This document shows, piece by piece, positions 1 to 45,604 of a stretch of DNA of 45,604 nt. This DNA is from Escherichia coli. Lineage in GTDB: Bacteria; Pseudomonadota; Gammaproteobacteria; Enterobacterales; Enterobacteriaceae. The position numbers and the translations under genes are program-made. The stretch lies in the NCBI RefSeq assembly GCF_003334335.1, contig NZ_QOWQ01000036.1; one strand, 5' to 3'. Within the stretch, counting starts at the first letter, position 1; the number at the start of each line of letters is the position of its first letter. The notes beneath the pieces were generated by a model that made no database searches, was not told where the DNA came from, and worked only from the letters and a program-made list of their open reading frames with translations.

Positions 1-71
1 GGTGATGACGGGATCGAACCGCCGACCCCCTCCTTGTAAGGGAGGTGCTCTCCCAGCTGAGCTAATCACCC
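1..71 (-). tRNA. valZ: tRNA-Val (anticodon UAC), 3' end cut by window edge
   Basis: Reverse complement matches the tRNA-Val(UAC) gene; anticodon loop CTTACAA visible; last 5 nt incl. CCA lie outside the window. Gene name from position in cluster (memory). Confidence 0.85.
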
Positions 72-220
72 GATACTGCGCTGGATACTACAAACTACTT
101 CCACCGAACCCACCGTCATTAGTGGTGGGTCGTGCAGGATGACTCGCTTCGCTCGCCCTACGGGCCGTTGCTGACGCAACGTTATCCTACACGCTTAACA
201 TCTGTCTTCGATGTTAAAAC

Positions 221-296
221 TGGTGGGTCGTGCAGGATTCGAACCTGCGACCAATTGATTAAAAGTCAACTGCTCTACCAACTGAGCTAACGACCC
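221..296 (-). tRNA. lysW: tRNA-Lys (anticodon UUU)
   Basis: 76-nt reverse-complement match to tRNA-Lys(UUU) with encoded CCA; anticodon loop CTTTTAA. Confidence 0.9.
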
Positions 297-300
297 GAAG

Positions 301-376
301 TGGTGGGTGATGACGGGATCGAACCGCCGACCCCCTCCTTGTAAGGGAGGTGCTCTCCCAGCTGAGCTAATCACCC
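301..376 (-). tRNA. valT: tRNA-Val (anticodon UAC)
   Basis: 76-nt reverse-complement match to tRNA-Val(UAC), identical to the copy at 1-71. Confidence 0.9.
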
Positions 377-511
377 GATACTACGCTGGATACTACAACT
401 AACTATGTTAGTGGTGGGTCGTGCAGGATGACTCGACTTCGTCTCGCCCTTCGGGCCGTTGCTCATGCAACGTTATCCTTCACGTTTTACTACCGCTTCC
501 ACCTTAGCGAT

Positions 512-587
512 TGGTGGGTCGTGCAGGATTCGAACCTGCGACCAATTGATTAAAAGTCAACTGCTCTACCAACTGAGCTAACGACCC
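512..587 (-). tRNA. lysT: tRNA-Lys (anticodon UUU)
   Basis: 76-nt sequence identical to the copy at 221-296; first tRNA after cpoB. Confidence 0.9.
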
Positions 588-709
588 ACTTTTTCGTTGC
601 TTTCGGTTTGTTTGATATCCCGTGGCAACGGCGGCATATATTACTGATTTCAGACTTGAGCGCAACAAAAATTTCGATGTAGATCACTCAACTGCTTATG
701 ATTCGCACG

Positions 710-743
710 ACACGACCAGAAATAATGCGACTTCTGGTCGTGT
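710..743 (-). other. 12-bp stem / 10-nt loop hairpin between cpoB stop and the tRNA operon
   Basis: cacgaccagaa (711-721) pairs perfectly with ttctggtcgtg (732-742), extended by a710:t743; no U-tract follows on either strand. Confidence 0.4.
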
Positions 744-751
744 GTTATGCA

Positions 752-1543
752 TTACATCGCGTTCAGACGTTTTTGTGCCTGTTTAGCGCCATCAGTACCA
801 GGGTATTTACTGATAACCTGCTGGTATACGGCTTTCGCTTTTGCGGTGTCACCTTTGTCCTGCATGATGACGCCGACTTTAAACATCGCATCTGCAGCCT
901 TTGGTGACTTCGGATAGTTTTTCACTACCGAAGCAAAATAGTACGCCGCATCATCTTTTTTACCCTTGTTGTAGTTTAACTGACCCAGCCAATAATTGGC
1001 GTTTGGCAGGTAAGTTGAATCAGGGTAATTTTTGATGAAATTCTGAAATGCCACCATTGCGTCATCCTGGCGGGATTTATCCTGCACCAGCGCAATAGCT
1101 GCATTGTAATCCGTGTTTGCATTACCGCTTTTCACCGGCGCGCCAGCATTCGCAGTACCAGCATCAGCTGTCGGCGTCGTTGATGCCGCCGCACCGCTTT
1201 GATCGCCGCTGGTTGATTGCGCCGCTGCACCACCGCTGCTGAGGCTGTCGATCTGCAACAGGATCTGCTTTTGCCGCTCCACGACCTGATTCAGTTGATA
1301 CTGATTTTCCTGAATCTGACCACGCAGGGAATCAATATCGGATTGATTATCAGAAAGTTGTTGCTGGAGTTGGGTTAAAAGCTGGCTGTGAGCATTAGAA
1401 ATACGCTCAAGTTGAGTGACGCGGTCTTCGACCGAGCCTGAGCCGACACTACTGATTGGTGCCTGAGCAAAAGCGGCCCAGGGGGCCGCTATACCAACCA
1501 GTAACGACAGACTCAATAGTTGATGTCTGAAGTTACTGCTCAT
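752..1543 (-). CDS. cpoB: Cell division coordinator CpoB (YbgF), TPR protein
   Basis: 263-aa ORF with signal peptide, coiled-coil and TPR-like C-terminus; 9 nt downstream of pal. Confidence 0.93.
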   Translation of the reverse strand: MSSNFRHQLLSLSLLVGIAAPWAAFAQAPISSVGSGSVEDRVTQLERISNAHSQLLTQLQQQLSDNQSDIDSLRGQIQENQYQLNQVVERQKQILLQIDSLSSGGAAAQSTSGDQSGAAASTTPTADAGTANAGAPVKSGNANTDYNAAIALVQDKSRQDDAMVAFQNFIKNYPDSTYLPNANYWLGQLNYNKGKKDDAAYYFASVVKNYPKSPKAADAMFKVGVIMQDKGDTAKAKAVYQQVISKYPGTDGAKQAQKRLNAM

Positions 1544-1552
1544 GCAATTCTC

Positions 1553-2098
<546 letters not shown>

Positions 2099-2108
2099 TT
2101 AATTATTA

Positions 2109-3401
2109 TCACAGATACGGCGACCAGGCAGGGAATTTGACCTGTCCATCAGTTGCCGGAAGACGCGCTTTGAAACGCCCATCTGTAGAAACCAAATTCA
2201 GCACGGATCCCATCCCCTGAGAAGAGCTGTAGATTACCATAGTGCCGTTAGGTGCCAGACTTGGCGTTTCATCCAGGAACGTGGACGACAGAACTTGTAC
2301 GCCTCCCGTTGCCAGATCTTGTTTGGCAATGTGCTGCTGCCCACCATTGGAGCTGACCATTACCATAAATTTACCGTCGCTGCTGACATCCGCATCCTGG
2401 TTCTGCGAACCTTCCCAGGTAATACGTTGTGGCGCACCGCCGTTGATATTCACTTTATAAACCTGCGGACGACCGGCCTGGTCAGAAGTAAATGCCAGGT
2501 TCTGGCTATCCGGGAACCAGGTCGGTTCGGTATTGTTACTGCGACCATCAGTCACCTGGCGGATCTGACCAGAAGCCAAATCCATTACGTACAGGTTCAG
2601 ACTACCGGTTTTCGACAAGGCGAATGCCAGTTTGCTGCCGTCTGGCGAGAATGCAGGTGCACCGTTGTGACGCGGGAATGAAGCCACCTGACGTACAGCG
2701 CCATTTGCCAGCGTCTGAATAACCAGCGCGGAACGACCGCTTTCGAAGGTCACATAAGCCAGTTTAGAACCGTCTGGTGACCACGCCGGAGACATCAGCG
2801 GCTGCGGTGAACGGTGAACGACAAACTGGTTGTAACCGTCATAGTCAGATACGCGCAGTTCATACGGGAACTGACCGCCGTTGGTCTGAACAACGTAGGC
2901 AATACGAGTACGGAACGCACCTTTAATGCCGGTCAGTTTTTCAAACACTTCATCACTGGCGGTATGACCAGCATAACGCAGCCACTGCTTGTTCACTTTG
3001 TACGAGTTCTGAGCAAGTACAGTACCCGGTGCGCCGCCAGTGTCAACAAGTTGATAAGCAACATTGTAAGAACCATCCGGATTCGGAGTGACCTGACCGA
3101 CAACTACAGCGTCAATGCCCAGTGCGGACCATGCAGCTGGTTGTACTTCCTGCGCACTACCCGGCTGCTGTGGCAGACGAGCGCGATCTAACGGATTAAA
3201 TTTACCGCTGTTACGCAAGTCAGCAGCAACGATGCCGCCAATATCTTCAGGTGCCGCACCAGGCCCCGCCCACTGGAAAGGAACAACACCAATAGGACGA
3301 CCGGAATCTACACCGCTGTCGATCACAATGCGGACTTCAGCATGCAGAACTGATGCCCACAGTATGAGAAAACCAAATGCTACTCGTAATGCCTGCTTCA
3401 T
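2109..3401 (-). CDS. tolB: Tol-Pal system beta-propeller protein TolB
   Basis: ORF begins MMKQALRV...; second Met taken as start (430 aa); signal peptide plus WD-like repeats. Confidence 0.95.
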
Positions 3402-3533
3402 CATATCTCCCTTATCTGGACCGATGGCCCACGATAATTTAGCAGAATGTTAACAAACTAAAATACACAAAACTACCAGAACCCCGTGGCAACCGGTGCC
3501 TGATGTTGACCGTCCGAACAGTCAACATCGCGA

Positions 3534-4799
3534 TTACGGTTTGAAGTCCAATGGCGCGTTTTTGAACACTTCATATACTGCCTGGCTTGGTGGTTTCGGG
3601 ATCTTCGCAAGTTTAGCTGCTGCCAACGCAGCCTGACAAAGTGCGGGATCGCCACCTTCAGGTTTGATATCCAGTAACATACCATCGGGTGCCAGTTTTA
3701 TGCGCAGCGTACAGGTTTTGCCTGCATAGGACGATGCGTCATAGAACTTACTTTCGATAGCAGATTTAATCTGCCCGGCATAGTTATTGATATCGGCCCC
3801 TGATGCGCCATTGTTTTTAGTATTACCACTCCCGGCAGGCGAAGCATTGTTCCCTTTCGCCCCTCCCCCCGTTTTCGGTGCATTCTTACCAGAGCTTAGC
3901 TCACCGAAAATATCATCTGCCTCTGCGGCCGCTTTTGCTGCAGCGGCTTTTTCAGCTGCAGCTTTTGCCGCTGCCGCTTTTTTGTCTGCGGCGGCTTTTT
4001 CTGCCGCTGCTTTCTTATCAGCTGCTGCCTTTTCAGCAGCCGCTTTTTCTGCTGCTTTTTTGTCGGCTGCAGCTTTCTCTGCTGCCGCTTTCTTATCAGC
4101 TGCAGCCTTTTCAGCAGCCGCTTTCTTCTCAGCTTCTGCTTTGGCTTTTTCAGCAGCTTCAGTTGCCGCTTTCTTTCTTGCTTCAGCTGCAGCTGCTTCT
4201 GCCGCTTCCGCTTTCTTCTTCAGTGCCGCAGCGGCTGCCTCGGCTTTTTTCTGCGCTTCGGCTGCGGCTTTGGCGGCTTCTGCTTCTGCTTTTTTCTTTG
4301 CGTCTGCAGCCGCTTTCTTCGCTGCTTCTTCCGCAGCTTTAGCATCTGCTTCGGCCTTCGCTTTAGCATCTGCCGCCGCTTTCGCTGCCGCCTCTTCAGC
4401 TTGCTTCTGCTTTAACTCGGCCTGTTTTGCGGCTTCTTCAGCCTGCTTTTTCTGCTCCTGAGCCGCTAACCGCTCTTTCTCAAGTTGCTTCAGGCGTTCC
4501 TGTTCAGCCGCTTGTTTCTCACGCAGTTCTTCAGCAGCCTGCTGTTCCTTCATCTTGCGCTGTTCATCAGAACGCTTCGCGCTTGATTCCTGGCTTTGCA
4601 TGCGTTTGTACTGCTCAACTACCGCACCTGAATCAACCATGACAGCGTCGATGGACGAACCACCGCCGCCTCCGGCTGAAGCTTCTATATTCTCATCGAA
4701 CGAACTCCAGATCAGCGCCGCAAATAAGATGACATGCAGCACTGCTGAAATAATTATCGCCCGCTTGAGCTTGTCGTTTTGTTCGGTTGCCTTTGACAC
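3534..4799 (-). CDS. tolA: Tol-Pal system protein TolA
   Basis: 421 aa; N-terminal TM helix, long Ala/Lys/Glu-rich central helix, C-terminal domain. Confidence 0.95.
   Translation of the reverse strand: MSKATEQNDKLKRAIIISAVLHVILFAALIWSSFDENIEASAGGGGGSSIDAVMVDSGAVVEQYKRMQSQESSAKRSDEQRKMKEQQAAEELREKQAAEQERLKQLEKERLAAQEQKKQAEEAAKQAELKQKQAEEAAAKAAADAKAKAEADAKAAEEAAKKAAADAKKKAEAEAAKAAAEAQKKAEAAAAALKKKAEAAEAAAAEARKKAATEAAEKAKAEAEKKAAAEKAAADKKAAAEKAAADKKAAEKAAAEKAAADKKAAAEKAAADKKAAAAKAAAEKAAAAKAAAEADDIFGELSSGKNAPKTGGGAKGNNASPAGSGNTKNNGASGADINNYAGQIKSAIESKFYDASSYAGKTCTLRIKLAPDGMLLDIKPEGGDPALCQAALAAAKLAKIPKPPSQAVYEVFKNAPLDFKP
3900..4420. repeat. Low-complexity GCn/AAA-rich coding repeats (TolA domain II)
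   Basis: Reiterated gctgc(c/a)gc...ttt units encoding AAEKAAADKKAAAEK-type repeats; produces spurious ORFs on the opposite strand. Confidence 0.8.
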
Positions 4800-4863
4800 T
4801 CTCGGTTTCCAAAAACTGTTCGCCTGTTACCCGCTCTCTTTCAAGCAAGGGAAACGCAGATGT

Positions 4864-5292
4864 TTAGATAGGCTGCGTCATTAAACCAACCGATTTCACA
4901 CCCGCACTATGTAACAAGTTCAGTGCTTTAATTATTTCATCGTAAGGCACATCTTTTGCGCCACCGATCAGAAAGACCGTTTTCGGGTTGGCCTTGAAAC
5001 GGCTGGACACTTCCGCCACCACCTGCTCTGGTGGTAAACGCTCCAGGCGATCTTTCTCAACCACCACGGTGTACTGACCAATACCAGACACTTCAACAAT
5101 CACTGGCGGATTATCGTTACTGCTCACCGCCTGTGATTCAGTAGCGTCTGGCAGATCGACCTCCACGCTCTGGGTGATGATGGGCGCTGTCGCCATAAAG
5201 ATCAGCAACAGCACCAGCAGTACGTCCAGCAACGGTACAATGTTGATTTCGGACTTGAGATCGCGACGACCTCGTCCACGCGCTCTGGCCAT
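4864..5292 (-). CDS. tolR: Tol-Pal system protein TolR
   Basis: 142 aa, ExbD/TolR family, single N-terminal TM segment. Confidence 0.95.
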   Translation of the reverse strand: MARARGRGRRDLKSEINIVPLLDVLLVLLLIFMATAPIITQSVEVDLPDATESQAVSSNDNPPVIVEVSGIGQYTVVVEKDRLERLPPEQVVAEVSSRFKANPKTVFLIGGAKDVPYDEIIKALNLLHSAGVKSVGLMTQPI

Positions 5293-5295
5293 GGC

Positions 5296-6389
<1,094 letters not shown>

Positions 6390-6486
6390 TTTACATCCCG
6401 GTAATGCAACAAAAGTTAGAGCTTTTAAACGCTGCTACTATACGCGCGCGATTGAGGTTTGGGAATGAGGGCAAGTTAAGGGAGCG

Positions 6487-6515
6487 TAAAAATTTATGGG
6501 CCTGGAGCGGCCCAT
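6487..6515 (-). terminator. Putative intrinsic terminator after ybgE (palindrome, possibly bidirectional)
   Basis: Stem atgggcc/ggcccat (6496-6515) followed on the minus strand by AAATTTTTA; plus strand also has a T-run after the stem. Confidence 0.55.
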
Positions 6516-6538
6516 AATTTTTTAAAGAGAATTCTGAT

Positions 6539-6832
6539 TTAAAAGAAGAAGAAAATCAGCCCGACAATGAGAACAATATCGGCAAGCAATGGGCAAAAAA
6601 TCCCTTGCCAAAGAACCTTCTGCGGACGAAAGCCCACGCCGTGAATCACACCAGCACAGACGGCCCACATCAGCAATAAACCATGCCAGATTTCCAGTTC
6701 ACTGGTCTTCGCGGCAAAACGAGATGGGTCCCAAAACATACATCCTGCTAACAGAAGCGCCATCACGAAGGAAAGCGCCCGCAGGGGGCGCTTGTCCATT
6801 ACCGCATACAAAGTCGCGATAATCTTACTCAT
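6539..6832 (-). CDS. ybgE: Cyd operon small membrane protein YbgE
   Basis: 97-aa hydrophobic ORF directly downstream of cydX. Confidence 0.85.
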   Translation of the reverse strand: MSKIIATLYAVMDKRPLRALSFVMALLLAGCMFWDPSRFAAKTSELEIWHGLLLMWAVCAGVIHGVGFRPQKVLWQGIFCPLLADIVLIVGLIFFFF

Positions 6833-6945
6833 CAGATGTCTTCTTGACCGGCTTTGCCTGATTCGACGTGTTCAAGCGCCAGCGCGGTGATTACCCCAAA
6901 CGAACAGGCAAGAAGCGTTCCCAGAATCCATGCGAAATACCACAT
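6832..6945 (-). CDS. cydX: Cytochrome bd-I accessory small subunit CydX (37 aa)
   Basis: Below the ORF-track size cut-off; hand translation from ATG at 6945 gives MWYFA...; stop overlaps ybgE start codon by 1 nt. Confidence 0.8.
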   Translation of the reverse strand: MWYFAWILGTLLACSFGVITALALEHVESGKAGQEDI

Positions 6946-6959
6946 TTTTAGCTCCTTAC

Positions 6960-8099
6960 TTAGTACAGAGAGTGGGTGTTACGTTCAATATCTTCTTTGG
7001 TGATACGACCGAACATTTTCCAGTAACACCAGGCGGTGTAGAGCAGAATGATCGGTACCAGAACCACCGCAACCCAGGTCATGACGTTAAGCGTCAGCTG
7101 GCTGGAAGTTGCATCCCACATTGTCAGACTTGCGTTCATCATGGTGCTGGACGGCATCACAAACGGGAACATTGCGATACCGGCTGTCAGGATGATGCAG
7201 GCCAGCGTCAGGGAGGAGAACACAAACGCCCACGCGGCTTTATCCATACGTGCAGTCAGGATGGTCAGCAGCGGCAGAACCACACCCAGTGCCGGAATAG
7301 CCCACAGAATTGGCGTGTTGTTGAAGTTAACCAGCCATGCGCCAGCTTCACGAACCACTTCTTTATTCAGTGGGTTAGAGGCTGCGTAATGGTCCATTGT
7401 CGATTTCACGACATAACCATCGATACCGTACATCACCCATACGCCAGCCAGTGCGAAACAGACCAGTGTCACCAGCGCAGCCACCTGAGCCGTTGCACGG
7501 GTACGCAGGTGCAGTTCGCCCACGGTACGCATTTGCAGATAGGTTGCGCCCTGAGTAATGATCATCCCTACGCTCACCACGCCTGCCAGCAGGCCGAACG
7601 GGTTAAGCAACTGGAAGAAGTTACCGGTGTAGTACAGACGCAGATATTCATCAACGTTGAACGGTACGCCCTGCAACAGGTTACCGAACGCTACACCAAT
7701 TACCAGCGGCGGAACGAAGCTACCAATGAAGATGCCCCAGTCCCACATGTTACGCCAGCGGGTTTCTTCAATCTTGGAGCGGTAGTCAAAACCGACCGGA
7801 CGGAAGAACAAAGACGCCAGCACGAGGATCATCGCCACATAGAAGCCGGAGAACGCAGCGGCATAGACCATCGGCCAGGCAGCAAAGAGTGCGCCGCCCG
7901 CGGTGATCAGCCAAACCTGGTTACCGTCCCAGTGTGGTGCAATGGAGTTAATCATAATTCGACGCTCGGTGTCGTTACGACCGAGGAAACGGGTGAGCAT
8001 GCCCACCCCCATGTCGAAACCGTCAGTGACTGCAAAACCAATCAGCAGAACGCCAACCAGCAGCCACCAGATAAAACGCAATACTTCATAATCGATCAT
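6960..8099 (-). CDS. cydB: Cytochrome bd-I ubiquinol oxidase subunit II
   Basis: 379-aa polytopic membrane protein immediately downstream of cydA. Confidence 0.95.
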   Translation of the reverse strand: MIDYEVLRFIWWLLVGVLLIGFAVTDGFDMGVGMLTRFLGRNDTERRIMINSIAPHWDGNQVWLITAGGALFAAWPMVYAAAFSGFYVAMILVLASLFFRPVGFDYRSKIEETRWRNMWDWGIFIGSFVPPLVIGVAFGNLLQGVPFNVDEYLRLYYTGNFFQLLNPFGLLAGVVSVGMIITQGATYLQMRTVGELHLRTRATAQVAALVTLVCFALAGVWVMYGIDGYVVKSTMDHYAASNPLNKEVVREAGAWLVNFNNTPILWAIPALGVVLPLLTILTARMDKAAWAFVFSSLTLACIILTAGIAMFPFVMPSSTMMNASLTMWDATSSQLTLNVMTWVAVVLVPIILLYTAWCYWKMFGRITKEDIERNTHSLY

Positions 8100-8114
8100 T
8101 TGACGACTCCTGTC

Positions 8115-9683
8115 TTAGCGTGCCGGCTGAGTAGTCGTGGAAGACTGCTCAAAGTGATAGCGACCGGTTTTCAGGCTGCTTGGGCCGAGGCGTGCAAACT
8201 TGAACATTAAGAACAATTCTGCCACCAGGAACAGGGTATACAGGCCGCAAATCAGCACCATTGAGAAGATGAGATCGCCTGCGGTCAGTGACGAGTTCGC
8301 CACAGCTGTCGGCAGCACTTCACCGATAGCCCACGGTTGGCGGCCATATTCAGCCACGAACCAGCCCGCTTCTACAGCAATCCACGGCAGCGGAATACCG
8401 TACAGCGCGGCGCGCAGAAGCCATTTTTTCTCGCCAATGCGGTTGCGGATGACACTCCAGAAAGAGAGCGCGATGATTGCCAGAAGCAGGAAGCCACACG
8501 CCACCATGATACGGAACGCAAAGTACAGCGGCGCTACACGCGGGATGGAGTCTTTGGTTGCCTGTTGAATCTGCGCTTCAGTCGCATCAGCCACGTTTGG
8601 CGTATAGCGTTTCAGCAGCAGACCGTAACCGAGGTCTTTCTTCATGCTATTGAACTGGTCACGAACCGCCTGGTCGGTAGAACCAGAACGCAGTTGTTCG
8701 AGCAGAGAGTACGCCTTCATCCCGTTACGAATGCGTTCTTCATGCTGCACCATCAGCTCTTTCAGGCCGATAACCGGGGTATCCACGGAACGCGTTGCAA
8801 TGATGCCCAGTGCGTAAGGGATCTGAATCGCAAATTTGTTCGTCTCCTCTTCCTGATCAGGAATGCCGAACAGAGTAAAGGCAGCAGGCGCAGGTTGCGT
8901 TTCCCACTCGGCTTCAATAGCAGCCAGTTTGGTTTTCTGCACGTCGCCCATTTCGTAGCCGGATTCATCACCCAGAACAATAACAGACAGAACAGCAGCC
9001 ATACCGAAGCTGGCAGCGATAGCAAAGGAGCGTTTAGCGAAGGCGAAGTCACGACCTTTCAGCATATACCATGCGCTGATACCGAGGATGAACATCGCGC
9101 CAGTCACATAACCAGACGCTACAGTGTGAACGAATTTCACCTGAGCAACCGGGTTAAGCACCAGCTCGGAGAAGCTCACCATCTCCATACGCATAGTTTC
9201 AAAGTTGAAATCGGACGCGATTGGGTTTTGCATCCAGCCGTTCGCAACCAGAATCCACAGTGCGGACAGGTTTGAACCGAGCGCCACCAGCCAGGTGACA
9301 CACATATGCTGAACTTTACCCAGACGATCCCAACCGAAGAAGAACAGACCTACAAAGGTGGATTCGAGGAAGAAGGCCATCAGACCTTCGATTGCCAGCG
9401 GCGCACCGAAGATATCCCCTACATAGTGGGAATAGTAAGACCAGTTAGTCCCGAACTGGAACTCCATGGTCAGACCGGTAGCCACACCCAGAGCGAAGTT
9501 GATACCAAACAACTTGCCCCAGAACTTGGTCATATCTTTATAAATCTGTTTGCCGGAGAGGACGTAGACCGTTTCCATAATGGCCAGCAGGAACGCCATA
9601 CCGAGCGTCAGTGGCACAAAAAGGAAGTGGTACATCGCGGTCAAGGCAAACTGTAAGCGCGACAGTTCGACTATATCTAACAT
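8115..9683 (-). CDS. cydA: Cytochrome bd-I ubiquinol oxidase subunit I
   Basis: ORF starts [13 protein letters not shown]...; second Met taken as start (522 aa). Confidence 0.95.
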
Positions 9684-9686
9684 CAT

Positions 9687-10300
9687 GACTCCTTGCTCAT
9701 CGCATGAAGACTCCGAGAGTGAACCCCGTTAGAAAGGGTCACACGCATGCCCCAATAGAAATTTGTTTGAACACTTTCATCATACCATGTGAATGCACAC
9801 AAAAACGGCGTAAAGAAAGGTTGCAAACATGTTAATAAAAACTCAAATTGATCCCACGTATATATTACGCCGCAAAATCCTTACAATAAACAGGTTTTTG
9901 TTGAAGCAAATTTGCATTTTTCGACGGTGATCAATTTATAGCTAAATTACCGCCTTTCAGCCAATTTGATCGAGAACAATTTATCTCTTTTTGATGCCCA
10001 TTTCCAAGACTTATACATTGATAAATATCAATTCCTACAAATTATGTTAATCATGTTTCAATAAGGTAACTTTAGTGACATTTATGTTTAAAATGTGTGA
10101 GTTATAAGGCTGAAATTAGTTTCGGTTGGCAATTAAAGATAAAAAGAGACGAAGCAAAAACAGCACGGTTGACCTTAATTCTTTTTTTGGTCACTGGCTA
10201 ATACGACGCAGAGTTTCAGGATTACTAATAAAGGCATAAATCCACCCCGCCAATATTAACATTTAGTTAACTTATAATTATATTATAATTAACTCACCCA
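9687..10300 (-). promoter_or_regulatory. cydA upstream control region (long AT-rich leader/promoter zone)
   Basis: ~600 bp AT-rich non-coding DNA upstream of cydA with TTGAT-containing and TGTTAA-type motifs; cydAB is known to be controlled by ArcA/FNR/H-NS. Individual sites not mapped. Confidence 0.5.
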
Positions 10301-10431
10301 GGGTTATTATTTTGTTAAAAATAAAGCCACATATACGTGGCTTGAGAGTGAAGATAAACGCAAAATTACCTGATGCGCTACGCTTGCCAGTGTCTACATC
10401 ATCTCTGCAATATATTGAATTTGCCTGCTTT

Positions 10432-10467
10432 TGTAGACCGAATAAAGCGTTCATGCCGTATCCGGCA
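10432..10467. repeat. REP-like palindromic element (degenerate)
   Basis: tgtagaccgaataaagcgttcatgccgtatccggca resembles the REP consensus; lies just 3' of mngB. Confidence 0.55.
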
Positions 10468-10529
10468 TGAACAAAGCGCCCTTTGTCAACAATCTGGCCG
10501 CGCATATGTGGCTTCGGTTTGATTGCTAT

Positions 10530-13163
10530 TCAGGCAAGCCGGTAACTGAACGTCCGTGACTGGCCGGGTAAAAAAGGCCCCGATAGATTTGAACCTTGAT
10601 TTTCCTCGGTGGTAATGTGTTCATCCATCATCGTTTCTGAGCAAGAAATCACCTCGCGACTGAAAGCAACAGTCGCATCACAGGTTGCTGATTCAGCCGG
10701 ATTAAACAGCCGTAAAATCACTTCTTGTCGGTCTTCAGCTTTCTTAAGTGCGCTTATCAGGCATCCCACTGGGGGCATTTTCAACAAACTATAACTTTCC
10801 GGCACGTTGAATCCGGCTTTGTTGAGCTTCATCACATCCCATGGGATTTTGTTGTAACACTGTACTGGAGTCAGCCATGCTCGCGCCTGCTGAGCTACAC
10901 CAGCGGCGGTTGGCGTACCGGTATAACTCAATAAACTTAGGCGACAAGAAAGCAGACCACGTAGTTGTGAGTCCGGGACTGGCATTTTAATTCCCGAAGG
11001 CCGCCCAGGCCTTAAAAGCAGATCTTCTTTGCCCAGTAAGCCCACGCCACGCAGCAACGTAATGGCAAAGGTTTTCTTCTCTTCACCGATGACTTCAAAT
11101 TCACGTAACCCTTCGCTAAAGACAGCCATGCCGTTACGCCCTTCCTGTAAGGCAACATAGTTGAGCATATTCCATACCGGAACCGGCGCTTCTTTCCAGC
11201 CTTCTTGCTGCCAGTTGTTCATTGCACTGTCGTTCACGGGGCGCGTTAGCGAACCAAACTGCGTATCTGCCAGAACACTGTCGGTGTTAAAAGGTGTAGG
11301 GACCAGGACACGAAGGCGATGATCGTCAGCCTGGTTATCAAGATTGATATCCACATCAATACGCCTGCTGTTATGACTAAGAGTGACAACCAACACCACC
11401 CCTACTCTGCCAGTGGATTGCCGGGCGCTGCGTTCTGACAAATTGAGCGGCACTGCCATGTCATAGCGGATAACAGCCCTGCTCTGCCAGGCTTCATGAA
11501 TAATATCGCATTGCGGTTTCGCGTTCGCTGCGGTAATTACCCACTCTTCTTTTGCGGGTGAATAGTCATATTCATCACCATCATCAGAGCTTTCTTCAAT
11601 TTGCAATACCCGGTCATAGCGCACACCGCTGTCTTTATCTACCAGTTGCAGAGAACCATCCTCATTGAGCGCAATTTGCCAGAAAGCATTTTCCAGTATC
11701 CCTTCAGCGTCACTTTTTGCCGCAATTACGTTGCCAGGCTGATTCGCTTCGATATAAAGCGTGCGATAGCCCATAGAAGGGACAATCTGGTTGATCTGTA
11801 TATCAAACTCCATAAAGGGATCGTAATTACCGTAATGAACTATTTGCCGATCGATTAGGCCTGGATCGATCTCACGGGCATGGCGAATAAAATACGGTAC
11901 AGGCTGACCGCGATCGTCCCGCAAATTAAACTGGCTGGCGCGCAGCCGCACAGTGGTGTTGATAACTTCTTCACGCGGCCAGGGCATCAGGTTAAACAGG
12001 ACGAGTTTGTCGGCGTCGCTCTGCGGCATGTTGTCGGCAATTTTGCGCATGTAGAAACGAATCAGATTATCCGCCATGTCTTCAGCCAGTTCGAAGCGGG
12101 CGACGATTTCGCGATGAACTTTGTCACTACAGCAGCAGCCGATACTGTCGTGGGCATGATTTTTTAAGATCTCTTTCCACATTTTCTCCAGCAAGCCGTG
12201 GTGGTATTCAAAACCCAACGTCCAGGCCAGTGTTGCCAGCGGTTCCAGCAGATTAACAATCTTATTTTCAATACGCGCGTGGGCAATTTTGATATCCATA
12301 CGCGTAGAACCGATGGTGCGATGCACGCGCATATATTTGCCATCAATAAATTCCCCTTTCAGGGTTGCCAGATTATCTCGCTGCGCTTCGATCTTCTCAA
12401 ATACCTCTTCAAAGCGGCTCATCACAAACTTACGTTGAGGGTAGATCTCACGTAGCTTATCCATCACTTCGAAGATATTTTGCTGCAATGGCATCTGGTC
12501 ATGCCCATTCGGCAGCAAAATCTCTTTGGTTACAGACGCTTTTTCCAGCACGTCAAAATAACTGTCGAGGCGTTTACGTAATCCGTTTTCGTCGGCAGGT
12601 AAGTACTTACCGATGGCGTAGCCCAGCGGCAGCACCTGCGCCGTCACTTCGCTACCGTCACTGCTTTGCCACAAAAACTCGGTTTTATCAGTACCGTGGC
12701 GCTCCGAACATCCGCGCCAGAACATGGTGCGGGTAATGCCAAATCCATTGTAGATATGCGGCAGTTGCCCGGACATGCCAAAGGAATCTGGTAAATAACC
12801 TATTTTCATCGGCTCGCCAAACGCGAGGCAGTCACGCATTCCGTACATCAGATTACGGACGATGGATTCCGCAGAAACAATCGTGGTATCGGTCTGGGTA
12901 TACCAGGGGCCGATAATCAACTTGCCGGCTTCTACCTGTTTCTTCACACGGTCTTTGTTTTCCGGTTTCACCGCGAAATAATCTTCGAGGATCGCCGTTT
13001 GCCCGTCGAGTACGTAATATTTGTATTCGTTGTCCTGTTCCAGTCGGCACAGGATCTCTTCCATATTATTGACCAGCAGAATACGTGACTCTTCGGTGGT
13101 GAAATACCACTCTCGATCCCAGTGCATATGCGGGGTGATGTGAACGCGAGATACTGCTTTCAT
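10530..13163 (-). CDS. mngB: Alpha-mannosidase / mannosylglycerate hydrolase (GH38)
   Basis: 877-aa ORF following mngA on the same strand. Confidence 0.92.
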
Positions 13164-13180
13164 CGTCGTTTCCTTTTTGT

Positions 13181-15157
13181 TTATGGCATTACGCCATCAG
13201 TCAGATAGTTGCCATGCTTAACCGCGTGACGCCGCCACATCAGGAGAATTGCAGTCGAGATTGCAGCCCCCACCAATGCCGCGCCAAACCAGCCAATTGC
13301 CGCCATAACACCGCCCGCGCCATTATCATGAAGTAAAAAGAGCGAGAAAATGCCGGCACCGGGTGTCGAAAGGCCGATATTCATCGCACCGACAATAGCG
13401 CCCGTTACCATAGAGCCCAGCACAAACGAACCAATAACCCGCAGCGGATCTTCAATCGCCATCGGGATCGCCCCTTCGGTAATACCTGCCAGCCCTAACA
13501 GCCAGGTGGATTTCCCGGTCTCAATTTCAAACTCTTTAAACAGGCGCGGTGCGAGCATCGTGGAAGCGGTTACGGTAAATGCCGAAACCATTTTGACGGA
13601 GGCGAAAATGGCATACGGGCCGTAAACGCCGTTCGCCATTGCGCCCAGGCAGAATGCATAAGCGGCTTTATTCACTGGCCCTCCAAGGTCAAAGGAACAC
13701 ATAAAACCGAGAATGGCACCCAGCAACAGCGCGTTACTTCCTGACAGACCGTTCAGCCAGGCGGTAAGCGAGTTATTGATCCAGGCGACAGGTTCCCCCA
13801 CCACAAACAGCATCAGACTGCCCGCTCCCAACGTACCGAGCACCGGGTAGAGATAAAAAGTCAGGAATCCATTGAATTTACTGCTAAGACGCAAGTGATT
13901 TTTCACCCAGCGCATCAAGTAACCGGCTATCAATCCGCCAACGACCGCGCCGAGAAACCCGGAGCCGATCATGTTGGCGGCAAGTCCAGCCGCAAAGCCT
14001 GGCGCTAACGCCGGTTTATCTGCCAGAGAATAGGCGGTATAGGCCGCGAGCACCGGTACCATCAAAATTCCGAGCAGCCCGCCGCCCAGCTTGCGGTACA
14101 TCCACAGCCAGGAGTTTTCTTCATTAAACAGATCTTGTAGCCCGAAGATTTGCGACAGTAATACCGCGACCGCCAGCACCGTGCCCCCCGCGACAATCAA
14201 CGGTACGGCAAAAGAGATTCCGCTCAACAGTGCCTGTTTCAGCTCCGTTTTGACACTTTTCACCGGTTGCGTATCTTGCTGTACGGTACGCGTCTCATCG
14301 CTACGCTTGAGGGTAAGCGCTTGTTGGATCAACGCTTCTGCATGGCGAATCGGCTCGGCAACAGGCACTGAAAGCGCGGGAATGCCATTAAAACGCTCAC
14401 TCTCCTTGATGGCGACTTCAGCCGCAAAAATACAGGCGGTTGCACTATTGAGTTGATCCGCCGTTAAACGCCCTTCAATGCCGTTAGCGCCTTGTTTTTC
14501 AACGTAAACATTTACGCCGAGTTTGCGTCCGGCTTTTTCCAGATATTCCGCAGCCATATAGGTGTGAGCAATACCCGCCGGACAGGCCGTTACGCAGACG
14601 ATAGTTGGCGCGTTGGAAAAAGAGGCAGAAGGTTGCGTGCCTCCCTTGTCATCCAGCGCCGAGAGCAACTCATCAGGCGTCGTCGCCGACTGTATACGCG
14701 CCCGAATCTCATCATCCGCAAGGCGCGTGGTCAGCGCTGTCAGCAGTTGCATATGCGTAGTACCCGCTTCATTGGGGGGAATCGCCAGCAGCACCACTAA
14801 ATCAACTGCTTCCGGGCCATCAACGCCTTCCCACTGAAGCGGCTCGCTGAGTGTGGCGACCGCAAACGCCGCTTCTTTTACCGCAGCAGTTTTGCCATGC
14901 GGCACAGCCAACCCTTCACCTAAGGCGGTCGGGCCAAGGCTTTCACGGCGATACACTTCTTCCAGAAATTGCTCAGTACTGGAAATTTTCCCCAGAGCAG
15001 CAAGACGTTGAGTCAACGCGTGGATGGCCTCTTCACGGCTGGTAAAGCGCGCATTCAGACACAACGCATCGCGGTGGGTCAGAGTCGTCAGATTCATCAT
15101 GATCCTCACTTGATCGTTTTTATAGTCGCGCCAGTGTGCCCGATAAAACAATACCAT
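13181..15157 (-). CDS. mngA: PTS 2-O-alpha-mannosyl-D-glycerate-specific EIIABC component
   Basis: 658 aa; N-terminal EIIA-like domain, EIIB, then polytopic EIIC domain. Confidence 0.92.
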
Positions 15158-15265
15158 TATGTGATCAATTTCACTTGATTAAAATTATTTGTATTGTATT
15201 TGTATTATTTACAGGATGAATTTATCGGGCATAATGGTTAAATTCGTATTAATGAGATACTAAAA
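15158..15265. promoter_or_regulatory. mngR / mngAB divergent promoter-operator region
   Basis: 108-bp AT-rich intergenic region with direct repeats GTATT-GTATT-TGTATT (15191-15206). Confidence 0.5.
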
Positions 15266-15988
15266 ATGGGACACAAGCCCTTATACCGGCAGATTGCCGA
15301 TCGCATTCGTGAACAAATTGCGCGTGGCGAGCTTAAACCTGGCGATGCGTTACCCACTGAATCAGCGCTACAAACAGAGTTTGGCGTCAGCCGGGTTACG
15401 GTGCGTCAGGCTTTGCGCCAGCTAGTCGAGCAGCAGATCCTCGAAAGCATTCAGGGCAGCGGGACTTACGTCAAAGAAGAGCGGGTCAATTACGATATTT
15501 TTCAGTTAACCAGTTTTGATGAAAAACTGTCGGACCGTCACGTCGATACACACAGTGAAGTTCTGATATTCGAAGTGATTCCGGCTGACGATTTTCTTCA
15601 GCAACAGCTACAAATCACCCCGCAGGATCGTGTGTGGCATGTGAAGCGCGTGCGCTATCGCAAGCAAAAGCCAATGGCGCTGGAAGAAACCTGGATGCCG
15701 CTTGCGTTGTTCCCGGATCTCACCTGGCAGGTCATGGAAAATTCGAAATATCACTTTATCGAAGAAGTGAAGAAAATGGTTATCGATCGTAGCGAACAGG
15801 AAATCATTCCTCTGATGCCAACCGAAGAGATGAGCCGTCTGCTTAATATCAGCCAGACAAAGCCGATTCTTGAAAAAGTATCGCGTGGATATTTAGTTGA
15901 TGGTCGGGTGTTTGAATATAGCCGCAACGCTTTTAATACCGATGACTATAAATTTACCCTGATAGCGCAGCGAAAATCATCGCGATAA
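15266..15988 (+). CDS. mngR: GntR/HutC-family transcriptional regulator MngR (FarR)
   Basis: 240 aa; N-terminal GntR-type wHTH (VSRVTVRQAL), UTRA-type C-domain. Confidence 0.92.
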   Translation: MGHKPLYRQIADRIREQIARGELKPGDALPTESALQTEFGVSRVTVRQALRQLVEQQILESIQGSGTYVKEERVNYDIFQLTSFDEKLSDRHVDTHSEVLIFEVIPADDFLQQQLQITPQDRVWHVKRVRYRKQKPMALEETWMPLALFPDLTWQVMENSKYHFIEEVKKMVIDRSEQEIIPLMPTEEMSRLLNISQTKPILEKVSRGYLVDGRVFEYSRNAFNTDDYKFTLIAQRKSSR

Positions 15989-15990
15989 GC

Positions 15991-16016
15991 ACAAAAAAGG
16001 CCATCATACGATGGCC
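15991..16016 (-). terminator. Intrinsic terminator ending the sucABCD transcript (shared palindrome downstream of mngR)
   Basis: Stem ggccatc/gatggcc (15999-16016), loop atac, followed on the minus strand by a U6 tract (plus-strand aaaaaa 15993-15998). Confidence 0.8.
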
Positions 16017-16091
16017 AACCATGTCGAAACCGACAGCCCTTCGCCATTCCTGTAGAGGGAAGCGGCGAGGGCTATTTCTTATTACAGATAT
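15993..16091 (-). ncRNA. sdhX: sucD 3'UTR-derived sRNA (SdhX/RybD-type)
   Basis: ~100-nt 3'UTR between sucD stop and a strong terminator; a 3'UTR sRNA is known at this position in enterobacteria. Exact 5' end not determinable from sequence. Confidence 0.55.
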
Positions 16092-16961
16092 TTATTTCAG
16101 AACAGTTTTCAGTGCTTCACCGATATCCGCCAGGCTGCGAACGGTTTTCACGCCTGCGGCTTCCAGAGCAGCGAATTTCTCATCCGCAGTCCCTTTCCCA
16201 CCGGCAATGATGGCACCCGCGTGGCCCATACGTTTGCCTTTCGGCGCAGTCACACCAGCGATGTAACCCACAACTGGCTTGGTAACGTGCTCTTTGATGT
16301 ACGCAGCTGCTTCTTCTTCAGCGCTACCGCCGATCTCACCGATCATCACGATCGCTTCGGTCTGCGGATCTTTTTCGAACATTTCGAGAATGTCGATAAA
16401 GTTAGAGCCCGGGATCGGGTCACCGCCGATACCGACACAGGTCGACTGACCGAAACCGTAATCCGTGGTCTGTTTAACCGCTTCATAGGTCAGTGTACCG
16501 GAACGGGAAACGATACCCACTTTACCCGGTTTGTGAATGTGACCAGGCTGGATACCGATTTTGCATTCACCCGGAGTGATAACGCCTGGGCAGTTCGGGC
16601 CGATCATACGAACGCCTGCTTCATCCAGCTTCACTTTCACGGTCAGCATATCCAGCGTCGGGATGCCTTCAGTGATGGTGATAATCAGTTTGATGCCTGC
16701 GTCGATGGCTTCCAGAATGGAGTCTTTGCAGAACGGTGCTGGTACGTAGATAACAGAAGCGGTAGCGCCAGTGGCAGCAACGGCTTCACGCACGGTGTTG
16801 AACACCGGCAGGCCGAGGTGGGTGGTGCCGCCTTTACCTGGGGTTACGCCGCCAACCATTTTAGTGCCGTATGCAATGGCCTGTTCTGAGTGGAAAGTCC
16901 CCTGGCTACCGGTAAAGCCCTGGCAGATAACCTTGGTGTTTTTATCGATTAAAATGGACAT
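16092..16961 (-). CDS. sucD: Succinyl-CoA synthetase alpha subunit
   Basis: 289 aa; CoA-binding and catalytic-His region recognisable. Confidence 0.96.
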
Positions 16962-18127
16962 TATTTCCCCTCCACTGCGGCAACAACCTGCTGAGCTGCA
17001 TCCGTCAGACCTTTTGCTGCAATAATATTCAGGCCGCTGTCAGCCAGTTTCTTCGCGCCGAGTTCGGCGTTGTTACCTTCCAGACGTACCACGACCGGTA
17101 CGTTAACACCCACTTCTGCTACCGCGCCGATGATACCGTCAGCGATCAGGTCGCAACGAACGATACCGCCGAAGATGTTAACCAGAACGGCTTTCACTTT
17201 GTCGTCAGAGAGGATGATTTTGAACGCTTCGGTTACACGTTCTTTGGTTGCGCCGCCGCCAACGTCAAGGAAGTTAGCCGGTTCGCCGCCGTGCAGTTTA
17301 ACGATGTCCATCGTACCCATCGCCAGACCTGCGCCGTTAACCATACAACCGATGTTACCGTCCAGCGCAACGTAGTTCAGTTCCCACTGTGCAGCCTGTG
17401 CTTCACGCGGATCTTCCTGCGACTGGTCACGCATTTCGCGCAGATCAGGCTGGCGGAACAGTGCGTTGCCGTCAGCGCCCAGTTTGCCGTCGAGGCAAAT
17501 CAGATCGCCCTGTTTGGTGATGACCAGCGGGTTGATTTCGATCAACGCCAGGTCGCGCTCCAGGAAAATGGTCGCCAGGCCCATGAAGATTTTGGTGAAC
17601 TGCTGAACCAGTTTACCTTCCAGACCCAGTTTGAACGCCAGCTCGCGTCCCTGATACGGCATCGGGCCAGTCAGCGGATCAAGCGCAACTTTATGGATCA
17701 GGTGCGGAGTTTCTTCCGCCACTTTTTCGATTTCCACGCCGCCTTCGGTGGAGGCCATAAAGACCACACGACGGGAACTACGGTCAACAACGGCACCGAG
17801 ATACAGCTCTTTAGCGATATCGGTCGCTGCTTCAACCAGAATCTGGTTAACCGGTTGGCCATTGGCATCTGTTTGATACGTTACCAGACGCTTGCCCAGC
17901 CAGTTTTCTGCAAAAGCACGGATGTCTTCTTTGCTGTTTACAACTTTCACACCGCCCGCTTTACCGCGGCCACCAGCGTGAACCTGACATTTCACTACCC
18001 ACGGACCGGCACCGATTTTTGAAGCGGCTTCTTCTGCTTCGCGCGGAGTAGTACAGGCATAACCCACCGGTGCTGGTAAGCCATAGCGGGCAAAAAGTTG
18101 TTTTGCCTGATATTCATGTAAGTTCAT
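16961..18127 (-). CDS. sucC: Succinyl-CoA synthetase beta subunit
   Basis: 388 aa, ATP-grasp family; stop overlaps sucD start by 1 nt. Confidence 0.96.
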
Positions 18128-18210
18128 GTGTTCTGTCCATCCTTCAGTAATCGTTATCTTTTAAACCGTAGACCGAATATTTCGTATCGCTTCCGGGCAT
18201 TGTCGGTCAC

Positions 18211-18380
18211 CCGTAGGCCTGATAAGACACGTTAACCGTCACATCAGGCATCGCTTGTCGGATGCGGCGCTAGCGCCTTATCCGACCTACATTGGTGGTC
18301 CCGTAGGCCTGATAAGACGCGTCAGCGTCGCATCAGGCTTCAATTGCCGGAGAAGGCGATAATGCCTTATCCGGTCTACA
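18211..18380. repeat. REP/BIME cluster in the sucB-sucC intergenic region
   Basis: Several inverted copies of the gcctgatgcgacgc / gccttatccggcctac REP motif. Confidence 0.8.
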
Positions 18381-18401
18381 GTGCAGGTGAAACTTAAACT
18401 A

Positions 18402-19619
18402 CTACACGTCCAGCAGCAGACGCGTCGGATCTTCCAGCAACTCTTTGATCGTTACCAGGAAGCCCACGGATTCGCGACCATCGATCAGACGGTGATCGTA
18501 GGACAGCGCCAGGTACATCATCGGCAGGATCTCAACCTGACCATTCACCGCCATCGGACGATCTTTGATAGCGTGCATACCCAGAATTGCGCTCTGCGGC
18601 GGGTTGATGATCGGCGTAGACATCAGGGAACCGAACACACCACCGTTGGTGATGGTGAAGTTACCACCGGTCAGATCTTCAACGGTCAGCTTGCCGTCAC
18701 GGCCTTTGACTGCCAGCTCTTTGATTTTCTTCTCGATGTCTGCCATGCCGAGGGTATCGACATCACGCAGAACCGGCGTCACCAGGCCGCGCGGCGTAGA
18801 AACCGCCATGCTGACGTCGAAATAGTTGTGGTAAACCACGTCATCGCCGTCGATAGAAGCGTTCACTTCCGGGTAACGTTTCAGGGCTTCAACCACCGCT
18901 TTCACGTAGAAGGACATAAAGCCCAGACGGATGCCGTGGCGTTTTTCAAACGCTTCACCGTACTGCTTACGCAGATCCATAATCGGCTTCATGTTGACTT
19001 CGTTGAACGTGGTCAGCATGGCGGTGGAGTTTTTCGCTTCCAGCAGACGCTCTGCCACACGCTTACGCAGGCGAGTCATCGGGACACGTTTTTCACTACG
19101 TGCAGCCAGAGCCGGTTGCGCCGCCGGAGCAGCCGCTGCCGGAGCAGACTCTTTCGCCGGGGCTTTCGCCAGATGTTTTTCCACATCTTCACGAGTCAGA
19201 CGACCACCCACACCGGTGCCTTTAATGGCGCTGGCGTCGAGATTGTGTTCAGCCAGCAGGCGACGGATCGCCGGGCTTAACGCATCGTTGTTTTGCTCTT
19301 CCAGAGACGCCTGCTGGCGTTGCGCCGGAGTGGACGCTTTCTCTTCAGATTTGGCGCTGGTTTCTTTACCGGCGCTGTTGCCTTCACGCAGGCGACCAAG
19401 GATCTGACGAGACGTTACCGTTGTACCTTCATCTTCCAGAACCGCATCCAGAATGCCGTCTGCTGATGCCGGTACTTCCAGTACCACTTTGTCAGTTTCG
19501 ATTTCTACCAGCACTTCATCACGTACGACTGCGTCGCCGGGTTTTTTATGCCAGGTTGCGACGGTGGCATCGGCTACGGATTCAGGCAGGTCAGGGACCA
19601 GAATATCTACGCTACTCAT
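18402..19619 (-). CDS. sucB: Dihydrolipoyllysine succinyltransferase (2-oxoglutarate dehydrogenase E2)
   Basis: 405 aa; lipoyl domain, Ala/Pro-rich linker, catalytic domain. Confidence 0.96.
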
Positions 19620-19633
19620 TGTGTATCCTTTAT

Positions 19634-22435
19634 TTATTCGACGTTCAGCGCGTCATTAACCAGATCTTGTTGCTGTTTCTGGTGAACGGACATATACCCT
19701 ACCGCCGGAGAGGCGGAGGCCGGGCGGCCTGCATAACGCAGAGAAGCCCCAAACGGAATCACTTCACGGAAATGATGCTGGCTGCAGTACCATGCGCCCT
19801 GGTTGAGCGGCTCTTCCTGGCACCAGACAAAATCCTTGACGTGAGCAAACTGCTGCAACACTTCCTGCATCGCTTTATGCGGGAACGGGTAGAGTTGCTC
19901 GATACGCACAATGGCGACATCGTGTTGATTGTTCTTACGACGCTGTTCCAGCAGGTCGTAATAAACCTTACCAGAACACATCACTACGCGCTTCACGCCC
20001 TTCGGATCAAGCTCGTCGATTTCACCGATGGCTGGCAGGAAGGTGCCGTTCGCCAGTTCTTCGAGGCTGGAAACCGCCAGCGGATGACGCAGCAGGGATT
20101 TCGGCGACATCACGACCAGCGGACGACGCATCCCGCGCAGCGCCTGACGACGCAGCATGTGGTAAACCTGTGCCGGGGTAGACGGTACGCAAACCTGCAT
20201 GTTTTGCTCAGCACAAAGTTGCAGATAACGTTCCAGACGCGCGGAGGAGTGCTCCGGCCCCTGCCCTTCGTAACCGTGCGGCAGCAACATCACCAGACCA
20301 CACATCCGGCCCCATTTCTGTTCGCCAGAGGAGATGAACTGGTCGATAACCACCTGCGCACCGTTGGCGAAGTCACCGAACTGCGCTTCCCAGATGGTCA
20401 GAGTGCGTGGTTCTGCGGTGGCATAACCATATTCAAACGCCAGCACTGCTTCTTCAGACAGTACGGAGTCCCAGACACGGAACGCGCCCTGCCCGTTATG
20501 GATATGTTGCAGCGGCGTGTAAGTGGAACCGTTAGACTGGTTGTGGATCACCGCGTGGCGGTGGAAGAAGGTACCGCGACCGGAGTCTTCACCCGACAGG
20601 CGAACCGGAATGCCTTCATCAACCAGCGTGGCGTAAGCGAGGTTTTCCGCACCGCCCCAGTCGAACAGTTTCTCACCGGCAGCCATCGCCTGGCGATCGC
20701 CATAAATCTTGGCAACGCGAGACTGCATTTCAACTGCTTCCGGCACCGTGCTGATGCGTTTCGCCAGCTCCTGCAGGCGCTTCATCTCAACTTTGTTCGG
20801 GTACTCTTCGTCCCATTCGTGGTTGAGGTACGGCGACCAGGTGAAAGAGTGCATGTTCATCGGACGCCACTCTGCCACTACGCAATCGCCAGCATCCAGC
20901 GCATCGCGGTACAGGTTAACCATCTCGGTGGCATCTTCCAGCGTCGCCACTTTTTCCTGCTCCAGCTTGTCAGCGTAGATTTTGCGCGGTGTCGGATGTT
21001 TTTTGATTTTCTGATACATCAGCGGCTGGGTTGCGCTCGGCTCGTCGGCTTCGTTGTGGCCGTGACGGCGGTAGCACACCAGGTCGATGAAGACATCACG
21101 TTTAAAGGTGTTACGGAAATCGAGCGCCAGACGGGTCACAAAGGCAACGGCTTCCGGATCGTCCGCGTTAACGTGGAAAATCGGGGCCTGAACCATCTTA
21201 CCGATATCAGTACAGTACGGCGTAGAACGGGCATCCAGCGGATTAGAGGTGGTGAAACCAACCTGGTTGTTGATAACGATACGTACCGTACCGCCAACTT
21301 CATAACCACGCGCTTTCGACATGTTCAGGGTTTCCTGAACCACGCCCTGCCCGGTCACTGCGGCGTCACCGTGGATGGTGATTGGCAGCACTTTGTTGCT
21401 GCTCGGCTCATCAAGTCTGTCCAGACGGGCACGAACAGAACCGATAACTACCGGGCTTACAATCTCAAGGTGAGACGGGTTAAACGCCAGCGCCAGGTGC
21501 ACCAGGCCGCCATCGGTCTGGAAGTCAGACGAGAAGCCCATGTGGTATTTCACGTCACCCGTGCCGAGGTGTTCTTTATGTTTACCGGCGAACTCGTCGA
21601 ACAAGTCTTGCGGTTTTTTACCCAGCACGTTCACCAGCACGTTCAGACGACCACGGTGCGCCATCCCGAGAACCACTTCGCGGGTGCCGCTGTTGCCAGC
21701 GTGGCGGATCATCTCTTTAAGCATCGGGATTAACGCGTCACCGCCTTCCAGCGAGAAGCGTTTTGCGCCAGGGAATTTTGCGCCGAGGTAACGTTCAAGA
21801 CCTTCAGCGGCGGTCAGTTCGCTTAAGAAGCGTTTTTTCTCTTCGCTATTGAAAGTCGCGCGACCAGACTCGATACGCTGTTGGATCCAGCGTTTTTCTT
21901 CGGTGCTGGTAATGTGCATATACTCGGCACCAATCGGGCCGCAGTAGGTTTGCTTGAGGGCTTCCAGCAGCTCGCCGAGTTTCATGGTTTCTTTGCCGCT
22001 GGCAAATGAACCGACGTTGAAGGTCTCCTGGAAGTCTGCTTCGGTCAGATCGTGGAAAGACGGATCCAGATCGGCCACTTTATCTTGCTGCCACAGTCCC
22101 AGCGGATCGAGATTCGCATGCTGGTGACCACGGAAGCGGTATGCGTTAATGAGCTGCAGGACTTTAACCTGCTTCACATTGGTGTCAGGGTCGGAGATCG
22201 TTGAAGAGTAACGTGAAGCGTCTTTCGCCAGGCGGCGGAAATATTCACGCGTTTGAGAGTGGAATTGATCCGGTTTGACTCCCGTACCAGGTAACTGCTG
22301 GAACGTCGAACGCCAGTTAGCGTCAACCGAGTCAGGATCGGTTAAGAAGTCTTCATAGAGCTGTTCTATCCAGCTCTGGTTTGCGCCAGAGAGGTAAGAA
22401 GAGTCCAACCAGGCTTTCAAAGCGCTGTTCTGCAT
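19634..22435 (-). CDS. sucA: 2-oxoglutarate dehydrogenase E1 component
   Basis: 933-aa ThDP-dependent E1. Confidence 0.96.
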
Positions 22436-22613
22436 CGTGATCCCTTAAGCATCTTTTTTATGCTTACTTCGCCGTGGATACTACCACGCACAGTGATGTG
22501 CGTGCCGGGGTTCACTTGCGAGCTCTTGTCTACGTAGTGGCTCGCGAAGGAACCTTTAAAAACTGTCTTAGTGTCAGGGGCAGTTTTTAAAGATTTCCTG
22601 CATTTCTTTGTTA

Positions 22614-22733
22614 CGCCTGATGCGCTGCGCTTATCAGGCCTACGGGTAATGACTTGTAGGCCGGATAAGGCGTTCACGCCGCATCCGGCACTGGTTGCCT
22701 GATGCGACGCTTGCGCGTCTTATCAGGCCTACG
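22614..22733. repeat. REP cluster between sdhB and sucA
   Basis: Three REP-consensus copies in alternating orientation ending 2 nt before the sdhB stop. Confidence 0.8.
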
Positions 22734-22735
22734 GT

Positions 22736-23452
22736 TTACGCATTACGTTGCAACAACATCGACTTGATATGGCCGATGGCGCGCGTCGGGTTCAGCCCCT
22801 TCGGACATACACTGACGCAGTTCATGATGCTGTGACAGCGGAATACGCTGAATGCATCACTCAAACCGTCGAGGCGGCTGTCAGTCTCGGTATCACGGCT
22901 ATCAATCAGGAAACGATATGCCGCTAACAAGCCTGCCGGGCCGATAAACTTATCGGGATTCCACCAGAAAGACGGACAAGAGGTTGAACAACATGCGCAG
23001 AGAATACATTCATACAGCCCGTCGAGTTTTTCGCGCTGCTCTGGCATCTGTAAATGCTCGCGAGCTGGCGGATTTTGTCCATTATTCAACAGGTAAGGCT
23101 TAATTTTCTCATATTGCGCATAGAATTGTCCCATGTCTACCACCAAATCGCGGATCACCGGTAAACCTGGCAGCGGGCGAATCACAATCTTCTTGCCCGG
23201 CTGGTTGAGTGCCGAAATCGGGGTAATACAGGCCAGACCATTCTTGCCGTTCATGTTCAGACCGTCGGAACCGCACACACCTTCACGGCAGGAGCGGCGG
23301 AACGACAGGCTGGGATCTTTCTCTTTTAGCTGGATAAGCGCATCCAGCAGCATCATGTCGCGACCTTCATCCGCTTCCAGGGTGTAATCCTGCATACGCG
23401 GAGCATCATCAACATCCGGGTTATAGCGATAAATTGAAAACTCGAGTCTCAT
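22736..23452 (-). CDS. sdhB: Succinate dehydrogenase iron-sulfur subunit
   Basis: 238 aa with Cys clusters for 2Fe-2S/4Fe-4S/3Fe-4S centres. Confidence 0.96.
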   Translation of the reverse strand: MRLEFSIYRYNPDVDDAPRMQDYTLEADEGRDMMLLDALIQLKEKDPSLSFRRSCREGVCGSDGLNMNGKNGLACITPISALNQPGKKIVIRPLPGLPVIRDLVVDMGQFYAQYEKIKPYLLNNGQNPPAREHLQMPEQREKLDGLYECILCACCSTSCPSFWWNPDKFIGPAGLLAAYRFLIDSRDTETDSRLDGLSDAFSVFRCHSIMNCVSVCPKGLNPTRAIGHIKSMLLQRNA

Positions 23453-23467
23453 TTTCCTGTCTCCGCA

Positions 23468-25234
23468 TTAGTAAGTACGAATCTTCGGCGGGAATGCCGG
23501 GCGCAGTTTCGGTTCCATGTTGACGCTTCGGCGCGTCATGGATTCCGACTCTGGCAGATACAGGGAGTGGCACAGCCAGTTTTCATCATCACGATCCGGG
23601 AAGTCGAAGCGGCTATGCGCGCCACGGCTTTCGGTACGGAAGTTGGCAGAAACAGCCGTTGCATACGCCGTTTCCATCAGGTTATCCAGTTCCAGGCACT
23701 CAACGCGCTGGGTGTTGAACTCGCTGGAAGTGTCATCCAGACGGGCATTTTTCAGACGCTCGCGGATCACTTTCAACTGCTCAAGCCCTTTCGCCATCGC
23801 ATCACCTTCACGGAAGACCGAGAAGTTATGCTGCATACATTCTTGCAGCGCTTTACGGATCGCCACCGGATCTTCACCGTTACGATTATTGTTCCAGCGG
23901 TTCAGGCGATCCAGAGACGCTTCAACATCAGACTCGCTGGCATCGCGCAGTGCGCCCTGCTCGGCGATAGACTCTTGCAGATGCAGACCTGCCGCGCGAC
24001 CAAAGACCACCAGGTCCAGCAGCGAGTTGCCGCCCAGACGGTTAGCGCCGTGTACCGATACACAAGCGATTTCACCAACGGCAAACAGTCCCGGAACAAC
24101 CACATCTTCGCCTTTCTCATTCACAGTCAGCGCCTGACCGGTAACTTTGGTCGGAATACCGCCCATCATGTAGTGACAGGTTGGGATAACCGGAATCGGC
24201 TCTTTCACCGGATCGACGTGAGCGAAGGTACGGGAAAGCTCCAGGATACCCGGCAGACGGGATTCGAGAACTTCTTTACCCAGGTGATCGAGTTTCAGTT
24301 TCGCGTGTGGCCCCCACGGACCATCACAGCCGCGACCTTCACGGATTTCGATCATGATGGAACGCGCAACCACGTCACGGCCCGCCAGGTCTTTGGCGTT
24401 CGGCGCATAACGCTCCATAAAACGTTCGCCATGTTTGTTCAGCAGATAACCGCCTTCACCACGGCAACCTTCGGTGACCAGTACGCCCGCACCGGCAATG
24501 CCGGTCGGGTGGAACTGCCACATTTCCATATCCTGCACCGGTACGCCGGCACGGATAGCCATGCCGACACCGTCGCCGGTGTTAATGTGGGCGTTGGTGG
24601 TGGACTGATAAATACGCCCTGCTCCGCCAGTCGCCAGCACGGTAGCGCGGGCTTTGAAATAAACCACTTCACCGGTTTCGATGCACAGTGCGGTACAACC
24701 CACCACCGCGCCATCCTGGTTTTTCACCAGATCCAGCGCATACCACTCGGAGAAAATGGTGGTGTGGTTTTTCAGGTTCTGCTGATAAAGCGTGTGCAAC
24801 AGTGCGTGACCGGTACGGTCAGCTGCTGCCGCAGTGCGTGCCGCCTGCTCGCCGCCGAAGTTTTTCGACTGACCGCCAAACGGACGTTGATAGATACGAC
24901 CATCATCGAGACGCGAGAACGGCAGGCCCATGTGTTCGAGTTCCAGAATCGCTTCCGGCCCGGTTTTACACATATATTCAATCGCGTCCTGGTCACCGAT
25001 ATAGTCCGACCCTTTCACGGTGTCGTACATATGCCATTCCCAGTTATCTTCATGGGTATTACCCAGCGCAACGGTAATGCCGCCTTGCGCAGAAACGGTA
25101 TGGGAACGGGTCGGGAAGACTTTAGAGAGCAGCGCACAGGTCTGGCCGCTCTGGGAAATTTGCAGCGCCGCGCGCATACCTGCGCCACCGGCACCAATCA
25201 CAACTGCATCAAATTCTCTGACTGGCAATTTCAT
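23468..25234 (-). CDS. sdhA: Succinate dehydrogenase flavoprotein subunit
   Basis: ORF begins [23 protein letters not shown]; start placed at MKLPV (588 aa); FAD-binding GxGxxG. Confidence 0.95.
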
Positions 25235-25581
25235 CACACACCCCACACCACAACGAATCCATAAATCACGTAAACCACCAGTGCAACGACAATCACCAGT
25301 TGCAGCATCAGGCGCAAAGCCAGCGGTTTAACGTAGTCGGTCAACACCTGCCACATGCCGATCCAGGCATGGATCAAGATAGAAAACAGCGCCAGCAGGG
25401 TGAACACTTTGGTGAACGCAGAGGCGAAGAAACCGATCCAGACTTCATATGTCAGCTCGCCACTGGTAGCGAAAAAACCGACCATATAAATGATGTAGAG
25501 CGTCAGGACGATAGCGGTAGCGCGAACGAGGATGAAATCATGTACGCCATTGCGTCCTAATGCGGAGGCGTTGCTTACCAT
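25234..25581 (-). CDS. sdhD: Succinate dehydrogenase membrane anchor subunit
   Basis: 115-aa hydrophobic protein, overlaps sdhA start. Confidence 0.95.
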
Positions 25582-25964
25582 ACGAGGACTCCTGCGAGAA
25601 GTGAAAGCACGACAGTAATAACAAAGGAGATTTTGGCGGAGCGTTTACCCGCTTCGAATGTTTCTTCCAGATAGCCAAAATCCATCATCATGTGGCGAAT
25701 ACCTACGACGACGTGATACGCCAGAGCGGTAAGGATGCCCCACATGATAAATTTGACGAAGAAGCTGCCCATAATCGCGGAAGCTTGCTCGAAACCTTCA
25801 GGGGAAGAGAGGCTGGTACCCAGAAGCCACAGCAGGATGCCCACTGCAACAAAGGTGATCACACCGGAAACGCGATGGAGAATGGACGCTATCGCCGTGA
25901 TGGGGAACCGGATGGTCTGTAGGTCCAGATTAACAGGTCTTTGTTTTTTCACATTTCTTATCAT
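25575..25964 (-). CDS. sdhC: Succinate dehydrogenase cytochrome b556 subunit
   Basis: ORF track gives 134 aa; start placed at [11 protein letters not shown] (129 aa). Confidence 0.93.
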
Positions 25965-26672
25965 GAATAACGCCCACATGCTGTTCTTATTATTCCCTGG
26001 GGACTACGGGCACAGAGGTTAACTTTCTGTTACCTGGAGACGTCGGGATTTCCTTCCTCCGGTCTGCTTGCGGGTCAGACAGCGTCCTTTCTATAACTGC
26101 GCGTCATGCAAAACACTGCTTCCAGATGCGAAAACGACACGTTACAACGCTGGGTGGCTCGGGATTGCAGGGTGTTCCGGAGACCTGGCGGCAGTATAGG
26201 CTGTTCACAAAATCATTACAATTAACCTACATATAGTTTGTCGGGTTTTATCCTGAACAGTGATCCAGGTCACGATAACAACATTTATTTAATTTTTAAT
26301 CATCTAATTTGACAATCATTCAACAAAGTTGTTACAAACATTACCAGGAAAAGCATATAATGCGTAAAAGTTATGAAGTCGGTATTTCACCTAAGATTAA
26401 CTTATGTAACAGTGTGGAAGTATTGACCAATTCATTCGGGACAGTTATTAGTGGTAGACAAGTTTAATAATTCGGATTGCTAAGTACTTGATTCGCCATT
26501 TATTCGTCATCAATGGATCCTTTACCTGCAAGCGCCCAGAGCTCTGTACCCAGGTTTTCCCCTCTTTCACAGAGCGGCGAGCCAAATAAAAAACGGGTAA
26601 AGCCAGGTTGATGTGCGAAGGCAAATTTAAGTTCCGGCAGTCTTACGCAATAAGGCGCTAAGGAGACCTTAA
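25965..26672. promoter_or_regulatory. Divergent gltA / sdhCDAB promoter and leader region
   Basis: 708-bp non-coding region between divergently oriented gltA and sdhC; this region is known to carry catabolite/ArcA-regulated promoters and the sRNA-targeted sdhC leader. Individual sites not mapped. Confidence 0.6.
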
Positions 26673-27956
26673 ATGGCTGATACAAAAGCAAAACTCACCC
26701 TCAACGGGGATACAGCTGTTGAACTGGATGTGCTGAAAGGCACGCTGGGTCAAGATGTTATTGATATCCGTACTCTCGGTTCAAAAGGTGTGTTCACCTT
26801 TGACCCAGGCTTCACTTCAACCGCATCCTGCGAATCTAAAATTACTTTTATTGATGGTGATGAAGGTATTTTGCTGCACCGCGGTTTCCCGATCGATCAG
26901 CTGGCGACCGATTCTAACTACCTGGAAGTTTGTTACATCCTGCTGAATGGTGAAAAACCGACTCAGGAACAGTATGACGAATTTAAAACTACGGTGACCC
27001 GTCATACCATGATCCACGAGCAGATTACCCGTCTGTTCCATGCTTTCCGTCGCGACTCGCATCCAATGGCAGTCATGTGTGGTATTACCGGCGCGCTGGC
27101 GGCGTTCTATCACGACTCGCTGGATGTTAACAATCCTCGTCACCGTGAAATTGCCGCGTTCCGCCTGCTGTCGAAAATGCCGACCATGGCCGCGATGTGT
27201 TACAAGTATTCCATTGGTCAGCCATTTGTTTACCCGCGCAACGATCTCTCCTACGCCGGTAACTTCCTGAATATGATGTTCTCCACGCCGTGCGAACCGT
27301 ATGAAGTTAATCCGATTCTGGAACGTGCTATGGACCGTATTCTGATCCTGCACGCTGACCATGAACAGAACGCCTCTACCTCCACCGTGCGTACCGCTGG
27401 CTCTTCGGGTGCGAACCCGTTTGCCTGTATCGCAGCAGGTATTGCTTCACTGTGGGGACCTGCGCACGGCGGTGCTAACGAAGCGGCGCTGAAAATGCTG
27501 GAAGAAATCAGCTCCGTTAAACACATTCCGGAATTTGTTCGTCGTGCGAAAGACAAAAATGATTCTTTCCGCCTGATGGGCTTCGGTCACCGCGTGTACA
27601 AAAATTACGACCCGCGCGCCACCGTAATGCGTGAAACCTGCCATGAAGTGCTGAAAGAGCTGGGCACGAAGGATGACCTGCTGGAAGTGGCTATGGAGCT
27701 GGAAAACATCGCGCTGAACGACCCGTACTTTATCGAGAAGAAACTGTACCCGAACGTCGATTTCTACTCTGGTATCATCCTGAAAGCGATGGGTATTCCG
27801 TCTTCCATGTTCACCGTCATTTTCGCAATGGCACGTACCGTTGGCTGGATCGCCCACTGGAGCGAAATGCACAGTGACGGTATGAAGATTGCCCGTCCGC
27901 GTCAGCTGTATACAGGATATGAAAAACGCGACTTTAAAAGCGATATCAAGCGTTAA
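26673..27956 (+). CDS. gltA: Citrate synthase (type II)
   Basis: 427 aa with the conserved citrate synthase active-site region (GFGHRVYK). Confidence 0.97.
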
Positions 27957-27986
27957 TGGTTGATTGCTAAGTTGTAAATATTTTAA

Positions 27987-28016
27987 CCCGCCGTTCATAT
28001 GGCGGGTTGATTTTTA
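27987..28016 (+). terminator. Intrinsic terminator of gltA
   Basis: cccgcc-gttcatat-ggcggg stem-loop followed by ttgatttttat. Confidence 0.85.
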
Positions 28017-28345
28017 TATGCCTAAACACAAAAAATTGTAAAAATAAAATCCATTAACAGACCTATATAGATATTTAAAAAGAATAGAACAGCTCAAATT
28101 ATCAGCAACCCAATACTTTCAATTAAAAACTTCATGGTAGTCGCATTTATAACCCTATGAAAATGACGTCTATCTATACCCCCCTATATTTTATTCATCA
28201 TACAACAAATTCATGATACCAATACTTTAGTTTTGCATTTAATAAAACTAACAATATTTTTAAGCAAAACTAAAAACTAGCAATAATCAAATACGATATT
28301 CTGGCGTAGCTATACCCCTATTCTATATCCTTAAAGGACTCTGTT

Positions 28346-28912
28346 ATGTTTAAAGGACAAAAAACATTGGCCGCACTGGCCGTATCTCTGCTGTTCACTG
28401 CACCTGTTTATGCTGCTGATGAAGGTTCTGGCGAAATTCACTTTAAGGGGGAGGTTATTGAAGCACCTTGTGAAATTCATCCAGAAGATATTGATAAAAA
28501 CATAGATCTTGGACAAGTCACGACAACCCATATAAACCGGGAGCATCATAGCAATAAAGTGGCCGTCGACATTCGCTTGATCAACTGTGATCTGCCTGCT
28601 TCTGACAACGGTAGCGGAATGCCGGTATCCAAAGTTGGCGTAACCTTCGATAGCACGGCTAAGACAACTGGTGCTACGCCTTTGTTGAGCAACACCAGTG
28701 CAGGCGAAGCAACTGGGGTCGGTGTACGACTGATGGACAAAAATGACGGTAACATCGTATTAGGTTCAGCCGCGCCAGATCTTGACCTGGATGCAAGCTC
28801 ATCAGAACAGACGCTGAACTTTTTCGCCTGGATGGAACAAATTGATAATGCAGTCGATGTCACGGCAGGTGAAGTAACCGCTAACGCAACCTACGTGCTG
28901 GATTATAAATAA
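28346..28912 (+). CDS. ybgD: Fimbrial subunit (chaperone-usher pathway)
   Basis: 188 aa; signal peptide (AAVYA), Cys pair, C-terminal beta-strand typical of pilins. Confidence 0.85.
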   Translation: MFKGQKTLAALAVSLLFTAPVYAADEGSGEIHFKGEVIEAPCEIHPEDIDKNIDLGQVTTTHINREHHSNKVAVDIRLINCDLPASDNGSGMPVSKVGVTFDSTAKTTGATPLLSNTSAGEATGVGVRLMDKNDGNIVLGSAAPDLDLDASSSEQTLNFFAWMEQIDNAVDVTAGEVTANATYVLDYK

Positions 28913-28962
28913 GTATTATTTTGGCGGCATCATCGCCGCCTTTCATAAAATATTTATCAGGT

Positions 28963-31419
28963 ATGGACACCGTGAATATTTATCGACTCTCTTTTGTATC
29001 CTGCCTGGTCATGGCGATGCCTTGCGCAATGGCGGTCGAATTCAATCTGAATGTTCTCGATAAATCAATGCGCGACCGCATTGATATTTCATTATTAAAG
29101 GAAAAAGGAGTCATTGCTCCCGGTGAATATTTTGTTAGCGTTGCGGTGAATAACAACAAAATCAGTAATGGGCAAAAAATTAACTGGCAAAAAAAGGGTG
29201 ACAAAACCATTCCATGCATCAATGATTCACTGGTCGATAAATTTGGTTTAAAACCAGATATCCGTCAGTCCTTGCCACAGATAGATCGGTGTATTGATTT
29301 CAGTTCCCGACCTGAAATGCTCTTCAATTTCGATCAAGCCAATCAGCAACTGAATATTAGTATTCCGCAAGCCTGGCTGGCGTGGCACTCAGAAAACTGG
29401 GCTCCCCCCTCTACATGGAAAGAAGGTGTTGCCGGTGTCCTGATGGATTACAACTTGTTTGCCAGCAGCTACCGCCCACAGGACGGCAGCAGCAGCACTA
29501 ACCTGAATGCCTACGGTACCGCCGGAATTAACGCCGGGGCATGGCGCTTACGCAGTGATTACCAGCTTAATAAGACCGATAGCGAAGATAACCATGACCA
29601 GTCAGGCGGAATATCGCGCACCTATCTTTTTCGTCCATTACCGCAATTAGGCTCTAAGTTAACCCTCGGCGAAACCGATTTCAGTTCCAATATTTTCGAT
29701 GGTTTTTCTTATACCGGCGCGGCACTGGCGAGTGACGATCGAATGTTACCGTGGGAGCTGCGTGGCTACGCCCCACAAATTAGCGGTATTGCACAGACCA
29801 ATGCCACGGTGACGATCAGTCAATCAGGCCGCGTCATTTACCAGAAAAAAGTCCCGCCAGGCCCGTTTATTATTGATGACCTCAATCAGTCTGTTCAGGG
29901 CACGCTGGATGTCAAAGTGACGGAAGAAGATGGTCGGGTGAACAATTTCCAGGTTTCGGCAGCATCGACGCCCTTCCTGACTCGCCAGGGACAGGTTCGC
30001 TATAAATTGGCCGCGGGTCAGCCACGGCCTTCCATGTCACATCAAACTGAAAATGAAACCTTTTTTAGCAATGAAGTTTCCTGGGGGATGCTCTCAAACA
30101 CCTCGCTGTACGGCGGCCTGCTGATTTCTGATGATGACTACCATTCTGCCGCAATGGGTATCGGGCAAAATATGCTGTGGCTTGGCGCACTGTCCTTTGA
30201 TGTCACCTGGGCCAGTAGCCATTTTGATACTCAGCAGGACGAGCGGGGCTTAAGCTACCGTTTTAATTACAGCAAACAAGTGGATGCCACCAACAGCACG
30301 ATTTCGCTCGCCGCTTATCGCTTCTCAGATCGTCATTTTCACAGCTACGCCAACTATCTGGATCACAAATACAACGACAGCGATGCGCAGGACGAAAAAC
30401 AGACGATCAGCTTATCCGTGGGCCAACCGATTACCCCACTAAACCTCAATCTTTACGCCAACCTGCTACATCAAACCTGGTGGAATGCAGACGCCTCCAC
30501 GACCGCCAACATCACAGCAGGTTTTAATGTTGATATTGGTGACTGGAGAGATATCTCGATTTCGACGTCATTCAATACGACCCACTACGAAGATAAAGAT
30601 CGCGACAACCAGATTTATCTGTCGATTTCGCTCCCCTTCGGTAACGGTGGTCGGGTTGGCTATGACATGCAAAACAGTAGCCACAGCACCATACACCGCA
30701 TGTCGTGGAACGATACGCTGGATGAACGTAATAGCTGGGGCATGTCTGCCGGACTGCAATCCGATCGTCCGGACAATGGAGCCCAGGTGAGCGGTAACTA
30801 TCAGCACCTGAGTTCAGCGGGTGAGTGGGATATTTCTGGTACCTATGCCGCCAGTGATTACAGTTCCGTCAGCAGCAGCTGGAGCGGTTCTTTCACCGCA
30901 ACCCAATATGGTGCAGCATTTCATCGCCGCAGCTCCACCAATGAACCACGCCTGATGGTCAGCACCGATGGCGTGGCAGATATTCCGGTTCAGGGCAATC
31001 TCGACTACACCAACCATTTTGGCATTGCGGTGGTGCCGTTGATTTCCAGTTACCAGCCTTCCACCGTGGCGGTGAACATGAATGACTTACCCGACGGCGT
31101 AACAGTTGCAGAAAACGTCATCAAGGAAACATGGATTGAAGGCGCGATAGGTTACAAATCACTGGCTTCCCGTTCCGGTAAAGACGTTAACGTCATCATA
31201 CGCAACGCCAGCGGTCAGTTCCCTCCCCTCGGTGCGGATATCCGCCAGGATGACAGCGGCATTAGCGTGGGTATGGTTGGCGAGGAAGGACATGCCTGGT
31301 TAAGCGGTGTCGCTGAAAATCAACTGTTTACCGTGGTCTGGGGTGAGCAAAGCTGCATTATTCATCTGCCAGAACGTCTGGAAGACACGACCAAACGCCT
31401 GATTTTACCTTGTCATTAA
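28963..31419 (+). CDS. ybgQ: Outer-membrane fimbrial usher (FimD/PapC family)
   Basis: Large ORF with signal peptide ending CAMA; start at ATG 28963 or GTG 28972 uncertain. Confidence 0.88.
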   Translation: MDTVNIYRLSFVSCLVMAMPCAMAVEFNLNVLDKSMRDRIDISLLKEKGVIAPGEYFVSVAVNNNKISNGQKINWQKKGDKTIPCINDSLVDKFGLKPDIRQSLPQIDRCIDFSSRPEMLFNFDQANQQLNISIPQAWLAWHSENWAPPSTWKEGVAGVLMDYNLFASSYRPQDGSSSTNLNAYGTAGINAGAWRLRSDYQLNKTDSEDNHDQSGGISRTYLFRPLPQLGSKLTLGETDFSSNIFDGFSYTGAALASDDRMLPWELRGYAPQISGIAQTNATVTISQSGRVIYQKKVPPGPFIIDDLNQSVQGTLDVKVTEEDGRVNNFQVSAASTPFLTRQGQVRYKLAAGQPRPSMSHQTENETFFSNEVSWGMLSNTSLYGGLLISDDDYHSAAMGIGQNMLWLGALSFDVTWASSHFDTQQDERGLSYRFNYSKQVDATNSTISLAAYRFSDRHFHSYANYLDHKYNDSDAQDEKQTISLSVGQPITPLNLNLYANLLHQTWWNADASTTANITAGFNVDIGDWRDISISTSFNTTHYEDKDRDNQIYLSISLPFGNGGRVGYDMQNSSHSTIHRMSWNDTLDERNSWGMSAGLQSDRPDNGAQVSGNYQHLSSAGEWDISGTYAASDYSSVSSSWSGSFTATQYGAAFHRRSSTNEPRLMVSTDGVADIPVQGNLDYTNHFGIAVVPLISSYQPSTVAVNMNDLPDGVTVAENVIKETWIEGAIGYKSLASRSGKDVNVIIRNASGQFPPLGADIRQDDSGISVGMVGEEGHAWLSGVAENQLFTVVWGEQSCIIHLPERLEDTTKRLILPCH

Positions 31420-31433
31420 TTAAGGAAAAGAGA

Positions 31434-32162
31434 ATGACATTTATTAAAGGATTACCCTTAATGTTGTTAACCATCAGCTTGGGTTGCAATGCTGCGGTGC
31501 AACCCGATCGCACACGCATTGTGTTTAACGCCAATGACAAAGCCACCAGCCTGCGTATCGAAAACCAAAGTGACAAACTGCCTTATCTTGCTTATTCCTG
31601 GATAGAAAATGAAAAAGGGGAGAAAAGCGATGCTCTTCTGGTCGCTTTGCCCCCTATTCAACGTCTGGAACCGAAAGCGACATCGCAGGTGCGGGTTGTG
31701 AAACAAGCCTCAACCACACAATTACCTGGCGATCGCGAAACGCTATTTTTCTACAATATGCGCGAAATTCCTCCCGCTCCGGATAAAAGCAGCGACCATG
31801 CGATACTTCAGGTCGCTATTCAAAGTCGTATTAAATTGTTCTGGCGACCGGCTGCATTACGCAAGAAAGCAGGAGAAAAGGTCGAACTGCAGTTACAGGT
31901 CAGCCAGCAGGGCAACCAACTGACACTGAAAAATCCTACCGCGTATTATCTGACCATTGCCTATCTGGGGAGAAATGAAAAAGGCGTTCTCCCAGGCTTC
32001 AAAACCGTGATGGTTGCACCTTTTAGTACGGTCAACACAAACACCGGAAGTTATAGCGGCAGCCAGTTTTATCTCGGTTACATGGATGATTACGGCGCAT
32101 TACGCATGACGACGCTCAACTGCAGCGGACAATGCCGTTTACAAGCAGTGGAGGCGAAATGA
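31434..32162 (+). CDS. ybgP: Periplasmic fimbrial chaperone (PapD-like)
   Basis: Start placed at MTFIKGLPL (242 aa); two-domain immunoglobulin-like chaperone signature. Confidence 0.88.
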
Positions 32163-33220
32163 GTGCTGGCAAGGGATTGTTGCTCGTCATCTGCCTGTTA
32201 TTTCTGCCGTTGAAGTCTGCAATGGCGCTGAACTGCTATTTTGGTACATCTGGTGGCGCAGTAGAAAAATCAGAAGCGATTCAACCGTTTGCTGTACCAG
32301 GCAATGCCAAACCCGGTGATAAGATCTGGGAATCTGACGATATTAAAATTCCCGTCTATTGTGACAACAATACCAACGGCAACTTTGAAAGCGAGCATGT
32401 CTACGCCTGGGTAAACCCCTATCCGGGGGTGCAGGATCGTTATTATCAACTCGGCGTGACATACAACGGTGTCGATTACGATGCCAGTCTGGGAAAAAGT
32501 CGCATCGACACTAACCAGTGTATCGACAGTAAGAACATTGATATTTATACCCCTGAGCAGATCATCGCGATGGGATGGCAGAACAAAATTTGCTCGGGCG
32601 ATCCCGCTAATATTCATATGTCGCGTACCTTTCTCGCTCGCATGCGGTTATACGTCAAAATACGAGAAATGCCGCCGCATGATTATCAAAGTACGCTTAG
32701 CGACTATATCGTCGTGCAATTTGACGGTGCCGGTAGCGTTAACGAAGACCCTACTGCCCAAAACCTGAAATATCATATTACTGGTCTGGAAAACATTCGC
32801 GTGCTGGATTGCAGCGTCAATTTTTCCATTTCACCGGAAACACAGGTGATTGATTTTGGTAAATTTAATTTGCTGGATATACGTCGCCACACAATGTCGA
32901 AAACGTTCAGTATTAAAACGACCAAGAGCCAAAACGATCAATGCACCGACGGATTTAAAGTCAGTTCCTCCTTTTATACCGAAGAAACGTTGGTTGAAGA
33001 AGATAAAGCATTGTTGATTGGTAATGGTCTGAAGCTACGTTTACTGGATGAAAACGCCTCGCCTTATACCTTCAATAAATATGCTGAATACGCCGATTTC
33101 ACCAGTGACATGTTGGTCTACGAAAAAACCTATACGGCTGAACTTTCGTCCATTCCAGGCACCCCCATCGAGGCTGGCCCCTTCGATACAGTGGTGCTTT
33201 TTAAGATTAACTATAACTGA
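32159..33220 (+). CDS. ybgO: Large fimbrial subunit / putative tip adhesin
   Basis: Start at MSAGKGLLL (353 aa), ATGA overlap with ybgP stop; size suggests a two-domain adhesin. Confidence 0.8.
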
Positions 33221-33228
33221 TTTACCAT

Positions 33229-33262
33229 GATGCCCTTTGCCGCCGGAAAGGGCATCTCTTTC
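33229..33262 (+). terminator. Putative intrinsic terminator after the fimbrial operon
   Basis: gatgcccttt-gccgccgg-aaagggcatc hairpin followed by a short T-containing tract. Confidence 0.5.
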
Positions 33263-33371
33263 AGAAAATTGCTGATTTTCCCCTTTTCCTTGATTGCTGT
33301 TATTTTTTCCTGGCCCAGCTTTCTTTATGCTGTATCGATACACCAAAGAGAAAATAATGAGGGAGCGAAGG

Positions 33372-34418
33372 ATGCCAGTTTTGCAGTGGGGAATGTTATG
33401 TGTGCTATCACTTCTCCTTTCTATTGGTTTCCTCGCGGTACATCTCCCGGCGGCGCTATTACTTGGGCCGATGATCGCCGGGATCATCTTTAGTATGCGC
33501 GGAATTACTCTGCAACTTCCCCGCTCTGCTTTTCTCGCCGCCCAGGCCATTCTTGGCTGCATGATTGCGCAAAACCTCACTGGTTCGATTCTCACCACCC
33601 TGGCCGTCAACTGGCCGATCGTGCTTGCAATTTTACTGGTAACGCTGCTTTCCAGCGCCATTGTGGGTTGGTTATTGGTGCGCTATAGCTCATTGCCTGG
33701 AAATACCGGTGCCTGGGGCTCCTCTCCTGGCGGCGCGGCGGCAATGGTCGCTATGGCGCAAGATTACGGCGCAGATATTCGCCTGGTGGCGTTTATGCAA
33801 TATCTGCGAGTGCTGTTCGTCGCGGGGGCCGCTGTTCTGGTCACCCGCATGATGCTGGGCGATAACGCTGAAGCGGTTAACCAGCATATCGTCTGGTTCC
33901 CGCCAGTGAGCATTAATCTCCTGCTTACTATTTTGCTCGCGGTCGTTGCCGGTACAGTGGGATGCCTGCTGCGTCTTCCTTCCGGCACGATGCTCATCCC
34001 GATGCTGGCGGGCGCAGTGCTCCAGTCTGGTCAGCTCATCACCATCGAACTACCGGAATGGCTGCTGGCGATGGCGTATATGGCAATTGGCTGGCGGATT
34101 GGTCTTGGTTTCGATAAACAAATCTTACTGCGGGCACTACGCCCGCTACCGCAAATCCTGCTGTCGATTTTTGCTCTGCTGGCTATTTGTGCGGGTATGG
34201 CGTGGGGGCTGACCCGGTTTATGCACATTGATTTTATGACTGCCTACCTCGCCACCAGCCCCGGCGGGCTTGATACCGTGGCGGTCATCGCCGCAGGGAG
34301 CAATGCCGATATGGCGCTCATTATGGCGATGCAAACCCTACGCCTGTTCAGTATTTTGCTGACAGGGCCTGCCATTGCGCGGTTTATTTCAACCTATGCG
34401 CCGAAGCGGTCGGCCTAG
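33372..34418 (+). CDS. abrB: AbrB-family membrane protein (putative regulator/transporter)
   Basis: ORF track gives 374 aa; start placed at MPVLQWGML (348 aa); polytopic membrane protein. Confidence 0.85.
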
Positions 34419-35206
34419 TGCTGGCAGCCAGGGCACCAGTAAAACGGGCGAGATGACAGCGTGGTTTTCTCAATGATGCTGCCACAACGTTCGCACGGTT
34501 CGCCATCTCGATGAAAAACCTTAAAGCGAAACAGCGCCCCATGATGCTTATTCTCATCCACCTGCCCCCGCGTAGCGTAGGAAAATCGAGGAATCTCCAG
34601 TAACGCGTGTGCGAGTGCATCCAGTTGCGCCGCATTGAGATCTTTCGCTTTATGATTTCCAGTCAACCCAACCTGCCAGAGGATCTCCACCCGCAAATAA
34701 TTGCCAAGCCCAGCCAGAAACGCCTGATCGAGCAGTAATCCAGCAAACTGACGGTTACGAAAGCGCGGCGACAATAATCGTTCTTTCACCACCTCCGGCG
34801 TCAGATTCGGATCCAGCACATCGGGACCAACGCGTTGTAAAAACGGATGCGTGGTCAGTTGTTCCGGGGTCAACATCTCAATATCCGAGGCGCTATAAAG
34901 CAGAATGGTTTTGTCAGCCGTTTGCAGTTTTACCCGCAATACTCGCGTGGTCTGCGGCTCTTCGCCGGTATCAACCACGCGCCAGACGCCGTAAAGCTGA
35001 TTATGGCTGTAGAGCGTTAAGTCGTTGGAAAAATGAGTTAACAACGCCTTACCACGCGTTTCCACATGGGTAACGTGTTGACCGATAAGTTGTGATTGAT
35101 AAGGTTTTAACTGCGGGAAGGCAAACCAGACATCAGTTAGTGGTTTGCCTTTGATCGCCGCCTCCAGGTTATCCGCTGCACGGCGGATCTCCGGGCCTTC
35201 AGGCAT
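34415..35206 (-). CDS. nei: Endonuclease VIII (DNA glycosylase/AP lyase)
   Basis: 263 aa; N-terminal MPEGPEI catalytic Pro, C-terminal zinc finger (CxxC...CxxC). Confidence 0.95.
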
Positions 35207-35241
35207 GGTGATATCCTTTTTTCATTCTTTATTAATCGGGG

Positions 35242-35976
35242 TTATGCTGCGACAACAATCCCCTTTTCGGCAAATGCAGAGCGTAGTCGGCGGGCGAACG
35301 CCAGTGCGTGCTCGCCGTCGCCATGCAGGCAGACCGTTTGCGCCGCGACCGTTGCCCATTCGCCGGTGATACTTTTGACTCTGCCGTGTTGCACCATCTC
35401 CAGCGTTTGCGCCAGCGCCTGTTCTTCGTTTTCAATCAACGCGCCTGACTGGCTTCGCGGCACCAGCGAGCCGTCAGCCTGATAACCGCGATCGGCAAAC
35501 ACTTCCTCGCGCGTTGTCAGACCATATTGCTTGCCTGCACGAATCAGCTCGCTTCCCGCCAGCCCGACGAGAATCAATGCTGGATCGCAAGCGTATACCG
35601 CTCTGGCGATGGCGTCTGCCAGTTGTGCTTCTTTCGCCGCCTGGTTGTACAACATGCCGTGCGGTTTGACATGACGCATTACGCCGCCTTGCGCACGGGC
35701 AATCGTTGCCAGCGCGCCAATTTGATACAGCGTCTGGGCGTAAACGGTTTCTGGCGGCAGCTGCATGGCGCTGCGACCAAAATTTTCCCTGTCGGGAAAA
35801 CTCGGGTGAGCGCCAATCGCGACACCATTTTTTATTGCTTCACGCACGCAAGCCTGCATGATTTGCGCATCGCCTGCATGAAATCCACAGGCAATATTGG
35901 CAGAGGAAACCAGCGTTAATAGCTCTGCGTCGCTGGCGCAGCCTTCGCCCAGATCGGCGTTCAGGTCAATTTTCAT
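35242..35976 (-). CDS. pxpA: 5-oxoprolinase subunit A (LamB/YcsF family)
   Basis: 244 aa, last gene of ybgI-pxpBCA cluster. Confidence 0.9.
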
Positions 35977-36898
35977 TGTGCAGCCGCCACGCTAATTGTT
36001 CAAAATAACGTTGCTGATCTTGCCGTGCTTTTAGTGCCTCTTCCAGTGAACACTGGACAAAATGAATCGGCTGACCGAGCGGAATTTGCGCCAGATGGTA
36101 CATATCAGCCTCAATGATACAGGCAATACGCGGGTAACCACCGGTGGTCTGTGCGTCGTTCATCAACACAATCGGCTGCCCGTTATGTGGCACCTGCACC
36201 ACGCCCGGTAACAAACCGTGAGATAACAGTTCGCGATCGGTGGTGCGTTTTAAAATTTGCCCCTGTAAGCGATAGCCCATGCGGTTACTTTGCGAGCTAA
36301 GCTGCCAGGGCGAACGCCAGAATGCATCCTGCGAGGCGCGATCGAACTCATGATATTCCGGCCCCGGCAAGGCGCGAATGCGGTTGCCCCACAGCAGCTG
36401 TTTAACGCCCTGCGCTTCCATAGAATCACGCTTCGATTTGCCAATCGGGAGTCGGTCACCATCCTTCAGTAAACGGCCTTCCAGCCCGCCAATCCCCACT
36501 TTGAGATCGGTGCTGCATGAGCCCATTACCGGCGGAACATCAATACCACCCGCGACCGCCAGATAACTGCGCATCCCGTGCTGCGGGCGTTTAAGCGTTA
36601 AACGCTGGCCTGCTTTCATCGGCAATCGCCAGCCGGTCCAGACGGCATTATCATCCAGCCGCGCTTCGCAACCGGCACCCGTCAGAGCAAACCACCCATC
36701 AGTTTCGAACTCAACAGTTAACTGACCGAGCGTGATCTCCAGCGCGGGGGCATTGGCGTCATTACCCACCAGTAGGTTAGCAATGCGTAACGCGGGCATA
36801 TCCAGTGCGCCGCAGTGGCTGATACCCGACTGGCGAAAACCGTGACGACCGCCATCCTGCACAGTGGTATACATGCCCGCACGAATAATCTTCAGCAT
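35966..36898 (-). CDS. pxpC: 5-oxoprolinase subunit C (allophanate hydrolase subunit 2-like)
   Basis: 310 aa; overlaps pxpA start by 11 nt. Confidence 0.9.
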
Positions 36899-37548
36899 AC
36901 TCCCTCCTTCTGCGGTACAAAGCGCACGCTGTCTCCCGGACGTAATAAGATGGGTTCGTCACGCGCCGGATCAAACAGGCTGAGTGAGGTATGACCAATC
37001 AACTGCCAGCCACCCGGCGTTGCCAGCGGATAAACACCAGTCTGCGGCCCGCCGATCCCGACAGAACCTGCCGGAACGAGTAAGCGCGGTTCAGCGCGCC
37101 GTGGCGTGTGTAGTTGTTCCGGCAAACTCCCGAGATACGGGAAGCCCGGTTGAAAACCTAAAAACCAGACCACGTATTCCACGGAGGAGTGCAATTCAAC
37201 AACCTGTTTTTCGCTCAACCCGCAATGCGCCGCGACCACCGCCAAATCCGGTCCGCCTGCACCACCGTAAACCACCGGAATTTCAATAAAGCGAGACTCC
37301 GGCTCCAGCGCCTCGCTCTCCTCCCACCAGCGTTGCAAACGCTCTATGGCATCCAGCGCCAGCGACTCAGGATTACGCAAAATCACCGTGATATTGTTCA
37401 TGCCGGGAATGGCTTCAACCACATTCGGCATATCCACCAGACGCTGCGCCAGTCGCCAGATCCGTTTCTGGCTAGCCAGCGTCACCGGCGGTTCCAGTTC
37501 CAGCACTACCGCCGTTTCACCTATCAGATAACAACGCGCTCGTTGCAC
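36892..37548 (-). CDS. pxpB: 5-oxoprolinase subunit B (allophanate hydrolase subunit 1-like)
   Basis: 218 aa; overlaps pxpC start. Confidence 0.9.
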
Positions 37549-37570
37549 TTTCGATCCCTCTGATTATTCG

Positions 37571-38314
37571 TTATGCAGGATTAGGAATATCAATAAAGGT
37601 CACATCAAGATCGGTATTTTCATTCAGCCACTCGCTCAATGCGCGAATACCACCACGTTCAGTGGCATGGTGACCTGCAGCATAAAAATGCAATCCCTGC
37701 TCGCGGGCTGAATGAATGGTCTGTTCAGAAACTTCGCCAGTAATAAAAGCATCCACGCCAAAACGCGCGGCGCTATCGATAAAACTTTGCCCGCCGCCCG
37801 TGCACCAGGCGACGCGCTGGACCACCTCAGGTCCGGTATCGCCACACCATAACGGCTTACGTCCCAGACGCGCTTCAATCCAGGAAGCCAGCTCCAGTCC
37901 CGGCACAGGCATGGTCAGTTCGCCCCACGGCACCAACGGCTCAATTTCGCCCATGACCGTGATCCCCAGTAACGCCGCCAGCTGTGCGTTATTGCCCAGC
38001 TCAGGATGTGCGTCAAGCGGCAAATGCCAGCCATACAGGTTGATATCATTCGCCAGCAACGTTTTTAAACGGTTACGCTTCATTCCGCGAATGACCGGAG
38101 ACTCTCCTTTCCAGAAGTAGCCATGATGCACAATGACCGCATCCGCGCCCAGACGCACTGCCTCATCGAGCAAAGCCTGGCTGGCGGTGACACCGGTAAC
38201 AATTTTTTGCACCGTCTCTTTGCCTTCCACCTGCAAACCATTCGGCGCGTAATCACTAATCGCCGCGCTGTTCAGTTTTTCGTTAATCAGTTGTTCCAGT
38301 TCGGTGTTTTTCAT
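37571..38314 (-). CDS. ybgI: Nif3-family metal-binding protein (GTP cyclohydrolase 1 type 2 homolog)
   Basis: 247 aa, His-rich metal-binding motifs typical of Nif3/YbgI. Confidence 0.9.
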   Translation of the reverse strand: MKNTELEQLINEKLNSAAISDYAPNGLQVEGKETVQKIVTGVTASQALLDEAVRLGADAVIVHHGYFWKGESPVIRGMKRNRLKTLLANDINLYGWHLPLDAHPELGNNAQLAALLGITVMGEIEPLVPWGELTMPVPGLELASWIEARLGRKPLWCGDTGPEVVQRVAWCTGGGQSFIDSAARFGVDAFITGEVSEQTIHSAREQGLHFYAAGHHATERGGIRALSEWLNENTDLDVTFIDIPNPA

Positions 38315-38401
38315 CTTCGCGCCTTCCGTATTCTGATAGCTACACCGTTAACATAGCGTTACCTCGCCAGTTCGTCGATAGCCAATCTTTTGACATATTA
38401 A

Positions 38402-40066
<1,665 letters not shown>

Positions 40067-40080
40067 TAGGCCAGCACCGA

Positions 40081-40190
40081 TGCCTGATGCGACGCTTGAC
40101 GCGTCTTATCAGGCCTACGTATTTCCTGCAATTTATTGAATTTGCACAAATTTGTAGGCTGGATAAGGCGTTCACGCCGCATCCGGCATC
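40081..40190. repeat. REP pair between dtpD and phr
   Basis: Two inverted REP-consensus copies (gcctgatgcgacgc... / ...gccgcatccggc). Confidence 0.8.
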
Positions 40191-40215
40191 TGGGCTCGAT
40201 TGCCTGACGCGTCTG

Positions 40216-41634
40216 TTATTTCCCCTTCCGCGCCGCCTCATACGCTGCCAACGTTTGTACTCTCGCTTCTTTGTGCTCGACTATCGGTTGCGGATAATCC
40301 AGCGTCACACCTGCTTTCTGCGCCCACTTCCACGGCTCATGCACCACTTTCCCTGGCACATCGCGCAGTTCCGGTAGCCACTGGCGGATAAACTCGCCCT
40401 CATGATCAAATTTCTCGCCCTGGGTTGTCGGGTTGAAAATACGAAAATACGGCGCTGCATCGGTTCCGGTTGAAGCGGCCCACTGCCAGCCACCGTTATT
40501 GGCTGCCAAATCACCATCAATCAGCTGCGACATGAAATATCGCTCGCCTTCGCGCCAGTCGATCAATAAATCTTTCACCAGAAAACTGGCTGTAATCATC
40601 CGTAGCCTGTTATGCATCCAGCCAGTGCTGTTAAGCTGACGCATAGCGGCATCAACAATCGGGTATCCCGTTTTGCCTTCCTGCCAGGCCTGTAAATGTG
40701 CGGGATTGCTCTGCCACTGTACACGATCCGTCCAGGCAATAAATGGACGATGTTTACACAACGAGGGGTGATACGTTATCAGGTGACGGTAAAACTCGCG
40801 CCAGATCAGCTCATTAAGCCAGACACTACCGGCCCCACCGTCCAGCGCCTGCGGCTGTTCAGCCAACAAGCGATGCAAGCACTGGCGAGGCGATAACCCG
40901 CCCGTTGCCAGGCTGGCCGACAAACGGCTGGTGCCTTCCACTGCCGGAAAATCTCGTTGTTGCTCATATTCTCCGGCACCGTTCTGGCAAAACTGGCGTA
41001 ATTGCGCAATCGCCGCTTTTTCTTCCACCGGAAAATGCGCAGTATCGAAAGACTGACGAGGATAATTCAGCGTAATGGATGGCGAGGGCTCTATCGATCC
41101 GCTACTACGAACTTTTGGCGCAGCGACGCACTCCGGCATCCCTTCCCGCAGCCGTTTCAGCCAGGCATTCTTAAAAGGCGTAAAGACTTTGTACATCTCG
41201 TGATTACCGGTCATCACCGCGCCAGGCGGCAGGATCACGCTGTCATCAAATCCTTCACACACCACGTTACGCAGCGCTCTTTCAACTTCCACATCCCGCG
41301 CCCGCTCATTCACTTCATACTGATAGTTATAAAACAGGTGGGTAACGCTGTTTTCCGCGCACACCTGTTTAACTATTTCGACACTGGCGACAAAGTCATC
41401 CACTTCACGGAACAATAAAGGAATACCTTTTTCCGCAAGCGCTATTTGTAGCCCATTCAGTTGAGCATTGATAAGTTCAGCCTGACGCGGCGACATGTTA
41501 TGCGTCGCCCACTGGCGTGGTGTAGCGATATACAACGCCAGCACGCGTGCAGACGAATTGCGGCAGGCGGCAGCCAGTGCGAGATTATCGTGCAGACGTA
41601 AATCCTGGCGAAACCAGACCAGATGGGTAGTCAT
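40216..41634 (-). CDS. phr: Deoxyribodipyrimidine photolyase
   Basis: 472 aa; MTTHLVWFRQDLRLHDNLAL N-terminus, FAD-binding C-terminal domain. Confidence 0.95.
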   Translation of the reverse strand: MTTHLVWFRQDLRLHDNLALAAACRNSSARVLALYIATPRQWATHNMSPRQAELINAQLNGLQIALAEKGIPLLFREVDDFVASVEIVKQVCAENSVTHLFYNYQYEVNERARDVEVERALRNVVCEGFDDSVILPPGAVMTGNHEMYKVFTPFKNAWLKRLREGMPECVAAPKVRSSGSIEPSPSITLNYPRQSFDTAHFPVEEKAAIAQLRQFCQNGAGEYEQQRDFPAVEGTSRLSASLATGGLSPRQCLHRLLAEQPQALDGGAGSVWLNELIWREFYRHLITYHPSLCKHRPFIAWTDRVQWQSNPAHLQAWQEGKTGYPIVDAAMRQLNSTGWMHNRLRMITASFLVKDLLIDWREGERYFMSQLIDGDLAANNGGWQWAASTGTDAAPYFRIFNPTTQGEKFDHEGEFIRQWLPELRDVPGKVVHEPWKWAQKAGVTLDYPQPIVEHKEARVQTLAAYEAARKGK

Positions 41635-42140
41635 AAAACTCCTGAATGGCGCAAGTTAATCACACGCGGCCAAAGTTCGAAATAACGCTGCCCTGAAAGC
41701 CAGGCGTCAGGATAAAGCGCCATATAGTGTTTGATACGCATCAGCGGCGCAAGAAGTGGTTGCTCGCCACGGCGATAACTGTCGATAAGCGCAGCCAGCT
41801 GCTGGCGTTCTGTGGAATCAATATGCGGGCGAAAATAACCCTGAACGTGCATCAAAACATTGGTGTGATCGCGCGGGTTGGCGGGGTGAGAAAGCAAAAC
41901 AACTACGCGTTGGCGGTACTGGTTGTAATAGTCATCCAGATTTTGCCACTGGTGAATATCAGCCACGAACGGGCCAAGTTTGCGGTACTCCGGCTGAGAA
42001 TGCGCCAGAAAGACGAGTTTATAGCGGCTGTGATAATCGAGAAGCGCCCCGCGCGTTAAGCCATGTTCTTTCAGTCGATGTAACTCATGAAGGGCAAAGA
42101 TACGGATTAGGGTGCTGTCATCAAATCGTTGTAGATTCAT
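41631..42140 (-). CDS. ybgA: DUF1722-family protein co-transcribed with phr
   Basis: 169 aa; overlaps phr start by 4 nt. Confidence 0.88.
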   Translation of the reverse strand: MNLQRFDDSTLIRIFALHELHRLKEHGLTRGALLDYHSRYKLVFLAHSQPEYRKLGPFVADIHQWQNLDDYYNQYRQRVVVLLSHPANPRDHTNVLMHVQGYFRPHIDSTERQQLAALIDSYRRGEQPLLAPLMRIKHYMALYPDAWLSGQRYFELWPRVINLRHSGVL

Positions 42141-42287
42141 TACTGCTCCTGAGCGGTTTACAGGAGTAAGTGTAGACGTTGAGAAATGATATTTGTGAAG
42201 TTAATCCTGTTGTAGCAGGACAAATTTACGAAAGCCTGCTCCCCGCAAGGACTGACGTCAGGTAGTTTCTAACCATAGCTGCCCTTT

Positions 42288-43049
42288 CTATTCAAACGTG
42301 AAATCAATAAGTTCATCAGGGACATCGCAAACAATATGAAGACGGATTTCTTCTCTGCCGTGACTCTTTTCACTCATTGCGTAACTGTCATGCTCTGGAT
42401 TATTTAATTCTTTCAGCGGAAATTTTTCCTCAAAGGCTTTATTTAGCCGCCCCTGGTTTCCTTTTACCGCGAATAAATAATCACCTCCCTGTTTTTGTAT
42501 CTTCTCTGCAATATCTTTCTGGCAACCCATCGCATCAGTTGTGATGATTTTTCCTTTAATATCCAGCATGTTAAGAAGTTCAGGGATAGCTGTGATCTCA
42601 TTGGATTTCTTATCCGTCTTGATCTGCCCGATGACCAGACTGTGCATTGTTGAGAACGCACTAATGACATGAATCGCTCCCCTGCGGCGACTCTTGTCAT
42701 AAGAGTGCCGGAGCGTTTTTCCATCAATTGCAATGACGTCTTTATCATTTGATGAATGGCAATCACGCATCCAGTTAATAAAGCACTCGTGAAATTTTGC
42801 AGGACTGATACAGGATACAACTCTGGCAATAGTATCGTGAACAGGAATACCATTTTCAAAATCACCATATTGCTTCAAGAAATCGAGATGTGTTTCCCCG
42901 AAATCCTCTATATCTTCCCAACTTTCTGCACCAGAAATAACGGCAAAAATAGTCAATAGTAGGATGCCTGACAATTTATGCTCTACTTTCCAGGCTTATC
43001 TGTAATCGGGAATAATAGAAATATGTTCCATCAATTTTTTAAGTTCCAT
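42288..43049 (-). pseudogene. ybfD: H-repeat-associated transposase remnant, copy 1 (ybfD-like), in-frame TAA at codon 18 and 3'-truncated
   Basis: [17 protein letters not shown]-stop(42996-42998)[10 protein letters not shown]... then 228 codons; ends ...[12 protein letters not shown] where full-length ORF-H continues W-K-G-L. Confidence 0.75.
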
Positions 43050-43174
43050 TTGTTCACCTTATTTATGTAAGGAGTATTTGATCATGTATAAGCTATGAAA
43101 AACAGCTTTAGGTAATAAGGAATATCTCAATTTTTAAACATAAAATGCGAATTATTTAGTACAAAAAAGTAGCG

Positions 43175-43429
43175 TTACGTGATCTTTCCCTGGGATACAA
43201 CTCTGGCAATGGTATCGTGAACAGGAATACCATTTTCAAAATCACCATATTGCTTCAAAAAATCGAGATGTGTTTCCCCGAAATCCTCTATATCTTCCCA
43301 ACCTTCTGCACCAGAAATAACGGCACAAATAGTCAACAGTAGAATATCTGACAATTTATGCACCACTTTCCAGGCTTGTCTGTAATCGGGTGTAATAGAA
43401 ATATGTTCCATCAATTTTTTAAGTTCCAT
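43175..43429 (-). pseudogene. H-repeat transposase N-terminal fragment, copy 2 (84 codons)
   Basis: [22 protein letters not shown]...IARVVS then out-of-family QGKIT-stop created by the repeat junction. Confidence 0.8.
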
Positions 43430-43554
43430 TTGTTCACCTTATTTATGTAAGGAGTATTTGATCATGTATAAGCTATGAAAAACAGCTTTAGGTAATAAGG
43501 AATATCTCAATTTTTAAACATAAAATGCGAATTATTTAGTACAAAAAAGTAGCG

Positions 43555-43809
43555 TTACGTGATCTTTCCCTGGGATACAACTCTGGCAATGGTATCGTGA
43601 ACAGGAATACCATTTTCAAAATCACCATATTGCTTCAAAAAATCGAGATGTGTTTCCCCAAAATCCTCTATATCTTCCCAACCTTCTGCACCAGAAATAA
43701 CGGCACAAATAGTCAACAGTAGAATATCCGATAATTTATGTTCCACTTTCCAGGTTTGTCTGTAATCGGGGATAATAGAAATATGTTCCATCAATTTTTT
43801 AAGTTCCAT
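43555..43809 (-). pseudogene. H-repeat transposase N-terminal fragment, copy 3 (84 codons)
   Basis: Near-identical to copy 2 (I13, T19, E23 variants); same junction-derived C-terminus. Confidence 0.8.
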
Positions 43810-43951
43810 TTTGTTCTCCTTAATTAGGTAAGGAGTATTTGATCATGTATAAGCAATAAAAAACAGCTTCAGGTAATAAGGAATATCTCAATTTTTAAAC
43901 ATAAAATGCGAATTATTTAGTGCAAAAAGTGAACTTTTGATGATCTTTCCC

Positions 43952-44315
43952 TGGCCGTTGACTCGATTGCCGTAGCTCGAACGCAAGCACTCTTATCATT
44001 CAATGCCATATTGTTCAAAATATTAAAAACATTATCTTCGCATTTTTTGCAAATTTATATTTGCCCGAGTATAAATGCTCCGATATCTCTACGGATATAA
44101 TTTTTGTCAGTGCAGAATTCAATTGCCAATCTAACAGCGTCTTGCCCCCCTCTTAACTGTAATACTCTGGCAGATGAAATCCTTTTCAAGGAATTGCGAT
44201 CATCAAGTAAGCGAAATAATTCATCATCATTTAGTTTCTTACATTTATTATATAAACCATACTCTTTACTTGCCTTTCTTTTCTGGTATGTATTTGACAT
44301 TGCAGGAACCTCCAT
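43952..44315 (-). pseudogene. yibA-like HEAT-repeat (PBS-lyase type) gene remnant
   Basis: MSNTYQKRKASKEYGLYN...AFILGQI then TAA (44055-44057); homology continues in frame (ICKKCEDNVFNILNNMALNDKSACVRATAIESTA) to ~43953 where the H-rpt terminus begins. Confidence 0.7.
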
Positions 44316-44509
44316 AAAGGCTATCTTTTTCTATCGTTTGACTGTCTGGAGTCCTCCACCTACTCTGCCATCAGCGCACACGATGTTTGATTATCCTTAC
44401 ATACTTATTTTCCGTGGCCAAAATTCAGAATTCTCCCATCATTTTTGCCTATTTCTATAATAAAAACCCCACCAGCAATTTGGTCTGAGTGAATGGTACC
44501 TTCAACAAC

Positions 44510-44752
44510 TCAACTTGTTGTTAACTCAGTGATTTCGTATGGTTTTTCTTCTTCTGCGGCATCCTGTCCATAACGATTCTTAACATATATCTCAGCTAAT
44601 TCCAATGCTATAGCTTTATTTTTAACCAAATTTCTAACGGTATATTTACCTTCACTTTCATACTTGCGCATTATTTTAATATTATTATTACACTGCGCCC
44701 ATGTGTTGTATGTAAAAACAAACAAAGATACAATGACACAGTTCCTAAACAA
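44510..44752 (-). CDS. Small secreted protein, candidate Rhs immunity protein
   Basis: 80-aa ORF 6 nt downstream of the Rhs tip stop; N-terminal signal-peptide-like segment (MFRNCVIVSLFVFTYNTWA); AT-rich like the tip. Confidence 0.5.
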   Translation of the reverse strand: MFRNCVIVSLFVFTYNTWAQCNNNIKIMRKYESEGKYTVRNLVKNKAIALELAEIYVKNRYGQDAAEEEKPYEITELTTS

Positions 44753-44758
44753 TATTTT

Positions 44759-45604
44759 TTACATATTACCATGAACTCTGCAGACATTAGGTAATCCTTT
44801 TCTGTTTGTTATTTCCTTCCCGTGGTTATCTATTGCTTTAAAATTACCACTGGGCGTACCTAAATAAAATGACTTGATATTGTTATCTTTACTTTTAACT
44901 ATTTTCTCATCTTTACCTGAAAATATTTCGTCCCAATATTCTCCATGACTATCTGCACCATGAGTATGATAAGCTGATACTTTCTCAGTACCATTAGGGC
45001 AAGGGCTATTGAATGGATATGATCCTTTTCTTTCTCCTCGGTTAGGTGCTGTTGAGAAATATCTGCCACTATTATCCTTACATATTAAACCAGCGAACTC
45101 TTTATCTTCGCAAATAGATTGGCTATTTATTTTATTTAAGGCGCCATATGCGGTGCTATCTATAGAATCAAATTTATCTGGACCTATCATAGCGGATAGT
45201 GTGCCGCAAAGACCATTAGTACATGCCCCCGATTTTGCATCCTCCCACATAGATAAACCCAGGGGGTCGATGTCTGATATCGGATTCAATTGATATCCAT
45301 ACAGGTTCCATCCCCCCTTCAGTCCAATCGGATCCTGAGTGATATATCGCCCCTGCAGCGGGTCATAATAGCGGTGGCGGTTGTAATACAGGCCGGACTC
45401 CTCATCATACTGCTGCCCCGGCAGCCGGATAAGCTGCTGCAGCTGATGCGGGTTCTCTTCATTCAGCAGGTTGCCCCATTCATCATATTCTGCGCACCAC
45501 GCTGTTGCCCCTTCCGTGCTGATGAGCGCCAGCGGCAGGCCGCGATGGTCGCAGTGGTACAGGTGGATTTTTCGCGCCGGCGTGTACACCGGGTCCATCT
45601 GGTT
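44759..45604 (-). CDS. Rhs protein C-terminal part: end of conserved core plus ~164-aa variable tip (putative toxin); 5' end outside window
   Basis: Core-end signature ...[39 protein letters not shown]; abrupt GC-rich to AT-rich switch at ~45254; Cys/His-rich tip; reading frame runs to the window edge. Confidence 0.85.

Follow-up and report, generated by a model that had tools for sequence, protein, structure and literature searches.

When two genes that face each other end on the same few base pairs, is the arrangement a regulatory device, or simply what is left once the DNA between them has been lost? This question is raised by abrB and nei of Escherichia coli, whose stop codons share four base pairs in the stretch of 45,604 nucleotides analysed here (the window; contig NZ_QOWQ01000036.1 of assembly GCF_003334335.1). 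A first-pass annotation of the same DNA had drawn attention to the overlap, arguing that it leaves no space for a terminator, that the two mRNAs must have complementary 3' ends, and that they may interfere with each other. We think that nei and abrB form, in all likelihood, a passive and minimal tail-to-tail overlap and not a dedicated device.

The geometry of the junction is simple. The plus strand reads ...TCG GCC TAG at 34410-34418, which is the end of the abrB open reading frame. The abrB stop codon TAG occupies 34416-34418 (+), the nei stop codon TAG is read on the opposite strand from 34417-34415 (CTA on the plus strand), and both lie inside a shared palindromic CTAG (34415-34418) whose outer bases double as third positions of the final sense codons, CAC (His) in nei and GCC (Ala) in abrB. 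In the program-made list of open reading frames, the two frames span 33294..34418 on the plus strand and 34415..35206 on the minus strand, and both are open up to these stops. The abrB coding sequence (33372-34418, +, with its ATG at 33372) encodes 348 amino acids and is identified by this list, by the family TIGR03082 ('membrane protein AbrB duplication', E 3.6e-86) and by RefSeq (b0715). The nei coding sequence (34415-35206, -) encodes the 263 amino acids of endonuclease VIII, as indicated by the same list, by RefSeq (b0714) and by an end-to-end match to the endonuclease VIII equivalog NF007763, with 505 bits for a cut-off of 252. The names, strands and coordinates first given to both genes were therefore correct, and so was the placing of the stop overlap at 34415-34418, on which sequence, open reading frames and RefSeq agree.

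The label carried by AbrB deserves a brief comment. RefSeq calls the product an 'AbrB family transcriptional regulator', and the MG1655 annotation a 'putative regulator'; the protein is strongly hydrophobic, with five hydrophobic stretches on the Kyte-Doolittle scale (several of two-helix length), and matches a membrane-protein family. The word 'regulator' seems to be inherited from older naming and not to describe the biochemistry of the protein. A literature search combining abrB and aidB returned nothing relevant to the function of E. coli AbrB.

The junction is not a peculiarity of one strain. The stretch was found in 5422 of 5426 complete E. coli genomes, and the window is 100% identical to K-12 MG1655 over 1900 nt covering abrB and nei; the RefSeq annotation of MG1655 (nei 745935..746726, abrB complement 746723..747769) contains the identical 4-bp overlap. 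The same overlap is annotated in five divergent E. coli genomes (95-98% identical), and CTAG is kept in all six further E. coli genomes that we read at the junction, despite synonymous changes nearby. A 32-nt exact-word query at the junction retrieved 3034 of the 5426 genomes, which is a lower bound since the remainder carry such nearby synonymous changes. Over most of its length (43.2 kb) the window is 99.87% identical to MG1655; divergence is concentrated at ~42300-45604, the transposase-like, repeated end with the H-repeat and ybfL-ybfD, so that the DNA comes from a strain closely related to K-12 and not from MG1655 itself. The overlap of nei and abrB is thus real and ordinary, and it is already present in the reference annotation and in the literature.

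That it is ordinary follows from the genetic code. On the plus strand, a stop codon has T as its first base and A or G as its last; as a reverse complement, it has T or C first and A last, and by the codon table convergent stop codons cannot share 1, 2, 3 or 5 nt. Because the sharing of 1, 2 or 3 nt is impossible, 4 nt is the first legal convergent overlap, and the only legal tetramers are CTAG, CTAA, TTAG and TTAA. Lillo & Krakauer 2007 (PMC2174442) already named these four tetramers and reported the jump of the length distribution at 4 nt; four is the modal length of convergent overlaps in their work and in that of Huvet & Stumpf 2014 (PMC4161906). The former counted 58 convergent overlaps in E. 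coli and the latter 75 convergent overlapping pairs, so that nei-abrB, with the 4-nt stop/stop geometry and a genuine coding gene on each strand, has many counterparts and calls for no improbable event.

The immediate surroundings of the pair are compact as well. On the minus strand, nei is the final gene of a co-directional ybgI-pxpB-pxpC-pxpA-nei run, in which mapping to the MG1655 annotation places pxpA at 35242-35976, pxpC at 35966-36898, pxpB at 36892-37548 and ybgI at 37571-38314. Work by Gifford and Wallace from 2000 is said to be the source for the operon status of the genes upstream of nei. Co-directional overlaps occur between pxpC and pxpA (11 nt, 35966-35976), between pxpB and pxpC (7 nt, 36892-36898) and, on the other side of the junction, between ybgP and ybgO (4 nt, 32159-32162), which indicates that genes are tightly packed throughout this region. 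At the opposite end of nei, codons 1-30 (35117-35206) have a four-fold-site diversity of 0.21, for a mean of 0.43, among 17 Escherichia and Citrobacter sequences; this low diversity suggests a constraint, at the level of RNA or of translation initiation, at the pxpA-nei junction.

How the overlap came about can be approached by comparing relatives. A scan with Nei, with one genome per species, gave 80 loci, and in 17 of them abrB converges on nei and directly adjoins it. The overlap is of 4 nt in 13 of these 17 loci (all Escherichia species, the Citrobacter freundii complex and some C. amalonaticus), and the four others have spacers of +6 (Salmonella arizonae), +25 (C. sedlakii), +54 (S. diarizonae) and +75 nt (C. 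amalonaticus S646). In three further Citrobacter loci (L017, L032 and L033 3793-4740), an insert of ~930 nt separates nei from abrB. The two proteins hardly notice these changes: Nei has 263 codons in all 80 relatives, its zinc-finger CxxC stopping two residues short of the stop codon, and AbrB ends throughout in the motif YAPK(R/Q)xx*, the tail being of the same length in most of the spaced relatives, whose stops lie 6-946 nt apart, and 1-5 residues longer in a few. Both proteins are of normal length in all 13 overlap loci. Since the AbrB tail and the length of Nei are kept, the overlap reflects the loss of spacer DNA and not the extension of a protein.

The same observations dispose of the idea that one of the two stops is not a real protein end, and hence that there is no true overlap. 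This reading, which we find hardly credible, could only appeal to the last 9 residues of AbrB, which lie beyond the TIGR03082 match (it ends at residue 339); the constant length of Nei, with its CxxC so close to the stop, the AbrB tail retained in relatives with widely separated stops, and the fact that both frames are open to the end all speak against it. We have consequently rejected an annotation artefact on the conservation of Nei length and AbrB tail.

Each of the four legal tetramers is represented among the 13 loci with the overlap: CTAG four times, and CTAA, TTAG and TTAA three times each. The last sense codons of both genes are always NNY in these loci, as the geometry demands, whereas outside them the last Nei codon varies freely (K, H, R, Q, T, M and others). 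In neighbour-joining trees the -4 state falls in two or three clades, and these trees do not decide between a single loss of the spacer followed by regain and two or three independent losses. On a bolder reading, to which we give a low probability, the -4 state would have arisen independently in Escherichia and in Citrobacter, and would be an evolutionary sink for convergent genes whose spacer has been lost. The counterpoint to a passive overlap should be mentioned: the -4 state is present across the whole genus Escherichia and in a Citrobacter clade, a distribution that could also reflect selection for the overlap.

We turn to what lies beside nei when abrB does not. No abrB was found next to nei in 60 of the 80 loci, and in most of these gltA converges on nei. 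A hairpin followed by a T-tract is present within 130 nt of the nei stop in 40 of the 60 loci without adjacent abrB, versus 1 of the 17 with it (Fisher p about 9e-6, to be read with the reservation that the loci are phylogenetically related and not independent). Many of the sites between nei and gltA are A-tract/GC-hairpin/T-tract elements, bidirectional in appearance. Among the loci with adjacent abrB, only that of Citrobacter sp. Cu233 (L019 ~3782-3806) has a terminator-like site at the junction: the hairpin GCCAGCACTAAGCTGGC followed by TGTTTTGG spans the shared CTAA, with the two stop codons in its loop. More generally, the DNA between nei and gltA is a variable insertion slot, which contains abrB alone in Salmonella and many Citrobacter, and abrB with ybgOPQD in Escherichia. 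In C. youngae ATCC 29220 (L012 3790-3797) it is an AraC-like gene that converges on nei, with a gap of 2 nt between the stops; tight packing against nei is thus not specific to abrB.

We then have to ask whether E. coli has kept some terminator of its own at this junction. A standard promoter and terminator scan of positions 33000-35600 found no canonical intrinsic terminator past the abrB stop or past the nei stop; over these 2.6 kb it returned 4 sites, for 3.9 expected from shuffles. A relaxed search for hairpins followed by T residues gave only weak sites on the abrB strand and one reasonable hairpin on the nei strand, and Rfam gave no match at E <= 1 on either strand of 33000-35600. Neither abrB nor nei, therefore, has an intrinsic terminator, uni- or bidirectional, in E. 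coli. The reasonable hairpin (GCGGGC-GTAGT-GCCCGC, 34130-34146, -) has a poor, interrupted T tail and is the sole hairpin-plus-T site downstream of nei. Among 11 relatives compared, it is intact only in the three genomes named E. coli (K-12, E69 and SCPM); in E. whittamii, Escherichia sp. MOD1 and E. albertii it is weakened, and in Citrobacter it is absent. On this distribution we ruled it out as a selected element.

The original argument that there is no space for a terminator is true of the intergenic space, but it is not a general rule, as terminators can sit inside the coding sequence of the partner. Lillo & Krakauer 2007 (PMC2174442) found such an arrangement for ~20% of the genes in E. 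coli convergent overlaps, and in the more recent ExcludonFinder survey (PMC12288877) 146 of 165 convergent excludons had predicted overlapping terminators. One could accordingly imagine that terminators embedded in the partner end both transcripts early, leaving a complementarity of a few tens of nucleotides that would be inconsequential. How common embedded terminators are in these two studies speaks for this, as do a small 5-bp hairpin (GCCGA-CCGCT-TCGGC) immediately past the nei stop and, 42 nt past the abrB stop, a weak hairpin with GTGGTTTT (dG -9). We nevertheless consider early termination very improbable here, for neither site has the hairpin plus T-run of the standard definition, and the published transcript data, including a read-through centred 310 nt past nei, do not fit it. 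For nei and abrB, the first conclusion that there is no terminator therefore holds, there being no canonical intrinsic terminator past either stop.

These data come from Adams et al. 2021 (PMC7815308). Their Supplementary file 1 contains no Term-seq 3' end in MG1655 745900-747099 in any of three growth conditions, and their Supplementary file 2 lists a Rho termination region at MG1655 747036 (+), described as 'antisense abrB', with a Rho score of 2.87 (p 7.6e-5). In windows of 800 nt upstream and downstream of this point, reads numbered 68 and 30 in untreated cells and 75 and 95 in the presence of bicyclomycin; the counts are low and stem from one condition of one data set. Position 747036 maps to ~34105 of the window, 310 nt past the nei stop and inside antisense abrB. 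Taken together with this mapping, the published region delimits a read-through from the nei operon at 34105-34414 (-), which covers the last ~100 codons of abrB in antisense. A sliding profile of 78 nt along the nei RNA shows a C-rich, G-poor patch from +170 to +260 (34155-34245, -), where C/G reaches 1.6. Just upstream of the published termination region, this patch is a candidate Rho loading region, with the proviso that a C/G profile is not specific for rut-like stretches by composition alone.

For the other strand, Adams et al. 2021 (PMC7815308) entered no Rho region. The same kind of profile along the abrB RNA shows two C-rich, G-poor patches inside antisense nei (34484-34743, +), from +66 to +156 at C/G 1.9 and from +222 to +325 at C/G 2.0-2.25, and these could be loading regions for Rho on abrB transcripts, if base composition is any guide.

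The window holds a second tight convergent junction, at 15988-15991, between mngR (15266-15988, +) and the small RNA gene sdhX (15991-16091, -), the annotated 3' end of SdhX and the mngR stop codon lying 2 nt apart. A Rho region antisense to mngR is reported there too by Adams et al. 2021 (PMC7815308), at MG1655 765604 (+), with a Rho score of 2.86. A read-through from sucD-sdhX into mngR that meets this Rho region is the same pattern as that of nei and abrB, at the next convergent junction.

We can now return to the claim that the two mRNAs have complementary 3' ends. It is borne out, in the first place by logic, because each mRNA must include its own stop codon, and also by the published Rho region past the nei stop and by the excludon map of Sanmartin et al. 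2025 (ExcludonFinder, PMC12288877), whose Table 1 lists nei-abrB as one of 165 convergent excludons in MG1655. The complementarity should extend over tens of nucleotides at the minimum and probably over hundreds. We would not, in turn, make too much of the excludon listing. A pair enters the map when its transcript boundaries overlap in at least 50% of 58 RNA-seq samples (141 pairs of the map are Nanopore-confirmed), and since the coding sequences of nei and abrB already overlap, this is near-automatic once both genes are expressed. The listing confirms the overlap but says little about its extent or its effect.

Is the overlap, then, used by the cell? One may suppose a functional excludon, in which the terminator-less overlap was selected because it makes transcription of the nei operon and of abrB mutually exclusive, by head-on collision of polymerases, by RNase III cleavage of the 3' duplex, or by both. 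If this were true, base excision repair of oxidative damage would be coupled to whatever AbrB does. Several points go in this direction: the pair is in the published E. coli excludome (PMC12288877); excludon pairs, as a class, are reported to show higher synteny and less co-expression in single cells (Sanmartin et al. 2025, PMC12288877); the overlap is maintained in all of Escherichia; and neither gene has an intrinsic terminator. Against these, the p19-based validation of double-stranded RNA could not be applied to E. coli excludons of the convergent type (PMC12288877), read counts at the locus are low, the pairing is missing in most Enterobacteriaceae and gives way to spacers in Salmonella and several Citrobacter, and in C. 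youngae a different gene abuts nei just as tightly. Our literature search found no pair-specific result on mutual exclusion of nei and abrB.

The sequences of the two tails bear directly on this idea. In the 17 sequences compared, all in the overlap state, four-fold-site diversity over the last 60 codons of nei is 0.41-0.52, versus a gene mean of 0.43; the final 60 codons of abrB have 0.35-0.40, versus a gene mean of 0.46 and values of 0.31-0.57 elsewhere in the gene. There is, in other words, no clear extra constraint on four-fold sites in the overlapping tails, that of abrB being marginally lowered but within the range of the gene. The absence of extra constraint counts against a functional excludon, and so does the confinement of the overlap to Escherichia and part of Citrobacter; neither supports a selected regulatory role. 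We regard mutual exclusion as unlikely. The stronger version, a switch kept terminator-less in Escherichia that sets abrB, or the normally silent ybgDQPO-abrB run, against ybgI-pxpBCA-nei, seems to us quite improbable. Interference of some kind between nei and abrB, whether by polymerase collision or along the RNase III/excludon model, is plausible in principle.

The passive overlap that we prefer can be told as a short history. In the ancestral type of context, nei would have converged on gltA, usually over a short spacer with an A-tract/hairpin/T-tract terminator. In the group formed by Escherichia, Salmonella and Citrobacter, abrB would have been inserted between nei and this terminator, leaving nei without a terminator of its own, and in Escherichia the ybgOPQD fimbrial genes would also have come to lie between nei and gltA. 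The spacer between nei and abrB would then have shrunk to the smallest legal state, with stops offset by one base, and this -4 state would be held because a change destroying either stop would lengthen a protein, while drift at third positions could cycle the junction among CTAG, CTAA, TTAG and TTAA. As for transcription, the upstream genes ybgI, pxpB, pxpC and pxpA would supply the polymerases that read through nei, and the published bicyclomycin data show that they run ~300 nt into antisense abrB before Rho ends transcription. Transcription of abrB presumably enters antisense nei in its turn, where Rho may stop it at the C-rich patches lying 66-325 nt past the abrB stop, or collision with oncoming polymerases may do so. 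Any interference, by collision or by RNase III cutting of the duplex, would be a by-product, and probably a small one given the low reads in the 3'-end and Rho data set used here (Adams et al. 2021).

Taken alone, the overlap of nei and abrB matters little: it is in the reference annotation, its class has been described since the 2000s, and the pair is in the excludon map. Its interest is rather that of a worked example, in which the insertion of a gene strips a neighbour of its terminator, the spacer collapses, and Rho cleans up the read-through. Should reciprocal interference prove true after all, it would provide one validated case among the 165 convergent excludons listed for E. coli, most of which are unvalidated.

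It is useful, finally, to set the junction beside the systems that it resembles. One is the nei/gltA terminator hairpin of other Enterobacteriaceae, which concerns the same gene and the same place directly past its stop; it is found 20-115 nt past nei in genomes that include Klebsiella, Enterobacter, Kluyvera and Lelliottia, and is missing in E. coli. With read-through ended by Rho (Adams et al. 2021, PMC7815308), the nei strand shares a bicyclomycin-sensitive region preceded by a patch where C exceeds G; its region has few reads and no discrete 3' end mapped to it. Convergent excludons, a concept from Listeria and Staphylococcus aureus (PMC12288877), are likewise convergent neighbours with overlapping transcription, but their hallmarks are mutual exclusion and RNase III processing, whereas for nei-abrB it is the overlap that is documented; moreover, they overlap in their 3' UTRs, and nei and abrB begin to do so inside their coding sequences. 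Bidirectional termination driven by collision (Ju et al. 2019; Wang et al., preprint 10.1101/2022.10.23.513370) also involves convergent genes neither of which has a canonical terminator, and because neither nei nor abrB has an intrinsic one, head-on collisions must occur whenever both are transcribed. In that system, however, an intergenic element encoding a hairpin fixes the site of collision, whereas nei-abrB has no intergenic DNA and no conserved hairpin, and the signal on the nei strand is Rho-dependent (Adams et al. 2021, PMC7815308). Among convergent overlaps of 4 nt, by contrast, nei-abrB differs in nothing and is a textbook member, with its CTAG and stops offset by one base; what it adds to this class is the occurrence of all four tetramers at one orthologous junction, together with the NNY limit that the overlap imposes on the last codons of both genes.

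Follow-up and report, generated by a model that had tools for sequence, protein, structure and literature searches.

The 147 bp between ybfD and ybgA in this stretch of Escherichia coli DNA (positions 42141-42287 of the window, which is the whole stretch analysed, 45,604 nt) are very probably a composite of three parts, left by insertion of an RhsC island between ybfA and ybgA and later decay of its insertion sequence, with a start site driven by the −10 element retained throughout. Core DNA occupies 42141-42178, a stub of island DNA 42179-42215 and the 3′ end of an H-repeat 42216-42287. The edge of the island falls at −17/−18 of ybgAp1, the promoter of ybgA-phr, and so lies inside that promoter and not next to it.

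The ancestral order was ybfA, an intrinsic terminator with its T-tract, a spacer of about 8 bp, CGTCTACACTT (the −10), a 21-nt leader and then ybgA-phr. The island would have entered between the T-tract and the −10, with removal of the 8-9-bp spacer. The −10, start site, leader and Shine-Dalgarno sequence are all still core DNA, and the promoter spacer, −35 and upstream regions are now island DNA, first the 37-bp stub and then, from −55, the IS end. The upstream half contributed by the island presumably only modulates strength or sigma preference. Since a sigma-S promoter is read mainly by its extended −10, the operon would keep its start whatever lies upstream, and the exchange of upstream DNA would have at most a quantitative effect.

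Features of the ybfD-ybgA gap and its surroundings (window positions; −, minus strand; promoter positions are relative to the mapped start)
Feature	Position	Strand	Remarks
phr CDS	40216-41634	−	start overlapped 4 nt by ybgA stop (ATGA)
ybgA CDS	41631..42140	−	169 aa, stand-alone DUF1722; NF007549, 347.9 bits
ybgA 5′ UTR	42141..42161	−	21 nt, G-TAAACCGCTCAGGAGCAGTA; Shine-Dalgarno CAGGAG 42151..42146; start is G at 42161
Extended −10 of ybgAp1	42167..42177	−	GTCTACACTTA; hexamer TACACT 42174..42169 at −13..−8; upstream C typical of sigma-S
Core/island junction	42178..42179		last core base 42178 (−17); first island base 42179 (−18)
Island stub	42179..42215	−	37 bp, CTACAACAGGATTAACTTCACAAATATCATTTCTCAA; not H-repeat; single-copy per genome; holds −35-like TTCACA
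H-repeat (ISEc1) 3′ end	42216..42283	−	terminal ~67 bp with right terminal inverted repeat (...GTAAATTTGTCCTG, ends 42216)
ybfD pseudo-ORF	42288..43049	−	ISAs1-family transposase, NF033564, 293 bits, profile 1-220 of 314
Whole defective H-repeat	42216..43192	−	977 bp, against 1,291 bp intact; left inverted repeat CAGGGAAAGATCA starts 43192
Tandem copies of H-repeat 5′ end	42813..43954	−	three copies of 380 bp (ybfQ-like), 95% matches
Orphan Rhs module	44055..45604	−	HEAT-repeat pseudogene, yhhH-like gene, Rhs core end with DUF4329-type tip; runs off window

The core/island junction and the empty site

The stretch is the rhsC-ybgA-phr-dtpD-ybgI-pxpBCA region of the E. coli chromosome in reversed orientation, and its Rhs element is the kdp-side RhsC. 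The gap runs from the start codon of ybgA (the A of its ATG is at 42140, minus strand) to the stop codon of ybfD (42288-42290). The nearest record over 41300-43100 is E. coli C (99.9%), and the gene order is the same in K-12, where the counterpart is an intergenic region of 147 bp and identity extends over 176 nt spanning the whole of it. From 42178 leftward come ybgA, phr, dtpD, ybgI and pxpBCA. To the right, profile matches identify the open reading frames as fragments of ISAs1-family transposases and as the C-terminus of an Rhs core. The GC content is 0.536 for 34000-42178 versus 0.384 for 42179-45604.

The first-pass annotation described everything right of about 42.2 kb as AT-rich and derived from IS and Rhs elements, and that description holds. 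Its companion claim, that everything to the left is conserved housekeeping sequence with REP elements, stands in part: REP-derived Rfam matches are there (ES036 at 40111-40153, naRNA4 at 18216-18287 and 22659-22729), but to call all of it core is only roughly true.

Two further features of the left side vary among strains. The REP cluster between dtpD and phr is one of them, the intergenic 40067-40215 (about 150 bp, with REP and the ES036 match) measuring only about 41 bp in B2-type genomes such as Nissle. The other is dtpD itself, which has an inserted IS3 in E. coli C (L003 12025-14767) and is intact in the window (38585-40066), so that the window must belong to another strain than E. coli C.

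When 5,426 complete E. coli genomes were searched with 41300-43100 as the query, 3,753 matched from end to end (the H-repeat/ybfD type) and about 1,670 matched query positions 1-879 only, i.e. up to 42178. Homology with island-free strains ends between 42178 and 42179, 38 bp 5′ of the ybgA ATG. Directly upstream of ybgA, the island-free genomes (wlxctx60 and Nissle among them) have ybfA with its intrinsic terminator, at an intergenic distance of about 101 bp. An empty-site query that spanned both flanks, counted at 80% coverage or more, found the contiguous ybfA-ybgA arrangement in at least 1,309 of the 5,426. In frequencies, the H-repeat/RhsC type makes up about 69%, the empty type at least 24% and a third allele (see below) 3%. 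The boundary that had been expected somewhere within 42141-42287 is therefore fixed, by the homology break in island-free genomes, at a single step; in the comparison with Rhs-free genomes that had been proposed, nothing right of 42178 was in common, and ybfA with its terminator occupied that place.

Read in the sense of ybgA, the empty site is ...GCTGGCGGTTTTTTT-CTTTTCGC-CGTCTACACTTACTCCTG..., the junction in the window is ...CATTTCTCAA-CGTCTACACTTACTCCTG... and the island's other junction, as found in E. coli C, is GGCGGTTTTTT-GTATCAGG.... These sequences place the island between the T-tract of the ybfA terminator and CGTCTACAC, and filled sites lack 8-9 bp that the empty site has. Flanking direct repeats or target-site duplications were sought at the two island junctions and none was found. 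The marks of an integrase-mediated island are missing here: the junctions lack direct repeats, and the annotations of the RhsC islands in E. coli C, K-12 and MT102 contain no integrase.

A YbgA scan in which each species was represented by a single genome extends the comparison beyond E. coli. In six Citrobacter species, Enterobacter sp. JUb54 and Trabulsiella the order is ybfA, terminator, 10-12 bp and then G or A followed by TCTACACTTA, and two GTDB Escherichia species representatives also carry the empty site. The empty layout of the outgroup genera shows that the ybfA-ybgA arrangement without an island is ancestral, and the −10-like box is conserved across genera. When 12 Escherichia sequences are aligned, their upstream parts fall into three classes that come together at CGTCTACAC, and between that point and the ATG the sequence is near-invariant.

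The same scan bears on YbgA itself. Citrobacter homologues of ybgA seem to start about 70 nt further upstream, and their N-terminus (MSKRIPVGIRTC...) is reminiscent of TudS. In Samsonia and Dickeya the coding sequence continues upstream of the DUF1722 match, which fits a longer fused gene. Fusions of TudS and DUF1722 are known as RudS proteins (PMC11417400). The Samsonia and Dickeya genes, in which the DUF1722 part alone was matched, are consistent with a RudS-type fusion, and E. coli YbgA may be the remnant of a fusion of TudS-DUF1722 type.

The ybgA-phr promoter and its upstream alleles

In K-12 a transcription start at U00096.2 738203, 21 nt upstream of the ybgA ATG and equivalent to window position 42161, is present in three independent datasets. 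Kim et al. 2012 (PMC3415461) recorded it with 12 reads and Ettwiller et al. 2016 (PMC4782308), by Cappable-seq, with a score of 147.8. Cho et al. 2014 (PMC3923258) found 284 reads over four conditions, binding of sigma-70, sigma-38 and sigma-32, and a transcription unit ybgA;phr. Their Table S7 (PMC3923258) gives ybgA values of 9.6/9.4/9.2 versus 6.2/5.8/6.1 for wild type and delta-rpoS (p = 3.7e-5), where we assume log2 values and assign the higher set to the wild type (about 9.4 versus 6.0). RegulonDB has ybgAp1 among its sigma-38 promoters, and it is one of only two with a detectable −35 in a set of 169 sigma-38 promoters. Both ybgA and phrB are induced on stationary-phase entry in O157:H7 Sakai.

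For phr (b0708) the rpoS dependence is not significant (p = 0.21; PMC3923258), and additional K-12 start sites inside ybgA have been assigned to it, at 738234 (heat shock only) and 738646, which are window positions 42130 and 41718. On both counts effects on photolyase may be small, and its synthesis may be partly independent of ybgAp1.

The consensus of the sigma-S extended −10 is TCTATACTTAA, or KCTAYRCTTAA. The sequence at the ybgA promoter, TCTACACTTAC, fits the latter at 10 of 11 positions, with a C directly upstream of the hexamer; it is identical in 11 of the 12 Escherichia sequences (the remaining one is CTAAACTT) and recognisable in Citrobacter, Enterobacter and Trabulsiella. A scan of the gap with a generic sigma-70 consensus found nothing, because the promoter is of sigma-S type with a poor −35. 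The features are those of a sigma-S promoter, the start site and rpoS dependence being published K-12 data on the identical sequence, and the anatomy of the gap, its breakpoint and the ancestral state coming from the comparisons made here. A literature search for a start-site map of island-free E. coli found none; conservation of the −10, the sole basis, suggests that such strains use the same start.

That the gap must provide the ybgA-phr promoter had been proposed in the first-pass annotation, together with a check of transcription starts, and the primary 5′ end that the published K-12 maps put at 42161 confirms it. Of the two possibilities then offered, that the island end abuts or that it overlaps the regulatory region, the distance of the edge from the mapped start decides for overlap.

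The TTCACA in the stub (42199..42194, −38..−33) is −35-like and separated from the −10 by a 19-bp spacer. Its counterpart in E. whittamii and E. albertii is CCCACA, which argues against it being essential, and it may be irrelevant to the promoter.

A third arrangement of the same gap is found in 171 of the 5,426 genomes, CB6886 and AHB6 among them. An unrelated segment of 1.7 kb (L006 9842-11590 in CB6886) separates ybfA from ybgA, containing an orphan CDI-type immunity gene, two hypothetical genes and, on the ybfA side, an ERIC (IRU) element, and sharing no DNA with the RhsC island. Its ybgA-side junction is at most about 20 bp from that of RhsC; it is not exactly placeable, since the segment ends in ~17 bp that look like the ancestral T-tract and spacer. 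This ambiguity is why the CB6886-type island was not accepted as proving a hotspot by sharing the RhsC junction; a preferred landing zone is hinted at, not proven.

Of the other readings of the gap, the one that survives best takes the interval between the ybfA terminator and the ybgA −10 as a recurrent insertion hotspot, at which the hybrid promoters formed differ and expression of photolyase and YbgA depends on lineage. The third, unrelated allele is the kind of event expected of it, and the AT content of the upstream 43 bp does differ among alleles (island type 0.65, empty sites 0.49-0.53, third allele 0.67). The binding of sigma-70 and sigma-32 besides sigma-38 at K-12 ybgAp1, and the rarity of a detectable −35 in its class, also speak for it. 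However, two events do not establish a hotspot, the junction of one is ambiguous, and TTCACA is not conserved in the other Escherichia species, all of which makes a hotspot possible but unlikely. A more far-reaching proposal is that unrelated polymorphic-toxin/immunity islands (RhsC, CDI-orphan) land in this gap recurrently, each replacing the upstream half of the promoter, and that lineages would differ heritably in sigma usage and in the level of photolyase and YbgA merely as a by-product of carrying an island; it is speculative, and we regard it as rather doubtful.

There is little to recommend the idea that, in island-bearing strains, most ybgA-phr transcription comes by read-through from promoters of the H-repeat/ybfD or elsewhere in the island, the conserved CTACACTT not being the functional promoter. 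It is true that ybfD is co-oriented with ybgA, that no terminator-like site is present on the minus strand from 42288 to 42141, and that the datasets may under-report reads from repeated IS DNA. Against this, a strong primary 5′ end is found 7 nt downstream of the −10 in three datasets including one from a cap-enrichment method, no other + strand start is among the Cappable-seq rows listed for 735336-738202 (PMC4782308), and ybgA is strongly rpoS-dependent. In addition, a CUCCUG/CAGGAG stem would occlude the Shine-Dalgarno sequence in read-through RNA. With initiation at ybgAp1 as the preferred reading, some read-through from ybfD may nevertheless occur, and reads in repeated H-repeat DNA may be filtered from the start-site datasets.

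The stem just mentioned is one of two short palindromes to which the first-pass annotation drew attention. Both exist: ctcctg/caggag (42146-42151 and 42161-42166) has 6 bp and a 9-nt loop and is weak, folding at −8.8 kcal/mol (z = −1.8; 11 of 200 shuffles fold equally well), and tcctg/cagga, which includes terminal bases of the IS, has merely 5 bp and is under the 6-bp reporting floor. One arm of the former is the Shine-Dalgarno sequence and the upstream arm is at −5..+1. As transcription starts at 42161, only one base of the upstream arm is in ybgAp1 RNA, and the stem can form, covering the Shine-Dalgarno sequence, only in RNA reading through from upstream. A function as read-through insulator is possible, though the statistics do not support it. 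A regulatory hairpin that sequesters the Shine-Dalgarno sequence was rejected, the upstream arm being outside the primary transcript and the fold not significant. No Rfam family matched within the gap. The palindromes are incidental, with no demonstrated role.

At this place Citrobacter carries another inverted repeat, TTATCCG-N5-CGGATAA, whose variants lose pairs that no second change restores. In E. coli, Citrobacter and Enterobacter alike, bases after the −10 (ACTTA...) are complementary to the Shine-Dalgarno region (...TAAGGAG or CAGGAG), the sequences being genus-specific. This complementarity may mark a conserved operator or serve to insulate against read-through; within Citrobacter no compensatory changes were seen.

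Stub, H-repeat relic and island interior

The boundary is neither at the stop of the ybfD ORF nor at the end of the IS, and the 37 bp between IS end and core are not IS DNA. Two readings of the stub were rejected, one as a motif that is repeated or mobile and one as a piece of the IS: besides being single-copy it is absent from the flank of K-12 H-rptB, and in E. whittamii 65 bp separate it from a full 1,291-bp H-repeat. Elsewhere in the genus, the 37-bp stub of Escherichia sp. E1V33 and sp. MOD1-EC7003 is preceded by about 34 bp from the H-repeat end, and in E. albertii only the proximal ~22 bp of the stub are left. The notion that the island edge is at the H-repeat inverted repeat (42216) or the ybfD stop (42288), the remaining 75-147 bp being core with a complete native promoter, takes the IS end as a natural discontinuity and has TTCACA outside the IS, but its chances are minimal, as island-free E. 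coli and the outgroup genera lack the stub or anything else right of 42178, the stub is confined to genomes with the island-type junction, H-repeat homology runs on to 42216, well beyond the ORF stop, and the empty-site sequences already refute it.

The decayed end of an H-repeat ORF had been noted in the gap, and 42216-42283 does match the terminal 67 bp of K-12 H-rptB (L005 8459-8525), inverted repeat included, at 87% identity. The identity to H-rptB (yhhI) is 95% over the 913 bp from the left inverted repeat (43192) to 42281. An internal deletion of about 313 bp has its junction at 42281-42283, with GC microhomology. Just before that junction the TGG of H-rptB is changed to TAG, and this is the ybfD stop (42288-42290); a second nonsense codon, CAA>TAA, is near 43010. 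Both terminal inverted repeats are present, the left (CAGGGAAAGATCA) at 43192 and the right (CAGGACAAATTTAC) at 42216, with the unit between them shortened to 977 bp. An intact mobile IS with target-site duplication was not found, the left flank being another H-repeat fragment and the right flank the stub. This ybfD H-repeat copy is a dead, immobile relic.

E. coli NWU_4 (L008 9992-10250) has only about 160 bp of the ybfD H-repeat beside ybgA, followed directly by murI-btuB, which indicates a large chromosomal rearrangement through H-repeat copies.

Further into the island, the tandem copies at 42813-43954 yield two ybfQ-like ORFs of 84 aa and the start of ybfD. The number of copies of the H-repeat 5′ end is variable, with one ybfQ in E. 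coli C and matches in O157/O55 that are about 377 bp longer than the query. The ORF at 44762-45598 matches the end of RHS_core (233.9 bits) and Rhs_assc_core (87.6 bits); the main rhsC ORF is beyond the window end and is present in the closest genomes. The location between ybfA and ybgA (synteny with E. coli C, K-12 and MT102), variability among strains, Rhs core and tip and AT-richness are those of the RhsC locus. The module at 44055-45604 occurs elsewhere downstream of rhsB, and the RhsC island of strain MT102 has an equal layout.

Relation to known systems

None of the components is new: the RhsC element, the H-repeat (ISEc1, ISAs1 family) and the promoter ybgAp1 have been described before. 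What is added is the base-exact junction at −17/−18, the 37-bp non-IS stub, the allele frequencies and the support from outgroups for the ancestral state; known biology is refined by this, and no new kind of element or mechanism emerges. A classic accessory element of E. coli is thereby given a base-exact end, and its position is an example of a −10-dominated promoter that tolerates the exchange of all DNA upstream of −17. K-12 annotations of the promoter include island DNA that is missing from about a quarter of E. coli genomes, and the three natural upstream alleles now defined can be compared for the effect of the island on expression of a DNA-repair operon.

The ybgAp1 of RegulonDB has the same sequence and start, and the addition here is the place of the island junction within it. 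The H-repeat shares with ISEc1 of the ISAs1 family (K-12 H-rptB/yhhI) the 95% and 87% identities, both inverted repeats and an ISAs1 transposase; it is unlike H-rptB in its deletion of about 313 bp, its nonsense codons, the lack of a target-site duplication and a left end that abuts an H-repeat fragment. With K-12 RhsC (ybfA, rhsC-ybfB-ybfO-ybfC-ybfQ-ybfL-ybfD, ybgA) the window has in common the site, the ybgA-proximal junction and the terminal ybfD H-repeat. In the window, however, three 380-bp tandem fragments and the orphan DUF4329/yhhH/HEAT module replace the ybfL/ybfC layout, and ybfD has one nonsense codon more.

Mobile elements such as IS1, IS2 and IS5 can provide a −35 to a resident −10 and so make hybrid promoters. 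The ybgA promoter resembles these in that foreign DNA ends between its −10 and −35 and brings a −35-like hexamer. It differs from them in that ybgAp1 was already active, being a −10-driven promoter of sigma-S type, and in that the hexamer is in the non-IS stub, at a spacing of 19 bp.

Follow-up and report, generated by a model that had tools for sequence, protein, structure and literature searches.

The closest described relatives of the tandem array considered here are the Rhs-linked H-repeats of Escherichia coli K-12. Downstream of RhsC, three copies, H-rptC1, H-rptC2 and H-rptC3 (ybfQ, ybfL and ybfD), were reportedly described by Zhao, Sandt, Feulner, Vlazny, Gray and Hill in J Bacteriol in 1993. 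In MG1655 this cluster reads as nt 1-381 of the element, a full copy (nt 1-1291), and nt 25-913 joined across a deletion to nt 1225-1291. At RhsB, ISEc1/H-rptB (yhhI) spans its full 1291 bp, carries yhhI as an intact gene of 378 codons, and is delimited by a left inverted repeat (IRL, CAGGGAAAGATCA) that resembles the reverse complement of the right one (IRR, CAGGGCAAGATTA). A promoter-like element, TTTTCA-17-AATACT, has been proposed upstream of K-12 ybfQ from in vitro binding of the RNA polymerase holoenzyme (PMC3946193). The E. coli W genome paper (PMC3032704) states that no H-repeat has ever been seen to transpose. Neither a bioRxiv mobilome paper nor a C. elegans ybfQ paper contained anything on an H-repeat mechanism.

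We analysed a 45,604-nt stretch of E. coli DNA (contig NZ_QOWQ01000036.1 of assembly GCF_003334335.1; hereafter the window), in which three head-to-tail units of 380/381 bp occupy positions 42813-43953 on the minus strand (Table 1). TRF reported the tandem array at 42813-43954 (period 380, 3.0 copies, score 2042) and a repeat search of the window returned spacings of 380 and 380/381, such that self-comparison recovered the three co-linear units with the same junction that a preliminary description of this DNA had noted. Each unit corresponds to nt 1-381 of an H-repeat (ISEc1, ISAs1 family) and comprises the left inverted repeat CAGGGAAAGATCA, which opens every unit (43953, 43572 and 43192), a leader and 79 codons. 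The 143-144 nt from unit end to coding region, the minus-strand ATG in each unit, and the QGKIT-stop tail encoded by the inverted repeat of the unit that follows all agreed with that description, and the assignment as H-repeat 5' ends was borne out by matches to H-rptB, Pfam DDE_Tnp_1_assoc (PF13808, residues 8-80 of the 84-aa ORF of unit 2) and NCBIfam transpos_ISAs1. The description of an exact 380-bp triplication held for the number of units but not for their exactness: they are 92-97% alike (units 2 and 3, 96.6%; 1 and 2, 93.7%; 1 and 3, 91.6%), and unit 1 exceeds the others by 1 nt.

Table 1. Positions of the H-repeat units, their junctions and signals, and the flanking genes in the window.
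Feature	Position	Strand	Description	Basis
ybgA, then phrB	41631..42140	-	Downstream flank; normal neighbours of the RhsC H-repeat cluster	ORFs and matching-genome annotation
Unit 3 and remainder of last H-repeat	42216..43192	-	ybfD/ybfL-like pseudogene	BLAST against H-rptB
Unit 3 proper	42813-43192	-	380-nt part; IRL 43180-43192; ATG 43049	
Junction of units 2 and 3	43193/43192 (feature 43180..43205)	-	H-rpt nt 380/381 (...GTTGTATCC) joined to IRL nt 1 (CAGGGAAAGATCA...)	
Unit 2	43193..43572	-	H-repeat nt 1-380, chimera; IRL 43560-43572	
Unit 2 ORF	43175-43429	-	ATG 43429; product is K-12 YbfQ (100%)	
Junction of units 1 and 2	43573/43572	-	Same join as between units 2 and 3	
Unit 1	43573..43953	-	H-repeat nt 1-381, RhsB (yhhI/ISEc1) type; IRL 43941-43953; ATG 43809	
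Unit 1 ORF	43555-43809	-	84 codons: YhhI residues 1-79 plus QGKIT	
Promoter-like TTTTCA-17-AATACT	43453-43481; 43073-43101	-	Leaders of units 2 and 3, respectively	
Promoter-like variant TTTTTA	43834-43862	-	Unit 1	
Shine-Dalgarno and ATG	43807-43821; 43427-43440; 43047-43060	-	Units 1, 2 and 3, respectively	
267-bp exact repeat	43013-43279; 43393-43659		Spans each junction	
Truncated HEAT-repeat/lyase-like gene	44055..44315	-	yrhC-like pseudogene; upstream flank	
Rhs core 3' end	44759..45604	-	RhsB-type C-terminal tip; upstream flank; cut off by window end	

Sequence comparison supported the earlier suspicion that the arrangement might already be described: the array is the known Rhs-linked H-repeat remnant cluster (ybfQ/ybfL/ybfD in K-12) with one additional 380-bp unit. 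The K-12 H-rptC cluster and the window have in common the site next to ybgA-phrB, the element itself, the junction of nt 381 with nt 1, YbfQ as the product of the window's unit 2, and the 311-bp deletion and right end of the last copy. Compared with the MG1655 order given above, the window reads as nt 1-381, nt 1-380, and nt 1-913 followed by the deletion and nt 1225-1291. The two also differ at the upstream side, where the ybfO-ybfC flank and C1-type first unit of K-12 are lacking in the window and an RhsB-type tip, yhhH-like and yrhC-like genes, and an H-rptB-type unit are found instead. The array lies between Rhs C-terminal tip/immunity modules and ybgA-phrB (from ORFs and matching-genome annotation). 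The Rhs core 3' end was 99.8% identical to K-12 rhsB and matched the RHS_core and Rhs_assc_core profiles; the yrhC-like pseudogene, which RefSeq annotates on identical DNA, matched NCBIfam PRK09687 (profile positions 1-81 of 285) and has its K-12 counterpart downstream of rhsB-yhhH. Unit 1 was 100% identical to K-12 H-rptB, as were the 133 bp of upstream flank compared with it, and unit 1 with at least 1.6 kb upstream was 99.8-100% identical to the K-12 segment from the RhsB 3' end through yhhH and yrhC to the H-rptB 5' end. However, whereas H-rptB continues to its right end in K-12, the window's copy stops at nt 381 and another left end follows. A comparable flank next to ybgA was found in MT102 only.

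The array copies are defective H-repeat remnants, either fragments or pseudogenes, and none of the three has both ends together with an uninterrupted transposase gene, as an intact mobile copy would. Units 1 and 2 break off at nt 381 and nt 380, respectively, while the last copy consists of nt 1-913, a 311-bp deletion (H-rpt nt 914-1224; join 42281/42282), and nt 1225-1291 up to an IRR-like right end at 42216. This last copy (copy 1 of the preliminary description, our unit 3) was said to be the only one to continue into the transposase body, which is correct for the DNA but not for the reading frame: a TAA at codon 18 (42998-42996) and the 311-bp deletion interrupt it, the coding stretch ends after ~251 of 378 codons, and the copy cannot be considered intact. 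Its 228-aa ORF matched NCBIfam NF033564 transpos_ISAs1 at 293 bits (profile positions 1-220 of 314). The 5' 380 nt of the last copy are identical to those of K-12 C2, and its body, which has two strain-specific sites, is of C2 type to nt 882 and of C3 type from nt 905, locating a crossover at 42312-42289.

The two junctions of the array are, as had been claimed, identical over at least 50 nt, and both also match the MG1655 junction of C1 with C2 (ybfQ with ybfL). Searching 5426 complete E. coli genomes with a 120-bp probe across the junction at a strict E-value, we found it in 2440 (45%) at ≥99% identity, where it is annotated as ybfQ; the sites totalled 2447, with a maximum of two and almost always one per genome, and the junction had no match in any other species representative, nor at another locus. 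Because it is single-copy in nearly all 2440 carriers, the junction was made once and inherited rather than re-made, and these genome comparisons establish, at the level of sequence, a single origin followed by inheritance as a truncated ybfQ end. The founding join took place in an ancestral E. coli, and we infer that it was most probably a transposase-type event, because the downstream partner begins exactly at its terminal nucleotide. No direct repeat (target-site duplication) that would support simple insertion was seen flanking H-rptB or K-12 C2; the sequences bordering C2 are two different H-rpt types, and in MG1655 its right end (IRR) abuts nt 25 of C3 and not a continuation of C1. Simple nested insertion was rejected as a sufficient source of the first junction: C1, which reaches nt 381, and C3, which begins at nt 25, have 357 nt of the element in common at only 93% identity, so they are not two halves of one target element.

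In our judgement, the locus probably represents ordinary H-repeat remnants in which an array with a junction of single origin was lengthened in the cell by unequal homologous recombination. After the founding event, array length would have changed by ordinary homologous recombination among H-rpt copies, tandem as well as ectopic, that had diverged. Unequal crossing-over of unit 1 (C1) with the following element (C2) at its 5' end would gain a chimeric C2/C1 unit and copy the junction, and a C2 x C3 crossover would remove the full-length copy. Recombination in the 86 identical bp at the end of the unit would place the 5' end of an RhsB-type H-rpt, together with its flank, ahead of the array. 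Unequal recombination, already raised in the preliminary description, is favoured by the middle unit, a chimera of its neighbours' types, and by other three-unit arrays with different crossover points. In the variable-site table, unit 2 was of K-12 C2 type in its leader (columns 1-82) and of C1 type in its coding part (columns 183-380), with the switch inside the 100 identical bp that separate the two parts, a pattern that a graph-walk artefact would also yield.

Related genomes carried copy-number polymorphism with independent events. A 500-bp two-junction probe located three-unit arrays in five complete genomes, namely K-12 GM4792 and the field isolates ECCTRSRTH03, NT1F31, W444 and LCP22S3_I2, making such arrays very rare (~5 of 5426); a match in XL1-Blue was dropped, as it lay in a record tail of concatenated repeat fragments. 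The number of IRL-bounded units was one in MT102, two in DH1 and MG1655, and three in GM4792, ECCTRSRTH03 and NT1F31. All five three-unit genomes resembled the window in the 380-bp spacing of their two junctions and in having a C2/C1 chimera as the middle unit, and unit 2 of GM4792 was identical to that of the window. Their middle units changed type in three different intervals, with one arrangement common to NT1F31, W444 and LCP22S3_I2, so that the alignments document not only the identity of the units and the chimeric middle unit but also recurrent expansion in other genomes. Unlike the window, GM4792, ECCTRSRTH03 and the NT1F31 group were still flanked by ybfC and began with a C1-type unit; in ECCTRSRTH03 and the NT1F31 group the crossover intervals differed from the window's, and full-length C2 was retained in GM4792 and NT1F31. 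The full-length copy was missing in DH1 as well as in the window, the C2 x C3 crossovers lying at different sites.

A possible alternative, to which we give a lower but appreciable probability, is that the arrangement was produced during assembly from an isolate whose RhsC array has the usual K-12-like form (ybfC-C1-C2/C3) and is separate from its RhsB locus. An assembler walking from the RhsB flank through the H-rptB 5' end, the common 86-bp segment and the junction to the C2 leader, and from there through the common 100-bp segment to the C1 coding part, the junction and C2, would yield both the additional unit and the RhsB-type first unit. The window resembles a whole k=77 de Bruijn contig (77 is a SPAdes default): it opens with 77 nt that recur exactly at 306-382 (tRNA-Val), and it ends in the Rhs core repeat, the last 80-142 nt being exactly as in K-12 rhsC and rhsA. 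All 78-mers of 42535-44432 are present in the RhsC and RhsB loci of K-12 (MG1655), novel joins becoming visible only with 128-mers (43365-43519 and 43533-43699), and the exact repeat within which both junctions sit is more than three times as long as the inferred k. Neither an RhsB-type unit followed by the junction nor the window's whole arrangement occurred in any of the 5426 complete genomes (whole-array and unit-1-plus-junction queries are hard to interpret, as overlapping pieces from single-copy loci were merged). Among metagenomes, eight of nine matches to a pattern of RhsB-type unit then junction were canonical arrays, the pattern not being specific, as T at unit nt 295 is found in ordinary C1 alleles too. 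A similarly suspicious join, of an RhsE-locus H-rpt to the junction, was found only in a 3.2-kb short-read metagenome contig (L020) and in no complete genome.

However, an artefact would require two separate unsupported assembler choices at common segments (86 and 100 bp) that single 150-nt reads, a length suggested by k=77, could span, and genuine arrays of three units are present in five complete genomes, one arrangement being common to three of these. The two private inactivating changes in the yhhH-like gene beside unit 1 would fit a decaying orphan module, without proving its linkage to the array. Moreover, the three units differ mutually, and allele combinations within 11-23 nt of each other in the window are absent from MG1655; therefore at least part of the locus is real strain-specific sequence. 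While we infer that the window's events took place in the cell and not in the assembler, the k=77-like contig and the presence of all array 78-mers in K-12 mean that copy number and linkage need read-level confirmation. Whether the extra unit came from unequal recombination or from a short-read assembly error, the array is therefore ordinary, and it serves as a warning not to trust a k=77 short-read contig across 380-bp tandem units that contain an exact repeat of 267 bp.

The H-repeat fragments have no required function. The possible leader promoter noted earlier is plausible, given that the element proposed for K-12 ybfQ (PMC3946193) is found in units 2 and 3; it fits 8 of 12 consensus positions and was missed by a simple promoter scan, and a promoter belonging to the element itself may drive expression of the 84-codon ORFs. 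It is very unlikely that the additional units are kept by selection for YbfQ-like 84-residue N-terminal fragments that are made and active, for instance in regulating ISAs1-family transposition in trans or as a DNA-binding protein that has become domesticated. Two intact 84-codon ORFs do cover most of the DDE_Tnp_1_assoc domain, each preceded by a Shine-Dalgarno sequence and a promoter-like element, and YbfQ is kept at ≥99% DNA identity in 2430 genomes; however, this conservation is what recent common descent would produce, three-unit arrays are very rare, and the middle unit of several of them has the codon-18 stop. Equally improbable is that such N-terminal transposase fragments, expressed from the promoter of the element, act in trans, for instance by repressing ISAs1/H-repeat transposition or as a DNA-binding factor domesticated near Rhs toxin loci, in which case a change in unit number would mean a change in dosage.

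Least credible of all is repeated terminus-to-internal-site joining, as put forward in the preliminary description, with the H-repeat transposase making each junction separately at a preferred internal site (nt 381): the junction does coincide exactly with nt 1 of the inverted repeat, and K-12 offers another case of a terminus joined to an internal site (C2 IRR to C3 nt 25). Against this, both of the window's junctions lie within the 267-bp exact repeat, the middle unit cleanly combines its neighbours' types, H-rpt transposition is not on record (PMC3032704), and 45% of E. coli genomes carry this junction as one inherited feature, absent from other loci and species.

The common junction is thus an inherited scar (ybfQ) and not evidence of unusual transposase behaviour, and the locus itself, textbook decayed insertion-sequence copies beside an Rhs element, matters little. 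Because diverged units make its crossover points readable, it is nevertheless handy as a natural marker, both in lineage typing and in following how H-repeats recombine unequally or ectopically. General, RecA-type unequal crossing-over between direct repeats gains one unit, keeps the period and leaves a chimeric unit, as in the array, and it gives copy-number polymorphism among strains and unit loss by the reverse reaction, as at the H-rpt locus; compared with this general process, the array is special only in that its unit is bounded by an insertion-sequence terminus.

Tandem Repeats Finder delineated one array (period 380, 3.0 copies, 95% matches, score 2042), and a direct-repeat search returned three copies at spacings of 380 and 380/381 bp. 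Each unit comprises, on the minus strand, a leader of 143-144 nt followed by 79 codons starting MELKKLMEH, and the unit reading frame crosses the junction into the next unit and terminates ...QGKIT-stop. The two junction strings are identical, and together with the repeat searches they match the three head-to-tail units, shared junction and recurring start codons of the preliminary description. The triplication had also been called exact; however, pairwise identities between units are only 96.6%, 93.7% and 91.6%, and lengths differ by 1 nt. As reference for the region we used the 1291-bp H-repeat of K-12 RhsB (H-rptB; RefSeq "ISAs1-like element ISEc1"; gene yhhI). All three units correspond to its nt 1-381, and the left terminus (CAGGGAAAGATCA; the right one, as reverse complement, is CAGGGCAAGATTA) sits at the first nucleotide of every unit. 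In the 84-residue products, residues 8-80 match Pfam DDE_Tnp_1_assoc. Unit 3 begins the last H-repeat copy, which had been said to continue into the transposase body, but this copy has no open transposase gene: it carries TAA at codon 18 and is missing 311 bp of the element. Its longest ORF is an internal piece of 228 codons, whose product matches positions 1-220 of the 314-position NCBIfam transpos_ISAs1 profile.

Coordinates of the array, the last H-repeat copy and neighbouring features (window positions unless an accession is given)
Feature	Position	Strand	Detail
Array	42813-43954	minus	
Unit 1	43573-43953	minus	
Unit 2	43193-43572	minus	
Unit 3	42813-43192	minus	
Unit ATGs	43809, 43429, 43049	minus	
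Junctions	43573/43572, 43193/43192	minus	
Last H-repeat copy	42216-43192	minus	nt 1-913, jump to nt 1225, through nt 1291 (window 42216); 75 bp before ybgA
TAA, codon 18 of last copy	42998-42996	minus	
Terminator-like hairpin	43263-43281 (unit 2), 42883-42901 (unit 3)	minus	
Novel joins	43365-43519, 43533-43699		
yhhH-like gene	44405-44788	minus	
1-bp deletion in yhhH-like gene	44760		in A-run
TGG to TGA in yhhH-like gene	44510		
Substitution in Rhs tip	45144		
Rhs core at window end	45463-45604		
Second K-12 terminus-to-internal junction	NC_000913.3, about 737972		

We assessed the distribution of the junction with a junction-centred probe of 120 bp, under an E-value limit that shuts out half matches. 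Matches were obtained in 2440 of 5426 complete E. coli genomes, 2430 of them with identity of at least 99%, at 2447 places with a maximum of two per genome, and among the 60 records listed these places were annotated as ybfQ or as an unnamed ISAs1-family or transposase fragment. The exact 28-nt junction pattern was absent from other species representatives (100,044 genomes), the single match being mis-binned E. coli DNA. That match lies in a 2.4-kb contig (JARKOR010000224.1) of a MAG labelled Candidatus Nanosynbacter, and its 98-99% identity to E. coli K-12 ybfO-ybfC-ybfQ marks contamination or mis-binning. Because the junction occurs about once per genome in these E. coli and is absent from the other species representatives, a single old event explains it, and it is inherited rather than re-made. 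Given that the first base of the downstream partner is nt 1 of the inverted repeat, the original event was probably a transposase-type reaction, either insertion into a copy already present or end-mediated deletion of adjacent DNA; no target duplication was found at the junction. K-12 has a second terminus-to-internal junction: in MG1655, the right inverted repeat of H-rptC2 (ybfL) is directly joined to nt 25 of H-rptC3 (ybfD). C2 is itself a complete element, with pieces of two other H-repeat types on either side and without target duplication; H-rptC1 (ybfQ) and C3 are only 93% alike across their 357-nt overlap.

Typing of the units by variable sites indicated how the array changes length. 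Unit 3 is of the K-12 C2 type (380/380) and unit 1 of the H-rptB type (381/381), as is its upstream flank, while unit 2 changes from the C2 type (to column 82) to the C1 type (from column 183) across 100 identical bp. Pairing between C1 of one chromatid and the C2 5' end of the other would be expected to give exactly this chimera. When complete genomes were searched with a 500-bp two-junction probe, scoring three-unit arrays as single co-linear matches, such arrays were found in five (K-12 GM4792, ECCTRSRTH03, NT1F31, W444 and LCP22S3_I2). In their middle units the type changes at columns 82-183, about 272-287 or after about 372, and these three different intervals imply that expansion happened at least three times. 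Of the two mechanisms initially proposed, unequal recombination is thus supported by the chimeric unit and the switch intervals, whereas repeated terminus-to-internal joining is not supported, the junction being inherited. The array also contracts: C2xC3 crossovers removed the full-length copy in DH1 (at nt 750-762) and in the window (at nt 882-905). DH1 has one H-repeat copy fewer than MG1655, and GM4792 has a 380-bp unit more, so that even laboratory K-12 lines show instability of the array or variation in its assembly. The nominally complete record of E. coli XL1-Blue (NZ_CP081007.1 4644202-4656680) ends in a string of short tRNA, Rhs, IS-element and phage gene fragments, which look like repeat contigs left unplaced and then added to the chromosome, so that matches there are no evidence of structure.

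We considered whether the array in the window is an assembly artefact, made by a wrong walk across the graph of repeats in an ordinary genome, which we regard as a doubtful but appreciable possibility. Positions 1-77 of the window duplicate 306-382 exactly, within a repeated tRNA-Val gene, and its last 80 and 142 nt are common, exactly, to K-12 rhsC and rhsA, the end being Rhs core that matches other K-12 Rhs genes exactly. Such ends have the look of a complete contig from a k=77 de Bruijn assembly, and the window probably represents a short-read contig in full rather than part of a finished chromosome. Moreover, the MG1655 RhsC and RhsB loci contain every 78-mer of 42535-44432, the two novel joins are visible only at 128-mers, and the array holds a 267-bp exact repeat; the same sequence could therefore come from a wrong walk. 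Neither the whole arrangement nor an RhsB-type unit followed by the junction occurs in any of the 5426 complete E. coli genomes. One metagenome contig (OGLK01001378.1, 3182 bp), and no complete genome, has a comparable join, from an RhsE-locus H-repeat to the junction; complete genomes have a single H-repeat at the RhsE-type site. However, single 150-nt reads (a length inferred from k=77) would span the shared segments of 86 and 100 bp, three-unit arrays exist in complete genomes, and the window locus has allele combinations 11-23 nt apart that are absent from K-12. Either ordinary homologous recombination produced the extra unit as a minor structural variant, or the unit is an assembly path.

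Two other records have unusual arrangements. OGLK01001378.1 comprises an RhsE-type locus (Rhs tip, immunity gene, ISEc5-like fragment), an H-repeat 5' unit with the same QGKIT junction and then a second left end, and represents a further rare recombinant or else a chimeric walk through short reads. An RhsB-type flank beside ybgA was found only in MT102, with a single H-repeat. The RhsC locus of this strain (NZ_CP034953.2 3123244-3137384) runs from rhsC-ybfB through an orphan with a type-34 toxin tip and a yibA-like HEAT gene to an RhsB-type orphan tip with yhhH, a truncated HEAT gene and a single H-rptB/C3 hybrid adjoining ybgA. No other of the 5426 genomes has this mosaic of RhsC, RhsA-like and RhsB modules, which stems either from recombination in several steps or from an assembly path across repeats.

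At unit nt 92-120, units 2 and 3 contain TTTTCA-17-AATACT, with AAGGTG and the ATG after it; in unit 1 the -35 sequence is a weaker variant. A K-12 survey of RNA polymerase holoenzyme binding lists the motif of units 2 and 3 upstream of ybfQ (PMC3946193); a simple consensus promoter scan listed none of the three unit elements. Because the promoter-like motif, AAGGTG and ATG are present, short transcripts and an 84-residue N-terminal transposase fragment, as first suggested, are possible from the sequence. Selection for dosage is argued against by the rarity of three-unit arrays and by stop codons in several middle units. Within the coding part of units 2 and 3 lies a terminator-like hairpin with a T-run (TCGGGGAAACACATCTCGA TTTTTT), a weak consensus match, whose unit 1 counterpart has T at the second stem position.

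H-repeats have been placed downstream of rhs genes, and no transposition of them has been observed (E. coli W genome paper, PMC3032704). The array is flanked by phrB and ybgA on one side and by a truncated HEAT-repeat gene, a yhhH-like gene and the 3' end of an Rhs gene on the other. The downstream 25 kb are essentially identical to K-12-like strains, and the upstream 1.65 kb have 99.8% identity to K-12 RhsB-yhhH-yrhC. Relative to K-12, two changes (a deletion and a TGA codon) inactivate the yhhH-like immunity gene beside the toxin tip of RhsB type; the tip has a single substitution, and its ORF is open as far as the window end. In annotated E. coli genomes, the corresponding site lies downstream of RhsC and holds ybfQ, ybfL and ybfD, and Zhao et al. 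(J Bacteriol 1993) reportedly described three tandem defective H-repeat copies at RhsC. The MG1655 layout is nt 1-381 (ybfQ), nt 1-1291 (ybfL) and nt 25-913, a deletion and 1225-1291 (ybfD), with ybfL sharing the codon-18 stop of the last copy in the window. The MG1655 C1-C2 junction equals both window junctions base for base, and the product of unit 2 is identical to K-12 YbfQ. The locus, the element and the junction are all already known, and the middle unit of K-12 GM4792 is identical to that of the window.

Follow-up and report, generated by a model that had tools for sequence, protein, structure and literature searches.

Organization of the locus

The 45,604 nucleotides of Escherichia coli DNA analyzed here, referred to as the window, carried the downstream margin of the RhsC locus of E. 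coli, which was recognized from the annotation of K-12 MG1655. In this annotation, the RhsC locus had three H-repeat genes, namely ybfQ (84 aa, an 'inactive transposase'), ybfL (a pseudogene), and ybfD (b0706, 253 aa, an 'H repeat-associated putative transposase'). The window possessed three H-repeat units as well (copies 1 to 3), which followed each other with a 380-bp spacing over positions 42813-43954, according to Tandem Repeats Finder and a repeat finder, and differed from one another by 4-19%. The anatomy of the array was established with blastn and MAFFT against the K-12 ISEc1 and the K-12 RhsC array. The blastn reference was the yhhI element from the K-12 RhsB locus (L002 7234-8525), and positions within the element are given in an IS numbering from 1 to 1292 that had one additional base on the left compared with the 1,291-bp element. 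The features of the locus are collected in Table 1. Farther from the array, several complete genomes of E. coli matched positions 20000-38000 of the window at 100% identity.

Table 1. Genes, H-repeat copies and lesions at the RhsC edge of the window
Feature	Position	Strand	Basis or remark
dtpD	38585-40066	+	flanking gene
phr	40216-41634	-	flanking gene
ybgA	41631-42140	-	conserved chromosomal gene; 75 bp from copy 1, whose right end it anchors
Copy 1, defective ISEc1/H-repeat, ybfD allele, 978 bp	42216-43193	-	blastn, diagnostic-site mosaic
ORF-H remnant of copy 1, 253 codons + TAG, internal TAA at codon 18	42288-43049	-	reading, script, NF033564, Pfam
TAA at codon 18 of copy 1	42996-42998	-	CAA in ISEc1, copies 2 and 3, and K-12 ybfD
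TAG at codon 254 of copy 1	42288-42290	-	TGG in full-length ORF-H
311-bp deletion junction of copy 1 (IS 914 joined to ~IS 1226)	42280-42283	-	script against ISEc1
Retained right end of copy 1 (IS 1226-1292)	42216-42282	-	out-of-frame last ORF-H codons and degenerate right inverted repeat
Degenerate right inverted repeat of copy 1	42216-42233	-	comparison with ISEc1 ends
Copy 2, H-repeat 5' fragment, ybfQ-like	43193-43573	-	IS 1-382, 94.0% (blastn)
Copy 3, H-repeat 5' fragment	43573-43954	-	IS 1-382, 100% to the K-12 RhsB-locus ISEc1 (yhhI) (blastn)
RhsB-type module upstream of the array	43955-45604	-	99.85% identity to the K-12 RhsB locus
yrhC HEAT-repeat pseudogene	44055-44300	-	K-12 RhsB-locus match
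yhhH, broken	44405-44787	-	presumed immunity gene after the RhsB-type toxin tip
Rhs C-terminal tip	44759 to window end	-	K-12 RhsB-locus match

A promoter scan of positions 42100-44100 gave promoter-like sites at a frequency that was not above that of shuffled sequence. Terminator-like hairpins in the same interval numbered four against 1.1 expected. When positions 40000-45604 were scanned with Rfam, there was no match in the H-repeat region, and the sole match was the ES036 (CssrF) sRNA, located between dtpD and phr at 40111-40153 on the minus strand with 75.1 bits (gathering score, 37.6).

Copies 2 and 3 and the RhsB-type module

Both copies 2 and 3 were short 5' fragments with intact 84-aa ORFs of the YbfQ type (43429-43175 and 43809-43555, respectively, on the minus strand). 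Each of these ORFs terminated at a TAA codon within the left end of the next copy. Copy 2 was a hybrid that was ybfL (C2)-type over IS 1-182 and ybfQ (C1)-type over IS 183-382, and this structure would fit an unequal exchange that duplicated a 380-bp unit. Taken together with copy 3, the upstream segment (45604-43573) aligned with positions 5583-7615 of the K-12 RhsB locus (L002) at 99.85% identity, with three differences in 2,033 bp (two substitutions and a single-base deletion). Relative to K-12, yhhH was inactivated twice, by an A7-to-A6 frameshift at 44761 and by a TGG-to-TGA change at 44510, and the third difference, at 45144, replaced Asp by Gly in the toxin tip.

The only unusual feature of the region, and a mild one, was the local three-copy array with its junction to the RhsB-type toxin module. 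None of the 5,426 complete E. coli genomes in the search had the junction between copies 3 and 2 at an identity of at least 99%, and MT102 was the only genome that covered at least 80% of window positions 41600-44800, which it did in three pieces. Similar to the window, this K-12 derivative had the RhsB module inside the RhsC locus. However, its module was joined via a yhhI/ybfD hybrid with another crossover point, indicating an independent transfer.

The absence of the copy 3/copy 2 junction from complete genomes, and the ease with which short-read assemblies miscount tandem 380-bp repeats, could suggest that the count of three units was an assembly artefact, in which case both stop codons of copy 1 would be unaffected. 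We regarded such an artefact as improbable since the units differed from each other enough to be placed by reads, copy 2 had a coherent hybrid structure, and MT102 independently provided a case of the RhsB module moved into the RhsC locus. A genuine three-unit array was therefore the preferred reading.

Copy 1 as a defective member of the ISAs1 family

Copy 1 was a member of the ISAs1 family by descent (ISEc1, the H-repeat of E. coli Rhs elements), with an incomplete PF01609 domain. The reference members of this family include ISAs1 of Aeromonas salmonicida and IS1358 of Vibrio cholerae. The membership was seen in the transposase model, in the nucleotide homology, and in the inverted repeats at both ends. 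Namely, when codon 18 was taken as Gln, the frame of copy 1 scored 292.6 bits (cut-off 70) against NF033564, the ISAs1 transposase model, over profile positions 1-220 of 314, compared with positions 1-314 of 314 for the full-length YhhI. The N-terminal PF13808 domain (DDE_Tnp_1_assoc) was complete in copy 1 (8-94) and in YhhI, and PF01609 (DDE_Tnp_1) was covered from model position 3 to 139 of 200 in copy 1 versus 3 to 200 in YhhI. On the other hand, copy 1 had neither an uninterrupted transposase ORF nor a complete predicted DDE triad, as an autonomous insertion sequence would, and neither a target-site duplication nor movement between sites was found for it. Writing in J Bacteriol in 1993, Zhao et al. 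reportedly gave H-rpt its name, described three defective copies at RhsC, and proposed separate histories for the components of Rhs elements. Our literature search for papers joining the ISAs1 family with the H-repeat found none.

Direct reading and a script agreed with the earlier note on the frame of copy 1, which started at an ATG at 43049 on the minus strand, had TAA at codon 18 (42998-42996), and ran to DFTFE-TAG (42290-42288) followed by KGQ. At the site of this TAG, the full-length ORF-H (K-12 YhhI, 378 aa) had a tryptophan, within DFTFEWKGL. It had also been correctly read that codon 18 was CAA in copies 2 and 3 and that both had Asp in place of the Gly of copy 1, but these fragments were described as lying downstream, whereas both were located upstream of copy 1 relative to the reading frame.

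The 3' end of the element turned out to be different from what the earlier note had claimed, namely that homology ended after the TAG codon and that the 3' third had been lost by truncation. The blastn match to the K-12 ISEc1 resumed immediately after this point. Positions 43193-42281 of copy 1 corresponded to IS 1-914 (95.4% nucleotide identity) and positions 42282-42216 to IS 1226-1292 (86.6%), so the actual lesion was an internal deletion of 311 bp (24% of the element), with the last 67 bp still present. The deletion started nine bases after the first base of the TAG codon. With the breakpoints marked by a slash, the ISEc1 sequence was AAAGGGC/TGAAG on the left and AAAAGC/AGCCATGG on the right, and the window had AAAGGGC/AGCTATGG, with a 2-nt GC microhomology at the junction. 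As 311 bp cannot be divided into whole codons, the retained 3' codons were out of frame. Even without the TAG, the shifted frame would close at a TGA located nine codons past codon 254, and the TAG was thus without functional weight.

The deletion removed amino acids 257-360 of the 378-aa protein, including the HWHVENKLHW segment. With this segment, copy 1 probably lost the last of the three DDE residues, predicted to be Glu306; the assignment of the catalytic residues followed the motif positions IAID109GK, TTD172AMG, and HVE306NKLHW and what is general among IS4-like DDE transposases. At its left end, copy 1 had an inverted repeat, CAGGGAAAGATCA, that was identical to that of ISEc1. The right inverted repeat, CAGGACAAATTTACGAAA compared with CAGGGCAAGATTACGAAA in ISEc1, was degenerate but present, and it matched its own left repeat at 11 of 17 positions, as opposed to 14 of 18 in ISEc1. 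In summary of this comparison, copy 1 and the ISEc1 of K-12 (yhhI at RhsB) had in common the left end and the architecture of an N-terminal PF13808 followed by PF01609, but ISEc1 encoded an uninterrupted protein that matched the whole ISAs1 model, while copy 1 had two stops and a missing segment. That the transposase was non-functional, as previously proposed, was supported by these two in-frame stops, by the coverage of only 220 of the 314 NF033564 positions, and by the partial match to PF01609, and copy 1 was accordingly unable to encode a transposase. Judging from its sequence, it was reasonable to infer that the element was immobile.

Origin of the codon 18 stop

The K-12 ybfL and ybfD differed at 82 sites, which served as diagnostic positions. 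Copy 1 was of the ybfL type at 49 of the 50 diagnostic sites between IS 26 and 883 and of the ybfD type at every site from 906 on, which included the TAG, the deletion junction, and the diverged right end. Copy 1 was a hybrid with the 5' part of ybfL (H-rptC2) and the 3' part of ybfD (H-rptC3), and its crossover interval was located between IS 883 and 906. The ybfL features in this copy were the T of codon 18 (TAA), Gly28, Phe35, and the loss of one base ahead of the ATG. Compared over the initial 253 codons, copy 1 and the K-12 ybfL had two synonymous and zero nonsynonymous differences.

It had previously been proposed that copy 1 acquired point changes relative to its neighbours. However, TAA, Gly28, and Phe35 were not acquired in this genome but inherited with a ybfL haplotype, which recombination had introduced from another H-repeat lineage, diverged by roughly 5%. 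The TGG-to-TAG change was a true substitution.

The two K-12 genes resembled copy 1 in complementary ways. The K-12 ybfD (b0706, H-rptC3) had the same site 75 bp from ybgA, the 311-bp junction, the TAG at codon 254, and the diverged right end, but it was without the first 25 bp of the element, had CAA at codon 18, and carried its own 5' substitutions. In the window copy, by comparison, the left end was complete and the 5' sequence as far as position 883 was of the ybfL type. The K-12 ybfL (b0705, H-rptC2) shared the 5' 883 bp with copy 1 at the diagnostic sites described above, TAA included, but it was full length (1,291 bp), with TGG at codon 254 and an ISEc1-like right end.

Relative to the yhhI element, copy 1 had a dS of 0.12 and a dN/dS of 0.11, and the dN/dS for the K-12 ybfD was 0.22. 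These low ratios indicated that most of the differences between the H-repeat lineages arose under purifying selection. The H-repeat copies were thus diverged isoforms that were later inactivated by a few discrete lesions, in keeping with the separate histories that Zhao et al. reportedly proposed for Rhs components.

A laboratory case of a similar exchange has been reported for BM28, a heat-evolved K-12 derivative, where a deletion of 'nearly 1300 bp' took away part of ybfL and part of ybfD, giving rise to a fusion gene (PMC10044804). The likeness to copy 1 lay in the size of the ybfL-ybfD deletion (~1,300 bp) and in the single hybrid gene that it left. The BM28 deletion, however, arose in an evolution experiment, and its product was called an in-frame fusion (PMC10044804).

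Distribution across E. coli

The 71-nt segment containing the TAA was found, at an identity of at least 99%, in 2,658 records from the search of 5,426 complete E. coli genomes, where it was located in ybfL or ybfD. The TAA was an old, common allele and was not private to this genome. The same 2,658 records ruled out that the TAA came from a sequencing error.

The locus was fetched from 15 other complete genomes of different lineages, and 14 of them had a ybgA-adjacent copy with the same 311-bp junction. The exception was 13E0725, where a full-length ybfL-type copy was nearest to ybgA. The ybgA-adjacent copy carried the TAA in E. coli C, EC11, B7A, CFS3313, 13E0767, 90-9280, and RM9131, and in all seven of these fetched TAA carriers PGAP had given ybfD the note 'internal stop; incomplete; missing C-terminus'. 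Codon 18 of ybfD was CAA in K-12, MT102, YZ_2_2, DA33137, and D10. The TAG at codon 254 was more widespread, being present in 11 of the 12 tabulated ybgA-adjacent deleted copies from other strains, including the K-12 ybfD. The remaining strain, DA33137, had TGG at codon 254 together with the same deletion junction, and therefore the TAG postdated the deletion. The DA33137 ybfD (L014 1500-2478) also had a more ISEc1-like right end and a different stop at codon 118, the latter showing independent decay of the same relic. The ybfD allele of D10 had frameshifts. Programmed recoding at the TAA was considered as well and rejected, since the frame downstream of it was without the catalytic segment and other alleles had unrelated lesions.

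In an evenly spaced sample of 60 of the 5,369 matching records, approximately 13 were of the window type and 14 of the K-12 type. The window-type allele was defined here by full left-end coverage at 97.3-99.8% identity, and 5 of the 13 were checked by sequence. The boundary between the ybfL-type and ybfD-type parts was not the same in all strains. The window copy and E. coli C switched at 883-906, B7A, 13E0767, 90-9280, and RM9131 at 654-658, and EC11 at 658-751, and the mosaic of CFS3313 was patchy. These different switch points pointed to several independent exchanges or conversions.

A close relative of copy 1 and its surroundings was found in E. coli C (NZ_CP020543; relatives WG5 and NCTC122), which was 99.9% identical to the window over the 1,401 bp of ybfQ-ybfD-ybgA and whose ybfD had the crossover interval and both stops in common with the window copy. 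On the other hand, E. coli C had two H-repeat units rather than three, its ybfD was two nucleotides off the window copy, and upstream it had ybfC and an RhsC-type orphan in place of the RhsB-type module.

The full-length copy nearest to ybgA in 13E0725 (L016 1508-3215) also had the TAA, and its distance to ybgA was ~416 bp versus the usual 75. The deleted ybfD copy was not detected in this genome by blastn. An arrangement similar to that of 13E0725 was present in about 4 of the 60 sampled records.

The distribution was informative for the question of whether copy 1 might still be a non-autonomous element that moves with the transposase of other, full-length ISEc1 copies of the genome acting in trans. 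Its intact left inverted repeat and recognizable right end would allow this, and E. coli genomes had H-repeat homology in a median of 5-6 places. Nevertheless, it was very improbable that such mobilization took place, since the right inverted repeat was degenerate, each of the 14 other genomes with the deleted copy had it beside ybgA and with the same junction, and no target-site duplication was visible when it was looked for around the array and around the K-12 yhhI copy. Moreover, the part of PMC3032704 that cites Zhao 1993 (J Bacteriol 175:2799, PMID 8387990) states that transposition of H-rpt has not been observed.

Another possibility was that the truncated products had been domesticated and either regulated through DNA binding or inhibited the transposition of ISEc1. 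The candidates for such a role were the 84-aa YbfQ-type peptides of copies 2 and 3 and the product of a restart in copy 1 from the TTG at 42974. The ORFs of the peptides were intact and spanned most of PF13808, the K-12 ybfD was an uninterrupted ORF of 253 codons, and dN/dS was low. However, the TAA was present in the ybfD of roughly a fifth of the sampled genomes, and other alleles had different lesions, such as the codon 118 stop of DA33137 and the frameshifts of D10. In addition, ybfQ was marked as a pseudogene by PGAP and had an internal stop in CFS3313, and the low dN/dS was explained by divergence that was older than the inactivation. We therefore saw very little chance of domestication, and an inert relic was the preferred reading.

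Finally, it was hardly credible that copy 1 was an ordinary H-repeat that had gained the TAA, Gly, and TAG by its own mutations in place and had lost its 3' third from the end, because, even though copy 1 was unlike copies 2 and 3 at these codons when the window was considered alone and DA33137 identified TGG-to-TAG as a genuine substitution, the whole 5' haplotype with the TAA was that of the K-12 ybfL and recurred in the 2,658 records, the right-terminal 67 bp were still there, and the dN/dS of 0.11 relative to ISEc1 placed most of the divergence under purifying selection in a separate IS lineage.

Proposed history of the array

Considering these observations, we found it highly likely that the segment 43193-42216 on the minus strand was a dead copy of ISEc1 with three lesions, which originated as a ybfL x ybfD recombinant and remained as an inert relic without a transposase. 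The oldest lesion would be the 311-bp internal deletion, probably formed by illegitimate recombination at the GC microhomology. The putative second lesion was the TGG-to-TAG substitution, 9 nt short of the junction. The TAA at codon 18 would have come last and was probably brought in from the neighbouring full-length pseudogene copy ybfL.

For this last step, we propose unequal homologous recombination between ybfL and ybfD in a K-12-type array, by which one repeat length (~1.3 kb) would be lost and the 5' part of ybfL, with TAA, Gly28, and Phe35, would be fused to the deletion junction and right end of ybfD. Based on parsimony and on the laboratory precedent, the K-12-type triple array was probably ancestral and the hybrid derived. 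For the allele of the window and E. coli C, a crossover in a single event was a priori unlikely because the site that it needed was the last 22 bp of ~890 bp of homology. The same pattern could also have been produced by gene conversion or from an ancestral state other than that of K-12.

In the lineage of the window, the putative events were the ybfL x ybfD deletion, the duplication of a 380-bp unit, and the replacement of the upstream region by sequence from the RhsB locus, with the right crossover of this replacement probably located within the H-repeat. We infer the order and details of these events from the present arrangement. If the relic had any role at all, it may have been to offer a patch of homology at which the Rhs locus could rearrange further.

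Significance of the H-repeat relic

The finding itself was ordinary, since copy 1 belonged to an already known type of defective ISAs1-family element and its stops were old and widely shared. It represented the well-known ybfD relic, which most E. coli genomes carry beside ybgA. The double-stop allele had already been flagged as a pseudogene by NCBI PGAP in many genomes. Its importance for biology at large was little, and the outcomes of this analysis were mainly corrective. Namely, the 3' lesion was an internal deletion rather than a truncation, and the seemingly private mutations were a haplotype inherited through ybfL x ybfD recombination. With respect to annotation, the region was better labelled as a ybfD pseudogene (ISEc1 remnant) than as a gene.

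At least three crossover points were observed among the strains, and therefore the tandem array was a recurrent substrate for recombination. Since the RhsB-type tip module joined the resident array of the RhsC locus inside H-repeat sequence, the array might conceivably serve as a right-hand homology arm that moves Rhs toxin/immunity tips between Rhs loci, although we considered this doubtful. If it were true and general, defective H-repeats would be retained as portable recombination sites for swapping polymorphic-toxin cassettes. The strain-specific three-unit array with its RhsB-type module provided an illustration of H-repeat-mediated rearrangement at Rhs loci.

Follow-up and report, generated by a model that had tools for sequence, protein, structure and literature searches.

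A probable remnant of the immunity gene yibA (yrhC), ending at an H-repeat terminus, in an Escherichia coli strain closely related to K-12

The locus analysed here contains a feature that is already known, namely the annotated pseudogene yrhC (b4552) of Escherichia coli K-12. In MG1655, yrhC is located between yhhH and yhhI, downstream of rhsB. The automatic annotation (PGAP) of DH5alpha, MT102 and Ec1120 labels it as a HEAT repeat domain-containing protein with an internal stop, incomplete and missing the C-terminus, and in the literature yrhC receives only a passing mention as a pseudogene. The intact relative is yibA (b3594), which encodes a 280-aa HEAT-repeat protein of determined structure (PDB 1OYZ) and lies directly 3' of rhsA. 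Hill and colleagues, cited in PMC3150448, reportedly found that the growth inhibition exerted by the RhsA C-terminus is neutralised by full-length YibA, in agreement with the tie between YibA-type proteins and Rhs immunity that was drawn in a preliminary description of this DNA. In Rhs and CDI loci, the newer tip/immunity pairs are followed downstream by older ones, which frequently adjoin insertion sequences (PMC3150448, PMC2935791), and Rhs tips are exchanged and displaced through recombination (PMC2935791).

The window is the whole stretch of DNA that was analysed, 45,604 nucleotides of contig NZ_QOWQ01000036.1 (E. coli assembly GCF_003334335.1), and its relevant features are listed in Table 1. 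On the minus strand, an open reading frame of 86 codons occupies 44055-44315, and these coordinates include the TAA stop codon at 44055-44057. According to the preliminary description, made from the letters alone, this frame is the N-terminus of YibA. A BLASTP alignment bears this out, as the fragment is aligned to the 280-aa YibA with 112 identities in 117 residues, without gaps and with an E value of 2e-82, and the sequence of MG1655 YibA is exactly the one given there. A stop codon in place of a lysine was also claimed. The replacement is real, since codon 82 is AAA (Lys) in yibA and TAA in the window through a single substitution at 44057; the TAA is already contained in 44055-44315. The homology was further said to continue in frame after the stop as far as the H-repeat, and this is the case. 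The 34 further in-frame codons are translated as ICKKCEDNVFNILNNMALNDKSACVRATAIESTA, the match to YibA carries on through them, and beyond them the reading changes character. The segment 44300-43954 on the minus strand thus corresponds to YibA residues 1-116. The homology to yibA DNA stops at 43954, one base ahead of the left inverted repeat of the H-repeat (43953), and codon 116 is completed by the first base of the H-repeat, which takes its third position.

The open reading frame itself stands as described, whereas its first codon is probably not the gene start. The ATG at 44315 reads GTG in yibA and abuts the GGAGG Shine-Dalgarno sequence. The translation start is likely to be the ATG at 44300, as annotated for both yibA and yrhC, and the homology reaches further upstream, to 44352. 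Translation from the ATG at 44300 gives MSNTYQKRKASKEYGLYNKCKKLNDDELFRLLDDRNSLKRISSARVLQLRGGQDAVRLAIEFCTDKNYIRRDIGAFILGQI (MSNTYQKRK...FILGQI), followed by the stop. The fragment is matched by the NCBIfam model NF007244 (YibA / PRK09687) at profile positions 1-81 with an E value of 2.8e-31. The score of the 81-aa product is 108.9 bits, below the curated cutoff of 275, so that the product does not qualify as a whole protein of the family. The significant Pfam HEAT_2 matches of full YibA are located at residues 139-236, all within the part that is absent from the stub. No protective activity would be expected of the stub.

Table 1. Positions of the features around the yibA fragment in the window
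Feature	Position	Strand	Basis or remark
Rhs gene or orphan, 3' end: end of RHS core and DUF4329 toxin tip, RhsB type	44759..45604	-	Cut by the window end
yhhH copy, Imm-NTF2-2 immunity gene of the DUF4329 tip, inactivated	44405..44787	-	Profile match, comparison to MG1655
Last 32 nt of the RhsA-type toxin CDS, including the TAG stop (44321-44323)	44321..44352	-	Alignment to MT102 and MG1655 rhsA-yibA
20-nt rhsA-yibA intergenic spacer with GGAGG Shine-Dalgarno sequence	44301..44320	-	Alignment
yrhC open reading frame, yibA codons 1-81 and premature TAA (44055-44057)	44055..44300	-	Alignment, BLASTP; equals MG1655 yrhC b4552
In-frame yibA homology past the stop, codons 83-116	43954..44054	-	Translation, BLASTP, DNA alignment, tblastn/blastn
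H-rpt/ISEc1 left end, nt 1-381	43573..43953	-	100% identical to K-12 H-rptB; encodes 84-aa N-terminal transposase stub
Second 381-nt H-rpt left-end unit, ybfQ-like, rhsC-locus type	43193..43572	-	93.7% identical to H-rptB
Third H-rpt copy, ybfD-like, nt 1-913 joined to nt 1225-1291	42216..43192	-	Element alignment

The fragment was compared with three relatives. Against MG1655 yrhC, no differences are found over 44352-43573, a stretch that covers the toxin remnant, the TAA-bearing stub, the junction and nt 1-381 of the H-repeat. The surroundings differ: the window copy adjoins ybgA-phr (the rhsC locus), whereas the MG1655 copy lies between nikR-rhsB and yhhJ; the window contains a 381-nt H-repeat stub and two partial copies in place of the complete yhhI element of MG1655; and the upstream yhhH of the window is dead. 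Against yibA b3594, residues 1-116 are 96% identical, and the same 32-nt toxin 3' end and spacer are present upstream. The gene b3594 is intact and stands directly behind its toxin gene; in the fragment, residues 117-280 are missing, Lys82 is replaced by a stop codon, and the residue changes Q19K, H35R and S64T are present. The third relative, a yhhH-linked yibA (WP_033805578.1), shares with the fragment the left breakpoint, the residues Lys19, Arg35 and Thr64, the upstream yhhH and the B-type Rhs tip. This allele, unlike the fragment, is intact, with Lys82 and 280 aa, and is found at the rhsA site without the H-repeat, followed by yibJ/yibG-type orphans.

The homology to rhsA-yibA does not begin at the start of yibA. 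It begins at 44352 of the window with the final 32 nt of the RhsA-type gene (named polymorphic toxin type 34 by PGAP), which comprise its last 29 coding bases and the TAG. As the toxin 3' end and the spacer are both retained, the fragment is the remnant of a toxin/immunity module and not of an immunity gene alone. The stub is not directly 3' of its cognate toxin, since the adjoining complete tip is of the DUF4329 type, which pairs with yhhH. The yibA fragment does not belong to the adjacent Rhs tip as its immunity gene but is left over from a replaced RhsA-type module. In this it resembles the displaced Rhs and CDI modules (Poole et al., 2011; Jackson et al., 2009), in which a leftover pair lies downstream of the current pair and beside an insertion sequence. 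A classical displaced tip, however, keeps a core piece and the whole tip, whereas here the toxin is almost deleted (32 nt) and the immunity gene was kept and then truncated. From these comparisons, the yrhC stub is very probably a dead remnant of yibA, the immunity gene of the RhsA-type toxin/immunity module.

The immunity gene of the current tip is not intact in the window either. Of the Rhs gene, 846 nt are inside the window, and the equivalent copy of MT102 is an N-terminally truncated orphan. Compared with MG1655, yhhH has two lesions, a frameshift through a 1-nt deletion in an A-run (A7 to A6) near 44761 and a W93-to-stop change (TGG to TGA) at 44510. The former is shared with the DH5alpha assembly. 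The latter allele is present in two of 5426 complete genomes (Ec1120 and BKQ37E); of these, Ec1120 was examined and carries it at its native rhsB locus. A third difference, an Asp-to-Gly change from K-12 RhsB at 45144, lies at the start of the DUF4329 domain, and this allele is found in 99 complete genomes. These three are the only differences between the window copy and the K-12 rhsB module, and all of them alter a gene product. Sequencing error was considered as their source and rejected, because two are natural alleles (99 and 2 genomes) and the third matches DH5alpha. The module is decayed throughout, which supports the preliminary description of it as decaying.

The window over 42341-1 is 99.98% identical to 739-781 kb of MG1655, which contains ybgA, phr and the tol-pal genes and extends to the Lys/Val tRNA cluster; past ybgA-phr the window runs into dtpD. 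Seven substitutions and one 2-nt insertion distinguish the two sequences in this region. Single-base differences are located at 28225, 24131, 18272, 18236, 15181 and 1721, and the seventh, 42312, is within the H-repeat block. The first base of the window falls within the lysT-valT-lysW tRNA cluster, and the 2-nt insertion relative to MG1655 is at 298-299. According to these scattered differences, the source strain is very closely related to K-12 but distinct from MG1655.

The segment 45604-43573 is an rhsB-type module (DUF4329 tip, yhhH and yrhC), and it is sited by ybgA-phr, at the rhsC locus. This placement in a near-K-12 background is the only unusual feature of the stub. A comparable join to ybgA-phr was detected in only one of 5426 complete genomes, that of MT102 (CP034953.2), and this rarity raises the question of a mis-join in the assembly through the multi-copy H-repeat, in which case the true site of the module would be the native rhsB locus. 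The join does pass through the repeated 381-nt H-repeat units, and the number of tandem units is unlike that in MT102. However, MT102 is an independent assembly and shows the same neighbourhood plus a native rhsB locus. The first unit of the window is 100% of rhsB type over 381 nt, and the unit behind it has a complete left end of rhsC type, whereas a mis-join within shared homology would be expected to yield a hybrid unit. Furthermore, the Asp-to-Gly and W93-stop alleles of the module are natural variants and not K-12's own. A mis-join is thus unlikely, although it keeps some weight. As the native rhsB locus is retained in MT102, the transfer was duplicative there. A reciprocal crossover between rhsB and rhsC is an unlikely route, since the loci share orientation in K-12 and MT102 keeps both copies. 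The rhsC locus of MT102 also holds an RhsA-tip/yibA orphan.

At 43953 the window reads CAGGGAAAGATCATC, and the left terminal inverted repeat of the H-repeat, CAGGGAAAGATCA, starts at this base, so that the stub ends at the terminus of the insertion sequence to the base. The MG1655 element at the same junction, H-rpt/ISEc1 of the ISAs1 family, is 1291 bp long; it begins with CAGGGAAAGATCA and has an imperfect right inverted repeat, whose reverse complement is CAGGGCAAGATTA. In the window, the H-repeat behind the stub is incomplete and only partial copies are present. Three tandem left ends lie on the minus strand over 42216-43953, each joined at nt 381 of the preceding copy, and the two 381-nt units encode an 84-aa transposase stub each. 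The third copy has an internal deletion of nt 914-1224 and keeps the right inverted repeat, and the ybgA start is about 75 nt past it. Mismatches to K-12 in this block are clustered, eight at 43527-43492 and eight at 42468-42312. Their clustering suggests conversion patches between copies.

The junction of the stub and the H-repeat is present in 1816 of 5426 complete E. coli genomes (about 33%), as counted with a 201-nt probe over the stop codon, the junction and the end of the insertion sequence that had to match over at least 80% of its length. In 20 of 21 copies sampled from these genomes, the sequence is 100% identical to the window, the stop codon included. In one isolate, LR882052.1 (1296-1700 of the locus examined), this junction is combined with an intact Lys82 and with Gln19, His35 and Ser64, which are residues of the rhsA type. 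This variant may represent the state before the nonsense mutation, or it may have arisen by later gene conversion from yibA. Near-perfect conservation across a third of E. coli genomes might be a sign of function, and as GGAGG and the ATG are intact, we considered that the stub might be a functional small gene of 81 residues and one or two HEAT repeats with an immunity, decoy or regulatory role. The identity, however, extends equally through the non-coding junction and the end of the insertion sequence. Because these are as well conserved as the stub, the conservation is attributed to common descent. In addition, residues 139-236 with the HEAT_2 matches are missing, the score is far under the family cutoff, and both the MG1655 curators and PGAP treat the locus as a pseudogene. 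A promoter scan of 43800-44900 gave fewer promoter-like sites than in shuffled sequence, and no relevant terminator was detected in the same interval. A functional stub is therefore highly improbable.

An exact-match scan for the junction over 100,044 species-representative genomes gave a single match, a 1561-bp contig (QFQM01000622.1) in a metagenome-assembled genome named 'Flavobacterium psychrophilum'. This contig is 100% identical to the MG1655 rhsB-yhhH-yrhC region. It was rejected as an occurrence in Flavobacterium psychrophilum and assigned to contamination of that genome with E. coli K-12. Apart from the contaminant contig, the scan gave no evidence of the junction outside E. coli.

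Strains lacking the H-repeat were also compared, as proposed in the preliminary description. The arrangement in which yhhH is followed by full-length yibA without the H-repeat was found in 1185 of 5426 complete genomes (about 22%), using the yhhH-to-stub segment of the window joined to the 3' part of yibA as a query and requiring at least 80% of the query length to be matched. Among the matches listed (n = 30), all cover the joined query fully, 29 of them in a single piece, with up to 99.8% identity. The order in these genomes is B-type Rhs tip, yhhH, the 32-nt toxin remnant and full-length yibA. In CP062910.1, the rhsA site consists of yibF, an Rhs gene with a B-type tip, yhhH, intact yibA and yibJ/yibG-type orphans. 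The left breakpoint is the same as in the window (44352): homology to the K-12 rhsA locus starts at this base and continues for 4 kb. Over 44352-43954, only two bases of the window differ from the CP062910.1 allele, the nonsense change at 44057 and one synonymous site, whereas 11 bases differ from the rhsA-linked yibA of K-12.

The preliminary description regarded the gene as hit twice, by a point mutation and by insertion of the element, and proposed a search for the C-terminal two-thirds across the H-repeat or elsewhere. The point mutation and the H-repeat terminus are both present, whereas a simple insertion is not supported. Searches of the 45.6-kb window with full-length yibA (tblastn and blastn) detected no yibA sequence beyond residues 1-117, and none was found in the K-12 rhsB locus (6 kb past the complete H-rptB), the rhsC locus or MT102. 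Nor was a target-site duplication observed, as the sequences outside the left and right ends of the element have no direct repeat. These two results indicate that the 3' two-thirds of yibA was lost through a deletion associated with the insertion sequence or through recombination between elements. A clean insertion of the H-repeat into an intact yibA-like gene, with the C-terminal two-thirds preserved on the far side or elsewhere, is hardly credible even though the break falls at the terminal inverted repeat to the base, since the missing part and the direct repeat are lacking and the yibJ/yibG-type sequence that follows yibA in the untruncated arrangement is absent from the window.

The 32-nt toxin remnant, the untruncated parent in 1185 genomes and the lack of a simple insertion are new here. 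From these comparisons a history of the locus can be proposed. A cassette of the DUF4329 toxin tip and yhhH would have replaced nearly all of the RhsA-type tip, leaving yibA intact downstream, and this first-step state would be the one still found in about 22% of complete E. coli genomes. In another lineage, a deletion or recombination associated with the H-repeat would have removed yibA codons 117-280, and the stub would next have acquired the nonsense codon, TAA at codon 82. We infer this order of truncation and nonsense mutation, as the LR882052.1 variant may be a product of gene conversion and not an intermediate. In the strain analysed here, the block consisting of the Rhs tip, yhhH, the stub and the H-repeat left end would then have been copied into the rhsC locus, most likely by recombination between Rhs-core and H-repeat homologies.

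The block is found at three sites: at rhsA without the H-repeat (about 22%), at rhsB in the truncated form (about 33%), and at rhsC in this strain and MT102. We give roughly even weight to the reading that the block is a portable cassette copied between rhs loci by recombination through homology to the Rhs core on its left side and to the H-repeat on its right. If this reading is true, the window shows a natural but rare case of a module duplicated from one locus to another, after which the redundant copy decayed. The stub alone matters little, as it is a catalogued pseudogene in a third of complete E. coli genomes. The presence of the whole block at a third rhs locus lends slight support to the idea that tips and immunity genes move between loci within a chromosome, and the H-repeat is one possible homology arm for such movement. 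The locus would also provide a worked example of Rhs evolution, in which an old toxin was overwritten by a new tip with its immunity gene. The immunity gene of the old toxin would at first have survived, until a mobile element and a point mutation destroyed it.

Further insertion sequences are present around yrhC in other genomes. In Ec1120 (CP126598.1; 7795-8492 of the locus examined), IS1 is inserted in the H-repeat just downstream of yrhC, and several genomes carry IS1A inside the yrhC region. The yrhC locus keeps gaining insertion sequences.

Follow-up and report, generated by a model that had tools for sequence, protein, structure and literature searches.

The minus-strand end of the Escherichia coli stretch analysed here (GCF_003334335.1, NZ_QOWQ01000036.1; 45,604 nt, referred to below as the window) carries the tip of an rhsB-type Rhs toxin gene next to a broken yhhH immunity gene. 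Our overall reading of this region, to which we give a probability of roughly 60%, is that the tip belongs to a family of toxins acting in the periplasm, that its chemistry is at a guess that of an (iso)peptidase, and that the whole module has been relocated within the genome. The locus itself is an ordinary, already known E. coli gene pair, slightly damaged and displaced.

A minus-strand reading frame is open from the window end at 45604 to a TAA stop codon at 44761-44759, and the segment 45604-44759 comprises the last 281 codons of the Rhs gene. These codons match the C-terminus of RhsB from E. coli K-12, and by comparison with that protein the Met codon at 45598 is internal and not a start. 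The window ends within an Rhs polymorphic-toxin gene of the rhsB type. Of the Rhs core, the C-terminal part visible here (45254-45604, minus strand, 351 nt; Pfam RHS PF03527, E 4.3e-16) corresponds to residues ~1131-1247 of K-12 RhsB and is identical to K-12 rhsB at the DNA level; the YD-repeat shell and the N-terminal plug/secretion domain lie beyond the window end. K-12 RhsB has a DUF6531 plug (E 6.8e-18) and RHS repeats, and PAAR is detected in it only as a fragment at a non-significant E of 0.24.

The core closes with DPIGL (45334-45320) and DPLGL (45268-45254), and the DPIG-X18-DPLG motif read directly from the translation (45334-45257) is an exact match to the published aspartyl-protease self-cleavage motif of Rhs proteins, DPXGX18DPXG, which is cut between Leu and the following residue; in Tse5 the second DPXG is followed by a Leu, and the chain is cut after it (PMC10684867). 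By the same rule, self-cleavage in the window is predicted after the Leu codon at 45256-45254, so that the predicted released tip would run from SMWEDAK to HGNM (164 aa, 45253-44762). The motif-bearing core C-terminus lies just before the variable tip, as is characteristic of Rhs/YD-repeat toxins, and the boundary to the tip (45254) coincides exactly with a fall in GC content from 0.55-0.61 to 0.30-0.41. The first-pass annotation, made from the DNA alone, had described a canonical Rhs core terminus on the minus strand, a switch from GC-rich to AT-rich DNA at about 45254 and a tip of ~164 aa after DPLGL, and all three observations were borne out.

The tip, which with its TAA occupies 44759-45253 on the minus strand, had been regarded as unassignable in the first-pass annotation; in fact it belongs to DUF4329 (PF14220), with a Pfam E value of 3.7e-39 over model positions 2-114 of 116 and a domain spanning 45157-44801. 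The same domain was catalogued in 2012 under the name Tox-JAB-2, with the motif E, H[ST]H, S, D and with Imm-NTF2-2 as its partner (Zhang 2012, PMC3482391), and K-12 rhsB/yhhH is an example of it; the window agrees with that description in Pfam membership, motif, position after the Rhs repeats and pairing. Judged by their profile scores, the matches to the Rhs and DUF4329 families are far beyond chance. An exhaustive search of a representative library returned 730 relatives of DUF4329 at E <= 1e-3, nearly all of them located at the C-terminus of Rhs/YD proteins. All residues of the 2012 motif are present in the tip as E52, H96-T97-H98, S112 and D115, and among 107 homologs sharing less than 90% identity they are almost invariant (E52, S112 and D115 in 107/107, H96 and H98 in 106/107, T97 in 103/107). 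The predicted metal site, composed of Glu, His-Thr-His, Ser and Asp, is accordingly intact as encoded.

The structure of the tip was predicted with high scores (pLDDT 90.9, pTM 0.85), and the model has a JAB/MPN fold. Profile searches and a Foldseek comparison had been proposed with the original annotation; the former gave the DUF4329 match described above and the immunity-domain match described below, and the latter returned PfJAMM1 as the top match of the predicted structure with a probability of 0.96. The best structural matches of the tip are active isopeptidases. Compared with the JAMM/MPN+ isopeptidases PfJAMM1, AfJAMM, Rpn11, CSN5, AMSH/Sst2, BRCC36, Cap3 and BilC, to which sequence identity is 10-20%, the tip differs in the spacing between HxH and Ser (13 residues instead of the 7 of classic JAMM), in an extra N-terminal helical segment, in its secreted-toxin context, in its disulfide-type cysteines and in having no evident Ubl partner. 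Searches of PDB sequences with the tip, YhhH and two family profiles found no match to the toxin or immunity domains; the PDB matches of one family profile could all be traced to a segment of the Rhs core included in it. No NCBIfam model matched the tip or YhhH. A search of PHROGs gave one weak match (E 0.004), to a family with no assigned function, and phage genomes searched by tblastn gave nothing, so that phages offered no clue to the substrate.

The tip contains six cysteines, all of which are conserved in the tip of RhsD. The description of the tip as Cys-rich, given on first inspection, was correct for this protein; as a family-wide hallmark, however, the six cysteines were rejected, since most of them are specific to the enterobacterial branch and only C58 and C85 recur widely. 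These two co-occur in 47 of the 48 family sequences having Cys at position 58, a pattern compatible with a disulfide. The sole amino-acid difference from the K-12 tip is at residue 37 (codon position 45144), which is Gly in the window and Asp in K-12. The possibility that this change inactivates the toxin was rejected, as the alignment column is variable and 99 genomes have the allele.

The gene downstream of the Rhs tip is yhhH, an Imm-NTF2-2 gene, in agreement with the earlier proposal that an immunity-type gene follows. The 80-aa ORF reported there begins with TTG at 44752, 6 nt (AAAATA) past the Rhs stop codon, and extends to 44510. Its coordinates proved accurate, but it is not a complete gene: it is a nonsense-truncated and frameshift-disconnected part of a yhhH pseudogene (44405-44787, minus strand). 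An in-frame TGA at 44512-44510 truncates yhhH where MG1655, DH5alpha and MT102 have TGG, and the frame continues beyond it for 34 further codons and a stop (44509-44405). When TGA is read as Trp, the frame matches Imm-NTF2-2 (PF15631) with an E value of 2.6e-26, and only then are model positions 1-68 of 68 covered; the ORF as encoded, in which the stop is codon 81, covers about half of the model and gives no full-length match. The intact yhhH product is a 127-aa protein of predicted exported type. In an alignment of twelve diverse Imm-NTF2-2 members eight columns are invariant, corresponding to Y73, G74, P83, W93, G97, G106, G107 and H125 in the 127-aa numbering. W93 is the codon replaced by the stop, and G97, G106, G107 and H125 lie downstream of it, so that five of the eight fall at or past the stop. 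An exact look-up of the 80-aa product gave no match. The 61-mer bearing the TGA was found exactly in 2 of 2,617 complete genomes, which differ in haplotype and mismatch the window at 9 and 19 positions, and a 53-aa ATG-initiated product implying the TGA allele is present in at least nine public contigs, all shorter than 2 kb.

The second lesion is at the start of the gene. The annotated ATG of yhhH (44787-44785) lies inside the 3' end of the Rhs gene, with AAGGA seven nucleotides upstream, and the homopolymer over the Rhs stop codon (44755-44760, minus strand) aligns as A6 in the window and as A7 in MG1655 and MT102. With A7 the ATG at 44787 is joined to the yhhH body and gives 127 aa; with A6 it is out of frame and opens a dead-end frame of 38 aa. 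The A6-bearing 61-mer has exact matches in 89 of ~2,700 genomes, and DH5alpha, where yhhH is annotated as a pseudogene, shares A6. The A6 run could be a homopolymer error. Whichever start is taken, Imm-NTF2-2 directly follows Tox-JAB-2 in the window, across a 6-nt gap or with an overlap, and the same order is found in 9 other genera/MAGs and 2 metagenomic loci. On the evidence of the sequence, then, the toxin in the window is intact whereas its immunity gene is dead, disrupted by the change of Trp93 to TGA and by the A7-to-A6 frameshift. UGA is the sole stop codon at which misreading by tRNA-Trp gives back the wild-type residue, and a trace of full-length YhhH might conceivably be produced in this way. 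A promoter and terminator scan of 44200-45604 gave nothing above the shuffled expectation.

The content of the module is that of K-12 rhsB-yhhH (b3482/b3483), with the same tip, partner gene, downstream yrhC HEAT pseudogene and H-repeat start. Over the 2,032 bp from 43573 to 45604 the window differs from DH5alpha by 2 substitutions and 0 gaps, and from MG1655 by the same 2 substitutions and the A7/A6 indel. A 1.8-kb query was 99.9% identical to rhsB-yhhH in many genomes, and at least 80% of it was covered at one place in 2,689 of 5,426 complete E. coli genomes. Beyond yhhH lies a HEAT-repeat (YibA-like) pseudogene (43950-44315, minus strand; NCBIfam PRK09687, E 3.5e-31, residues 6-86), which is annotated as such in DH5alpha, Ec1120 and MT102 and as yrhC in MG1655. 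This yrhC-like pseudogene is what is left of an immunity gene of the RhsA type that has travelled with the rhsB module. Next comes the 5' end of the H-repeat/ISEc1 in three 380-bp copies arranged in tandem (42813-43954, minus strand; Tandem Repeats Finder: period 380, 3.0 copies, 95% matches). The copy at 43573-43953 has the haplotype of the rhsB locus (5' end of yhhI), and the other copies belong to the set of the rhsC locus (ybfQ/ybfD).

BLAST comparisons with K-12, MT102 and NCTC9104 placed break-points at 43573 and 43193, and it is at 43573 that the rhsB-type block (tip, yhhH, HEAT pseudogene and the first 380 bp of the H-repeat) meets the H-repeat copies of the rhsC locus. As read from these haplotypes, the tandem H-repeat copies are the apparent recombination joint of two Rhs loci. 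Many natural E. coli strains match the housekeeping section of the window (20000-42200) at 100% identity; in them the order after ybgA-phr is ybfD-ybfL-ybfQ-ybfC, an orphan Rhs fragment, ybfB and then rhsC, with rhsB ~3 Mb away near nikR. The module of the window adjoins ybfQ/ybfD-ybgA-phr, unlike the K-12 rhsB module, which lies at nikR...yhhJ. Recombination within the H-repeat would have moved the module beside ybgA-phr, at the rhsC locus. The same junction was found in 1 of 5,426 complete genomes, that of the K-12 derivative MT102, where rhsC-ybfB, a further orphan and a HEAT gene lie upstream of the tip, itself a 963-nt orphan.

The compartment in which DUF4329 toxins act was approached through their partners. 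A degenerate DNA pattern for YHTHG-x10-FSxxD located 65 loci in reference genomes; DUF4329 was confirmed in 58 of them. A small ORF is adjacent downstream in 43 of these 58 loci, mostly at a gap of -4 to +15 nt, and 15 are without one. An N-terminus resembling a signal peptide was called in 37 of the 43 adjacent ORFs, against 89 of 1,008 (8.8%) other ORFs of similar size from the same loci under the same rule (Fisher p 1.5e-30); the calls come from a crude hydropathy rule in place of SignalP, and the 43 loci lack phylogenetic independence. The lineages with such partners include Pseudomonas, Xanthomonas, Serratia, Bdellovibrionales and many MAGs, and the partners form at least three families without BLAST links to one another: Imm-NTF2-2, a larger family (110-180 aa, no Pfam match) and a small one. 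A single NTF2-like superfamily uniting the two main families was considered, but with an hhalign probability of 9% the relationship is not supported. Imm-NTF2-2 partners bearing a signal occur in Pseudomonas, E. albertii, Serratia, Methylocaldum, Pelomonas, Bdellovibrionales and several MAGs. In contrast to the survey of Zhang 2012 (PMC3482391), in which Imm-NTF2-2 was given as restricted to E. coli and export signals were not noted, the domain is thus seen here in many lineages and with signals, and two further exported partner families are added.

The E. coli branch conforms to this pattern. The closest relatives of the tip (52-55% identity) are paired with signal-bearing Imm-NTF2-2 proteins. 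Intact YhhH itself has a predicted Sec signal by the hydropathy heuristic with its control, consisting of 31 N-terminal residues followed by QC, and even in YhhH homologs with as little as 65% identity the charged n-region, hydrophobic core and W-A cleavage-like site persist despite sequence drift. The K-12 pair rhsD-ybbC is paralogous, with a DUF4329-type tip carrying the same six cysteines in RhsD and with YbbC as a signal-bearing paralog of YhhH whose N-terminus is MKYSSIFSMLSFFILFAC; literature matches for 'YbbC' refer to an unrelated B. subtilis gene. Proteins of 340-600 aa in which DUF4329 occurs outside an Rhs context also have Sec-like N-termini, in 21 of 31 by a strict rule and in more by eye. 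That exported immunity proteins indicate a periplasmic target is a rule in use in the T6SS field (PMC10469887). Since immunity proteins are located where the toxin acts, the exported partners favour an envelope target, that is, a DUF4329 toxin acting in the periplasm or cell envelope and not in the cytoplasm. The signal-peptide-like start of the downstream ORF and the periplasm-acting effector, both suggested on first inspection, are in this way supported by comparison across YhhH homologs and across the partner families.

Combining these observations with what is known of the family, the Rhs cage would cleave itself after ...DPLGL and free the tip for delivery into neighbouring cells, where the toxin would be active in the periplasm or cell envelope; YhhH would bind the toxin and shield sibling cells. 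In the proposed reaction, a peptide or isopeptide bond of the envelope would be hydrolysed in a Zn-dependent manner; this bond might be located in the peptidoglycan stem, in a cross-link or in the link between Lpp and peptidoglycan. For this chemistry we would put the odds at about even; it is a guess, made because the characterised catalytic JAMM neighbours of the fold are all (iso)peptidases and because of the compartment deduced above. The broader proposal, held with slightly less than even confidence, is that DUF4329 tips are the first JAMM-fold antibacterial effectors, acting on the envelope as periplasmic Zn (iso)peptidases neutralised by an exported NTF2-like family and at least two other exported families, and that the RNase label is wrong. 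Delivery by a T6SS would be, for the RhsB-type tip of a K-12-type lineage, a family-level expectation, because the PAAR fragment of K-12 RhsB is non-significant; to our knowledge, K-12 has no T6SS.

Known envelope-targeting systems provide a frame for this proposal. Tae/Tsi, Tge/Tgi and Tlde1/Tldi1 are T6SS effectors acting in the periplasm with periplasmic immunity proteins, and the Rhs-type pair Tse5/Tsi5 operates at the inner membrane. In these systems, as in most of the DUF4329 loci with an adjacent ORF, the immunity protein bears an export signal implying an envelope target; the catalytic fold of DUF4329 is unrelated to those of the periplasm-acting T6SS effectors, and its activity on peptidoglycan or the membrane is putative. 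Tse5 also provides a precedent for an Rhs carrier that delivers an envelope-acting tip (PMC10684867).

[quoted passage not shown] A nuclease was proposed by analogy with RadC, with the observation that the residues of the Ubl-tail tunnel are lost (Zhang 2012, PMC3482391), and later papers repeat 'RNase' without an assay, although one of them calls the activity and the substrate unknown; the published nuclease and RNase labels for DUF4329 are inferences. Our search of the literature on Tox-JAB-2 toxins, YhhH and YbbC found no experimental study of toxicity, immunity, metal dependence or compartment. The repetition of the label speaks for a nuclease, as does a Salmonella survey in which the partner of a PAAR-Rhs-DUF4329 protein is given as a CdiI-domain protein without a signal peptide. 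The nuclease prediction conflicts, however, with what the compartment evidence suggests, namely the signal-bearing partners in diverse loci and several families and the Sec signals that DUF4329 members outside Rhs proteins carry themselves, and it fits poorly with the conserved cysteine pair, the six cysteines of the subfamily and the isopeptidases among the top structural matches. We consider a cytoplasmic nuclease unlikely and retain the periplasmic reading for the family.

Periplasmic action of the family leaves aside what the module does in this strain, and here a decaying relic is a real though not the favoured prospect: the displaced or orphan tip would be neither expressed nor, for want of a complete PAAR or a T6SS, deliverable, yhhH would be undergoing neutral loss, and the periplasm question would be one for the family. 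The two independent lesions in yhhH point in this direction, as do the many further broken forms of yhhH in public data, the HEAT immunity pseudogene and H-repeat fragments nearby, the orphan tip lacking an N-terminus in the sole genome with the same junction, and the mere fragment of PAAR in K-12 RhsB. On the other hand, the ORF of the tip is unbroken and no catalytic residue is missing, and the retention of TGG and A7 in >96% of the carriers among E. coli argues for a yhhH that is maintained as a rule. Recombination with the main rhs gene, moreover, can re-arm an orphan tip, as Koskiniemi et al. 2014 are said to have described. The dead immunity gene would presumably be tolerated either by lack of toxin expression or delivery or by a second copy of yhhH elsewhere in the genome. 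An artefact, in which the TGA, the A6 run and/or the rhsB-to-rhsC junction arose by a homopolymer miscall or a mis-join across the H-repeat, is improbable, if a little less so than a cytoplasmic nuclease. A6 for A7 is a classic homopolymer error, at exactly the base at which DH5alpha and MG1655 differ; the junction lies inside a 380-bp repeat and has that single counterpart; and strains with 100% identical housekeeping flanks carry ybfC and an orphan at that place. The change of TGG to TGA, by contrast, is a substitution and not a homopolymer difference, and its recurrence in two other genomes of differing haplotypes and in at least nine independent short contigs speaks against an error, and MT102 provides an independent case of this module at the rhsC locus.

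Among E. coli, the RhsB-type tip is present in about half of the complete genomes, K-12 having a second one in RhsD, and Salmonella SPI-6, Xanthomonas, Pseudomonas and Serratia have relatives as well. The state found in the window, with the toxin intact and the immunity gene broken, offers a natural experiment, on a small scale, in the decay of Rhs modules. The remaining interest lies in the activity of the DUF4329 family and in the likely mislabelling in the literature, where 'RNase' has been copied from an analogy. The comparative evidence predicts that the toxin would be toxic in the periplasm, that only exported YhhH would protect and that toxicity would depend on E52, H96 and H98, all of which are cheap to test. 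If the periplasmic reading is true, JAMM proteins would form a new enzymatic class among effectors targeting the cell envelope, and the 'nuclease/RNase' label would be wrong for about half of E. coli, many Salmonella serotypes and several plant pathogens.

Behind the yhhH pseudogene, the minus strand of the window carries a fragment of a YibA-like HEAT-repeat gene with internal stops (43950-44315; NCBIfam PRK09687, E 3.5e-31). This fragment equals yrhC of K-12 and is a relic immunity gene from an RhsA-type module. A public contig (L075) with the window's truncated yhhH allele carries, downstream of it, an undamaged HEAT-repeat gene of 285 aa (L075:1063-1920) instead of a pseudogene; therefore, the TGA allele occurs in more than one downstream context. 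The A-run of yhhH differs between two K-12 derivatives: in DH5alpha the run is A6 and the gene is annotated as a pseudogene (L001:6606-6988), whereas in MG1655 the run is A7 and the reading frame of the gene is preserved (L002:4900-5283). This discrepancy is either a true difference between the laboratory strains or a homopolymer error in one of the assemblies.

An array of three tandem copies of the H-repeat/ISEc1 5'-end, with a period of 380 bp and 95% matches, occupies positions 42813-43954, and each copy contains a truncated transposase ORF of 84 aa. At the same position, K-12-like strains hold ybfD-ybfL-ybfQ, and the window therefore displays a ybfD/ybfL deletion as well as an added yhhI-type copy. 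Within the region 41500-45604, the rhsB-locus block is joined at 43573 to the H-repeats of the rhsC locus beside ybgA-phr. Among 5,426 complete E. coli genomes, only that of MT102 shares this junction, which could have arisen by genuine recombination at a "rearrangement hot spot" or be an artifact of assembly through the repeat.

Among the small ORFs adjoining DUF4329 toxin genes, the largest candidate immunity family (cluster 1) comprises the 157-aa ORF downstream of the toxin gene at locus L023 and 23 relatives. These candidate immunity proteins are 110-180 aa long and possess a signal peptide, and many of them share the motifs CxLxDGYxC and LKHYRIGF...YIV.F..LLLP. Comparison of the family with Pfam gave no matches, even at E <= 10.

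Outside Rhs proteins, DUF4329 was also observed at the C-terminus of proteins of ~420-530 aa with a Sec signal and a beta-strand-rich N-terminal region (toxin ORFs at loci L010, L013, L016, L022, L023, L025, L035, L038, L044, L054, L055, L057, L058, L063 and L069). Their hosts are Acidiferrobacterales, Arenicellales and other gammaproteobacterial MAGs; no description of this architecture was found in the papers surveyed.

At 11 MAG loci (L012, L015, L017, L020, L034, L037, L053, L059, L064, L065 and L068), the gene following DUF4329 is not a small exported ORF; it encodes an FAD/NAD-binding oxidoreductase-like protein of ~436-459 aa with a GxGxxG N-terminus. In this neighborhood, the DUF4329 domain may have a non-toxin, housekeeping role.
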